Origin: a virus
Taxonomy: Duplodnaviria > Caudoviricetes
DNA: 46,615 bases
Virus record (IMG/VR): IMGVR_UViG_3300028569_002232
Coordinates: 1-46,615 of that record
Direction: 5' to 3' (one strand)
Part shown: one piece after another, positions 1-46,615 of the stretch
How the letters are laid out: every line of letters begins with the position of its first letter
Position numbering within the stretch: the first letter of the stretch is position 1
Made by a program: the position numbers and the translations under genes
Notes under the pieces: model-generated
The model's database searches: none
Told to the model about the DNA's origin: nothing
The model's input: the letters and a program-made list of their open reading frames with translations, nothing else

Positions 1-10
1 TGATTTTTAA

Positions 11-244
11 AAAAAAATTAAAGAAAAAAAAGCAAAAGAAGACGCAGAAAAGCAAGCAAATATAGAGCCAGTTATAGAACAGATTGCTCAACCAATTGTT
101 GAAGACAAAGTAGAAACCCCAATAGCAGAAGTAAGATTAGAACCTTCAGTTTCAGAGCCTACCCATACAGCAGTAACAGCACCAGATGAAGCTGTTAATG
201 AAGTAAAGATAGAAGAAACGAAGACCGAAGAAGTTAAGAATTAA
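11..244 (+). CDS. 3' end of an acidic, low-complexity hypothetical protein (partial)
   Basis: Open frame KKIKEKKAKEDAEKQANIEPVIEQ...EETKTEEVKN* ends at TAA 242-244. An in-frame TAA at 8-10 lies at a T/A homopolymer boundary near the window edge, so the 5' end is uncertain. Confidence 0.45.
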   Translation, partial: KKIKEKKAKEDAEKQANIEPVIEQIAQPIVEDKVETPIAEVRLEPSVSEPTHTAVTAPDEAVNEVKIEETKTEEVKN

Positions 245-247
245 ATA

Positions 248-276
248 TTGACTTAAAACATAATATCAAATATAAT
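248..276 (+). promoter_or_regulatory. sigma70-type promoter for the glycan cluster
   Basis: TTGACT (248-253), 17 nt spacer, TATAAT (271-276), intergenic. Confidence 0.75.
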
Positions 277-304
277 CTAAAAGAAGGTATATTAGATATA
301 TTTA

Positions 305-679
305 ATGAAATCAATAGAGATAAGAAAACCACTTAAAAATGTAACTAAAGGCTGGGGTGAAGAGGTATGGATAGTTAATAACGATGAGTATTGTGGAAAA
401 ATATTAAAGTTTAATAATGGTGCAAGATTCTCTATGCATTATCATATTAATAAAGAAGAAACCTTTTTTGTATCTAAAGGCAAGCTTTCGTTAAAATCAA
501 TTAATCTAGAAAATGCCGAAGAATTCACAAAAGAAATTAATGCTGGAGATGTAGTTGATATTCCAAGGTTTGCACCTCACCAATTAACAGCTTTAGAGGA
601 TAGTGAAATAATCGAATTCTCTACTCATCACGAAGACTCTGATAGTTATAGAATAGCTAAAGGAGATAGCCAAAAATGA
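305..679 (+). CDS. cupin-fold protein (sugar isomerase-like)
   Basis: KGWGEE start motif, cupin motif 1 SMHYHINKEETF and motif 2 GDVVDIPRFAPHQL. Confidence 0.75.
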   Translation: MKSIEIRKPLKNVTKGWGEEVWIVNNDEYCGKILKFNNGARFSMHYHINKEETFFVSKGKLSLKSINLENAEEFTKEINAGDVVDIPRFAPHQLTALEDSEIIEFSTHHEDSDSYRIAKGDSQK

Positions 680-1617
680 ATATAGCAGTAAGACTAGAAG
701 GTGGTTTAGGAGACTGCTTACTTGGCAATAGATTCGTTCCAGCTATAAAAGAAAAATACAAAGAAGCCTCTATAACAGCTTATATAGATAGCGAAGGTAA
801 AACCTTCCAGAAAGAAGGATTGAGCATTCTATACCCATCTATGTATAAAGATATCAATATTATACAAAAGAAGAAATATAAGCCATTTTGGGTAGATTGT
901 CAATTTGGCACAGATAATTATTATGGTGCTTTAGAGAATGTTCCAGATAATGTGCAAGAAGAGTTTAAAACCTATGATAAGTTTTATGATCTTCATATAG
1001 ATTCATTAAAATGGATTGATATGGACTTTGATTGGTTAAGGTATTATAGGTTCTTTCCAAAGCCAGAATTAAAAATAAATAACATAAAAGGCGACTATAT
1101 AGTATTTCATCTCATATCCTCTACGTCAGCTGGGCATAGATTGGAAGATTGGTATCTTGAAAGACTAGTGAAAGAAACAGCGGAAAACCATAAAGTATAT
1201 TTAATATCTACCCCAGAAACAAATTACTTTTACGAAAAAATTAAAGATTTGCCTAACGTGCATTTATTCAATGGGACTATGCAAGAAGTTTGCGAATTAA
1301 TATCTAATGCAAAATTTATGCTTTCAACAGATAGCGGTTTTAGATATATTGCTTATGGATATGGAATACCTACATTAACTTATTCAAAACAGTCTTCTCA
1401 ACCATTCTCATCTATTCCTAGCCATCAAATGAGATGGTTGATGTTTCCAGAGACTTGCTTTCCATTGAATTATGATGCAATTCATATGGTTAAAATTATT
1501 AACAATATCATGGAGAATAAAGGATATATTCTAGCTCCTTATCTAGAAAATTTTAATAATCAAGCGGTTAAAAGAATTTATAAAATGAATACAGAAAAAA
1601 GTATAATCAATCCATGA
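676..1617 (+). CDS. GT9-like (heptosyltransferase-type, GT-B) glycosyltransferase
   Basis: N-terminal GGLGD motif and C-terminal STDSGFRYIAYGYGIPT motif. Confidence 0.75.
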   Translation: MNIAVRLEGGLGDCLLGNRFVPAIKEKYKEASITAYIDSEGKTFQKEGLSILYPSMYKDINIIQKKKYKPFWVDCQFGTDNYYGALENVPDNVQEEFKTYDKFYDLHIDSLKWIDMDFDWLRYYRFFPKPELKINNIKGDYIVFHLISSTSAGHRLEDWYLERLVKETAENHKVYLISTPETNYFYEKIKDLPNVHLFNGTMQEVCELISNAKFMLSTDSGFRYIAYGYGIPTLTYSKQSSQPFSSIPSHQMRWLMFPETCFPLNYDAIHMVKIINNIMENKGYILAPYLENFNNQAVKRIYKMNTEKSIINP

Positions 1618-2414
1618 TTACAACCTTTTATTTTGGTGCATCAACTCAAGCTTCTCCAGATAGTTGTATTCACAAAGCAAGAGGAAATACCATTTGCAAG
1701 CATGCTGAATTTATTAACATATGGTACGATTATGCAAGATATGTTTATGGGCCAAAAGAGCATCTTTATATTGTAGACAACGCTTCGCCAATTGAGTTTA
1801 ATAAAGTATTTGACACTTCTAAAGAACAAATTGAATTTCTAGATGAAGATCAATACTCTTTTAATCCAAATGTTTTCATTCATGTAAAAAGATTTAATAA
1901 ACAATTGAATCATGGAGGAGGAGTAGTCAGAGGTAATTGGGAAGGTTTTAAATTTTCAATAGCTAATAATTCAAATTATTATTTTACAGAATCAGATTCG
2001 CTATCTTTAGTTAACTTAAAAAATGAATTAATTGATTACGATATTATCACAAGTAATATAGAGGATGGTAATAATGGATGTATTGATTGCTCTAATTGGG
2101 CATTAAGAAAAGAATTGTTAACAGATGAAGTTATGAAAGTCAAAGATTGTTATGGATGTAATGAGTTAAGCGTATTTGATTCATTAGATCAATCTATAAA
2201 AAATAATGGAATCTGCACAACACAACCAAACTATCAATATTACGGAGCAATAGAACATGGCCCATATATCAATTATCATCAAAAATATAAGATAAAAAAG
2301 ATACAAGGTGATATCATACATGACGTTGATCTACATCAATTAAAAGATTTTATTCTAAAAACAAATGATAGAGTAGGATCTGAATTTGCTAAAGAATACA
2401 TAAGGAACATATAA
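1614..2414 (+). CDS. hypothetical protein, possibly a GT-A fold glycosyltransferase
   Basis: IVDNASP (GT2-like) and FTESD motifs; coupled by ATGA overlap within the glycan cluster. Confidence 0.4.
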   Translation: MITTFYFGASTQASPDSCIHKARGNTICKHAEFINIWYDYARYVYGPKEHLYIVDNASPIEFNKVFDTSKEQIEFLDEDQYSFNPNVFIHVKRFNKQLNHGGGVVRGNWEGFKFSIANNSNYYFTESDSLSLVNLKNELIDYDIITSNIEDGNNGCIDCSNWALRKELLTDEVMKVKDCYGCNELSVFDSLDQSIKNNGICTTQPNYQYYGAIEHGPYINYHQKYKIKKIQGDIIHDVDLHQLKDFILKTNDRVGSEFAKEYIRNI

Positions 2415-2416
2415 AC

Positions 2417-3022
2417 ATGAAAAGTAATCTTGGAGATGTTTTTAATAAAAGTTCTGAAATAAGCATGAGCTTTGATGTATTAAGACCAAATGGAGCAGCA
2501 ATAGATATTCCTCATGGAGTCTTGATTCTAGGAGCGCTTATGTCATCTAAACCTCAAAGCATAGTAGAGCTAGGCATAGGCACTGGTTTTGTAACGAGTT
2601 TGATTCTTCAAGGCATAGAATACAATAACATAGGAGAATTAACTTGCGTAGATAATCTTCATGATTTTGGTGGGCATTTAAAACCAGAGATTCTAGAAAA
2701 CTTAAAGAAAACAAACGCTAAAATTCTTGCCCCTATGCAAGAAAAAGAATTTGTTTACCAAGCCGAAAATAATTCATATGATTTTTTAGTTTCTGATGCT
2801 GATCATTTTCATGCAGGAGCTTGGGCAGAAGAAATTTTTAGAATCATGAAGCCAGATTCATTTATGTTTTTTCACGATGTTAATCCAAGAGATTTTCCAA
2901 ATCTGATGAGATATAAAACACTATCAGACGAACTAGGAAAGCCAAATTTTCTTTTTACAAAATGTTCAAGGAATGATGAAATTTGTGAAAGAGGATTATT
3001 AATGGTCGTAAATAAAAAATAA
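2417..3022 (+). CDS. class I SAM-dependent methyltransferase (Methyltransf_24-like)
   Basis: IVELGIGTG motif I, YDFLVSDADH and FFHD. Confidence 0.8.
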   Translation: MKSNLGDVFNKSSEISMSFDVLRPNGAAIDIPHGVLILGALMSSKPQSIVELGIGTGFVTSLILQGIEYNNIGELTCVDNLHDFGGHLKPEILENLKKTNAKILAPMQEKEFVYQAENNSYDFLVSDADHFHAGAWAEEIFRIMKPDSFMFFHDVNPRDFPNLMRYKTLSDELGKPNFLFTKCSRNDEICERGLLMVVNKK

Positions 3023-3027
3023 ATCTA

Positions 3028-3720
3028 ATGTCTATACCATCAGATAAAAAGATTTGCGTAGCTTCTATAGCAACTCCAGATATGAGAGAGCTATCAGAGA
3101 TCACGATAAACAATAAGATTGAGTATTGTCAAAAAAATAATTACGCTGGATGCTTCTTGACTCAAAGTGAAGCTTATCTTGGTTTCGATAAAATACTATT
3201 CATAGAAGGTTTATTAAATACTGGCAAATATTCTTATGTTTACTGGTGTGATTGTGATACAATTTTTACTAATTTTAATAAAAAAATAGAAGACCTAATA
3301 GACGAGAATCATCATTTCTTTATCTGCACAGATTACTCTCAAAACATTAATGCTGGAGTTTTCATCTTTAAAAATTCAAAAGAAGGTATGGAATATTTAA
3401 AAGAAGTAAAAGAAAAGATGTACGAACTAGCACCACAAAATAAATTTAAATTTGGCGAAGAGCAAACAGCTATAATGGAAACCTATAAAGATGCCAAGTA
3501 CAAAGATATCATTAAAATACTACCACAAAAATCAATGAATTCATATCCATATAGTGATAAAGAAGTAAGAGATCATAATGGAACATATCTTGATTCACTA
3601 AAGACCAATGGAGACTGGACAAATGATGACTTAATGATTCATATTCCTGGATTTGGTAAAGACTTTTATCGAAAGCTAGTAAGCCACTTTAGATCTTATA
3701 TTCAGAAAGTAATAAAATAA
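3028..3720 (+). CDS. GT34-like (GMA12/MNN10 family) glycosyltransferase
   Basis: WCDCD DxD motif, INAGVFIFKN, EQTAI and DWTNDDLMIHIPG. Confidence 0.75.
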   Translation: MSIPSDKKICVASIATPDMRELSEITINNKIEYCQKNNYAGCFLTQSEAYLGFDKILFIEGLLNTGKYSYVYWCDCDTIFTNFNKKIEDLIDENHHFFICTDYSQNINAGVFIFKNSKEGMEYLKEVKEKMYELAPQNKFKFGEEQTAIMETYKDAKYKDIIKILPQKSMNSYPYSDKEVRDHNGTYLDSLKTNGDWTNDDLMIHIPGFGKDFYRKLVSHFRSYIQKVIK

Positions 3721-4379
3721 TGAAGAACTTCTTTAAAAGATATGAGAATGGAGATAGACCATTAGGATCTAGACTTGCTACAATGAAGATTGCGTTAAGT
3801 TTGCTTGACAGGAGTAAGCATAATAATTTCGTAGAAACTGGGACAACAAGAAAAAACTACCTTAATTGCCCTAATATAGAAGATCGAGCTGCAGATGGTG
3901 GATCTACATTAATTTTTTGCGACTATGTATCTAAATTTGGTGGACATGTTTGGACATGCGATATTGATTCAAATAATATAGAAAGTTGCAAAATTGCTAC
4001 AGAAGAATACAAAGACAATATAACTTATGTTGTAGATGATTCCTTGAATTTTCTAAACAATTTCAATCAATCAATAGATTTTCTATATCTAGATTCTTTA
4101 GATAGTTCATTTCCAAATGCTCATGAACATCAACTTAAAGAGATAGAATTTGCTTATAAAAATTTAACTAAAAATAGTATTATTCTTTTAGATGATTTAG
4201 GATCTAAGACGAACCTATCAATACCATTCTTAAAAGATAAAAATTGGTGTCAAATTTTAATAGATATACCAAAACCTTCTCATTATAACAATTTTCAACA
4301 AGGTATCTTTATTCATGAAGAAGCTCTGTATGTAAACCATTCTCTAATACCGATAGAGAAAAGATACAAAGACTCATGA
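3720..4379 (+). CDS. class I SAM-dependent methyltransferase (Methyltransf_24-like)
   Basis: VETGT, GGSTL, IDFLYLDS and ILLDD motifs. Confidence 0.75.
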   Translation: MKNFFKRYENGDRPLGSRLATMKIALSLLDRSKHNNFVETGTTRKNYLNCPNIEDRAADGGSTLIFCDYVSKFGGHVWTCDIDSNNIESCKIATEEYKDNITYVVDDSLNFLNNFNQSIDFLYLDSLDSSFPNAHEHQLKEIEFAYKNLTKNSIILLDDLGSKTNLSIPFLKDKNWCQILIDIPKPSHYNNFQQGIFIHEEALYVNHSLIPIEKRYKDS

Positions 4380-5083
4380 AAAAAGTAGCAATTCAACTAG
4401 CAGCAAATCCAAGATCATTCAAAAGATGTTATCCTTTCTTTAAAGCTAATATATTAGATACATTAAATCCAGATGTCTTTATTCATACTTGGAATTTAAA
4501 AGGTAAAGAAAGACCAGATGTTACGACTGATGGCTCTTGTGAAGAATATATAGAATTATATAAACCAAAAAAATTTACAATAGAAGATTTAGAATACAAC
4601 TACCAGCCACTTCAAACTATGGTTCCTCATTTTACTTCTAGATTCAAAGTCAATCAGTTGCGAAAAGAATACGAAAAAGAAAATGATATTAAATATGATG
4701 TAGTTGTTATGGGTAGGCCAGACGTAAAATTGATAAATAATCCACCAAAAAATAATTCACAAGTACTTGGATCTGAATTTAAAATGGAATATATTGATAT
4801 GGTTAAAGAAGATTCAATATGGATTCATCATTTTAAAGATGGAATTCCTTCAGATTACTTCTTTTATACTTCGCCAAAATGGATGGACATTAGCATAGGT
4901 GGATGTTATTCTAATTTAGATAAATTAAATATTTACAATCCTGGCTCAGAAAGATTATGGTGGCACATCCTCCAGGAAAATAATTTCAAAAGAGAATGGT
5001 TTAAATATTATGGAAACTCTATTCATGACCAAGATCATATAGATAATTCTTTTAGACTTTTTGACATAGAATGCGTAAGATAA
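4376..5083 (+). CDS. putative glycosyltransferase
   Basis: KVAIQLAANPR, DVFIHTW and YDVVVMGRPD pattern, which I recognise from putative viral glycosyltransferases; cluster context. Confidence 0.55.
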   Translation: MKKVAIQLAANPRSFKRCYPFFKANILDTLNPDVFIHTWNLKGKERPDVTTDGSCEEYIELYKPKKFTIEDLEYNYQPLQTMVPHFTSRFKVNQLRKEYEKENDIKYDVVVMGRPDVKLINNPPKNNSQVLGSEFKMEYIDMVKEDSIWIHHFKDGIPSDYFFYTSPKWMDISIGGCYSNLDKLNIYNPGSERLWWHILQENNFKREWFKYYGNSIHDQDHIDNSFRLFDIECVR

Positions 5084-5088
5084 GAATA

Positions 5089-5724
5089 ATGAAAAATATA
5101 CAAGATATCGTCAATTTAGCAAAAACATACAAATCGAATAATTATTCTAATAATATTAGGAGTGTACTAACAGACCATATGTTATATAAAGTAGCAGAAG
5201 TATGTTTAAATTCATTAGAAATCGAAGGCGATATCGCAGAAGTTGGAGTTTGGAGAGGCTCTGTTGGCATAATCTTTGGAGAAATATTTAAAAATAAAGA
5301 TGTTTATCTTTTTGACACTTTTGAAGGAATACCATACTCGAATGAATTTGACAATATTCATAGGGTTGGAGATTTTGGAAAAGGAGATAGAGATCCAGCA
5401 TATTATTCTTCATTTGAAGAAGTACAAAATACATTATCTATTTACGATAAGATAAAAATATATAAAGGAATTTTCCCAATTGAAACATCGCAAATAATTT
5501 CTGATAAAAAATTTGCACTGGTCCATTTAGATGTAGATGTTTATCAATCGTATAAAGAATCCTTAGAATTTTTCTACCCAAGAATGAATAAAGATGGTCT
5601 AATATTACTTGATGATTACAATATTCCAAGTTGTGAAGGAGCGACTAAAGCGGTAAATGAATTTTGCAAAAAACATAATATACAAATAATAAATTTTGAT
5701 AATTTATTCTACATAAAAAAATGA
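5089..5724 (+). CDS. TylF/MycF/NovP-family sugar O-methyltransferase
   Basis: GDIAEVGVWRG, LFDTFEG, VHLDVDVYQS and LDDY motifs. Start placed at ATG 5089; the ORF track opens at 5071. Confidence 0.85.
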   Translation: MKNIQDIVNLAKTYKSNNYSNNIRSVLTDHMLYKVAEVCLNSLEIEGDIAEVGVWRGSVGIIFGEIFKNKDVYLFDTFEGIPYSNEFDNIHRVGDFGKGDRDPAYYSSFEEVQNTLSIYDKIKIYKGIFPIETSQIISDKKFALVHLDVDVYQSYKESLEFFYPRMNKDGLILLDDYNIPSCEGATKAVNEFCKKHNIQIINFDNLFYIKK

Positions 5725-5782
5725 ACTACGAAAATTTCTACAAAACGTATGGTCATTCATATGATGAATAATCTGTAAATTT

Positions 5783-6442
5783 ATGAGTAATAATTTTTTA
5801 GACTACAATCACCCACTTCAAACTATTGACTCTTATGTTCCAGGAGCAAGAAATACTAAACATCAGGGAGGAACACTTTTTTTTAACCTATGGATGAGTC
5901 AGAACCAAAACGGGCCAATAGTATTTGATACTATTTTTAAACATTTTATAAATAGCGATATTAGAATTGGAAGAATTATTGAATTAGGAACTGCCCACGG
6001 AGGACTATCTGTTCTATTTGGAATGTTTGCTTGCTCCTATGGATGCAAGTATATTACCTATGATATACACGACACGCCAAACTACAAAGATTTATTTAGA
6101 AGGTTAGACATTGACTTTAGAAAAAAAGACATTTTTGCAAATGAAAACGAGATTGCCGAGGAAATAAAAAAAGAAGATATAACCATCATATTTTGTGACG
6201 GCGGAGATAAAATAAAAGAATTTAATATTTTCTCAAAGTATTTAAAAAAAGGAGACGTTATTCTTGCTCACGACTACGCGCAAGATGATGAATTTTATAA
6301 AAACTATTGTCAGAATAACATATGGTCATTTTATGAAATAAATTATAATGCAATAAAAGACTCTGTAGAAAAGAATAACTTGATCCCGTTTTTAGATGAC
6401 GTTAGCGCCAAAGCAGCCATTTGCTCTTTTCAAAAAGTTTAA
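5783..6442 (+). CDS. SAM-dependent methyltransferase (CmcI/rhamnosyl O-methyltransferase-like)
   Basis: IIELGTAHGG, FCDGG and GDVILAHD motifs. Confidence 0.7.
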   Translation: MSNNFLDYNHPLQTIDSYVPGARNTKHQGGTLFFNLWMSQNQNGPIVFDTIFKHFINSDIRIGRIIELGTAHGGLSVLFGMFACSYGCKYITYDIHDTPNYKDLFRRLDIDFRKKDIFANENEIAEEIKKEDITIIFCDGGDKIKEFNIFSKYLKKGDVILAHDYAQDDEFYKNYCQNNIWSFYEINYNAIKDSVEKNNLIPFLDDVSAKAAICSFQKV

Positions 6443-6444
6443 TA

Positions 6445-7263
6445 ATGAAAAAGGCTATTGGATTCTTGGGTGGCCAATTTGGAGATATAATTACTACAAT
6501 TGGCGTGCAAAAAGTCTTTAGCGAAGACTATCCAGAATATGAGCTTACTCTAGGTATATCAAGAAAATATGCAGATATTGCTCCTTTATTCTACAATCAA
6601 AAATATATAAAAGACGTTCATATTTGGGAAGGATACGATAATGCTTGGCCTACAGAAAATGATAAAAAATTTATAGAAATAAATAAATATGATATAGTTT
6701 TCAATCCAATGCAGGGAGTAGGAGACTTGAATTGGTATAATAAGATTCATCAAGTATCTTTATGTTGCCAAAGATACGGATTTAGACTTCCAGAATCAGA
6801 TAAGGTATCTTTAATAAATCATTTAGATGTTTTAGATGAATATAAGAATTATATATGTTTGTCAATTTTTCCTAACAACGGAGAAGGAATTAAATCATTC
6901 TCTATAAATAAAGCTCAAAATCTTGTAGATTCGATTAAAAAAATGGGATTTAAGATCCTTCAATTATGTGGCCCTAAAGATCCTATTCTTAAAGAAGTGG
7001 AAGCGATAAGAAAACCTTTTACCGAAGCAGTTCAAATAATGAATTCTTGTAAATTATTGATTACTGGTGATACCAGTATGAGTTGGGTTAGTTCGGCGTA
7101 CAACACTTTAACTTTAGGCGTATATGCTTACGCATATCATGGAGGGGCTTCGACTTCTAAGAATTGGCAACCAGTAAATGCAAATGCAAAATATTTAGAA
7201 GCAGATATAGTAGACCATATTGAAAATGAGCGCATATTAGAAACTTTGAAAGGTTTAGTATGA
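6445..7263 (+). CDS. GT9-like glycosyltransferase
   Basis: GQFGD N-terminal motif and LLITGDTSMSWVSSAY motif. ATG at 6445. Confidence 0.7.
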   Translation: MKKAIGFLGGQFGDIITTIGVQKVFSEDYPEYELTLGISRKYADIAPLFYNQKYIKDVHIWEGYDNAWPTENDKKFIEINKYDIVFNPMQGVGDLNWYNKIHQVSLCCQRYGFRLPESDKVSLINHLDVLDEYKNYICLSIFPNNGEGIKSFSINKAQNLVDSIKKMGFKILQLCGPKDPILKEVEAIRKPFTEAVQIMNSCKLLITGDTSMSWVSSAYNTLTLGVYAYAYHGGASTSKNWQPVNANAKYLEADIVDHIENERILETLKGLV

Positions 7264-8063
7264 TTATAGATTGTTTTCCATTTTTTAATGAACTAGATTT
7301 ATTAGAGATCAGATTAAATGTGCTTAATGATGTTGTAGATAAATTCGTTCTTGTAGAAGCTTCGAAAACTCAGTCTTTAATCGATAAGCCTTTTTATTTT
7401 GAAGAAAACAAAGACAGATATTCTAAATTTCTTGATAAAATAATTCATGTAAAAATTACTGATTATCCAAAAAAAGATGGATGGGCTATGGAAAATTATC
7501 AAAGAAATTGCATTGTTAAAGGACTACAACAATTAGAATTAAAAGAAGAAGACATAATCGGCGTTTCTGATTTAGATGAAATTTGGGCTCCAGAAATTAA
7601 AGATAAATTTGAAGAGTACTTTAAAGATATTAAATTTTTGTCAGTTGGGATGAAGTATTTAGTATTTTATCTTAATTTGGAAACCGTAGATAAAGCATGG
7701 ATTGGAACAATATTTGCAAAAGCTAAAGATTTAATTAATTATACTCCGCAAAATTTAAGGAATATAAAAGATCATGTTTCACACATTGAAGAAGCTGGAT
7801 GGCATTTTGGCTATCAGGGAGGTAAAGAGAAAGTTTATAATAAATACTTGTCTTGTATAGAGCCTTTAGACAAATCAAAAATTCCATCTAAAGAGGACTT
7901 TTTTAAGCAATTTGATGATAGAATAAAACATGAAGGATCTTTTATATATTCTGATGATATAAACGACACTTCAGTTAAATTAAATAAAATAAATGTAGAG
8001 GATAATCTACCTAAATACATATCATCCAATATAGATAAATACAATCACATGATACTATCATGA
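7260..8063 (+). CDS. GT17-like (MGAT3 family) glycosyltransferase
   Basis: DCFPFFNELDLLEIRL, ENYQRN, SDLDEI and GWHF motifs. Confidence 0.8.
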   Translation: MIIDCFPFFNELDLLEIRLNVLNDVVDKFVLVEASKTQSLIDKPFYFEENKDRYSKFLDKIIHVKITDYPKKDGWAMENYQRNCIVKGLQQLELKEEDIIGVSDLDEIWAPEIKDKFEEYFKDIKFLSVGMKYLVFYLNLETVDKAWIGTIFAKAKDLINYTPQNLRNIKDHVSHIEEAGWHFGYQGGKEKVYNKYLSCIEPLDKSKIPSKEDFFKQFDDRIKHEGSFIYSDDINDTSVKLNKINVEDNLPKYISSNIDKYNHMILS

Positions 8064-8926
8064 AAAAAATTGCTGTCTTAGGCTCAAAAGGCTATGTGGG
8101 TTCTAGATTTGTGTCTTTTCTTAAATCAAAAGATACAGAAGTTAACGAATTGTCAAGACAAAACGTAGATTTTTTAGATCAGAATAATTTGTTTTGGTTG
8201 TTAAAAGATATTAAACCAGACCACGTAATAAATGCTGCAGGATATACTGGTAAACCTAATGTCGACTCTTGTGAATATGATAAAGATAATTGTTGGAAGC
8301 AAAATGTAGACTTGCCGAAAAATATATCTAAAATATGCAATGATTTAAAAATTAAATATATACATGTATCGAGTGGCTGTATTTATAGCGGCAACAAGAA
8401 TGATCTAAAAGGCTTCTCAGAAGAAGACCAACCAAATTTCTCTTTTGATATACCGCCTTGCTCTTTCTACAGCGGTACAAAAGCTGAAGCAGAGAAAGCT
8501 TTAGCAAAAGATAAGAACGTATATATTTGCAGGTTAAGAGTTCCCTTTAGCCATAATTCAAATCAAAGGAACTACATTACAAAGTTGATGACCTATAATA
8601 AACTTTTAGATGTGCAAAATTCTTTATCTAATCTAGAAGAATTCATAGAAGCATGTTATCATTTAATATCAAAAGATTGTCCTACTGGAATTTATAATAT
8701 AACTAATACTGGATATGTTACTACCAAACAAGTTACTGAAATAATTAACAAATATATAACAAATAAAGAATTTAGCTTCTTCAAAAATGATGAAGAGTTT
8801 TACTCTACAGCTGCTCAAACTCCAAGATCTAATTGTGTTTTAAATAATGATAAATTAATGAGCACAGGCTTTAATATTAAAAATGTTCAAGACTCTCTTG
8901 AAAATGCAATTAAAAACTATAAATAA
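8060..8926 (+). CDS. NDP-4-keto-6-deoxysugar epimerase/reductase (RmlD-like, NRS/ER type)
   Basis: GSKGYVG Rossmann motif, AAGYTGKPNVDSCE, SSGCIY and catalytic YSGTK. Confidence 0.8.
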   Translation: MKKIAVLGSKGYVGSRFVSFLKSKDTEVNELSRQNVDFLDQNNLFWLLKDIKPDHVINAAGYTGKPNVDSCEYDKDNCWKQNVDLPKNISKICNDLKIKYIHVSSGCIYSGNKNDLKGFSEEDQPNFSFDIPPCSFYSGTKAEAEKALAKDKNVYICRLRVPFSHNSNQRNYITKLMTYNKLLDVQNSLSNLEEFIEACYHLISKDCPTGIYNITNTGYVTTKQVTEIINKYITNKEFSFFKNDEEFYSTAAQTPRSNCVLNNDKLMSTGFNIKNVQDSLENAIKNYK

Positions 8927-8955
8927 TTGAATTTATTGAAAATGTATACTAATAT
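8927..8955 (+). promoter_or_regulatory. sigma70-type promoter, probably giving a leaderless gmd transcript
   Basis: TTGAAT, 17 nt, TAATAT; ATG 6 nt downstream. Confidence 0.55.
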
Positions 8956-8961
8956 ATAAGT

Positions 8962-10125
8962 ATGAGCTATAACTTTCAAGAGACCTATTATGGTAAAAAG
9001 ATAGATACAGCAAATATATTAAATATTGATGATGCGAGTAAAGTGCTTGATGGTAGGAAAGTGGTAGTGATAACTGGGGTTACTGGTCAAGATGGCAGCC
9101 ATATGGCAGACTACCTATTAAAACACACAAATTATATAATATTTGGAGGAGTTAGAAGATTAAGCGTATATAATCATAATAATATAAAACATATTGATTC
9201 TGATCGGTTCTTTCTTATAAATTTCGATTTAACAGATGCTCACGCAATATCTAGAACTGTAGAAAAATTAAAACCAGATTATTTTATAAATTTTGCAGCG
9301 CAGAGTTTTGTCGCCAGTAGCTGGGATTTTGCTAGACAAACTTGGGCCACAAATTCTACTTCAGTTTTAGATATACTTGAAGCAATCAGACTGTATAAAC
9401 CAACTTGTAGATTATATCAGGCAGGCTCTAGTGAAGAGTTTGGAAATGTTAAGTATTCTCCTCAAGATGAAAATCATCCATTAAGGCCAAGAAGTCCTTA
9501 CGGAGCAAGTAAAGCTGCTTCTAGACAACTCATTAAAGTTTATAAAGACTCTTATAATCTTTACGCAATTCAAGGCTGGTTATTTAATCATGAAGGAGTT
9601 AGAAGAGGTGAGGAGTTCGTGACGAGAAAAATAACAAAAAAAGTAGCACAAATTTTTAATGCTATCAAAAATGAAGAGCCTTTTACTCCCTTGCAGTTGG
9701 GTAATGTAGATGCAAAAAGAGATTGGAGTGATGCAGAAGATTTTATTGATGGAGTATGGAGAATGCTCAATCAAGACAAGTATAATCCTAATTATGATGG
9801 CGATCCAAAAGAGTATGTTTTTTCTTCAAACAAAACTCATACGATTCGAGAGTTCGTTGAACTAGCCTTTGGTTTTTGCTACATGGTAGGATCTTGGAAA
9901 AATAAAACCCAAAGACCAGAAGATGAAAAGTTTTGCGCTTACATTAGAGATAAACTGGTTGTTCTCGTAGAGATTAATCCAAAGTTCTATAGACCAGCAG
10001 AAGTTCAAACACTATTAGGCGACTCAACAAAGGCTAGGAAAGAACTAGGTTGGAAACCTCATACTAGCTTTTCGACACTTGTAGAAAAGATGGTAAGAAA
10101 CGATTTAGAGTCCTACGAAGTGTAA
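8962..10125 (+). CDS. gmd: GDP-mannose 4,6-dehydratase
   Basis: ITGVTGQDGS, AAQSFV, SPYGASK, FNHEG.RRG.EFVTRKI, LGNVDAKRDW and RPAEV..LLGD motifs. Confidence 0.92.
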   Translation: MSYNFQETYYGKKIDTANILNIDDASKVLDGRKVVVITGVTGQDGSHMADYLLKHTNYIIFGGVRRLSVYNHNNIKHIDSDRFFLINFDLTDAHAISRTVEKLKPDYFINFAAQSFVASSWDFARQTWATNSTSVLDILEAIRLYKPTCRLYQAGSSEEFGNVKYSPQDENHPLRPRSPYGASKAASRQLIKVYKDSYNLYAIQGWLFNHEGVRRGEEFVTRKITKKVAQIFNAIKNEEPFTPLQLGNVDAKRDWSDAEDFIDGVWRMLNQDKYNPNYDGDPKEYVFSSNKTHTIREFVELAFGFCYMVGSWKNKTQRPEDEKFCAYIRDKLVVLVEINPKFYRPAEVQTLLGDSTKARKELGWKPHTSFSTLVEKMVRNDLESYEV

Positions 10126-10127
10126 AT
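10120..10127 (+). promoter_or_regulatory. GTGTAAWT motif (putative phage-specific promoter)
   Basis: GTGTAAAT starting 13 nt before the GTG start at 10133; the motif recurs upstream of four other genes. Confidence 0.45.
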
Positions 10128-10132
10128 TATAG

Positions 10133-11065
10133 GTGATATTAGATCATCTTAAAAATCAATTTTTTTACTTTAAAAATAAACAAAATATCATAATATACGA
10201 TTGTTTTTTATTCTTTAATGAGAACGATCTATTAGAGATAAGAATCAATGAACTCAAAGACGTAGTGGATTATTTTGTTATATTTGAATCAAACTCAACT
10301 TTTACTAAAAAAAATAAAGGATTCTTATTAGACGAGAAAAGATTTGAAAAATTTAAAACAAAAATCATCTATATAAAAAATCAAGACTGGATTAGATCTC
10401 CTAATCCTTGGTCTTTCGAAACTTATCAAAGGAATAAAATTGCAGATGGTATTATTGGTGCTCAAAATACTGATATGATCATATTATCTGATTTAGACGA
10501 AATTCCTAGAAAACAGGCTTTAATTGAAGCTTTCTGTCAAATATATAAAAATAATAGTAAGTATGTTCGTTTAGAATTAAGTAATTTTAGATATGCTCTG
10601 AACAATATATCAGCAAATAATACAAAAAGTACTAGCGTTATAATAACTAAAAAAGAGAATACAATTTCAATGCAGGAATTAAGGACTAAACAAAAAGCTG
10701 ATATTACGATTTTAAATGCTGGATGGCACTACTCATTTGTAAGTTCTATAGAAAATATAATCTTTAAAATTGATTCTTATTCTCATCAAGAGTATAATAA
10801 ATGGCCTAACAATAATATAGAAAGCATAAAAAAAAGGATTTACAATGGTCAATCAAATTTTGGCCATGAAGAAGATACATATAATAGAATAAAATTAAAT
10901 AAAAATAATTGTCCAAAATATGTCTTGAAAAATAAAGATAAATACGCTAGACTTATGTTTACTAATGAGCAATCAAATATCTGGAGCAAAATTATGTCGT
11001 TATATAATACTAAAATTTGTAGTTTCAAAAAATATACCATGGGGATACGAGATAAATCAAGCTAA
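10133..11065 (+). CDS. second GT17-like glycosyltransferase
   Basis: DCFLFFNENDLLEIRI, ETYQRN, SDLDEIP and AGWHYS motifs; paralogue of 7260-8063. Confidence 0.8.
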   Translation: MILDHLKNQFFYFKNKQNIIIYDCFLFFNENDLLEIRINELKDVVDYFVIFESNSTFTKKNKGFLLDEKRFEKFKTKIIYIKNQDWIRSPNPWSFETYQRNKIADGIIGAQNTDMIILSDLDEIPRKQALIEAFCQIYKNNSKYVRLELSNFRYALNNISANNTKSTSVIITKKENTISMQELRTKQKADITILNAGWHYSFVSSIENIIFKIDSYSHQEYNKWPNNNIESIKKRIYNGQSNFGHEEDTYNRIKLNKNNCPKYVLKNKDKYARLMFTNEQSNIWSKIMSLYNTKICSFKKYTMGIRDKSS

Positions 11066-11309
11066 AAAATTAATACAATTCGAGCCAAATTGTAATTTTT
11101 GGTTTAACATTAAGAAGAAACCTATTAAATCTCTAGAGTGGTTACTATCTTTCGAAGGTAAAAAATATCTATTAAAAGAAAAGTCATTATTAAATATTGA
11201 CAAAGATATAAAAATATCGTATCATTTAGAGAGTAATAAAATAGGGAATGATAAAACAATAAACAAGAAAGTTAAAACATTAAAGGAATTTTTAAATGGC
11301 AAGACCTAA
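10965..11309 (+). CDS. hypothetical protein
   Basis: 114-aa ORF whose end overlaps the recA-like start; it overlaps the upstream gene by 101 nt. Confidence 0.55.
   Translation: MSNQISGAKLCRYIILKFVVSKNIPWGYEINQAKKLIQFEPNCNFWFNIKKKPIKSLEWLLSFEGKKYLLKEKSLLNIDKDIKISYHLESNKIGNDKTINKKVKTLKEFLNGKT
11197..11225 (+). promoter_or_regulatory. internal sigma70-type promoter upstream of the RecA-like gene
   Basis: TTGACA, 17 nt, TATCAT. Confidence 0.55.
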
Positions 11310-12441
11310 AGCAAATATAGAAGAAACTCATAATCAAGATGAGGGCATTAATGATCGGTTAAAAGCATTTTTAAAATCTAATAAAGATGATCACTATAAC
11401 TTCGAAGAAGAAGTCCATTACAAAGTCTCTTCTGGGAGCTTGAATTTAGATTTCGTTATGGGCGGAGGATTTTGCCCTGGATTACATCGATTTATAGGAA
11501 TGAATGAAGGAGGAAAGACTTCAGAAGCACTAGAAGTAATGAAGAACTTCTTAAAAACTGTAAAAAATTCTAGAGGACTCTTAATTAAAGCTGAAGGAAG
11601 ACTTAGCAAAGAGATACAAGAAAGGTCTGGAGTAGACTTTGTTGGCGATCCAGACCTTTGGAAAAATGGAAATTGTTTCGTATTTGAATCTAATATTTTT
11701 GAGACTGTATCAGAGCTTATGCTAGATCTAGTAAGAAATAATCCAGAAAACAATAAGTATCTTTTTATTCTAGATTCTGTGGACGGCTTGATGCCTAAAA
11801 ATGACGCTTGCAAAACTTTATCAGATGCTACAAAAGTAGCTGGTGGAGCAGTAATATCCTCCGTGCTTATGAAAAAGATGTCGATAGCTTTATCTAAAAG
11901 AGGACATATGGCTATTTTTATTAGCCAAGTACGATCTGATATTAAGCTCGATCCATATGCAGCAAATAAAGATATTAGACAAACAACTGCTACTGGTGGA
12001 AATGCTTTATTGCATTATGCGAATTGGATTATAGAATTCGAACCAAGATATAATAAAGATCTTATTTTAGAAAAACCAAATGAAAGATACGATGCCATTA
12101 AGAATAAGATCATTGGTCATACAGCTAAAGTTTCAATTAAAAAGTCCACCAATGAAACAACTAATAATAAAGTGGAATATCCTATCAAGCACGGCAGAAA
12201 ACAAGGTACATCCATTTGGAGAGAATATGAGATTATTGATCAACTTTTAGCTTGGCAATTTATCATTGCTAAAGGGGCGTGGATTACTTGCAGTGATCAG
12301 ATTGTAGAAGAATTAAAAGAAAATGGTCTTGAACTGCAGAAACAGCATCAAGGTATGGACAACTTTAGAAAATATCTCGAAGAGAATGTTAAAATTACAG
12401 ATTTCCTTTTTGAGAAATATAAAAAATTGATAACTGCATGA
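11296..12441 (+). CDS. RecA/UvsX-like recombinase
   Basis: SSGSLNLD..MGGG, Walker A GMNEGGKTS, Walker B FILDSV, IFISQVR and TGGNALLHYA. Confidence 0.88.
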   Translation: MARPKANIEETHNQDEGINDRLKAFLKSNKDDHYNFEEEVHYKVSSGSLNLDFVMGGGFCPGLHRFIGMNEGGKTSEALEVMKNFLKTVKNSRGLLIKAEGRLSKEIQERSGVDFVGDPDLWKNGNCFVFESNIFETVSELMLDLVRNNPENNKYLFILDSVDGLMPKNDACKTLSDATKVAGGAVISSVLMKKMSIALSKRGHMAIFISQVRSDIKLDPYAANKDIRQTTATGGNALLHYANWIIEFEPRYNKDLILEKPNERYDAIKNKIIGHTAKVSIKKSTNETTNNKVEYPIKHGRKQGTSIWREYEIIDQLLAWQFIIAKGAWITCSDQIVEELKENGLELQKQHQGMDNFRKYLEENVKITDFLFEKYKKLITA

Positions 12442-12857
12442 GATTACTGAGCTTGAATGGAAAGCTAGTCAATAAAAACGTTTCAAAATATTTAATAGAT
12501 TGGGATAAACCTAGTAGAAGTAAAATTCAGTTTAATACTAAAAAATTTTTTCAACAATATTGGAAGCATCATATTGTGTACGAAGAATTTCCAGTCTATG
12601 GTTCACTTATGAAGGTAGACATATTGAATGCTACAAAACGAATAGCAATTGAAGTAAATGGCGCACAGCACGACAACTTTAATGAATTTTTTCATAATCA
12701 CTCTAGGATGAATTACTTAAAAAGTATAAAAAGAGATTGCAAGAAAGAAGAATGGCTACAGAAAAACAATTTTAAACTTTTAGAGATTTACGAAAAAGAT
12801 TTAAAGCTATTGTCTGCTAAGTTTTTTCTTGACAATTTCAATATAAGTATTTTTTAG
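12438..12857 (+). CDS. PD-(D/E)XK endonuclease (Vsr/DUF559-like)
   Basis: EEFPV...VD....KRIAIEVNGAQH...RD..KEEW. Confidence 0.75.
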   Translation: MRLLSLNGKLVNKNVSKYLIDWDKPSRSKIQFNTKKFFQQYWKHHIVYEEFPVYGSLMKVDILNATKRIAIEVNGAQHDNFNEFFHNHSRMNYLKSIKRDCKKEEWLQKNNFKLLEIYEKDLKLLSAKFFLDNFNISIF

Positions 12858-12864
12858 TGTAAAT
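12857..12864 (+). promoter_or_regulatory. GTGTAAWT motif
   Basis: GTGTAAAT starting 14 nt before the GTG start at 12871. Confidence 0.45.
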
Positions 12865-12870
12865 TTATGT

Positions 12871-13119
12871 GTGCAAAAAGATTTTCCAAAACAATTATTG
12901 GAGGCACTTAATGAAAACTCTTTCGGTGGATTTATTTTATTTAATTTTAATTCCGAAGGAGATCCTCAAGTGATGACAAAATTTGATAATCAACTCAATG
13001 CTATGGGTCTTCAGCAATATGTTAATTATTGGGCAGAAGCTATTAATACTCTAAATATAGATTGCACAATCAAATCAATTACAGATTTATCCAAAACCAA
13101 AAAGAAGAAAAAAGATTAG
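12871..13119 (+). CDS. small hypothetical protein
   Basis: 82-aa ORF filling the gap between genes, with a Lys-rich C-terminus. Confidence 0.65.
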   Translation: MQKDFPKQLLEALNENSFGGFILFNFNSEGDPQVMTKFDNQLNAMGLQQYVNYWAEAINTLNIDCTIKSITDLSKTKKKKKD

Positions 13120-13148
13120 TTGACTTAGTGCTAAATTGGCACTATACT
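13120..13148 (+). promoter_or_regulatory. sigma70-type promoter, leaderless helicase transcript
   Basis: TTGACT, 17 nt, TATACT; ATG 7 nt downstream. Confidence 0.7.
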
Positions 13149-13155
13149 TAACTAC

Positions 13156-14646
13156 ATGCCCATATACTCGGTTCAAGTAGAACGTCATGTTCTCGGTGGT
13201 CTCATTAGAAATTCAGAAGTTTTTTTTGATGTAGCCAGATTTATATCTGAAAAAGACTTTTATAATGATGTTCACAATACAATATTCTCTTGCATCAAAG
13301 ATGAGCTTAATAAAAATAATAAAATAGATAAAGTATTATTAGCTCAAAAGATTAAAAATCTTGGCATATCCTTTAAAGATGAGATTGATATATTTTCTTA
13401 TATAGATTCTTTAGCGATGACTCAAATCAATCCTCAAGGCACTATAAGTGCTTGTCAGGAATTAAGCAAACTGAAAGTAAGAAGAGAGCTATTTGAAACA
13501 GCTGAAAATGTTAAGAAATATGTTAAAGATAACGCAGAAGATGGAATAGATAAAATAGTATCTAAAGTAGATGAGATTTATAATAATAAGGTAACTCAAT
13601 ATTACCTAGAAGGCGAGCCAGTTAACCTTTTCGAAGAAATGGAAAGTATAATTGAAGAAATTGGCAATAATCCAAAAGAAGAGACTGGATTAAAGACTCC
13701 ATATAACAATTTTAATAATATGTATGGAGGGTTAAAACAAGGGAATATATATTCTATAGTAAGTAGACCAGGACAAGGTAAAAGCACATGGCTTAATGAT
13801 ATATGTTATAAAACTGCTAATGTACATAATAAGAATACCAAAGCTCTTATTCTTGATACAGAAATGAGCACTTTAGATACTCAAATGAGATTAGTCGCAA
13901 GTATTTCTAGTGTTCCACTTTGGTATATAGAAACAGGCAATTGGAGAAAAAATCCAGAAATGATACAAAAGGTAAGAGAGGCTTGGCCAAAGGTCAAAAA
14001 TATGACTCATTATCATTATCATGTTTCAAATAAAAGTATAGATGAAATATCCTCTATTATTAGAAGATGGTATTATACAAAAGTTGGAAGAGGTAACCAA
14101 GCTTTGATAGCTTACGATTATATAAAATTAACTGGAGAAAAAGTAGGCCAAAACTGGGCAGAGCATCAAGCTATTGGTGATAAAATTGATAAACTGAAAA
14201 GAATATCCGAAGAAATAAAGTGTCCAGTTGTTACCGCTATGCAATTAAATAGAACTGGAGAAAATTTTAATCGCAATTCAAGTCAAGTCACGGACGATAG
14301 CTCTGCGATTTCTTTGTCTGATAGAATGCAATGGTTTGCTTCATTTGTTGGAATTTTTAGAAGGAAAACTCAAGATGAAATTCAAGTCGATGGAGAACAA
14401 TTCGGAACGCATAAATTGATAGCTATTAAGACAAGGTTTCAAGGCAGAGAAGGCACAGGGCATCATGATCTAGTTAGAAGAAGAGTCGGTCAAAGTGAAT
14501 TTAAGTATTTTAATAATTATATAAACTTTGATGTGGGTAATTTTAATGTAGAAGAGAGAGGAACTTTAAGAGAAATAGTTGATGCAGAAAATGAAAGACT
14601 AGATTTCGATCAAGGCAGTAACGACCAAGACGGAGAACTGATATGA
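13156..14646 (+). CDS. dnaB: replicative DNA helicase (DnaB family)
   Basis: N-terminal ERHVLGGLI/DFY..H..IF domain, Walker A SRPGQGKST, YDYI and QLNR. Confidence 0.9.
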   Translation: MPIYSVQVERHVLGGLIRNSEVFFDVARFISEKDFYNDVHNTIFSCIKDELNKNNKIDKVLLAQKIKNLGISFKDEIDIFSYIDSLAMTQINPQGTISACQELSKLKVRRELFETAENVKKYVKDNAEDGIDKIVSKVDEIYNNKVTQYYLEGEPVNLFEEMESIIEEIGNNPKEETGLKTPYNNFNNMYGGLKQGNIYSIVSRPGQGKSTWLNDICYKTANVHNKNTKALILDTEMSTLDTQMRLVASISSVPLWYIETGNWRKNPEMIQKVREAWPKVKNMTHYHYHVSNKSIDEISSIIRRWYYTKVGRGNQALIAYDYIKLTGEKVGQNWAEHQAIGDKIDKLKRISEEIKCPVVTAMQLNRTGENFNRNSSQVTDDSSAISLSDRMQWFASFVGIFRRKTQDEIQVDGEQFGTHKLIAIKTRFQGREGTGHHDLVRRRVGQSEFKYFNNYINFDVGNFNVEERGTLREIVDAENERLDFDQGSNDQDGELI

Positions 14647-15299
14647 ACGTAGAACTAATATCAATAACAAAACCAGAAATTAAAGGTATGAAAAATGCAG
14701 AAGATTTGGTTGCATTTTGTGCTAGAGTTAGCAATCCTTCTAATCAAATGAACGTAGAAACTGCGCCAAAGCTTTTAAAATTCTTAATCAATCACAAGCA
14801 TTGGAGTCCGTTTGAATTAGTCGATATGTGTGTTGAAATTAAAACAAGCCGTGGAATTGCAGCGCAAATTCTTAGACATAGATCATTTAGCTTTCAAGAG
14901 TTTAGTCAAAGGTATAGTATCGCAAATGAATTCGAAGACATCGAACTTCGCTTGCAAGGAGATAAGAATAGGCAAGTAGGAGAACACCTTATGCCAACTA
15001 ATACAGATGCATATGATAAAGTTAGCGAACTTCTTGTAGAATCTTTATCGCTTTCCCAGCATTGTTATGATTCAATGATAGAAAATGGAGTAGCTAAAGA
15101 GGTGGCTAGAATGATATTGCCTTTAACCACTCAAACAACTATGTATATGAAAGGCTCATTGAGAAGCTGGATACATTATCTTGAATTGAGAACACAACAA
15201 AATACTCAAAAAGAACATAGACTAATTGCCGAAAGATGCAAAAAAATATTCATTAAAGAGTTTCCAATTATTAGTGAGGCATTAGAATGGAAAACATAA
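14643..15299 (+). CDS. thyX: FAD-dependent thymidylate synthase
   Basis: HWSPFE, RHRSFSFQEFSQRY signature and KEVARMILP. Confidence 0.95.
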   Translation: MNVELISITKPEIKGMKNAEDLVAFCARVSNPSNQMNVETAPKLLKFLINHKHWSPFELVDMCVEIKTSRGIAAQILRHRSFSFQEFSQRYSIANEFEDIELRLQGDKNRQVGEHLMPTNTDAYDKVSELLVESLSLSQHCYDSMIENGVAKEVARMILPLTTQTTMYMKGSLRSWIHYLELRTQQNTQKEHRLIAERCKKIFIKEFPIISEALEWKT

Positions 15300-16195
15300 A
15301 AGAAATACTATCTAATTTAGGGTATGATTTGAAAGAATATTTAAAAGAATACAGAACAAAGCCTCTTTATAGAGACTCAGACAATGAGAACGTATTAGTG
15401 ATATACAAAGATAGTGGAAAATGGATAGACTATAAAGAGAATACAACTGGAAATCTTCAAGACTTAGTAAGAATGACTTTGAATCTTCCTAACAATACAG
15501 AAGCTAAAGAATGGATAAATAAGAAAGTCCAAACTGAAGCATCATATGCAGTCTACAGAAAACCTCAGATTAAACAAGTAAAGTGTTATTCAAATGAAGT
15601 ACTTGATAAATTAATCAAAGATCATTCTTTTTGGAAAAAAAGAAATATTTCAGAAGAGACTATGAATATTTTTAACGGAGGAATACTGACCGAAGGCAGA
15701 ATGAAAGGCAGATACATTTTCCCAATTTTAGATAAGCAAGACAAATTGATTGGAGTGGCTGGTAGAGATATTTTGAATAGAAATGAAAAGTTCTGTCCAA
15801 AATGGAAATTAATAGGAGACAAGATTAATTGGCGTTACCCTTTACAAGTTAATGCAAAGATACTGTCTGAGAGTAAAGAAGTAATCATAGTTGAGAGTAT
15901 AGGAGATATGTTAAGCTTATGGGACGCTGGAGTGAAAAATGTGATTGTTACTTTCGGTCTAGCTCTAAGCGTGAGTATTTTAAATACTTTATTAGTTTTA
16001 AATCCAAACAAAATTTATATATCATTTAATAATGATGAGCTTAAGAATAAAGCAGGAAATTTAGCATCAGAAAAAGCTAAAGAGAAGTTATTAAAACATT
16101 TCGATAGGAACCAAATCCAAATTGCCTTACCAATTAAAAAAGATTTTGGGGAAATGAACAAAGAGGAGATCTTACAATGGAAAAACAATCTTTAA
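15287..16195 (+). CDS. DnaG-like DNA primase (TOPRIM)
   Basis: RYIFPI....LIGVAGR, IIVESIGD and FNND; lies near the helicase. Confidence 0.85.
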   Translation: MENIKEILSNLGYDLKEYLKEYRTKPLYRDSDNENVLVIYKDSGKWIDYKENTTGNLQDLVRMTLNLPNNTEAKEWINKKVQTEASYAVYRKPQIKQVKCYSNEVLDKLIKDHSFWKKRNISEETMNIFNGGILTEGRMKGRYIFPILDKQDKLIGVAGRDILNRNEKFCPKWKLIGDKINWRYPLQVNAKILSESKEVIIVESIGDMLSLWDAGVKNVIVTFGLALSVSILNTLLVLNPNKIYISFNNDELKNKAGNLASEKAKEKLLKHFDRNQIQIALPIKKDFGEMNKEEILQWKNNL

Positions 16196-17136
16196 AAATA
16201 TTATCTGCATCTAGAATTAAAACTCTTGAAACTTGTTCTTGGGTTTACTGGAATAATTATCATATTAAGACTCCACAAAAGTCTAATGATGGAAGCGATA
16301 GAGGCACAATATGTCATACAATTTTTGAGCTTCTTTTAAATAAAAGGCACAAGAAAAACTATAAGAATATCATTAAGAGCAACTCCATAGATGGAGATAA
16401 AGGCGTATCAAAACTTGTTAAAAAATTGTCAGCTAAAGTGAACCTGAATGAAAGTAATTATAAGCTATTAGATGAAATGATATTAGTCGGATTAAAAAAC
16501 GACTTCTTTGGTGAAAATGGAGAAATAATTAAACCAGAATATGCATTTGAAATTAAAAACGATAAGCCTAAATATCATATCCGAGGTTTTATAGATAAGC
16601 CTATTAAAATCAAAAAAGAAATGCATATAATCGACTACAAGAGCTCGAAGTACAAGTTTAGGGGTGATGACCTTGAAGCGAACATACAAGCCATGATGTA
16701 TAGCCTAGCGAGTAAAAAATTATGGCCTAAATTAAAGCCCATTATTAAGTTCCTATTCTTAAGATTCCCCAAGCAACCAATTCAAGAGCTGCAATTTGAT
16801 GAGGATGAAATTAAAGGATTTGAACACTATTTAGAGTATGTTAATGAACATGTTAATAATTTTGACAAAGATAGTGCTCAATCAAATTTTGCCGTAGATC
16901 ATCCTAAGAATAAATGGATGTGTAGCGTAGGCAATTGGAGATGTCCATATAAAGACCCATTTAGTTATCATGTTAAACTTAATGATGCTGGAGAAATAGT
17001 TGAATCAAATTTTACTGGAGAATTTAAAGATGTTAAAGGATTTACAGTAGAGCAAAGGCAATACACTGGATGCCCAAGACATAATAATAATTCGATTAAT
17101 CAAAAATCAAAAGATGCCTTTGACGATTTGACTTGA
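16177..17136 (+). CDS. PD-(D/E)XK exonuclease (RecB/AddB/Cas4-like)
   Basis: LSASRI....C, GTICH..FE, RGFID, IIDYKS, Q..MY and C-terminal cysteines. Confidence 0.82.
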   Translation: MEKQSLKILSASRIKTLETCSWVYWNNYHIKTPQKSNDGSDRGTICHTIFELLLNKRHKKNYKNIIKSNSIDGDKGVSKLVKKLSAKVNLNESNYKLLDEMILVGLKNDFFGENGEIIKPEYAFEIKNDKPKYHIRGFIDKPIKIKKEMHIIDYKSSKYKFRGDDLEANIQAMMYSLASKKLWPKLKPIIKFLFLRFPKQPIQELQFDEDEIKGFEHYLEYVNEHVNNFDKDSAQSNFAVDHPKNKWMCSVGNWRCPYKDPFSYHVKLNDAGEIVESNFTGEFKDVKGFTVEQRQYTGCPRHNNNSINQKSKDAFDDLT

Positions 17137-17161
17137 CCTAGATTATAATATCAGATATAAA
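17120..17161 (+). promoter_or_regulatory. overlapping sigma70-type promoters
   Basis: TTGACG-18-TATAAT (17120-17149) and TTGACC-17-TATAAA (17133-17161); ATG 6 nt after the second. Confidence 0.55.
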
Positions 17162-17167
17162 TAGACA

Positions 17168-17929
17168 ATGAACAATGTTATTCCGCTTTTTAAAAGTCAT
17201 TTTTCTATAGGAAAGAGCATATTAACTCTTAAGCCAGAGAGCGAAACAGATAATGGGCCAGATTCTATTATTCAAATTGCCAAAGACAATAAACTTAAGA
17301 AGGTATTTTTAGTAGAAGATTGCTTTAGCGGTTTCTTACAGGCATACAAGAACTTAAAATCAATTGATATTGATTTAATATTTGGTATAAAATTTGTATT
17401 TTGCGAAGATCACACCAATAAAAGTGAACCAGAACTTAAGAAGCATCACAAAGTGATATTATTTGCAAATGGAGACGAAGGTTATAAGCTGCTTATAAAG
17501 TTGTGGACAAAGGCTAATACGGAAGGATTTTACTATACTCCAAGATTAGATATGAATATTCTCAAAGAGTACTTCAACGATAGCCTAAAGATAGCTTTAC
17601 CATTCTATGATAATTTTATTTTTAATAACTGTTTAAAAGGATATCAATGTGTTCCATTTTTAGAGAATTTTAAACCATCAATTTTTATTGAAGATAACTC
17701 TTTGATATTCGATCCTCTTGTTAAAAATAAAATGCTTGAATATGCGAAATTAAACAATCTTGAATCATTTAATACTAAAAGCATCTATTACAAGAATAAG
17801 AAAGACTTTAAAAGCTTTTTAACTTTTAGATGCATCAATAATAGAACAACACTAAATAAGCCCGAAATAGAACATATGTCTAGCAATGAATTCTGTTTAG
17901 AGAGCTGGAAAGAGCAAAATCATGGATGA
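17168..17929 (+). CDS. stand-alone PHP domain of DNA polymerase III alpha
   Basis: KSHFSIGKS, IDLIFG, ILFANGDEGYKLLIKL.TKA...GFYYTPRLD match the DnaE N-terminal PHP domain. Confidence 0.8.
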   Translation: MNNVIPLFKSHFSIGKSILTLKPESETDNGPDSIIQIAKDNKLKKVFLVEDCFSGFLQAYKNLKSIDIDLIFGIKFVFCEDHTNKSEPELKKHHKVILFANGDEGYKLLIKLWTKANTEGFYYTPRLDMNILKEYFNDSLKIALPFYDNFIFNNCLKGYQCVPFLENFKPSIFIEDNSLIFDPLVKNKMLEYAKLNNLESFNTKSIYYKNKKDFKSFLTFRCINNRTTLNKPEIEHMSSNEFCLESWKEQNHG

Positions 17930-18563
17930 GCATTTATTAAGATTCGATAAAAATAAAACCTTAGTGTTTGTAGATTGCGAGACTTTAAATCTTTGTCTTA
18001 ATTTTTGTCATAATATTCCTTGGCAAGTAGCTATGCTTAAATGCCAAGGCGATAATATCATAGATGGAAAAGATGCGTATTTGAAATGGCAAACAGATTT
18101 GAAGATAAGTAAAGATGCTGCAAAAATAACCAAATACGATCCTAGAAATATACAAAAACACGGCATTGACCCAAAGGCATTTTTCCCTACTCTTAGAGAT
18201 TGGTTAGAGAACGCAGATTATATAATTGGACATAATATATTAGGATTTGATTTATATCTTCTTAGCGAATACTATAAATTCATGAATATGAAACCTTACG
18301 ACTTTCTTTCTAAAGCTATAGACACAAATTTAATTTATAAAGGAATAAAGACTTCAAACGCTTTCGATCCTAAAAAAGAATCTTTGCCAGAATATATGTA
18401 TAAATTATATCACACTAGAGTTAAGAATATTAGAACAAACTTGACCGCAGCTGGAAAAGATCTAGACATTAATCATGATTATGATTCTTTGCACAATGCC
18501 TTGTCAGATTTAGAGCTAAATTTTAAAGTCTGGAATAAAATCAAGCATATGGTTAATATTTGA
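17922..18563 (+). CDS. DEDDh 3'-5' exonuclease (DnaQ-like proofreader)
   Basis: VDCET (ExoI), GHNILGFD (ExoII) and HNALSD (ExoIII). Confidence 0.85.
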   Translation: MDEHLLRFDKNKTLVFVDCETLNLCLNFCHNIPWQVAMLKCQGDNIIDGKDAYLKWQTDLKISKDAAKITKYDPRNIQKHGIDPKAFFPTLRDWLENADYIIGHNILGFDLYLLSEYYKFMNMKPYDFLSKAIDTNLIYKGIKTSNAFDPKKESLPEYMYKLYHTRVKNIRTNLTAAGKDLDINHDYDSLHNALSDLELNFKVWNKIKHMVNI

Positions 18564-18592
18564 TTGCATTTTTCCTAATAGAAATATATAAT
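18564..18592 (+). promoter_or_regulatory. sigma70-type promoter, leaderless
   Basis: TTGCAT, 17 nt, TATAAT; ATG 7 nt downstream. Confidence 0.65.
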
Positions 18593-18599
18593 ACTCAAT

Positions 18600-18857
18600 A
18601 TGGCATCAATGGACAACATCTACGATATTCTAGGTAAACTAGAGAAAGAAAATATAGATTATTTATTTATTACTATTCAGCATGGTAAGACTAATAGTAA
18701 AGCAGATGTATTTTATTCTTTGAATAATGAAGAGAAGTCTTTTGGAGCTCTTAAAGAAGGCTTAAGCGAATTCCAAATAAATATAGACAAATCAATTAAC
18801 AATTTTAAATCAAATAAAAAGCGGAAAAAGAAAAGTAAAGATGACGAAGACAGTTGA
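18600..18857 (+). CDS. small hypothetical protein
   Basis: 85-aa ORF with its own promoter, overlapping the dnaE start. Confidence 0.65.
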   Translation: MASMDNIYDILGKLEKENIDYLFITIQHGKTNSKADVFYSLNNEEKSFGALKEGLSEFQINIDKSINNFKSNKKRKKKSKDDEDS

Positions 18858-21378
18858 TTTTGTTAATTCATTCAAAAAAATAAACTTGCCACTTTATGGA
18901 GTGAGGTTGCCAGAGTTTAAAGTCAAGGCAGAGCATAAAAGGAATTTAGGATTATCGGAAGACATTTCTAATGCTGATTTTCTAAAAAAACTAGCTTACA
19001 ATAATCTTCCTAAAAAACCAGAATATAAAAAACGATTAGATCATGAATTTGAGATCATAGAAGATCTAGGATTCATTGATTATATAATTCTAGTGTGGTT
19101 AGTTATTAACTTCTGTAAAGAAAGCGAAATTCCTACTGGATTAGGAAGAGGAAGCGCAGCGGGTAGTTTAATTCTTTTCTTGATAGGCGTTACTAAAATA
19201 GATCCAATTAAACATAATCTTTACTTTGAAAGATTTATCTCTAAGATTAGAGCTAAGAAACAAGTTGTTGATGGAATCACATATCTTGATGGAAGTTTAA
19301 TGTGCGATGTGGATTTGGATATTTGTTATTACAATCGCCATAAGGTCATAGATTTCTTAAATGAAGTCTTTCCAAATAGAATTAGTAAAATTTTAACATT
19401 CAATACTTTAAGCGGAAAACTTCTCATCAAAGAATGTGGTAAGATCGTAGAGGAAAAAAATGAGACCGAGATGACTCACATAAGCGGTTTAATTCCAAAA
19501 ACATTCGGTCAAGTTAAAGATATTTCTGAAGCTTATAATGAAGTAGAAAAATTTAAAGAATGGTGTGATCAAAATCAAGAGATTTATAATATAGCTTTGA
19601 AACTAAGAAATTTAATAAAAAACAAAGGTGTTCATCCTTCTGGCATTCAGATATCTCACGAAAAATTATCAGAAGCATGTCCATTAGAATTATCTTCCGA
19701 CAAGGAATTGGTAAGTTCTTTCGATATGAACGATATTAGTCAATTTAATGTTAAGCTAGATTTGCTTGGCTTAAGAAGTGTTTCGGTAGTCTATGATGTA
19801 TGTCTTATGATCAACTCTAAGATAGAAGATATCAATACCGAAGATGTATTTATTTACCAGCAATTACAAGACCTTCGAAGTCCTCATGGTCTATTTCAAA
19901 TCGAGGCAGACACAAATTTTAAAGTTTGCAGAAAGGTTCGACCAAGAAATTTAGAAGAGTTAAGTGCGGTATTAGCACTAGCTCGGCCAGGTGCATTACA
20001 ATTCGTTGATCAATACGCTAAATATGTAGAGACTGGAGAGTATCAATCTGTTCATCCATTTTTCGATGAAACATTAAAGAGGACAGGAGGCTTAGCTCTT
20101 TATCAAGAACAATTAATGCAAATGGCGCATAAAATTGGTTTTACTTTAGATCAAGCCGAGATATTGAGGAGAATTGTGGGTAAAAAGAAAGTCGAAGAAA
20201 TCAAAGCTTGGAAAGAGAAGATCGAAAAGAAATGTGTCTCAAATAATTTAGAGAAAGAGATTGGAGAAACTCTATGGAAAATTCTAGAAGATTCTGCCAA
20301 TTACTCATTCAATGCTAGTCATAGTCAAAGCTATGCAGCATTAGCAGCGATTACAATTTATTTAAAATTTAAGCATCCAAAAGAATTCTTCTTATCTTTA
20401 TTAAGGATGACCAGATTTGAGCCAGATCCTATAGATGAAATATCTAAGATTCATAAAGAAATGGATTTATTTAATATCAAACTATTACCACCACATATTA
20501 TTAAATCAGAAATGGACTTTAGTGTTGAAGGAGATGATATTAGGTTCGGCTTGTTATCTATTAAAGGAATTAGCGATAAGTCTATTCAAAGACTTAATGA
20601 TTTTAGAAATAAATATGCTTCGAAGTTTGACGTATTTAAGTCTGGGCAACAAGCGAAGTTGTCGATAAGGGTGCTATCTCCATTAATCCAAGCTGGAGCA
20701 TTAGAGGATTTTAAGCAGTCTAGGAGTAAAGTAGTACTAGAAGCTCAACTATGGAATATATTAACTCAAAATGAGCAAAAATACTGTATGATGTATGGAG
20801 AAAAGTTTGATTATGATCTCTTTAAGATTATTAAACTATTAAGTAATACAAAAGATGAAAAAGGCAAACTTATAATCAAAGAGACAAGGTTAGAAACAAT
20901 AACAAATTCTTACGATCCATATAAGAAAATATATCAACAAAACAGTAAAAATGAAAGATTTGCTAATTGGTACTATGAAAATAAACTTTTAGGCTATACA
21001 TATAACACTAGCTTAAAGGATATCTTTTCTGATCAGAAGCCAGATCTATTAAATATAAGAGAAGTCAATGAAGCACCAGAAGGACTATCAGTTATATTCA
21101 TAGGCATAATTAAAGAACAATATTTAGGTATAGCCAACAACGCAAAGAAGACCAGATATTTAAGACTATCTGTGCAAGATGAGAGCTCCAAATTAACCGC
21201 ATTAATATTCAATGACAAGATAGACGAATGTAAAGATATGAATAATATGTTACCAGATGAAGGTAATATTGTGATAGTTAAAGGTAAGAAAAAAGGTGAA
21301 GATACCGTATTCGCAGATTTGATATCAATTCAAGATCATAAAATCTTTATGAAACTTGGAGAAATTAAAGAAAAATAA
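18841..21378 (+). CDS. dnaE: DNA polymerase III alpha catalytic core lacking the PHP domain
   Basis: GRGSAAGS, LYFERF, CDVDLD catalytic motif, HPSG, KLDLLGL, YQEQLM, YSFNASHS and a C-terminal OB fold. Confidence 0.93.
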   Translation: MTKTVDFVNSFKKINLPLYGVRLPEFKVKAEHKRNLGLSEDISNADFLKKLAYNNLPKKPEYKKRLDHEFEIIEDLGFIDYIILVWLVINFCKESEIPTGLGRGSAAGSLILFLIGVTKIDPIKHNLYFERFISKIRAKKQVVDGITYLDGSLMCDVDLDICYYNRHKVIDFLNEVFPNRISKILTFNTLSGKLLIKECGKIVEEKNETEMTHISGLIPKTFGQVKDISEAYNEVEKFKEWCDQNQEIYNIALKLRNLIKNKGVHPSGIQISHEKLSEACPLELSSDKELVSSFDMNDISQFNVKLDLLGLRSVSVVYDVCLMINSKIEDINTEDVFIYQQLQDLRSPHGLFQIEADTNFKVCRKVRPRNLEELSAVLALARPGALQFVDQYAKYVETGEYQSVHPFFDETLKRTGGLALYQEQLMQMAHKIGFTLDQAEILRRIVGKKKVEEIKAWKEKIEKKCVSNNLEKEIGETLWKILEDSANYSFNASHSQSYAALAAITIYLKFKHPKEFFLSLLRMTRFEPDPIDEISKIHKEMDLFNIKLLPPHIIKSEMDFSVEGDDIRFGLLSIKGISDKSIQRLNDFRNKYASKFDVFKSGQQAKLSIRVLSPLIQAGALEDFKQSRSKVVLEAQLWNILTQNEQKYCMMYGEKFDYDLFKIIKLLSNTKDEKGKLIIKETRLETITNSYDPYKKIYQQNSKNERFANWYYENKLLGYTYNTSLKDIFSDQKPDLLNIREVNEAPEGLSVIFIGIIKEQYLGIANNAKKTRYLRLSVQDESSKLTALIFNDKIDECKDMNNMLPDEGNIVIVKGKKKGEDTVFADLISIQDHKIFMKLGEIKEK

Positions 21379-21379
21379 C

Positions 21380-21408
21380 TTGATTTTTTATTAAGAGTTT
21401 GATAATAT
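21380..21408 (+). promoter_or_regulatory. sigma70-type promoter with extended -10, leaderless
   Basis: TTGATT, 17 nt, TGnTAATAT; ATG 7 nt downstream. Confidence 0.6.
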
Positions 21409-21415
21409 ATACTAT

Positions 21416-22000
21416 ATGATACAAATTTATAAACCAACCCCAAGAGTAACTGGCACAGCTTGTAGCTTTTCTTTCAATAATATTGATGGCAATTTTTATT
21501 TAAATTTAATTAAACAGGCTAGCTGGAATGACCAAAAGAAGATCGGTAGTTTTTCTGAAAACGCACAGAATCCAGAGAAAAAAGTAGTAGTTAAACTATC
21601 TAAAATCGAAGTGTGTGGAATATTAGATGCACTAGACAACAACAGATCAATAGACTTATTTCATAACTCAGAGAATCAAAAGCTAGGGATAAAGTTTTCT
21701 CCTTATATCAGAGAAGAGAAACAAGTTGGATATAGCTTAAATGTTATTAAAAATTCAAAGATACAGACTACTCAGCCTGCAATTAGTTTCCTAATTGGTT
21801 TTACGTTTGCTGAAGCTCGCATGGTTTCAGAATATATTAAGTTTGGTTTAGATCATATTTTTTCTACGGAAAGAAGTGATGAAATTAAAAATCTAAAAAC
21901 TAATAAAGCAAAAGCTATAGACGAGAGAAAGCAAAAAGACAAGACCCAAGATGTAACAGAAGATTCTCGGCAAGTCGAAGACAACGAAGATCTTTGGTAA
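21416..22000 (+). CDS. putative single-stranded DNA-binding protein (Whirly-like)
   Basis: Collinear resemblance to Whirly motifs, an acidic/aromatic tail (EDNEDLW), and a position directly after the polymerase. Confidence 0.55.
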   Translation: MIQIYKPTPRVTGTACSFSFNNIDGNFYLNLIKQASWNDQKKIGSFSENAQNPEKKVVVKLSKIEVCGILDALDNNRSIDLFHNSENQKLGIKFSPYIREEKQVGYSLNVIKNSKIQTTQPAISFLIGFTFAEARMVSEYIKFGLDHIFSTERSDEIKNLKTNKAKAIDERKQKDKTQDVTEDSRQVEDNEDLW

Positions 22001-22005
22001 GATAA

Positions 22006-23925
22006 ATGCGTAAAAAGATAGTCTTTCAGTCTGATTTTTCTTTAGCTAAAACTGGTTTTGGAAGAAACTCCAAAGCAATTCTTAAATATTTGTATAAAAC
22101 AGGCAAGTACGATATAGTAAACTATTGCTGCGGAATGCAAAAAGGAAATTCTCAACTTGAAAGAACTCCATGGAAAAGTCGTGGTTCTCTTCCTAACTCC
22201 CAGCAAGAGGTAGATCAATTAAATAAAGATCCTCACTTAGCTAGAATGGCTAGTTATGGGGCTTATTTACTAGATGAGGTAATTAAAGAAGAAAAACCTG
22301 ATGTATATATTGCAGTCCAAGACATTTGGGGTGTAGATTTTGCAATAGATAAGCCTTGGTTTGATAAAGTTAATTCAGTTATATGGACGACCTTAGACTC
22401 TCTTCCAATTTTAGAATCAGCGGTGAAATGTGCTCCTAAAGTTAAGAATTATTGGATTTGGAGTGAATTCGCAACAAAAGCTTTACATAGTTTAGGACAT
22501 AAGCATGTTAAAACTGTACACGGAGCATTAGATACAGATAATTTCTACAGAATCTCAGAAGATAAAAGAGCAGCATTAAGATCAAAATTTAATATAGATA
22601 AAGATAAATTCATGATTGGATTTGTATTTAGAAATCAACTTAGAAAAAGCGTTCCAAATCTTTTAGAAGGATATTCCATTTGGAAAAAAGAAAATAATAT
22701 AAAGAACTCTGGGCTTTTGCTTCACACCCATTTTGGTGAAGGTTGGGGAATTATGAAGCTAGCTAAAGAATATGGTATTGATCCTAAAGAAATATACACA
22801 ACCTATATTTGTAAAGCTTGTGGAAACTATGAAGTTAAAAATTTTACAGAACAAGATTTAGACTGTAGTTTTTGTGAAAGCAAAAAATCCCAAATTACTA
22901 CAAATGTTGGTATTGGAGTTACTGAAGAGAGCCTAAATGAAGTATACAATTTAATGGATGTATACTGTCACCCATTTACCAGTGGAGGACAAGAGATTCC
23001 TATACAAGAAGCAAAACTCACAGAGCTAATTACTTTAGTTACAAACTACTCTTGTGGAGAGGATATGTGTTTAGATGAAGCCTATAGTTTGCCATTGGAA
23101 TGGAATGAATATAGAGAACATGGTACAGAATTCATTAAAGCCTCTACTTCTCCAAAATCTATAGCTCAAAATTTACTTAAAGTTTACAGTATGTCTAAAG
23201 AAGAAAGATTAGATCTTGGTAAAAAAGCTAGAGAATGGACTATTAAAAATTACTCAGTAGAAACTATTGGTAAAATAATAGAAGAATTCATCGACTCCTC
23301 TCCCTCTGTAGATAAGGAATACTCTTTTAAAGCAGAAGAAAAAGACGCATATTGTAATGTGCCAGAGATTAAAGATGACGATGAGTGGATTCTTTATTTA
23401 TATAAAAATATTTTAAAATCTAATAATATAGATAAAACAGACGAAGGATATAAATACTGGTCAAAAGAATTAGAAAAAGGTACGAAAAGAATCGATATAG
23501 AGAATTACTTTCGTCAGGTCGCTCTGCAAGATAATAGTAAAAATCAAAAAGTCTCATTTGATGATCTTCTAGATAAAGACGACTCAGGAAAAAGAATACT
23601 ATATGTAATGCCAGAAAGCATTGGGGATGTATTCTTATCTACAAGTTTATTTAGATCTATTAAAGACCAGTATCCAGATTACAATTTATACGTAGCAACA
23701 AAACCAGAATATTTCGACATTTTAGACGCAAATACTCATGTTCATAAAGTAATACAATATATTTCTCAAATGGATAGCTTACCTTGGCTAGAAGGAATGT
23801 CGTTGCACAAAGGTTATTTTGAAATAGCCTTTTTACCATATTCTCAAACTCAAAGATTTTTGACTTATCTTCATAATGGTAAAACTAATATAGCTTACAA
23901 GGATTATAAATATGCATCTAATTGA
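22006..23925 (+). CDS. multidomain glycosyltransferase: GT4-like with Zn ribbon, DUF4214-like domain and N-terminal half of GT9
   Basis: TGFGR, RNQLRK, EVYNLMDVY.HP..SGGQEIPIQEA (GT4); CKAC..CSFC; WILYLYKNIL....DEGYKYW...L..G; SIGDVF.STSL...K.QYPD (GT9 N-terminus). Confidence 0.78.
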   Translation: MRKKIVFQSDFSLAKTGFGRNSKAILKYLYKTGKYDIVNYCCGMQKGNSQLERTPWKSRGSLPNSQQEVDQLNKDPHLARMASYGAYLLDEVIKEEKPDVYIAVQDIWGVDFAIDKPWFDKVNSVIWTTLDSLPILESAVKCAPKVKNYWIWSEFATKALHSLGHKHVKTVHGALDTDNFYRISEDKRAALRSKFNIDKDKFMIGFVFRNQLRKSVPNLLEGYSIWKKENNIKNSGLLLHTHFGEGWGIMKLAKEYGIDPKEIYTTYICKACGNYEVKNFTEQDLDCSFCESKKSQITTNVGIGVTEESLNEVYNLMDVYCHPFTSGGQEIPIQEAKLTELITLVTNYSCGEDMCLDEAYSLPLEWNEYREHGTEFIKASTSPKSIAQNLLKVYSMSKEERLDLGKKAREWTIKNYSVETIGKIIEEFIDSSPSVDKEYSFKAEEKDAYCNVPEIKDDDEWILYLYKNILKSNNIDKTDEGYKYWSKELEKGTKRIDIENYFRQVALQDNSKNQKVSFDDLLDKDDSGKRILYVMPESIGDVFLSTSLFRSIKDQYPDYNLYVATKPEYFDILDANTHVHKVIQYISQMDSLPWLEGMSLHKGYFEIAFLPYSQTQRFLTYLHNGKTNIAYKDYKYASN

Positions 23926-25087
23926 AACTTATGCTTTAAATTGCGGTCTTAAAATAGACAAGCCATTTATATATGAAAAATACTGTCCAATTCCATTCGA
24001 TAAATATATATCTTTTCAACCATGTAGTAAATATAGTTCAAAGAGTTATGATCTTTGGCAAGAAGTAATTGATCAAATTGTTCCAATACTTCAAGAAGAT
24101 GAGATACATGTAGTTCAAATTGGTGGTAAAGATGAGAAACCAATAAAAAACTGTTATCATTTGCAAGGCAAAACCAATATAAACCAAGCCGCTTATATCA
24201 TAAAAAGGGGTTTGTTGCATTTTGGGGCAGATAGTTTTGGAGTTCATATTGCTAGTAGTTATGATAAACCTATCGTTGCGCTCTATTCTAATAGTAGGCC
24301 AGAGAACGCTGGTCCATATTTTAATTCAAAAGACAATGTTAAGATACTAGAAATTAATAAAAAAGACAGAAAACCCAGTTATTCATCAGAAGAATCTCCT
24401 AAAACTATTAATGAGATAGATCCGATTGAGATCGCAAATAGTATATTACGATTTCTTAATATGAAAAAAATTGATATTAAAACAAGTTATGTTGGAGAGG
24501 ATTATAATAGAAAGCTAATAGAGTCTGTTCCAGACAGCGTGATATCTGACATATCTAAGCTAGGAGTAAATTCCTTAATCATGCGTATGGACTATGAATT
24601 TAATGAACAGGTTTTAGAAGAACAGCTTAAAAGAAATAACTGCTCCATTGTGACTAATAAACCTATAAAGTATGATATTTTGAATAAATATAAAAATAAT
24701 ATTTCTCAAATTATTTATAATTTAGATGAAAATCACAGTCTATATTTTGTAAAAGACCTTAAGAGACTAGGAAAAACTTTTATATTATCCACATTTTTAT
24801 CAGAAGATTTTGTTAATAGCATAAAACTAGATTATATGGACTATTCTCAAATCATAAGGTCTGTAAAAAGTGAAAAGAAAGATATAGAATATCTTAAAGA
24901 TAAAGATATTAGTAATCTATATTATAAATCAAATAAATATACAATAAGTCGTGGTAAAATTTATAATTCTAAAGCGGCTTATCTTGATAATATACCTTTT
25001 GACAATAATCCTATTAAAGCAATAGATAATTCGACCTTTTGGGAAGAGTCTAAGTATTTTTACTTGTTTGAGTTGACAAAAACTTAA
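23912..25087 (+). CDS. GT9 C-terminal half plus an unknown C-terminal domain
   Basis: KSY..WQEVI, VVQIGG and GKTNINQAAYII....LHFGADSFGVHIAS...KPIVALY. Confidence 0.75.
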   Translation: MHLIETYALNCGLKIDKPFIYEKYCPIPFDKYISFQPCSKYSSKSYDLWQEVIDQIVPILQEDEIHVVQIGGKDEKPIKNCYHLQGKTNINQAAYIIKRGLLHFGADSFGVHIASSYDKPIVALYSNSRPENAGPYFNSKDNVKILEINKKDRKPSYSSEESPKTINEIDPIEIANSILRFLNMKKIDIKTSYVGEDYNRKLIESVPDSVISDISKLGVNSLIMRMDYEFNEQVLEEQLKRNNCSIVTNKPIKYDILNKYKNNISQIIYNLDENHSLYFVKDLKRLGKTFILSTFLSEDFVNSIKLDYMDYSQIIRSVKSEKKDIEYLKDKDISNLYYKSNKYTISRGKIYNSKAAYLDNIPFDNNPIKAIDNSTFWEESKYFYLFELTKT

Positions 25088-25101
25088 ACATGCAGTAATA
25101 T
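25073..25101 (+). promoter_or_regulatory. sigma70-type promoter, leaderless
   Basis: TTGACA, 17 nt, TAATAT; ATG 6 nt downstream. Confidence 0.7.
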
Positions 25102-25107
25102 CTAAAT

Positions 25108-25899
25108 ATGCAAGAAACAATATCTATAGGTAGCTCAGAGTTATCTAAAATTCAAGTACTTGAAAAGAATGTAGTTATACCAAATGATGCTAAAGTATGT
25201 CCACCAAAACTTTTTATTAGAAATGAATATGGACTTTTAGAAAACGATAACATCTCTTATCAATTTAATGAGGATGGATCTATTAATTGGAGAGGAATGG
25301 TTAAAACTCAATACCTTGTTCCTAATAGGCAAAGAACTCAACAAACCGATGTATCTAAACTAGAAGATAGAGATTTATTAATTCTTTTAGGAGGAATTAA
25401 AGAATTAGCTCAAATTCGTGGTTTTACAAGCGTGGAATATAATGTAGTAACCGCAGCAGATAATTATTTTGCAACATCATGTAAAATAACATGGATTCCT
25501 AACTATGAAACAAGTAATAAGCCAGTTATATTTGAAGCATTAGCAGACGCTTCTCTTGTTAATACCAAAGATTTTGCTAGATATTTCTTGGCAGCAATAG
25601 CAGAGAATAGAGCTTTTGTTAGATGTGTTAGAAATTTTCTAAAAATTAATATTGTATCTCAAGAAGAACTTGGTGATGCAAAACTAGGTTTAGTAGCTAA
25701 AGAGGATTCTGAGAAAGAGAATCCTATGAATCCTACAGCTTTATTAGAGAAAGTAATGAAAGAAAAGGGAGTATCTTTTGATATACTTAAAAATAAATTA
25801 CTAAAAGAAAAATTTGATGGTGCAGAAAGCTTAACCTCTATTAAAGATGTGCCTAAAAGTAAAGTTTTTGAACTTATAGAAAGACTTAAAAAAGTTTAA
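25108..25899 (+). CDS. putative Rad52/Sak-like single-strand annealing protein
   Basis: ADAS..N......FLAAIAENRAFVRCVRNFLKI....QEE resembles the Rad52-like 'AETRA..RA.R' helix. Confidence 0.5.
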   Translation: MQETISIGSSELSKIQVLEKNVVIPNDAKVCPPKLFIRNEYGLLENDNISYQFNEDGSINWRGMVKTQYLVPNRQRTQQTDVSKLEDRDLLILLGGIKELAQIRGFTSVEYNVVTAADNYFATSCKITWIPNYETSNKPVIFEALADASLVNTKDFARYFLAAIAENRAFVRCVRNFLKINIVSQEELGDAKLGLVAKEDSEKENPMNPTALLEKVMKEKGVSFDILKNKLLKEKFDGAESLTSIKDVPKSKVFELIERLKKV

Positions 25900-28800
25900 T
25901 TTTAAGGAAATCTCCACTTCTGTAAATTGCACCAACAGGTAAATTACTTGCACCAGTAGGTAAGTTATTTAAATCTAAATTAATTGGTGAAACACCAGAG
26001 CTTACCCCAGTAATATAAATTCCACTTGCAAAATGCATGGTTAATGTATTAGATCCTAAATTAATTTTTTTAGTTGGCGTACTATCTCCAAGAACCATAC
26101 ATCCACTTTTATCAATGTCAATATTTCTACCAACACCATAACTATATGAGGCTCTAATATTATTATGTGTTCCACCTAAAATGGCAGAAAAAGAACCAGA
26201 AATAGTATTCAATTTTCCACCAACTATAGCAGATGCAAAACTCTCACTGGCTACATCACGATTGGTGTTTTCAATATTATTACTTTCACCACCAAGTATT
26301 ACTGCATTTTGTATGTTACCTGTAATAACATTTAAATTACCTGCAACTACACCACAAAAAACTGTTTTTGGAGCTTCAAAATCTGATACGAAATCTGAAA
26401 TAGAATTAGATCTACCTCCAGGAATTACATTATAATCACCTAAAATTGTATTTTTAACTCCACCACCTATCACAGAAACAAGACCTTTAATAAAGTTTCC
26501 AGTTCCTCCTCCAATAGTTGAGCTACCAACGTCATCGAATCCGAATCCTGCAAGCCTACCATAAGCGCTTTCTCCAATTAGATTTCGAGTCAACACTAAA
26601 TCTCTAGTTAAATCCGTAAGTATATAATCAAAATTTAAATCTTTTAATTCTTGACCAGATATAGTATCTGAAATCTTTATATCAAATCGGGAAGGATCTG
26701 AATGAGTAAATATGTGGTAATATAAATTATTATCAGAAGTTGCTCTACCAAACACTTTGACTTCTTGAGAAGCAGAATTTTCCGTATTTATAACAATTTC
26801 TTTTGACAATTGAAAAGTTTCATATCCTAAAATATGATTCACAGCATTATATTGTTCGTGACCAGTTCCCTCTACAGCTAAGTAATTGATTTTTAATTGC
26901 TCGCCAGAACTTAAATTATTAGAAAGTTTAATAGAAAAGCCTGTTTTTGTAATGTCTTCAATGTTGGCTACATAAAAATTATTATTATTAATATTTTCTA
27001 AGTTAAAGAGTATTCTTGGTCTTTTTCTTAAGTTTAGATCGAATGGAATACTAAAGATATTCTGATTACTTCCAGATATAATTTTTGATGAGGCAAAATG
27101 AGAACCAGAATCAAATGCGTATTTACCAGATCTGTAAATGCCTACATTGAAACTTACGTCCTCTACAAGATTATTACCAAAATTAATATTGAATTGATTT
27201 TGAGTGTGATTGCTAGTTGCATATGGATAAAAATTATTTCCAGATATTATCTCGTCAACTATAGGAATATAACTTTCAGGTATTCCAGAAAGTAAAGATA
27301 TTGAGTAGGTATTCAAACCAGAATTTAATCCTGTATTGTAAACTTGTAAATTATGATTTAAAATAGTTCCCGTATAACTAACGGCATCTAATAATATGTA
27401 TTCATTTTTGGGATCTATAGGATTATTTAATACAATCTTTAATTTATTTTGTTCTATTTCACGACCTTTAGCTATATAAAGACTATTAGAATCAGGCTTA
27501 TATACATTTTGAAAAATATATTGAGATCTATCTATAGGTATATCAAAATTAGCTCCCGTACCAAATATAATATTAGCAAAAGGTTTAACGCTACCAACTT
27601 CTAGAATTTTACCTAAATTTTCTTTTATACCTGTAAAATTGCCTATATTTCCTGCAAAAAAATGTGCAAAAACATTTTCATCTAGTGATTTTGAAAATAC
27701 TATATTAAATCCAGATCTGTTTACGCCAGTTATATGATTTTTATAAAAGTCTTGAGACTGGAGTGTATTCAAAACAACAATATTGTCTGTTCCATCAAAT
27801 GGAGTTTGAAAATTTATTCGTAAATCTTTAACGCCAGAAGCTATTCCAGTACTAAATACTTTAAATTGAGAAACTTTATCATCTTCTCCAAAAGATCCAG
27901 AATATAGGTTTTGAGAATATACGCTAATCCAAGAAAATATGTCAATATTTAAATCTTCTGAATCTAATACACTTGCAAATTCAACATCAAGTTGCGTAGA
28001 AGTTACATTACTTAATTTAATATCATAAAAATCTTGTTCACCAGTTTTTTTAATATTTTGTAAAATTCCTAACTGATTTGTATATAGAGCTAAAGGGTAA
28101 ATAATTTCTCTATTTTTTTCACCTGTTAAAGATACAGAAAATATTTGATTTCCAATACCCGCAAGACCAGTTGATAATGCATCAACAATATTATTTTTAC
28201 CTCCACCAATATTACAGAATGATCCAATAATTTTATTATTTTCGCCACCAACGATATTAGAGTCTTGAGAAATAAACGCGCCTAAACCAGTTATTAAATT
28301 TGCTTGTCCAGCAATTATAGAAGATCTTCTAGAATTTGAAGCGGTATTATTTGTACCGAATATAAATACATTATTTGATCCACTTTCAATTAAATTATTT
28401 AATCCAAGAGCTACAGAATGTTCAGAGTTAACCACGTTATTTGAATTTAGAATATTTCTTGAAGTCGTTAATATACCAGACAATGGTCCAACAATATCTA
28501 AACCCAAGCCGTTAAATTTAATATAATTATCTGAATTTCCTACTCTAAATTTAGGTTTTCCAGGATTGTAGGAATTATCATAGCCCAAGAAAAATCCGCT
28601 TCCTAAATTTGAATCTATATCATTAACACTCTTTATAACACCGCTTGCGACATTAAGGCGACCAATATTCAAAATTGAAGTTATATTAGATTGTTCTGAT
28701 AGCGAAATTTGAGTTGAAGTTGCGCTAAATTCATTTGAAAACGCAATCCAATTAGGATTTGTTGGACCAGGAGTAGAGTTTGTGTTTGTTGTAGCTGCAT

Positions 28801-31330
28801 ACCAATAATTTGCACCATTTGGATAATTAACAACATCTCTTCTTACGCCGTCTCCAACGTAACCAATAGATGGATCCCATTCTCCACGATATACTATACC
28901 TGCTCCTGCAAGTGATCTTCCAGACGCACCAAAATTAGTCTGTAAAATCATTCCTTCGTTAGGTCTCTCTCCGTTTATGGCTCGAATTTTTATATAATAG
29001 TTTCCGCCGCTTGTTGGAGCACCAAAAATTTGGTTAGAGGAGTTTAGATTAGCGTTTATTCCTGGTGGTAAATATGCATCTCCTATACCTGAAATAGTTG
29101 TAGCAGATATCTCAAATTGAGTAGCTCTAGAATTCGTTTGGATTTGGTAAAAAAATGCTTGATCTAATGGACTAGAAACAATGCTTGGACTTGTAAATAT
29201 GTCTGAATTTTGAGGCCTAAAACCACTTATAGCAGATACTTTTATATTTCTACCTTTTGTTATAATTTGATTTTCATAACCAATACCAGTATCATAATAT
29301 TCATTAAATAGAAAAACTTCACCGATTCCAGTTACATCTCCACCAAGTTTAGCTTCAATCACGGTATAACCCGTCGTATTATTACTCTCACCAGTTATTT
29401 GAATTAAATTTTTGCTAACTATTTCTAAAGGAATCTTTGCCAAGTCTTTAAAACCAAATATATTTGTTGTTCCTTGATAACCACTAAAATATATTTCATT
29501 AACATTAGATGCATTAATACCAGAAATAGTTATAAAACCAAGATTATTATATGTAGTATTAGAATTTGAAATATCGTAAATCGTAGGTAAAATGTCAATA
29601 CTTTTATTTGAAGGCAATATATAACTCTCACCAAATTTATTTCTTTTAATTTTAATTCTTGCTTGAGGGTTTCTTACTTCTCTTGGTACTTTAAATCTGA
29701 TGCCAGTCGCAGAATTTGAAACTTTAATTCCACTGATTGAATAGGCATTTGGTTCATCTATATTACCAGTAATTCCTAAGAATAAAACTTCCGAGTTAGT
29801 TAGATTTCCATAATCTCCAGAAGTTCCACTAGGACTATATATTTCTATTTCATCTAAATATTTCGCAGCTTGTATTCCAGATAAATATCTGATATCAACA
29901 TTAGCTTCAAAAAGCCTAGTAGTTGATACTAAAAGATCATTTGAATTATTAGATCTAATTAATTCGCCAGAACTAGGAAAATCTACAGAAAATATTTTAA
30001 GAGATGTGGTTGTATAAGCGTTTGGTAAAGCAAATGTAGCTTGTGTTGCGTCTTGATTTATTGTGATATCTTTTATTAAAACCTTTGGTTGACCTAAATC
30101 AATATATTTTATTCTTTGAAGATGTTTACCACTTATTCTAACAATTGTTCCAGTCCCAGCTAAAACATCATTTGGACTATAGCCACTTGCAATTAATTGA
30201 GGATAAGAAACGTTTAATAAATTTGAGCTTTTGTCTGAACCATAAACGCCAGAAACAAAAATGTAATCAGAAGAACTAAAATTTGGTATTTTAAAAGATA
30301 ATCCAGTATCTCCTACCAAAGAATATGAATTGACAGAAATATCACCGATTTTTAATGATTGAATAAAAGATAAATTATCTCCACTTGCCACTATATTTGT
30401 GGATTCTACTAGCCCTGTTTGAGGAGAAAAACTATGTATATTAGGATATCCAGATATATAAAAGCCAGTGAATTGAGCTCCGCTGGATATATCTTTAAAT
30501 TTAAGATTTTCTAAAATTCCACTTTGATTTTTTCTAATATTGTATGGTACTTGAAACTCTAAAAATTCTAAAGATCCTGTATTTTCGTATTTTTCATAAA
30601 GAAAATTAATTAAGGCTCCTCTGCCATTTCCGCTATTTGGAATGAATTCAATCCCAGAGTTTAAATTTGGAACTGTAAAAATACCAGAATTATTTATATT
30701 GAAACTTCCCAAAGAACCATCGATTCCTGTAATTGATACAGTTAGAACTGCGTAAGAATTCTGCTCGTATTTTTTAAGACCTTGAAGATTAAAAGTATTC
30801 CCGACTGAATATCCTGTGCCATAATTTTGAATATCTCCTCCAGTAACTCTATATAATCCAGTTTCTTGAAAAGATGGACGAACTTTATTTCCTGCGCTAT
30901 CAACAAACAAAAGATTTGCTCCAGGATATAAATTAGATCCAGAGACTTTAACATATTGACCAGGCAGAACATTCTTATTATCAAAACCACTTATACTAGG
31001 TTGATTTAGTATTTTTAAATTAAAATAATTAGTTGATAAATTTGCAGGATTATAAACTGAGACTCTATACTTAGATGGAGCTAAACCAGAAGGCGTAAAT
31101 CCCACTGTATTTAAAGATAGGGTATTGTTTATTCCAGATATATTTTCATTAAATCGGCCATTGAAAACAAATTTTGAATTAGGATCGTATACATTCTGTC
31201 CAGATATTTTTATAATATTTTTATTAAATTGTTCTCCAGAGATGATTATGGTCTCTCCATTAATTGCGACAGCCTCAGATGGAAACTGAATAACTGGTTG
31301 AGTGGATTGAATTGTAAAAAATACGCTCAT
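25886..31330 (-). CDS. large virion or tail fibre protein (IPT/TIG, Ig, beta-roll repeats, lectin-like modules)
   Basis: 1814 aa. IPT repeats (PSISGF...PGQYVKVSGSNL; P.I.SFSP..G....ASGDNL), He_PIG-like LPPGI...IFGAPT, and GG..N.I.G repeats. Confidence 0.7.
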   Translation of the reverse strand: MSVFFTIQSTQPVIQFPSEAVAINGETIIISGEQFNKNIIKISGQNVYDPNSKFVFNGRFNENISGINNTLSLNTVGFTPSGLAPSKYRVSVYNPANLSTNYFNLKILNQPSISGFDNKNVLPGQYVKVSGSNLYPGANLLFVDSAGNKVRPSFQETGLYRVTGGDIQNYGTGYSVGNTFNLQGLKKYEQNSYAVLTVSITGIDGSLGSFNINNSGIFTVPNLNSGIEFIPNSGNGRGALINFLYEKYENTGSLEFLEFQVPYNIRKNQSGILENLKFKDISSGAQFTGFYISGYPNIHSFSPQTGLVESTNIVASGDNLSFIQSLKIGDISVNSYSLVGDTGLSFKIPNFSSSDYIFVSGVYGSDKSSNLLNVSYPQLIASGYSPNDVLAGTGTIVRISGKHLQRIKYIDLGQPKVLIKDITINQDATQATFALPNAYTTTSLKIFSVDFPSSGELIRSNNSNDLLVSTTRLFEANVDIRYLSGIQAAKYLDEIEIYSPSGTSGDYGNLTNSEVLFLGITGNIDEPNAYSISGIKVSNSATGIRFKVPREVRNPQARIKIKRNKFGESYILPSNKSIDILPTIYDISNSNTTYNNLGFITISGINASNVNEIYFSGYQGTTNIFGFKDLAKIPLEIVSKNLIQITGESNNTTGYTVIEAKLGGDVTGIGEVFLFNEYYDTGIGYENQIITKGRNIKVSAISGFRPQNSDIFTSPSIVSSPLDQAFFYQIQTNSRATQFEISATTISGIGDAYLPPGINANLNSSNQIFGAPTSGGNYYIKIRAINGERPNEGMILQTNFGASGRSLAGAGIVYRGEWDPSIGYVGDGVRRDVVNYPNGANYWYAATTNTNSTPGPTNPNWIAFSNEFSATSTQISLSEQSNITSILNIGRLNVASGVIKSVNDIDSNLGSGFFLGYDNSYNPGKPKFRVGNSDNYIKFNGLGLDIVGPLSGILTTSRNILNSNNVVNSEHSVALGLNNLIESGSNNVFIFGTNNTASNSRRSSIIAGQANLITGLGAFISQDSNIVGGENNKIIGSFCNIGGGKNNIVDALSTGLAGIGNQIFSVSLTGEKNREIIYPLALYTNQLGILQNIKKTGEQDFYDIKLSNVTSTQLDVEFASVLDSEDLNIDIFSWISVYSQNLYSGSFGEDDKVSQFKVFSTGIASGVKDLRINFQTPFDGTDNIVVLNTLQSQDFYKNHITGVNRSGFNIVFSKSLDENVFAHFFAGNIGNFTGIKENLGKILEVGSVKPFANIIFGTGANFDIPIDRSQYIFQNVYKPDSNSLYIAKGREIEQNKLKIVLNNPIDPKNEYILLDAVSYTGTILNHNLQVYNTGLNSGLNTYSISLLSGIPESYIPIVDEIISGNNFYPYATSNHTQNQFNINFGNNLVEDVSFNVGIYRSGKYAFDSGSHFASSKIISGSNQNIFSIPFDLNLRKRPRILFNLENINNNNFYVANIEDITKTGFSIKLSNNLSSGEQLKINYLAVEGTGHEQYNAVNHILGYETFQLSKEIVINTENSASQEVKVFGRATSDNNLYYHIFTHSDPSRFDIKISDTISGQELKDLNFDYILTDLTRDLVLTRNLIGESAYGRLAGFGFDDVGSSTIGGGTGNFIKGLVSVIGGGVKNTILGDYNVIPGGRSNSISDFVSDFEAPKTVFCGVVAGNLNVITGNIQNAVILGGESNNIENTNRDVASESFASAIVGGKLNTISGSFSAILGGTHNNIRASYSYGVGRNIDIDKSGCMVLGDSTPTKKINLGSNTLTMHFASGIYITGVSSGVSPINLDLNNLPTGASNLPVGAIYRSGDFLKIKLF

Positions 31331-33054
31331 TCGAATAATCCTCCATTTTCATCCATCATTTGTATAGCGTATCTTCCTGTTGGAAGACTTCTTAGAGGAA
31401 TATACCCACTCAATAAATTCTTATTAATTATTCTAAAGTTAGTCTCAAAAGTACTCTGATTAGCTGGATAAATATTATCTGCATATCTGAAACGAACAAT
31501 GCAGTTATCGTATTGATATGGACTATCAATTAATATAGGTTTTTTAAAACTTTTTCCTTGTATAATTATGAGGCTACTACTAAAACCACTAGCTGGTAAA
31601 ACAGACAGAGGAATTGGAGTTTCTGTAAAATTATTTAAAAAATTTTTTGAAATTCCTGTACTATTTACCAATTTGATTCTACCATTTATATGATAATCAG
31701 TTGATGGTATTTGAAAAGATAAATTATTTTTATCACTTATTATTATATTTTCTAAAGGTATCTCTTCTTGAAAATTGTTTTGGTCCCCAGTCATGAGATA
31801 AACTTTTTTATAGTATAAATAATCGCCAGTATAAACAAATGTATCAAGATTTGTAAAATCACTAGATATAGTAAAGTAATTTAATTTAAAAGTACTGTTA
31901 TTGGTTGCATTTGGTACATTTATAGAGAATTGATTTCTTTCTAAATTAGATAAATTTGTTGATACGTATGTATTTCCTATCGCTATATTACTAATTTTTT
32001 CTTTACTTGTAAATACAAACGGTGGATATAAATTGTCTTGTCTATCTATTCCGCTCAATCGATCAAAATATACAATTTGAGAAGATGAATTTGCATCAAT
32101 ATCTATAGATTTTTTTTCAAAGAATGAAGATTCATACATAAATCCACTTGATCTTAAAACTAAAACATTTAAAGACATGCCTGTAGTTAAGACATTTGAT
32201 AGATTCAGAGCGAAGCTACTTGTAGTTTTACCGCTGATATAAGAGTCTAGATATGCGCTAGTGTTTTCATAACCAGAGTATTGACTTAAATTATAAAAAA
32301 CAGAATAATTTGCATCGCTAAATCCAGAAGTCAAATTGATTGTGTATGTTGATGATCCTGATGGTAATTGTCTTCTAAATGATTGAAAACCTGTGTTTGT
32401 CACATTAATCATAGAAAGTAAATGATTTTCATAATATTTCTGACTTAAATTAGTATTTTTTTTGTAATTTATTCTTAAAGATTCACCGCTAATAAAACTA
32501 AAATTATCTACATTTGATAATCTAAAATTATTTATTTCACCAGTTAAATTGAAGTTTTCAGCTAAAGTTATATTGGCAACACCACTTTTCGTATACATTG
32601 GTATATTAAAAATATTACTTTCTCCGCTGAAGTAGTAATTAATATCATTTAAGATCGGACTAGCATAAATAAAGCCAGTACTTATTGATGTTAAAACTTT
32701 ACCAGTTATATTGATAGTGGACCCCTCTGATCCATTTTTAGGGTCAAAATTCTCTATCTCAAATATAGGAAGAAAAGGTAAATTATTTTGCCCAGTAATT
32801 TGAAAAAAATTAGATGAAATTATTAATTTACCAGTATTAGGATTTGAAGGTACGAGAAAATCCATTTTTTGAGTTTGATCTATTAATGAGAAGTTTAAAC
32901 TTTCTCCACCAAAAGAAAGAGTATCCACATAATCTAGATCCTCACCATTTATAGATATTAATTGTCCTAAAACTCCAGTTGGACTAGAAGTAGAGGTAAT
33001 CTTAGGATTTGGCGGAATATATTGAAAAAATCCAGTTGAGGTAATGAGTCCCAT
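31327..33054 (-). CDS. IPT/TIG-domain virion protein
   Basis: PKITSTSSPTGVLGQLISINGEDL, FDPKNGSEGSTINITG and LPASG....IIIQGKSF. Confidence 0.7.
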   Translation of the reverse strand: MGLITSTGFFQYIPPNPKITSTSSPTGVLGQLISINGEDLDYVDTLSFGGESLNFSLIDQTQKMDFLVPSNPNTGKLIISSNFFQITGQNNLPFLPIFEIENFDPKNGSEGSTINITGKVLTSISTGFIYASPILNDINYYFSGESNIFNIPMYTKSGVANITLAENFNLTGEINNFRLSNVDNFSFISGESLRINYKKNTNLSQKYYENHLLSMINVTNTGFQSFRRQLPSGSSTYTINLTSGFSDANYSVFYNLSQYSGYENTSAYLDSYISGKTTSSFALNLSNVLTTGMSLNVLVLRSSGFMYESSFFEKKSIDIDANSSSQIVYFDRLSGIDRQDNLYPPFVFTSKEKISNIAIGNTYVSTNLSNLERNQFSINVPNATNNSTFKLNYFTISSDFTNLDTFVYTGDYLYYKKVYLMTGDQNNFQEEIPLENIIISDKNNLSFQIPSTDYHINGRIKLVNSTGISKNFLNNFTETPIPLSVLPASGFSSSLIIIQGKSFKKPILIDSPYQYDNCIVRFRYADNIYPANQSTFETNFRIINKNLLSGYIPLRSLPTGRYAIQMMDENGGLFE

Positions 33055-33058
33055 ATAT

Positions 33059-34030
33059 TTATGCTAATGTTAGCATCCTTATTTGTTGATTTGTTATATT
33101 TTTAACTCTAGGAACAACAGCTGTAATAATATTGTTATTATTAATAGCGAAACTATCCGCTTCGTATTCTCCAAAAAATACTTTGCCTACAAAATTAAAA
33201 TTTGTTCCAGAAATTTGAATTCTATCTTTATAGCGGCCAGAAGTGGGAGTGAAAGAAGATATAGTAGCCTCTTCAATAACATTGAATTGTCTTATAGTGA
33301 GTTCATTTGTTAAAAATTCTTCACTTTTAGCTTGAAATACTTTTTTAGTTAGAAATCCAGTAACGCCATACCCCTGAGTAATAAGAGAGGTACCAAAAGG
33401 AGCAGTGCCTAACGTAACTCCTACTCTAAAACCAGATATTTCTAGCAAAGGATTTAAATTGTCACAAGTTATATTTAAAGTAGTTTCTTTTAAACCAAAC
33501 ACTCCTCTTCTTTCAAAAGTATCACCAATATGTATCTCTGGTCTTATATCTGTAGAGTAGCTGTAAGAAGCATTTAAATAAGATCCAGTTAAATTTTGAT
33601 TATTAAAATTACTTATACTAATTTGATTTACGTGGACTATATTATTTAAGTTTTGTTGATTATCGTAGGTAGGTGAAAAAGTTCCTGTAGGAGTTCTAAA
33701 AAATAAAATTTCTGTTGTACATATTACTGGATTATTTGGACTGAATCTTGCATTATAACTTTTTATGTAACCTGTTTGTTGAATACCTCCAAAATTAAAA
33801 CTAACTCCTTCATCTAAATTTAATAAGTTCTTAATTATATCTTCGCCAGTATAATGATAGGTAAAACTTAAACCTCCTTGTATTGTATTTTCTACTCGAA
33901 TATCATCTGCGTGTCTTTGACCGATCTCAATGTAAGGACTAATTTGTGCTTCATATGAAAGTTGAGCTTCAGTTGCAACAATCAATTGATTATTGATTTT
34001 TAGATTTACATTTTTTCCATTGTAAAACAT
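33059..34030 (-). CDS. tail-tube-like protein with a C-terminal IPT domain
   Basis: Two beta-rich repeats (SY...I.P....G) followed by ISSFTPTSG......ISGTNF. Confidence 0.55.
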   Translation of the reverse strand: MFYNGKNVNLKINNQLIVATEAQLSYEAQISPYIEIGQRHADDIRVENTIQGGLSFTYHYTGEDIIKNLLNLDEGVSFNFGGIQQTGYIKSYNARFSPNNPVICTTEILFFRTPTGTFSPTYDNQQNLNNIVHVNQISISNFNNQNLTGSYLNASYSYSTDIRPEIHIGDTFERRGVFGLKETTLNITCDNLNPLLEISGFRVGVTLGTAPFGTSLITQGYGVTGFLTKKVFQAKSEEFLTNELTIRQFNVIEEATISSFTPTSGRYKDRIQISGTNFNFVGKVFFGEYEADSFAINNNNIITAVVPRVKNITNQQIRMLTLA

Positions 34031-34031
34031 A

Positions 34032-34862
34032 TTAATAATATTGAACTATAGTCTTACTTGATCTGACTATATCATCAAGATTAGATTCTAATGTAGAATT
34101 ATTAATAAATGCATCTGGCATTTCTATCGAAAAACTATTTGAATCTAAAAGCCCAGACATTTCAATTTTTAGTGGTATGTTTTGTCCAGTATAAACTAGT
34201 TTTGTAAATAAATTTTCTGTTATATTAACTGTTTCTTGAGCTCTTATGGGTTTTACTTCTAATGGAGTCTGACTTCCTAAAGCATATATAGGATTTAAAT
34301 TACATGTGAATGAATAAGAAAAGCTATATAAATCTGCAGTAAGTTCACTAGCAGTGCCTTTTGCAAAAACATTTCTACCAGATATAAGGTTGCTTTTAGA
34401 GCTATGAGCTATACTATTTGCAGAAGCTGTATTTGAATTACTTAAATTAGAAGGAGTTTGGAAAAAAGTATTTGTAATTACAGGCTCGTAAGTAATATAA
34501 CTTGCTTGAGCAGTTATTACATTATTAGGTTCTAATTTAAAACTATAATTATTTAAATAACATTTTTGCCCAGTAACACCTGCAAAACCAATAGTTACCC
34601 CATCATAGTTAGTGGGAGCAGCAATAAAACTCTTAATTTCTTTCACAGTATTAAAAGCTGGATCACCAGTAGGATTAATAAGATAAGATATCTGGAAAGT
34701 GCTAGAACTAGGCCCAGTTGTTACTTGATTTCTAAAGGGTTTTCTTTTGCCTAAAGTATAAATTGGTCCAAGAGTTATATCTGAATTAAAATTAGCAGAT
34801 ACAGCTAATACTCCAGTATTATTTATACTTATCTCGCATTGATCGTAATATATTCTAGCCAT
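34032..34862 (-). CDS. tail-tube-like protein (internally duplicated)
   Basis: PIYTLGKR and PIYALGSQ repeats in a beta-rich sequence. Confidence 0.55.
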   Translation of the reverse strand: MARIYYDQCEISINNTGVLAVSANFNSDITLGPIYTLGKRKPFRNQVTTGPSSSTFQISYLINPTGDPAFNTVKEIKSFIAAPTNYDGVTIGFAGVTGQKCYLNNYSFKLEPNNVITAQASYITYEPVITNTFFQTPSNLSNSNTASANSIAHSSKSNLISGRNVFAKGTASELTADLYSFSYSFTCNLNPIYALGSQTPLEVKPIRAQETVNITENLFTKLVYTGQNIPLKIEMSGLLDSNSFSIEMPDAFINNSTLESNLDDIVRSSKTIVQYY

Positions 34863-34865
34863 ATT

Positions 34866-34895
34866 CCTTACTCCTTTGCCTAGTTTAAATTACAC
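34866..34895 (-). promoter_or_regulatory. GTGTAATT motif plus AAGGAGTAAGG ribosome-binding site
   Basis: Reverse complement reads GTGTAATT (34895-34888) ... AAGGAGTAAGG-AAT-ATG. Confidence 0.6.
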
Positions 34896-34925
34896 TAACC
34901 AGTAATATTTATCACTTTAGCCATG

Positions 34926-35777
34926 CTAGAATGATATACTATTAACATTCGTTGCGTATGGTCCTGATTCAGATCTACTAATATGACTAGTATAAGTTAA
35001 TTGCATCAAACTACTACCATCTATATCTGTATTAAAATCTTCTTTAACTAATAGAGCATCCTTGAGGTTGAATGATTGAATGACAGTGGATGTGTTATTC
35101 TTATATAAATTTATATTAAAATTATAAACATTTTGATTATTAGGATAATCGAATAATTTTTTGTTTTGATAATCACTCAAAGATATAGAAAAGCTTGTTG
35201 TAACTATGATAGGATACTGTAATTTAACATCTACAGGCTTCACAGAGGTAGCATCAAAAACTGGAAGCCTATTACATTTAATATTGACCACTAGGTTATT
35301 AACCTTTTCATTTTCTAACTCATTAAAATCTATTTGTATATCACCTGGATTTACTATGTTTAAATTATTCTCATTCATAGTAAAAGGTAATATATTAGAC
35401 GAAACGTTACCAAAATCACTGTAAAAATTCCATTTGGTTGATATACTAGGTATTGTCCCTATTCCACAAGAAAAGTTGTATTCTGCCATATATCCGCTAT
35501 TCATACCAAAAGTATTATTATCGTATTGTACCTTTACGTTAGCTCCTAATTCGCCAGTATATTGAATAAATTGATCGCTATTTATAAATAAAGACTCTAA
35601 ATTTAGTGCTCCTACAAATATGCCAATTGGTACTCTGTTTAAATGATTACTATTAGAACCTAAGTATTTAAGCTCTTCTATGGGCAGGTCATAACTAGCA
35701 GAAATTGACTGAATACCCGTAAGAGGAGCATCGTCAATATAGACCCTGTTAAATTCTCTTGTAAATCTAGATAACAT
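34926..35777 (-). CDS. tail-tube-like protein (internally duplicated)
   Basis: LTGIQSISASYDLP....KYLG and a second repeat IKCNRLPVFD....P; appears paralogous to its neighbours. Confidence 0.55.
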   Translation of the reverse strand: MLSRFTREFNRVYIDDAPLTGIQSISASYDLPIEELKYLGSNSNHLNRVPIGIFVGALNLESLFINSDQFIQYTGELGANVKVQYDNNTFGMNSGYMAEYNFSCGIGTIPSISTKWNFYSDFGNVSSNILPFTMNENNLNIVNPGDIQIDFNELENEKVNNLVVNIKCNRLPVFDATSVKPVDVKLQYPIIVTTSFSISLSDYQNKKLFDYPNNQNVYNFNINLYKNNTSTVIQSFNLKDALLVKEDFNTDIDGSSLMQLTYTSHISRSESGPYATNVNSISF

Positions 35778-35778
35778 A

Positions 35779-35841
35779 CCTTATACCTTTTGGAAGAATT
35801 ACACCCCTTTAAGTGTAATTATTAATATAAAAGGAGCAAGG
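35779..35841. promoter_or_regulatory. divergent control region: inverted GTGTAATT motifs flanked by AAGG-N3-AAGG ribosome-binding sites
   Basis: AATTACAC (35797-35804), CCCTTTAA, GTGTAATT (35813-35820); CCTTATACCTT (35779-35789) and AAGGAGCAAGG (35831-35841). Confidence 0.7.
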
Positions 35842-35845
35842 TTTT

Positions 35846-36337
35846 ATGCAAGGAATATACGAAGAGCTATATACATTTTTGATCTCAGAAGATGTACCAG
35901 AAACTAGAGTTGCGGACTTTAAGGGATGGTTGAACTGGTATATAGAAAATAATTTATATCACATCCAAAGAGGCGCAGACAATTCAATCGAAAAATTAGT
36001 TTTTATTAGAAGATTAAACTCAAATGATATATCTGAATTTCCAGACTATCTTCACGCCTATATACCTAACGTAGAAAAAATAACTAAATTTAATTTACAT
36101 AGACCAGATGGAAATATTTTTTACGTAGAAATTCTAGTAGATAAAATAGAAAAAATAGATGATTTAAAAATAGAAAACATGAAGTTTGCATTTGACTGGG
36201 CTAAAAATCGTTTTAATATTAATCCTATTGATTTAAATTCATCAGATCTTTTACTTTTTTATAAAAAAGGACAAAAAGTTACCATGCAGTTAAAAGACAT
36301 GCAAGAACTTATTGTAAAAATTTTAGATTACAGTTGA
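35846..36337 (+). CDS. hypothetical protein
   Basis: 163-aa ORF with a strong ribosome-binding site, first gene of the tail-tip operon. Confidence 0.7.
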   Translation: MQGIYEELYTFLISEDVPETRVADFKGWLNWYIENNLYHIQRGADNSIEKLVFIRRLNSNDISEFPDYLHAYIPNVEKITKFNLHRPDGNIFYVEILVDKIEKIDDLKIENMKFAFDWAKNRFNINPIDLNSSDLLLFYKKGQKVTMQLKDMQELIVKILDYS

Positions 36338-36347
36338 GATAAAATTT

Positions 36348-36938
36348 ATGGGCATGGGTTATCCACAGGACAGTTTTAGAAAAGAAGATTCAAGTTCAGT
36401 CAATGATAAAATGATTCCTTGGGCGAATAAATCTTTAGGACATAGTTTTCTAAAAAATGACATTATTAAATACAAAGGTATATTTTGGTATTGCTTAAAA
36501 GATCATTTTAAAACATCTACAAGCGAACCAGGAACAGATAATGGAGCCCAATATTGGGGAGGAGTCACTTCAATATCAACAAAATCTATCTTAGCGGAAT
36601 TTTTTTGGATTCCTTCTTATGCTTCAACAATACAACATAAACCTTCAGTAGCCACAATAAGATTTGGCAATGGATACGAGCAAAGAATATCTAAATCTAT
36701 AAACCCAGATTTAAAAACTCTTCAGCTGACATTTGATCAAAGAACCTCTAGAGAAGCTAGAGCAATTATTCATTTTCTACAGCAAAGAAGTGCAGTTCAA
36801 GCTTTCGCTTATAATCCAGGAGATATTTATTCAGACAAAACTTATAGAACCAGATATGTCTGCAGAGAGTGGGAAACTGGCTTTACTTTTAAAGAAAACT
36901 ATTCTATCAAAGCGAAATTTGAAGAAGTATCTGCTTGA
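36348..36938 (+). CDS. minor tail protein, lambda gpM-like (distal tail)
   Basis: PSV..IRFGNGYEQR....IN, EA.AI..FL, VC.EW and AKFEEV. Confidence 0.85.
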   Translation: MGMGYPQDSFRKEDSSSVNDKMIPWANKSLGHSFLKNDIIKYKGIFWYCLKDHFKTSTSEPGTDNGAQYWGGVTSISTKSILAEFFWIPSYASTIQHKPSVATIRFGNGYEQRISKSINPDLKTLQLTFDQRTSREARAIIHFLQQRSAVQAFAYNPGDIYSDKTYRTRYVCREWETGFTFKENYSIKAKFEEVSA

Positions 36939-36953
36939 TGGAGAACAGATAAT

Positions 36954-39257
36954 ATGGGAATGGGGCCTTATACCACTAGTAGCATTCAACCAGCTGAATA
37001 TTTTTTGCAGGCTCTCGAAGCTCAAAGATCCATAAATTCTCATATCCACGAGATTGAACCAAGTACCCCAATTTTTCTTTATGAAATAGATCTAAATGAA
37101 ATTAAACCTGCTTCAGTATCTTATCCAAACAAAAATGGGCCAGTTAAAGATGGAGTTATAAGAGTCCATAATGATTTCAATCTTTTTAATATAAACAGAG
37201 GAGTTATTTATTGGAGAGGAAACTATTACTTTCCTTTTCCAATTTATGGAGAACAATTTGATATTACTTCAAATGGTACGATTCCTACTCCAAGGATTAA
37301 GTTTTCTAGTCAATTTTTAGATGATGAATTTAATTCTTTTTATAAATATATAAGAATGCAAATCAATGAATTAAAAGACATAGTTGGTTCAAAAGTTACT
37401 AGAAGAAAAACGTTTGTAAGATATCTAAGTCCAAATAATTTTCCAGCAGGAGTTAATCCTTTTAACAATTTCACAGATACTCCTTGGGCCTCTAGAGCAG
37501 GAGACACCTTAACAGTCAGATCTCTTGAAAGACCTCCAATTAATTTTGCTAAATGGATAGTATATACAAGAAAATCTAGTCCAACAACAAATAAAATTTT
37601 TAGTCTTTTGAGAACAGACGATAGGTTAAGAACTTTAGATATAGATCTGCAAAAAATAAATCATAATGTAAGTTCTTTAGATTTTTTCAATTTATTCGTA
37701 AATGAGAACATCAACCAAAGTCCAGATGTAACTGATAGTTTTTCTTCAGACAATTTTATCATTCCCTCAAGCACAAACTATACTTTTATTATAAAAGACT
37801 CTACAAAAGAATTTAAGAAAATAAATACTTCCGCAAATATTAAAGTTCTGTGTTACTATAATTTTATAGTTTTCAGTAATTCGTCAAGTTCTACGATTAA
37901 TTACCCTATTTCATTTTCGGAATCAGGTTCTGAATTGGTAACTTTTTTATCTTTTAAGTCTCAAAGTGAAACGGTTGCAGAAAGATTTAATTACTCAATA
38001 TCATCTCAAAATTCTTCTAGTTTCACAGCTTCTTTTTCAAAAAACTTAAATAATACTTTTGATGTTAATTATTTGACCGTCCCAACAGGAATTTATACTG
38101 GTATCAATCCTGCTTCAAACGAAAATGCAAAACTTATTGCACTAAAATTGAGCAATAATTTTGGCTCATCAACTTCAGGAGAATACAATATTTTATTTCC
38201 CACGTCCTTCTCTAACGTACCTAAACTTTTATTTAATAGTTGGGGTACAGGATTCAAATATAATCAATACTTAAAAGACATTAGTTCAACTGGATGTGTA
38301 TTTGTGGCTACTCATACAGGAGATAACGTAGAGTTAGGAACTCAAAATATTAATTTAATTGCCACAGATTATATTGCAGAAGATTTAAACAGTCCAGATG
38401 ATGCTCAGATATATAATTCATATCATAATATGGCTAAGCTTTATTTGGATCAAATTAATAATACCCAAATTGATATTTATGAAGTAGAATTAACTCCTGA
38501 TATTTATTATATAGATAGAAAAGTGCAAGAAGATTCTCAAAACGTGATTTATGAGCTAGCATCTCTTCTCGATATAGAGGGTATAAAATTACCTGCAAGA
38601 GTTTTGCTATCTAAAAACTGTTCATTTACTTACCGAGGTGCAGGATGTTTGTACGAAAGATCTGACAGATTGAACAGAGTACATTCAGGAGTATACGGTT
38701 ATGTTGATCAAGTAGTAAAAGCTACAAATGATAATACAGTTACTAGATCCATAATTTCTGATTCTGAAAAGTGCAAAGGACTACAATCTGCACCTCCAGT
38801 AGCAAATGAATCAGATGAAACATTTAGTCAATATATAAATGGAAGCGGAGATGGTAGTCATTGGATAGACCGAGGTAATTGGCAACAAAATGTATCTTAT
38901 AAATATGGAAATTATATATATATAGAAAAAAATTATATTAAATTCTATTTTGTATGCAAAGACGCTCATATTTCAAATTCTTTAAATGCACCGCCTAATA
39001 GTAAATACTGGGAATCAGATACATGTTCTAAAAGTATAAATGGATGCAGATTAAGATGGAAAGAAAACATTAATTTCCCAAAATATAATCTTTCTGCTAA
39101 CCATGTTTATGGCATTAATAATGAGGACAAGATGATAGTAATGGATGTTAGATCTCCAATAGATATCAATGGAAAACAACTACCTGGTTTTCTTCCTTTT
39201 GGAGGATTCCCTTCTGTAGAAGGCAAATTCCAAAATCAACAGAGTCCTGGAGGATAA
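36954..39257 (+). CDS. minor tail protein, lambda gpL-like, with a large insertion
   Basis: LYEIDL, VTRRKTFVRYL..NNF, YYIDRK, YELAS.LD, C...YRG.GC, C.K...GC..R and PFGGFP. Confidence 0.85.
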   Translation: MGMGPYTTSSIQPAEYFLQALEAQRSINSHIHEIEPSTPIFLYEIDLNEIKPASVSYPNKNGPVKDGVIRVHNDFNLFNINRGVIYWRGNYYFPFPIYGEQFDITSNGTIPTPRIKFSSQFLDDEFNSFYKYIRMQINELKDIVGSKVTRRKTFVRYLSPNNFPAGVNPFNNFTDTPWASRAGDTLTVRSLERPPINFAKWIVYTRKSSPTTNKIFSLLRTDDRLRTLDIDLQKINHNVSSLDFFNLFVNENINQSPDVTDSFSSDNFIIPSSTNYTFIIKDSTKEFKKINTSANIKVLCYYNFIVFSNSSSSTINYPISFSESGSELVTFLSFKSQSETVAERFNYSISSQNSSSFTASFSKNLNNTFDVNYLTVPTGIYTGINPASNENAKLIALKLSNNFGSSTSGEYNILFPTSFSNVPKLLFNSWGTGFKYNQYLKDISSTGCVFVATHTGDNVELGTQNINLIATDYIAEDLNSPDDAQIYNSYHNMAKLYLDQINNTQIDIYEVELTPDIYYIDRKVQEDSQNVIYELASLLDIEGIKLPARVLLSKNCSFTYRGAGCLYERSDRLNRVHSGVYGYVDQVVKATNDNTVTRSIISDSEKCKGLQSAPPVANESDETFSQYINGSGDGSHWIDRGNWQQNVSYKYGNYIYIEKNYIKFYFVCKDAHISNSLNAPPNSKYWESDTCSKSINGCRLRWKENINFPKYNLSANHVYGINNEDKMIVMDVRSPIDINGKQLPGFLPFGGFPSVEGKFQNQQSPGG

Positions 39258-39258
39258 T

Positions 39259-40011
39259 ATGGAATTTAATATTCAAATTAAACATTTTATCAAAGAATTG
39301 GCTCAAAATAAAAAAAATGAAGAGATATGCGGACTTGTATATTTAGATAATAAAAATTATAAATTTCAAGTTTACCCTTGTCAAAATAGATCAAACGATA
39401 AGAAAAATAACTTCACAATATCTCCTCAAGATTTTCTAAATTGTTCGAGCTTAGGGAAAATTACTGCTTGTTATCATTCTCATATCAACGAAAGTGTTAC
39501 TTTTAGTGAAATAGATAAGAATAATAGCAATATGTATAACATTCATTATATATTATATAATATTAAGCATGATACTTTTAGTTTTCATACTCCTAACAAA
39601 GAGAAAAACCCTTATATTGGAAGACCATATATAATGGGGAAATCAGACTGTTTTACCTTAATGAAAGAGTACGCTTTAAAAGAAGAGAATGTAAATATAT
39701 ATTTTCCTGAAAGTTTATTTTATCCAAAACATTTAGACGATATCAAAAGTGTATATGAGGACAACTTCAAAAAACAAGGCTTTCTTAAATTAGATAAAAA
39801 TATAAAACTACAGAAATCAGACGGTTTAATGATGACTTTTCCAGGAGTTTCAAATGAATTCCCGACTCATGGAGCAATATATATAGATGATGGTTTAATC
39901 TTGCATCATCCTTTTAATTCTTTTTCTTGTGTAAATATATATGACGCTTTTTTTAAAAAGCATACGACTTATGTTTTAAGGTATAAGGAGTTAAGTAATG
40001 GTCAAAGTTAA
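39259..40011 (+). CDS. tail assembly protein K-like (JAB/MPN metalloprotease plus NlpC/P60)
   Basis: EEICG and YHSH....FSEID (JAMM motif); GRPY..G..DC..L, HGAIY and ILHH (NlpC/P60). Confidence 0.88.
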   Translation: MEFNIQIKHFIKELAQNKKNEEICGLVYLDNKNYKFQVYPCQNRSNDKKNNFTISPQDFLNCSSLGKITACYHSHINESVTFSEIDKNNSNMYNIHYILYNIKHDTFSFHTPNKEKNPYIGRPYIMGKSDCFTLMKEYALKEENVNIYFPESLFYPKHLDDIKSVYEDNFKKQGFLKLDKNIKLQKSDGLMMTFPGVSNEFPTHGAIYIDDGLILHHPFNSFSCVNIYDAFFKKHTTYVLRYKELSNGQS

Positions 40012-41326
40012 GTTACATGGAAATTTAGGCCAAGAAATTGGTGAGGAATGGAGTCTCAACGTAACCACCGTTGCAGAAGCTTTCAGAGCTATAGAAGTTA
40101 ATACTAAAAAATTTACTAAGTTCCTTATAAACCAAATTGAAAGCGATGCTAAATATGAGATATTAATAAATAATAGACCATTATGGATCCCAAATGCAGA
40201 AAATCTACCAACAGAAAACAATAAAATTAATAAAAAACATTTTGAAATGATGGCTCAATCTGAAATATTTATTGACTTTCAAGATAAATTAAAAACTATA
40301 GATATTATCCCTATTTTAGAGGGTTCTGGTGGTGGTGGAGGAGGTGGAGGGGGTGGAGGATGTTTTCCTGCAGGAACAAAAGTATCTACTCCTAACGGAA
40401 TTAAAAATATAGAAGACTTAAAAGAAGGAGATGAGATATTTTCTTTCGACAAAGACAAGAAGATACAAAAAGATATAATTCAAGAAGTTTTTCAACACGA
40501 AAATAATAAGATTTTAAAAATTACACTTTGGAATGGTTTAATCATAAGAGCCACAGGAAATCATTGGTTTTTAAATGAATATAATAGATTTAGTCCTTTA
40601 GAAAATTTTAAAGTAGGAGATGTTTTAATTCATGAAACTGGAGATGTTCTACCAATCGAAAAAATAGAGCAGGATCAAAATGAAACAGTATACAATTTTC
40701 ATGTATTGCAAAATCATACATATATTGCAAATAATATATTAGTTCATAATGGTGGAGGTGGAAAAGGAGGAGGAGGAGGAGGAGCAAAAGGCAGTTCAGC
40801 TCTGTCAGGAGTAAAAGGTATTTTTGGAATTTTTCTTTCTGTTCTTTTAGCTCCTCTTACGGCAGGAACATCTCTTGCATTTTTATCTATTTTAGCACCA
40901 GCTATATTAGGATTAGTTGCCCTTGGAGTATCTTTACTTTTAATGAAGCCGCCACCTATGGTAAGTCCTCAAGCAATTGCTAATCCTTCTGCAGATTTTC
41001 AAGCAAGTCCTGATAGTGGAGGAGGAGGAGAACCTTCTTATACTTTTAGTGGCCCAGTAAATACAATAGGAGAAGGAGGTCCAATTCCTGTTGGTTATGG
41101 AAGATTAATTATAGGTAGTCAACAAGTATTTAGTTCTTATGATCAATTATACCGTATTCAATCTAGAACAAACAAATACGAAAGCGATGGTAAACCTCCA
41201 ATTGGAGTAGGAGCAGGAGAACAAAATTATCCAACAAGAAGTTTTTTCTTTTCTCATTATGGATATCCAATGAATATTCAAGATATCCAAGGAAATTCTT
41301 TAGGAGAAGTTTCATTAGGAGTTTAA
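39998..41326 (+). CDS. tail assembly protein I-like (ubiquitin-like) containing a Hint domain
   Basis: N-terminal VKLHG.LG...G.....V.T.AEA.RAI...IDIIPILEG; hydrophobic segment; C-terminal SYTFSGPVNT..EG.PIPVGYGRL.IGS. Confidence 0.88.
   Translation: MVKVKLHGNLGQEIGEEWSLNVTTVAEAFRAIEVNTKKFTKFLINQIESDAKYEILINNRPLWIPNAENLPTENNKINKKHFEMMAQSEIFIDFQDKLKTIDIIPILEGSGGGGGGGGGGGCFPAGTKVSTPNGIKNIEDLKEGDEIFSFDKDKKIQKDIIQEVFQHENNKILKITLWNGLIIRATGNHWFLNEYNRFSPLENFKVGDVLIHETGDVLPIEKIEQDQNETVYNFHVLQNHTYIANNILVHNGGGGKGGGGGGAKGSSALSGVKGIFGIFLSVLLAPLTAGTSLAFLSILAPAILGLVALGVSLLLMKPPPMVSPQAIANPSADFQASPDSGGGGEPSYTFSGPVNTIGEGGPIPVGYGRLIIGSQQVFSSYDQLYRIQSRTNKYESDGKPPIGVGAGEQNYPTRSFFFSHYGYPMNIQDIQGNSLGEVSLGV
40361..40750 (+). 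other. Hint (mini-intein/BIL-type) domain, 130 aa, no homing endonuclease
   Basis: CFPAGTKV (block A), IEDLKEGD, ATGNHWF (block B TxxH) and VYNFHV..NHTY.ANNILVHN (blocks F/G); the +1 residue is Gly. Confidence 0.9.
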
Positions 41327-41330
41327 TTAT

Positions 41331-43376
41331 ATGCCAAAAAAATGTAAAGATTGTGATCCTAATAAATTCATAGAAGGACTAGCTTGGAGAGGTAAAAATG
41401 GTAGCTCTTATGACGGATATACTCTTTATAATGACGTAGGAAAACCTAGCTCTACTGATATAACATTAGCGGACGTTAGTGACTTAGTAGATGCTTATAA
41501 TCCAGCTTTTAGTCAAAGCACTTCTAATCCAAGTCCATTACCAGAATCTCCATCTAACTCAATATTAATTGAAGGAATCGATAGAGGACAAGGGTTCTGG
41601 TTTGTTTGGAGCCTTATAAATGGACTAGTTATGTACGGAACTCCTGGAGTAGCATTAACTTCTGCATCGATCACAAGTGATGCTGCTGTATTTACTAAAA
41701 TTGGAGATGGTTTTAATTTTTCTGTAACGTTAGATCAAGTTGCTTCTTCTTTAAATTATAATGATTTTGGAGAGATTGCAGATTCAAATAGTTCAGATAA
41801 ACTAAGATTTTCTAATAGTAATAGCTCAACAATTTCTTTGATTAAAGATAAAATTAATCGTGTTGGACGTTTCACAGGTATAATAAATAGTACACTAAAT
41901 GGTAATAGATATATCAAAAGTGGAAAAACTACAGTTCTAGAGACTTTCAAAGCTGAAAAAAGTTTAACAATCACAAGCAAAGATATAAATGGAAATGATC
42001 CTATTTACGTTACTAGTGCTCCAACTAAACATGCTTTTAAAAATCAAGGATTCTCTTATACTTTAACTACTAATCTAGCAGCTTCATCTTTTAATGCCTC
42101 TTTAGACTCAAATTCTTTAAATTTTTTAAGTAATTTAGGATTAGTATGGAATGAGAACTCTAAAACAATTACTGGCAATGTATCCTCAAATCTAGGAGAT
42201 GAGATTAAAAATTTTACTTTAAATTTTAATATAACTGGTCCAAATGCAGACGCAGGTAACAGAACTAATTTTAGTTTGGTAATATTGTATGGACAATATA
42301 ATGCATCAATTCCTTTGCCAACAATAAGTAATAAAAATTTTAATGGCAGTGTAGGAGCAAAATTTAGTGGTACTCTAGCTGGTTTAAACAACAGACACTC
42401 AGTTATTGGAATATCTTCTCTTCCAGAAGGACTTGTTTTTAATAGCTCCAGTAAAACCATAACAGGAACTCCAAAACATAGTGGTCTATTTTATGCATTT
42501 GCTAGCTGCTCTAATAGTAGAGGATCTAGCTCAACCGCTACTTTGGCATTCGCTTTTACTGCATATACTCTTAATAATAAACCTCAAGATAAAAGTTTTC
42601 CTAGTAAAATACAATTACCAGTTTACGATTACAATGTTTTAAAAAATAATAAGTTTACTCTAAATTTTTTCACAAATTCAGATGAAATAATTCAATTTAA
42701 AAAAATAAATAAAAATGAATTTGAGGAAATTAGAAAAAATGGTAAACCTACAAATATTACAAATGTTGGATTAGTTATACCACCAACGTCATTTACTCCA
42801 GGGAACGGGATAGAAGCTGAAAGTTGTTTTTGGATACAAGTAGACGATCCATCAACTTCAGCTAATAAAATTAAAGAATTTGATATTAAAATACAAGGCA
42901 ACTACGCTATAACTTATAGTTCAATTGGTTATCAAGACTTGCTGGGTAACGTTTGCTATACTCCAGACTCTAACTCAAGCGGTCCTGCTTCAACTCCATT
43001 TGTAGAAAGTTTAAGTGTCACTTGCACAAACACAATCAAATCTGGTCTTAGTGGAAATCCAGCAGAAAATGTTCCAACTGTTACTATTAGTCCAACGCAA
43101 ATAGAGCATCTAGTGGTATTTCTACCAGACGGAGCCCTTGATACATCATCAAGCTTTGTGACGGGTTCATTCTTAAGCAAGAGTAATCTGTTAAAGTATC
43201 CTAATGGAATTCCAGCTCAAAATGGTAGATCTTACAGATTTTATGTGCAATTTGCAGATACTTGCTCTTTTAATAATACTTATCAAAATTTTCTTATGTA
43301 TTTTGGCACATATTCTCCTAGCGCAGGAGATGTATATAGCTGCTGGTATGATCAACGGGTAGACGGGAAATACTAA
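41331..43376 (+). CDS. Ig-domain (He_PIG-like) tail-associated protein
   Basis: GLVWNENSKTITG and LPEGLVFNSSSKTITGTP..SG repeats; lies between I and J. Confidence 0.65.
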   Translation: MPKKCKDCDPNKFIEGLAWRGKNGSSYDGYTLYNDVGKPSSTDITLADVSDLVDAYNPAFSQSTSNPSPLPESPSNSILIEGIDRGQGFWFVWSLINGLVMYGTPGVALTSASITSDAAVFTKIGDGFNFSVTLDQVASSLNYNDFGEIADSNSSDKLRFSNSNSSTISLIKDKINRVGRFTGIINSTLNGNRYIKSGKTTVLETFKAEKSLTITSKDINGNDPIYVTSAPTKHAFKNQGFSYTLTTNLAASSFNASLDSNSLNFLSNLGLVWNENSKTITGNVSSNLGDEIKNFTLNFNITGPNADAGNRTNFSLVILYGQYNASIPLPTISNKNFNGSVGAKFSGTLAGLNNRHSVIGISSLPEGLVFNSSSKTITGTPKHSGLFYAFASCSNSRGSSSTATLAFAFTAYTLNNKPQDKSFPSKIQLPVYDYNVLKNNKFTLNFFTNSDEIIQFKKINKNEFEEIRKNGKPTNITNVGLVIPPTSFTPGNGIEAESCFWIQVDDPSTSANKIKEFDIKIQGNYAITYSSIGYQDLLGNVCYTPDSNSSGPASTPFVESLSVTCTNTIKSGLSGNPAENVPTVTISPTQIEHLVVFLPDGALDTSSSFVTGSFLSKSNLLKYPNGIPAQNGRSYRFYVQFADTCSFNNTYQNFLMYFGTYSPSAGDVYSCWYDQRVDGKY

Positions 43377-43378
43377 AT

Positions 43379-46294
43379 ATGGGATATTATCAAAGAATTT
43401 ACAGAAATACGACTTTATCAAGTTCATATGTTCCTGGTAATTGTGGAAGCGTAGTAAGCCAAGCAGGAGCCAACCAAGTAGTGAATAACTATGGCTATAG
43501 AATAGGAAATACTTTAAAAGATACAAAGGATATTGGTATTACTTCTTTAACAAATATATCTATCATGGATATTATAGCAGAGGGCCCAATTGAAGGCATA
43601 GTTGATTACGAAATTGTTCCAAATCCAGGATCTGTTTTAGGAGATATAGGATACAAAAATGGAGCTAGAATAGTCAAATATCCTGGAGTAAATTCCATTG
43701 TTAGATCCATATATTGGAATGAAATACCATTAGCAGATAATACATATCCAAATAAAGGCAGCTTAAACTTTGAATTTATAAGATTTAACTATGATTATGG
43801 AACTTCTGCTCCAAGACATACCGTAGTAAAAGAATTAAATAATATAGAAAATTCAGAACCTTTTTATGCTCGAAAAACAAACAACGGTCAACTTTTAGAA
43901 AGTCTAAGATTAAGAAATAATAGTACTAGCGAAATTATATCTGAAAAAATTAAATTACCTAGAAGATTAACTAGCACAAAAGTAGCTGGTACAAGATTAT
44001 TTGGCAAAAGATCTTTTCAAGATGGAACAACTAAAACTTATAAAAAATCACTCAACATATTAACAAAAGATTTGTATGGATTAAGGCTTCATATAAAAGC
44101 TACGAGTCTTTTCAAAAATATTGTAGATTTAACCATCTGGGATACTAGTGATCAAGCCGCTGCCAATTCTGTCACAGGCAGAATAGATCGTCTAGAAATG
44201 TCATTTAATCTTTATTTAAAAAGAATAGATTTTACTCCGAGCATCGGAAAAGTAGTAACTCTTGTGCCCAATCCTAATTATTCAGGAGTTTCAGGTGGAA
44301 CATATGTAATCAGCGAACAAGATTATTACGATCAATTTTGGAGACCAAATAATGATCCATTAGCTTTATATTGGCCACCAAATTGCGCAGGTTGTGGCGC
44401 AGGGCAGGAAGGACCAGATGGTTATCAAAGACAACCAGCAAATTATACAGAATTTATTAATGGAAGAACAACATATTCTCATAGACACGATGGTAAAGTA
44501 TATAATTCTTATGCAAGAGATGTAAATAGATTACAAAGAGATTTTAGATCAGCTTTACAAGATCATATAAATCAAAGACAAAGATTATTAGAAGGGGATT
44601 CAAAAGATTATGCTATATTAACAATAGTTGGCAAATTAAATCAAGGTCAATATATTGAAACTTTTGAGTGGACAGGGCTTAATAAATATACAAATTCTAA
44701 TACTGTTGGTTGGGAAATAGAAATTGAACCAACTTACACAGAGCCTGTGGATACTAATATAATAATAAAAAGCTCAATTGATTCAATCACAGAAATATAT
44801 GATGATTTTTTAGTATTACCTCATTCTGCTACTTTAGTAAACACATTTGATTCAAGATTTTTTACTAGCATTCCTCAAAGATCATATGATACAAGATTAT
44901 TAAAAGTTAAAATTCCGTCTAATTACGACCCATATTCTAAAACTTACAAAGGCATTTGGGATGGTAATTTTAATTTAGGGTGGACTGACAATCCTGCTTG
45001 GTGTTTTTATGATTTAGTTACTAATGACAGATACGGATTAGGAAAATATATTGATTCAAGTTTAACAGACAAATGGACTTTGTATGAAATAAGTCAATAT
45101 TGTGATCAATTAGTAAGCGACGGTAAAGGAGGTCTAGAACCAAGATTCACAGCAAACGTATTACTAAGCACAAGAGAAGATGCTTACAAAGTCCTAAATG
45201 ATATGGCTAGTATTTTCAGAGCGATTGTATATTACAACGCAGGATTAATATTTACATCTCAGGATAGGCCTAAAGAACCATTGTACATATTTAATAATAG
45301 TAACGTTAAAGAAGGAGAATTTACTTATAGCAACACTAGTAAAAGAGTGCGAAGAAATGTTGCTCTTGTGAGATACAATGACAAAGACAATTTTTACAAA
45401 CCAGCGGTCAAATACGTAGAAAGCAGAGAAGGACTAATTAGATTTGGAATTAAAGAAATAGAAGTTAGCGCTTTTGGTTGCACTAGCGAAGGACAAGCTG
45501 CAAGATTAGGTAAATGGACTTTATTATCAGAAAATTTAGAATCAGAATTAATCAGCTTTGAAACTAGTTTACCTGCTATGTATTTAAAACCAGGCGACAT
45601 TGTATATGTGCAAGACCAAAATAGACAAAATAAAATACTTGGTGGCAGAACTTACGAATTAAATAAGAATTATGCAATCTTAGATATAAAATATGAAGAT
45701 ATTTCTGGATTTTTACCAGCAATTAATGGTTGTAATTTTAATGTTCTCACCCCAGCAGGAAATATAGAAATTGGTACAGAAACTGGCAATTTAATTTTAG
45801 ACAATAGCAACAACAATACTTTAGTTAATATTGTAGATGAAAATGGAGTAAGTACTTTAGCATCTGGAATAAACTCTTCTTTGATTAGAAGAAAACAAGT
45901 ACAAACTATAAAGTATAGCACAGATTATACAGTTTCGAACCCAATCGATACAAATGTTTTTGGTCTTTATGTAAGTATGCAGCCAACTGGAGCTTTTGAA
46001 GGTTACACAAAAATAGATTTTGCAGGACAATGTTTAGATCAAACTCAACATACACTCATTCAAAATACAGTTTGGACAATAGAAATTAATCCAGATAATT
46101 ATGATTATACTAAAAGCCCAAGTACCAAAGGGCTGAGCGATCCAGATCCATATCCAGGAGCTATTTTAGAAGGCCACTTAGACAAAACTCAAAAATTTAG
46201 AGTTTTAGATATAGAAGAACTAGAAGAGTTTAGATATAAAATTACAGCATTACAATACGATGATAGTAAATTTGATTTAGGAGATAAGATCTAA
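43379..46294 (+). CDS. tail tip/host-specificity protein, lambda gpJ-like
   Basis: DIIAEGPIEG, IP.RSY....LKVKIPSNYDP, WTDNPAWCFYDL..N.RYGLG, EPRFT.N and AFGCTS.GQA.R.GKW.L. Confidence 0.92.
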   Translation: MGYYQRIYRNTTLSSSYVPGNCGSVVSQAGANQVVNNYGYRIGNTLKDTKDIGITSLTNISIMDIIAEGPIEGIVDYEIVPNPGSVLGDIGYKNGARIVKYPGVNSIVRSIYWNEIPLADNTYPNKGSLNFEFIRFNYDYGTSAPRHTVVKELNNIENSEPFYARKTNNGQLLESLRLRNNSTSEIISEKIKLPRRLTSTKVAGTRLFGKRSFQDGTTKTYKKSLNILTKDLYGLRLHIKATSLFKNIVDLTIWDTSDQAAANSVTGRIDRLEMSFNLYLKRIDFTPSIGKVVTLVPNPNYSGVSGGTYVISEQDYYDQFWRPNNDPLALYWPPNCAGCGAGQEGPDGYQRQPANYTEFINGRTTYSHRHDGKVYNSYARDVNRLQRDFRSALQDHINQRQRLLEGDSKDYAILTIVGKLNQGQYIETFEWTGLNKYTNSNTVGWEIEIEPTYTEPVDTNIIIKSSIDSITEIYDDFLVLPHSATLVNTFDSRFFTSIPQRSYDTRLLKVKIPSNYDPYSKTYKGIWDGNFNLGWTDNPAWCFYDLVTNDRYGLGKYIDSSLTDKWTLYEISQYCDQLVSDGKGGLEPRFTANVLLSTREDAYKVLNDMASIFRAIVYYNAGLIFTSQDRPKEPLYIFNNSNVKEGEFTYSNTSKRVRRNVALVRYNDKDNFYKPAVKYVESREGLIRFGIKEIEVSAFGCTSEGQAARLGKWTLLSENLESELISFETSLPAMYLKPGDIVYVQDQNRQNKILGGRTYELNKNYAILDIKYEDISGFLPAINGCNFNVLTPAGNIEIGTETGNLILDNSNNNTLVNIVDENGVSTLASGINSSLIRRKQVQTIKYSTDYTVSNPIDTNVFGLYVSMQPTGAFEGYTKIDFAGQCLDQTQHTLIQNTVWTIEINPDNYDYTKSPSTKGLSDPDPYPGAILEGHLDKTQKFRVLDIEELEEFRYKITALQYDDSKFDLGDKI

Positions 46295-46615
46295 TGGCAT
46301 TTGTAGTCACAAATAGCGGTTCAGGAGCTTACGTTATAGACGGAGTTAATAATCCTACATTAACGTTAACTCGAGGACAAACATATACATTTACGATCAA
46401 CGCTAGTGGTCATCCTTTCTGGATTAAAACAACTCAGACCACAGGACAAGCAAACTCTTACAGCACAGGAGTCACAAACAATGGAACAGATAATGGTACA
46501 TTAACATTTGTTGTCGACGCTGGCGCTCCAAGTACTCTGTACTACAACTGTGAATATCATGGTAACATGGCTCGCACAATCAATGTAATTGATGATGTTA
46601 CAACTACTACCACGA
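46294..46615 (+). CDS. cupredoxin-like virion protein (partial, runs off the window)
   Basis: ATG overlaps the J stop. Translation: MAFVVTNSGSGAYVIDGVNNPTLTLTRGQTYTFTINASGHPFWIK...APSTLYYNCEYHGNMARTINV then TTTTT. Not in the ORF track. Confidence 0.75.
   Translation, partial: MAFVVTNSGSGAYVIDGVNNPTLTLTRGQTYTFTINASGHPFWIKTTQTTGQANSYSTGVTNNGTDNGTLTFVVDAGAPSTLYYNCEYHGNMARTINVIDDVTTTTT

Follow-up and report, generated by a model that had tools for sequence, protein, structure and literature searches.

In the tail-tip module of phages lambda and T1, a gene encoding JAB and NlpC/P60 domains (gpK) precedes a tail protein with a ubiquitin-like (Ubl) head (gpI), with gpJ downstream; the paper that defines this arrangement predicts JAB cleavage at the last Gly of the Ubl, and its accessible text does not mention inteins (PMC1779556). 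According to the accessible part of a conference report, lambda gpK removes the Ubl of gpI only once gpI has joined the tip complex (PMC12908700), and in the lambda virion, as described in the available portions of two structural studies, only gpI residues about 135-223 are resolved, as a trimeric plug (PMC10721106, PMC12617516). Bacterial intein-like domains (BILs) of type A, as far as the accessible text on them goes, form an N-terminal thioester, cleave through Asn cyclisation and can ligate their flanks via the freed amine, with cleavage dominating (PMC4031507). Further, the accessible part of a preprint describes conjugation of a Ubl by Bil, the target being the central tail fibre, and speculates that phage DUB domains counter Bil (bioRxiv 10.1101/2023.09.04.556158), a proposal that concerns gpK and not Hint domains.

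Our literature search, whose coverage excluded most subscription papers, returned no published description of a Hint domain in gpI or gpJ. Here, we describe a gpI in which such a domain lies between the Ubl and the tail plug. Judged from its sequence, this Hint is probably a BIL that excises itself from a linker able to tolerate it, the likely route being religation through the amine of the +1 Gly.

A lambda-type tail tip with a Hint domain in gpI

The window, by which we mean the whole stretch of DNA analyzed (46,615 nt; IMG/VR virus record IMGVR_UViG_3300028569_002232, Caudoviricetes), has 30% G+C and belongs to a large phage genome that encodes replication and glycosylation functions. Its tail-tip block (Table 1) shares gene order (gpK-gpI-gpJ), domain content and a conserved Ubl-terminal Gly with the lambda/T1 module. 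In keeping with the published definition (PMC1779556), a gene matching Prok-JAB and NlpC/P60 lies upstream of a Ubl-headed gpI, and gpJ lies downstream; the flanks of gpI match the phrog_32 tail assembly protein (E 6e-24). The block differs from that module in having a Hint in the gpI linker, with a second Hint before the gpJ core in relatives, and in that the 681-aa N-terminal extension of gpJ is split off here as its own gene.

Table 1. Features of the tail-tip block, in window positions
Feature	Position	Strand	Match
gpM-like and gpL genes, completing the lambda-type M-L-K-I-J block	36348..39257	+	
gpK, JAB/JAMM peptidase fused to NlpC/P60	39259..40011	+	phrog_30, E 1e-53
gpI ubiquitin-like head, aa 1-109, predicted MoaD/ThiS-type beta-grasp	39998..40324	+	
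Ser-Gly11 spacer, aa 110-121; -1 residue is G121	40325..40360	+	
Hint / type-A BIL-like domain, C122-N251	40361..40750	+	
Gly/Lys linker opening GGGGK; G252 is +1, K256 is +5	40751..40819	+	
gpI hydrophobic segment and C-terminal structural (tail-plug) part	40820..41326	+	
ORF X, 681 aa; N-terminal extension of gpJ in relatives	41331..43376	+	
gpJ central tail fibre core, separate gene, starts Met-Gly-Tyr	43379..46294	+	

Read from its N-terminus, gpI (442 aa, 39998-41326) consists of the Ubl, Ser-Gly11, the Hint, Gly4-Lys, a hydrophobic segment and the plug domain. The order Ubl-Gly11-Hint-Gly reported in the first-pass annotation of this DNA was borne out: it is seen in the translation, matched by profiles and bridged by contigs of other runs, which cross both Hint junctions with zero differences (X2, 40085-40597; X7, 40484-41323). 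No contig joint skipping the Hint was found in four runs, contigs being prone to drop rare variants.

The Hint itself is 130 aa long, with T186-x-x-H189 and H250-N251 present and G252 (GGGGK) at +1, and is too short to house an endonuclease. It matches Pfam PT-HINT (PF07591) above the curated cut-off (E 1.2e-10) and TIGR01445 (E 3.5e-10). Its top match by both sequence (E 5.9e-13) and fold (E 1.5e-12) is a C. thermocellum BIL (PDB 2LWY), and Tetrahymena BIL2 structures occupy rows 2 and 4-6 of the fold search. The model of full-length gpI is confident over the Hint (blocks 78-95) but not over the linkers. Among 43 window ORFs scanned with Pfam (13 + 30, a subset of the ORFs), neither another Hint nor a homing endonuclease family was detected. 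Copies of a Gly-codon repeat border the domain (28 nt, 79% identical).

A Hint fold, a C-terminal His-Asn and no +1 nucleophile, the marks of a type-A BIL, are all found here, and by every feature checked in its sequence the gpI Hint is one. It shares with type-A BILs (2LWY, PF07591) Cys1, the block-B Thr and His, the terminal His-Asn, the missing +1 nucleophile and the lack of an endonuclease, and differs from them in its host, a phage protein of virion assembly in which it has the Ubl on one side, the tail plug on the other and Gly on both flanks, and in belonging to a clade that occupies three tail-tip sites. With class 1 inteins it has in common Cys1 and the block-B T-x-x-H but not the +1 Cys/Ser/Thr; compared with phage class 1 mini-inteins, which have the same Hint fold, Cys1 and His-Asn, it also sits in a low-complexity linker rather than in a conserved enzyme motif.

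Conservation of the Hint among gpI relatives

A search with gpI returned 69 proteins, among them 28 gpI with the Hint and five close gpI without it, so that 28 of the 33 close database homologues retain the Hint. Searching back with a Hint-less sequence brought in no additional close gpI of full length, judged from the 120 of its 177 matches that were listed. No Hint was found in any of 86 more distant gpI; of 80 metagenome loci, the 64 distant ones likewise had a gpI free of it. The first-pass annotation had regarded common Hint-less close homologues as a sign that the element is a passenger, and this applies in part, the domain being missing from five close and 86/86 distant gpI. Cultured phages gave only four weak matches, to the Hint portion alone, and each of three related viral records (44-63% complete) contained exactly two Hint matches, one in gpI and one in gpJ.

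Junctions were compared across 44 distinct Hint-bearing gpI, a table that includes near-duplicates and was gathered with a pattern demanding the terminal His-Asn, leaving out P0023, whose junctions are identical. Cys1, T-x-N-H and Gly at both +1 and +2 are present in 44/44, and the terminal His-Asn is present in all 28 database Hint-bearing proteins. The earlier statement that canonical splicing is impossible is thereby extended from one sequence to the family, as +1 is Gly throughout. Upstream of Cys1, the -1 residue is Gly in 42 and Ser in two, and -2 is Gly in 25 and Gln in 16, so that Gly-Gly directly precedes Cys1 in just 25 of the 44. Downstream, the first Lys falls at +5 in 39/39 type-1 and at +6 in 5/5 type-2 sequences.

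Across 18 sequences, dN/dS is lowest in the Hint (about 0.14), followed by the C-terminus (0.15), the Ubl (0.18) and the hydrophobic part (0.29). These values were taken from pairs with pS < 0.6 and are rough, with pS near saturation and pairs not independent. The catalytic residues noted at first pass (Cys1, T-x-x-H, His-Asn) are, hence, both intact and under purifying selection. That pS is similar across all gpI regions fits vertical inheritance of the Hint and, together with the equal dN/dS of the Hint and the structural C-terminus, supports self-removal. So does the linker: after in silico excision of the Hint, it measures 26-35 aa (43/44 measurable), as against 22-28 aa in the five Hint-less relatives, which themselves have a Gly/Lys linker of similar kind, and a near-normal length is what a religated precursor would show.

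The same conservation bears on whether the Hint reacts at all. It could be folded yet unreactive, either carried on the plug N-terminus or removed by a protease such as the NlpC/P60 part of gpK, whose C131 and H204 are present; one BIL, in the accessible text describing it, spliced only after +1 had been changed to Cys (PMC4031507). We consider an inert domain very improbable, given that all catalytic positions are invariant under purifying selection and that the tail lumen seems unlikely to accommodate three plug chains each bearing a folded domain of 130 aa.

On a tree of the flanks, Hint-less forms appear in two places within the clade, which requires at least three state changes (e.g., one gain and two losses). 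Four proteins (P0025-27 and P0029) carry another Hint subtype, of 144 aa, at the identical gpI site, and this subtype groups with the Hint of an unrelated protein, P0036 (98/94). Both the Hint-less relatives within the clade and the second subtype at the same site speak, on sequence grounds, for a domain that takes itself out of the linker. No split gpI was found at an intact locus among the loci seen; four short close fragments (P0071, P0156-158) resemble contig-end pieces.

Two observations concern Hints elsewhere. P0036 and P0047 have Hints in tandem, two or three per protein, that are related to the second subtype of gpI Hint, some ending in Gly-Asp instead of His-Asn; a locus search for P0036 returned no locus. 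At L147:3485-4549 (P0052; also P0067), an unrelated gpI has a Hint at its extreme C-terminus, with Arg at -1 and an 8-residue tail, and lies between an intact gpK and gpJ as an independent Hint-gpI fusion.

The Ubl ends well before the Hint

The IIPILEG motif of gpI terminates at G109 and is followed by S110, 11 Gly (Gly111-121) and C122. Residues 1-110 modelled alone gave a pLDDT of 93.6, and the Foldseek top rows for this model are MoaD, SAMP1, Urm1 and ubiquitin-fold chains, all of them weak (best E 0.012, none at or below 0.001). G109 is invariant in 26/26 aligned gpI rows, and the Ubl-terminal residue is Gly in all 80 distant gpI with a readable Ubl end (86 examined); invariance in a further set of 62 rows was set aside because those rows had been chosen by a pattern that requires this Gly. 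Since the Ubl-terminal Gly is conserved, G109 rather than the end of the Gly tract is the likely ubiquitin-type C-terminus, and it is the predicted cut site of gpK. The first-pass delineation of the Ubl was therefore right as to the Gly11 that follows it, but not as to where the domain stops.

This position matters for the chemistry. The Ubl Gly precedes Cys1 by 10-12 residues in 43/44 Hint-bearing gpI and by 19 in one, and with G109 12 residues ahead, the thioester would therefore form on G121. The initial proposal of a thioester on the C-terminal Gly of the Ubl is not supported by this spacing, which is never shorter than 10 residues in 44/44, or by the free variation of -2 and -3. In ciliate BUBL proteins, the Ubl's own C-terminal residue is the acyl donor and adjoins Cys1. 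Like BUBL and Tetrahymena BIL2 (PDB 6Y75, 6TMM), gpI places a Ubl, recognized from fold rows at weak E-values, before a BIL-type Hint of high fold similarity, but the Ubl terminus is separated from Cys1 in every gpI of the table. Moreover, BUBL has Ubls on both sides of the BIL; gpI has a single Ubl with its terminal Gly 12 residues from Cys1, continues beyond the Hint into a structural part, and has the gene of a JAB protease as its neighbor.

The adjacent gpK appears fully equipped. Its JAMM residues (E22, H73-S-H75, S83 and D86) are present, as the first-pass annotation had it, and, with C131/H204 of the NlpC/P60 part, were identified by sequence. All 20 Hint-bearing loci examined retain the JAMM motif, as does the single Hint-less locus observed (21/21 in the clade). 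The suggestion that the Hint allows maturation independent of JAB, in the sense of replacing gpK, is rejected, for the JAMM is intact in all 20 Hint-bearing loci. Nor would gpK readily reverse conjugates, as had been envisaged; its cut at G109 would leave a Ser/Ala-Gly10-11 scar. In distant loci, gpK can be absent between L and I whether gpJ has a Hint (e.g., L083-085) or lacks one (e.g., L132-137). Separately, a conserved N-K-[YF]-[AI]-[DE]-G leader opens X (window 41331-41390) and many gpJ (L089-L130); it resembles the Ubl end of gpI and may be a second substrate of gpK.

An alternative explanation for the Ubl-Hint pairing is that the Hint acts as an E1-free Ubl ligase, with a Ubl-Ser-Gly11 thioester passed to K256 in cis or to a neighboring tail-tip Lys and gpK trimming later. 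There is precedent for the ATP-free ligation invoked at first pass, since Tetrahymena BIL2, according to the available portion of the report, makes isopeptide Ubl conjugates without ATP (PMC8616854); BIL2 structures are prominent in our fold search, Cys1 chemistry is conserved, and Lys is fixed at +5/+6. Nevertheless, the thioester would lie 10-19 residues past the Ubl's terminal Gly, with Gly-Gly before Cys1 in little more than half of the sequences, the Gly/Lys repeats already exist in Hint-less gpI, the domain is absent from the five close and 86/86 distant gpI, scarless reversal by gpK would not be possible, and no link between the Hint and Bil defence emerged from the analysis. We judge ligation of this kind distinctly unlikely.

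Hints of the same clade in gpJ

Tail-tip Hints are not confined to gpI. Twenty-six of them, from three sites, form a single clade (97/99) together with one Hint from another protein; the sites are that in gpI and two positions in gpJ, and no Ubl domain precedes the latter. At the first gpJ position, the X-gpJ boundary, 20 related loci comprise ten in which a Hint joins the two parts, eight with direct fusion and two with separate genes (the window and L001), such that X and gpJ are one protein in 18/20; on a gpL+gpK tree, the Hint state changed at least three times. The second position was seen in 9 of the 64 distant loci, where the gene following gpI has a Hint 17-22 residues in, a distance that for one of them was counted from a longer open frame. 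The leader before these Hints resembles a Ubl end (e.g., LIKGAG), and related empty sites read VLRGAG-GG. At the sites of gpJ Hints, the flanks can thus exist as one chain or, in the X-gpJ case, as two.

Among 19 distinct gpJ Hints, -1 is Gly in 8, Thr in 7, Arg in 2, Asn in 1 and Phe in 1, and +1 is Gly in 6, Lys in 6, Arg in 5 and Met in 2; Cys/Ser/Thr at +1 is found in 0/19, as in 0/44 gpI Hints. Because these Hints lack a Ubl domain and their -1 residue varies, neither a Ubl domain nor a Gly donor is needed. This further weakens ligation, whereas the occurrence of same-clade Hints at two Ubl-less positions counts, from sequence, for self-removal. Pointing the other way, six gpJ Hints have Lys at +1 where related empty sites have Gly. 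One could imagine that this phage clade recruited BILs as ATP-free tail-tip ligases, with a Lys capturing the Ubl-Gly thioester and gpK trimming as an assembly checkpoint, a scenario to which we give little credence. If true, the gpI acceptor would be K256 at its fixed +5 position or a neighboring tip-protein Lys, the +1 Lys of related gpJ would occupy the seat of the canonical nucleophile, and isopeptide-linked Ubl tags on virion proteins would amount to a viral cycle of ubiquitin-like conjugation that does without E1, E2 and E3. The self-activating Ubl system first put forward for this locus keeps its BIL-type Hint, intact residues and ATP-free precedent but loses its thioester site and its replacement of gpK, and the Ubl-less gpJ Hints speak against it; it seems rather improbable, and less likely than self-removal.

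In the window, X and gpJ are a natural "cleaved" allele. An assembly error was considered and rejected, as contigs of X3, X8 and X9 bridge the X stop codon without a difference and a second split exists in L001; the X8 and X9 contigs carry an in-frame 18-nt insertion just upstream of that stop codon. The split gpJ genes of the window and L001 both start Met-Gly-Tyr, the window start lying close to where the relatives' Hint ends, and in L025 and L054 the His-Asn of the Hint is followed by Met-Gly-Tyr or Met-Gly-Gly-Tyr. These ends look as if C-cleavage regenerated the native start, which could point to a domesticated maturation element that benefits the phage. The main reaction of the Hint would then be cleavage at Asn251, following gpK or in parallel with it, and as a timed pro-domain or a backup it would provide the plug and gpJ with new, defined N-termini. 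Such a role would suit the location of every tail-tip Hint site at the N-terminal edge of a structural part, the high retention (28/33) and the dominance of cleavage in type-A BILs. It is less easily squared with the invariance of Cys1 and block-B His in gpI, as C-cleavage alone, judging from intein mutants, may not require them, or with a gpK that is never degraded, the direct X-gpJ fusions (8/20), in which cleavage is evidently not required, and the finding of no split gpI among the loci seen. Hence, we regard a maturation element as unlikely.

Several further arrangements were seen in distant loci. A Hint near the gpJ N-terminus with Lys at +1 and an I[KRQ]GA[GF]-type leader occurs in L083:7714-12546, L084:7697-12778, L085, L088, L100 and L118; gpL abuts gpI with no gpK between in L083-085, L100 and L118, and L088 has no upstream sequence. 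In L086:7821-9300, L087 and L091, the Hint starts the gene after gpI, with Asn for Thr in block B (N-K-I-H) and Gly flanks; L086 has two gpK-like genes.

Probable self-removal from a tolerant linker

Under self-removal, Cys122 would form a thioester on G121, Asn251 would cyclise and free a Gly-Gly-Gly-Gly-Lys N-terminus, and the freed Gly amine would attack the thioester, yielding an ordinary Ubl-(Gly/Lys linker)-plug precursor alongside by-products of cleavage alone. The cut by gpK at G109 would follow once the tip has assembled, in line with the report on lambda. The Hint would, in effect, be a guest that disposable linkers of tail-tip proteins have tolerated and kept for a long time, and we propose that its activity is selected because the plug must be freed of the Hint, and not for building Ubl conjugates. 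Ligation to the released Gly N-terminus, one of three fates originally offered for the thioester, is the one preferred here. Religation fits a Ubl that stays attached until assembly, the invariance of Cys1, the Gly at both junctions and the fact that no split gpI was seen.

Three considerations weigh against self-removal. Cleavage exceeds splicing in type-A BILs, and where continued attachment of the Ubl is essential this would waste precursor. Retention in 28/33 is higher than one might expect of a pure passenger that is flanked by Gly-codon repeats and lacks an endonuclease. Finally, the Lys fixed at +5/+6 in gpI and that at +1 in 6/19 gpJ Hints would also fit isopeptide chemistry.

The biological role of BILs is, to our knowledge, largely open, and maturation linkers of phage tail-tip proteins are a new setting for non-canonical members, in which Hint-less, fused and split alleles offer ready natural controls. 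For efficient splicing that dispenses with a nucleophilic side chain, a 130-aa, Gly/Gly-flanked BIL kept by selection is a promising candidate, and such splicing, if true, would also be useful for protein ligation; should Lys prove the acceptor, it would instead represent a viral Ubl conjugation route without E1.

Other genes in the window

Beyond the tail tip, a long run of glycosyltransferase, methyltransferase and nucleotide-sugar genes (305-11065 and 22006-25087) includes two GT17, GT34, GT9, TylF, a GDP-mannose dehydratase and an RmlD-like gene. DNA polymerase III alpha is in pieces (17168-21378), as a PHP-domain gene (17168-17929) and a catalytic gene (18841-21378) with two ORFs between them. 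Five tail-like genes (25886-35777, minus strand) run opposite to the M-L-K-I-J block, and one of them encodes a 1814-aa protein with an H-type lectin match.
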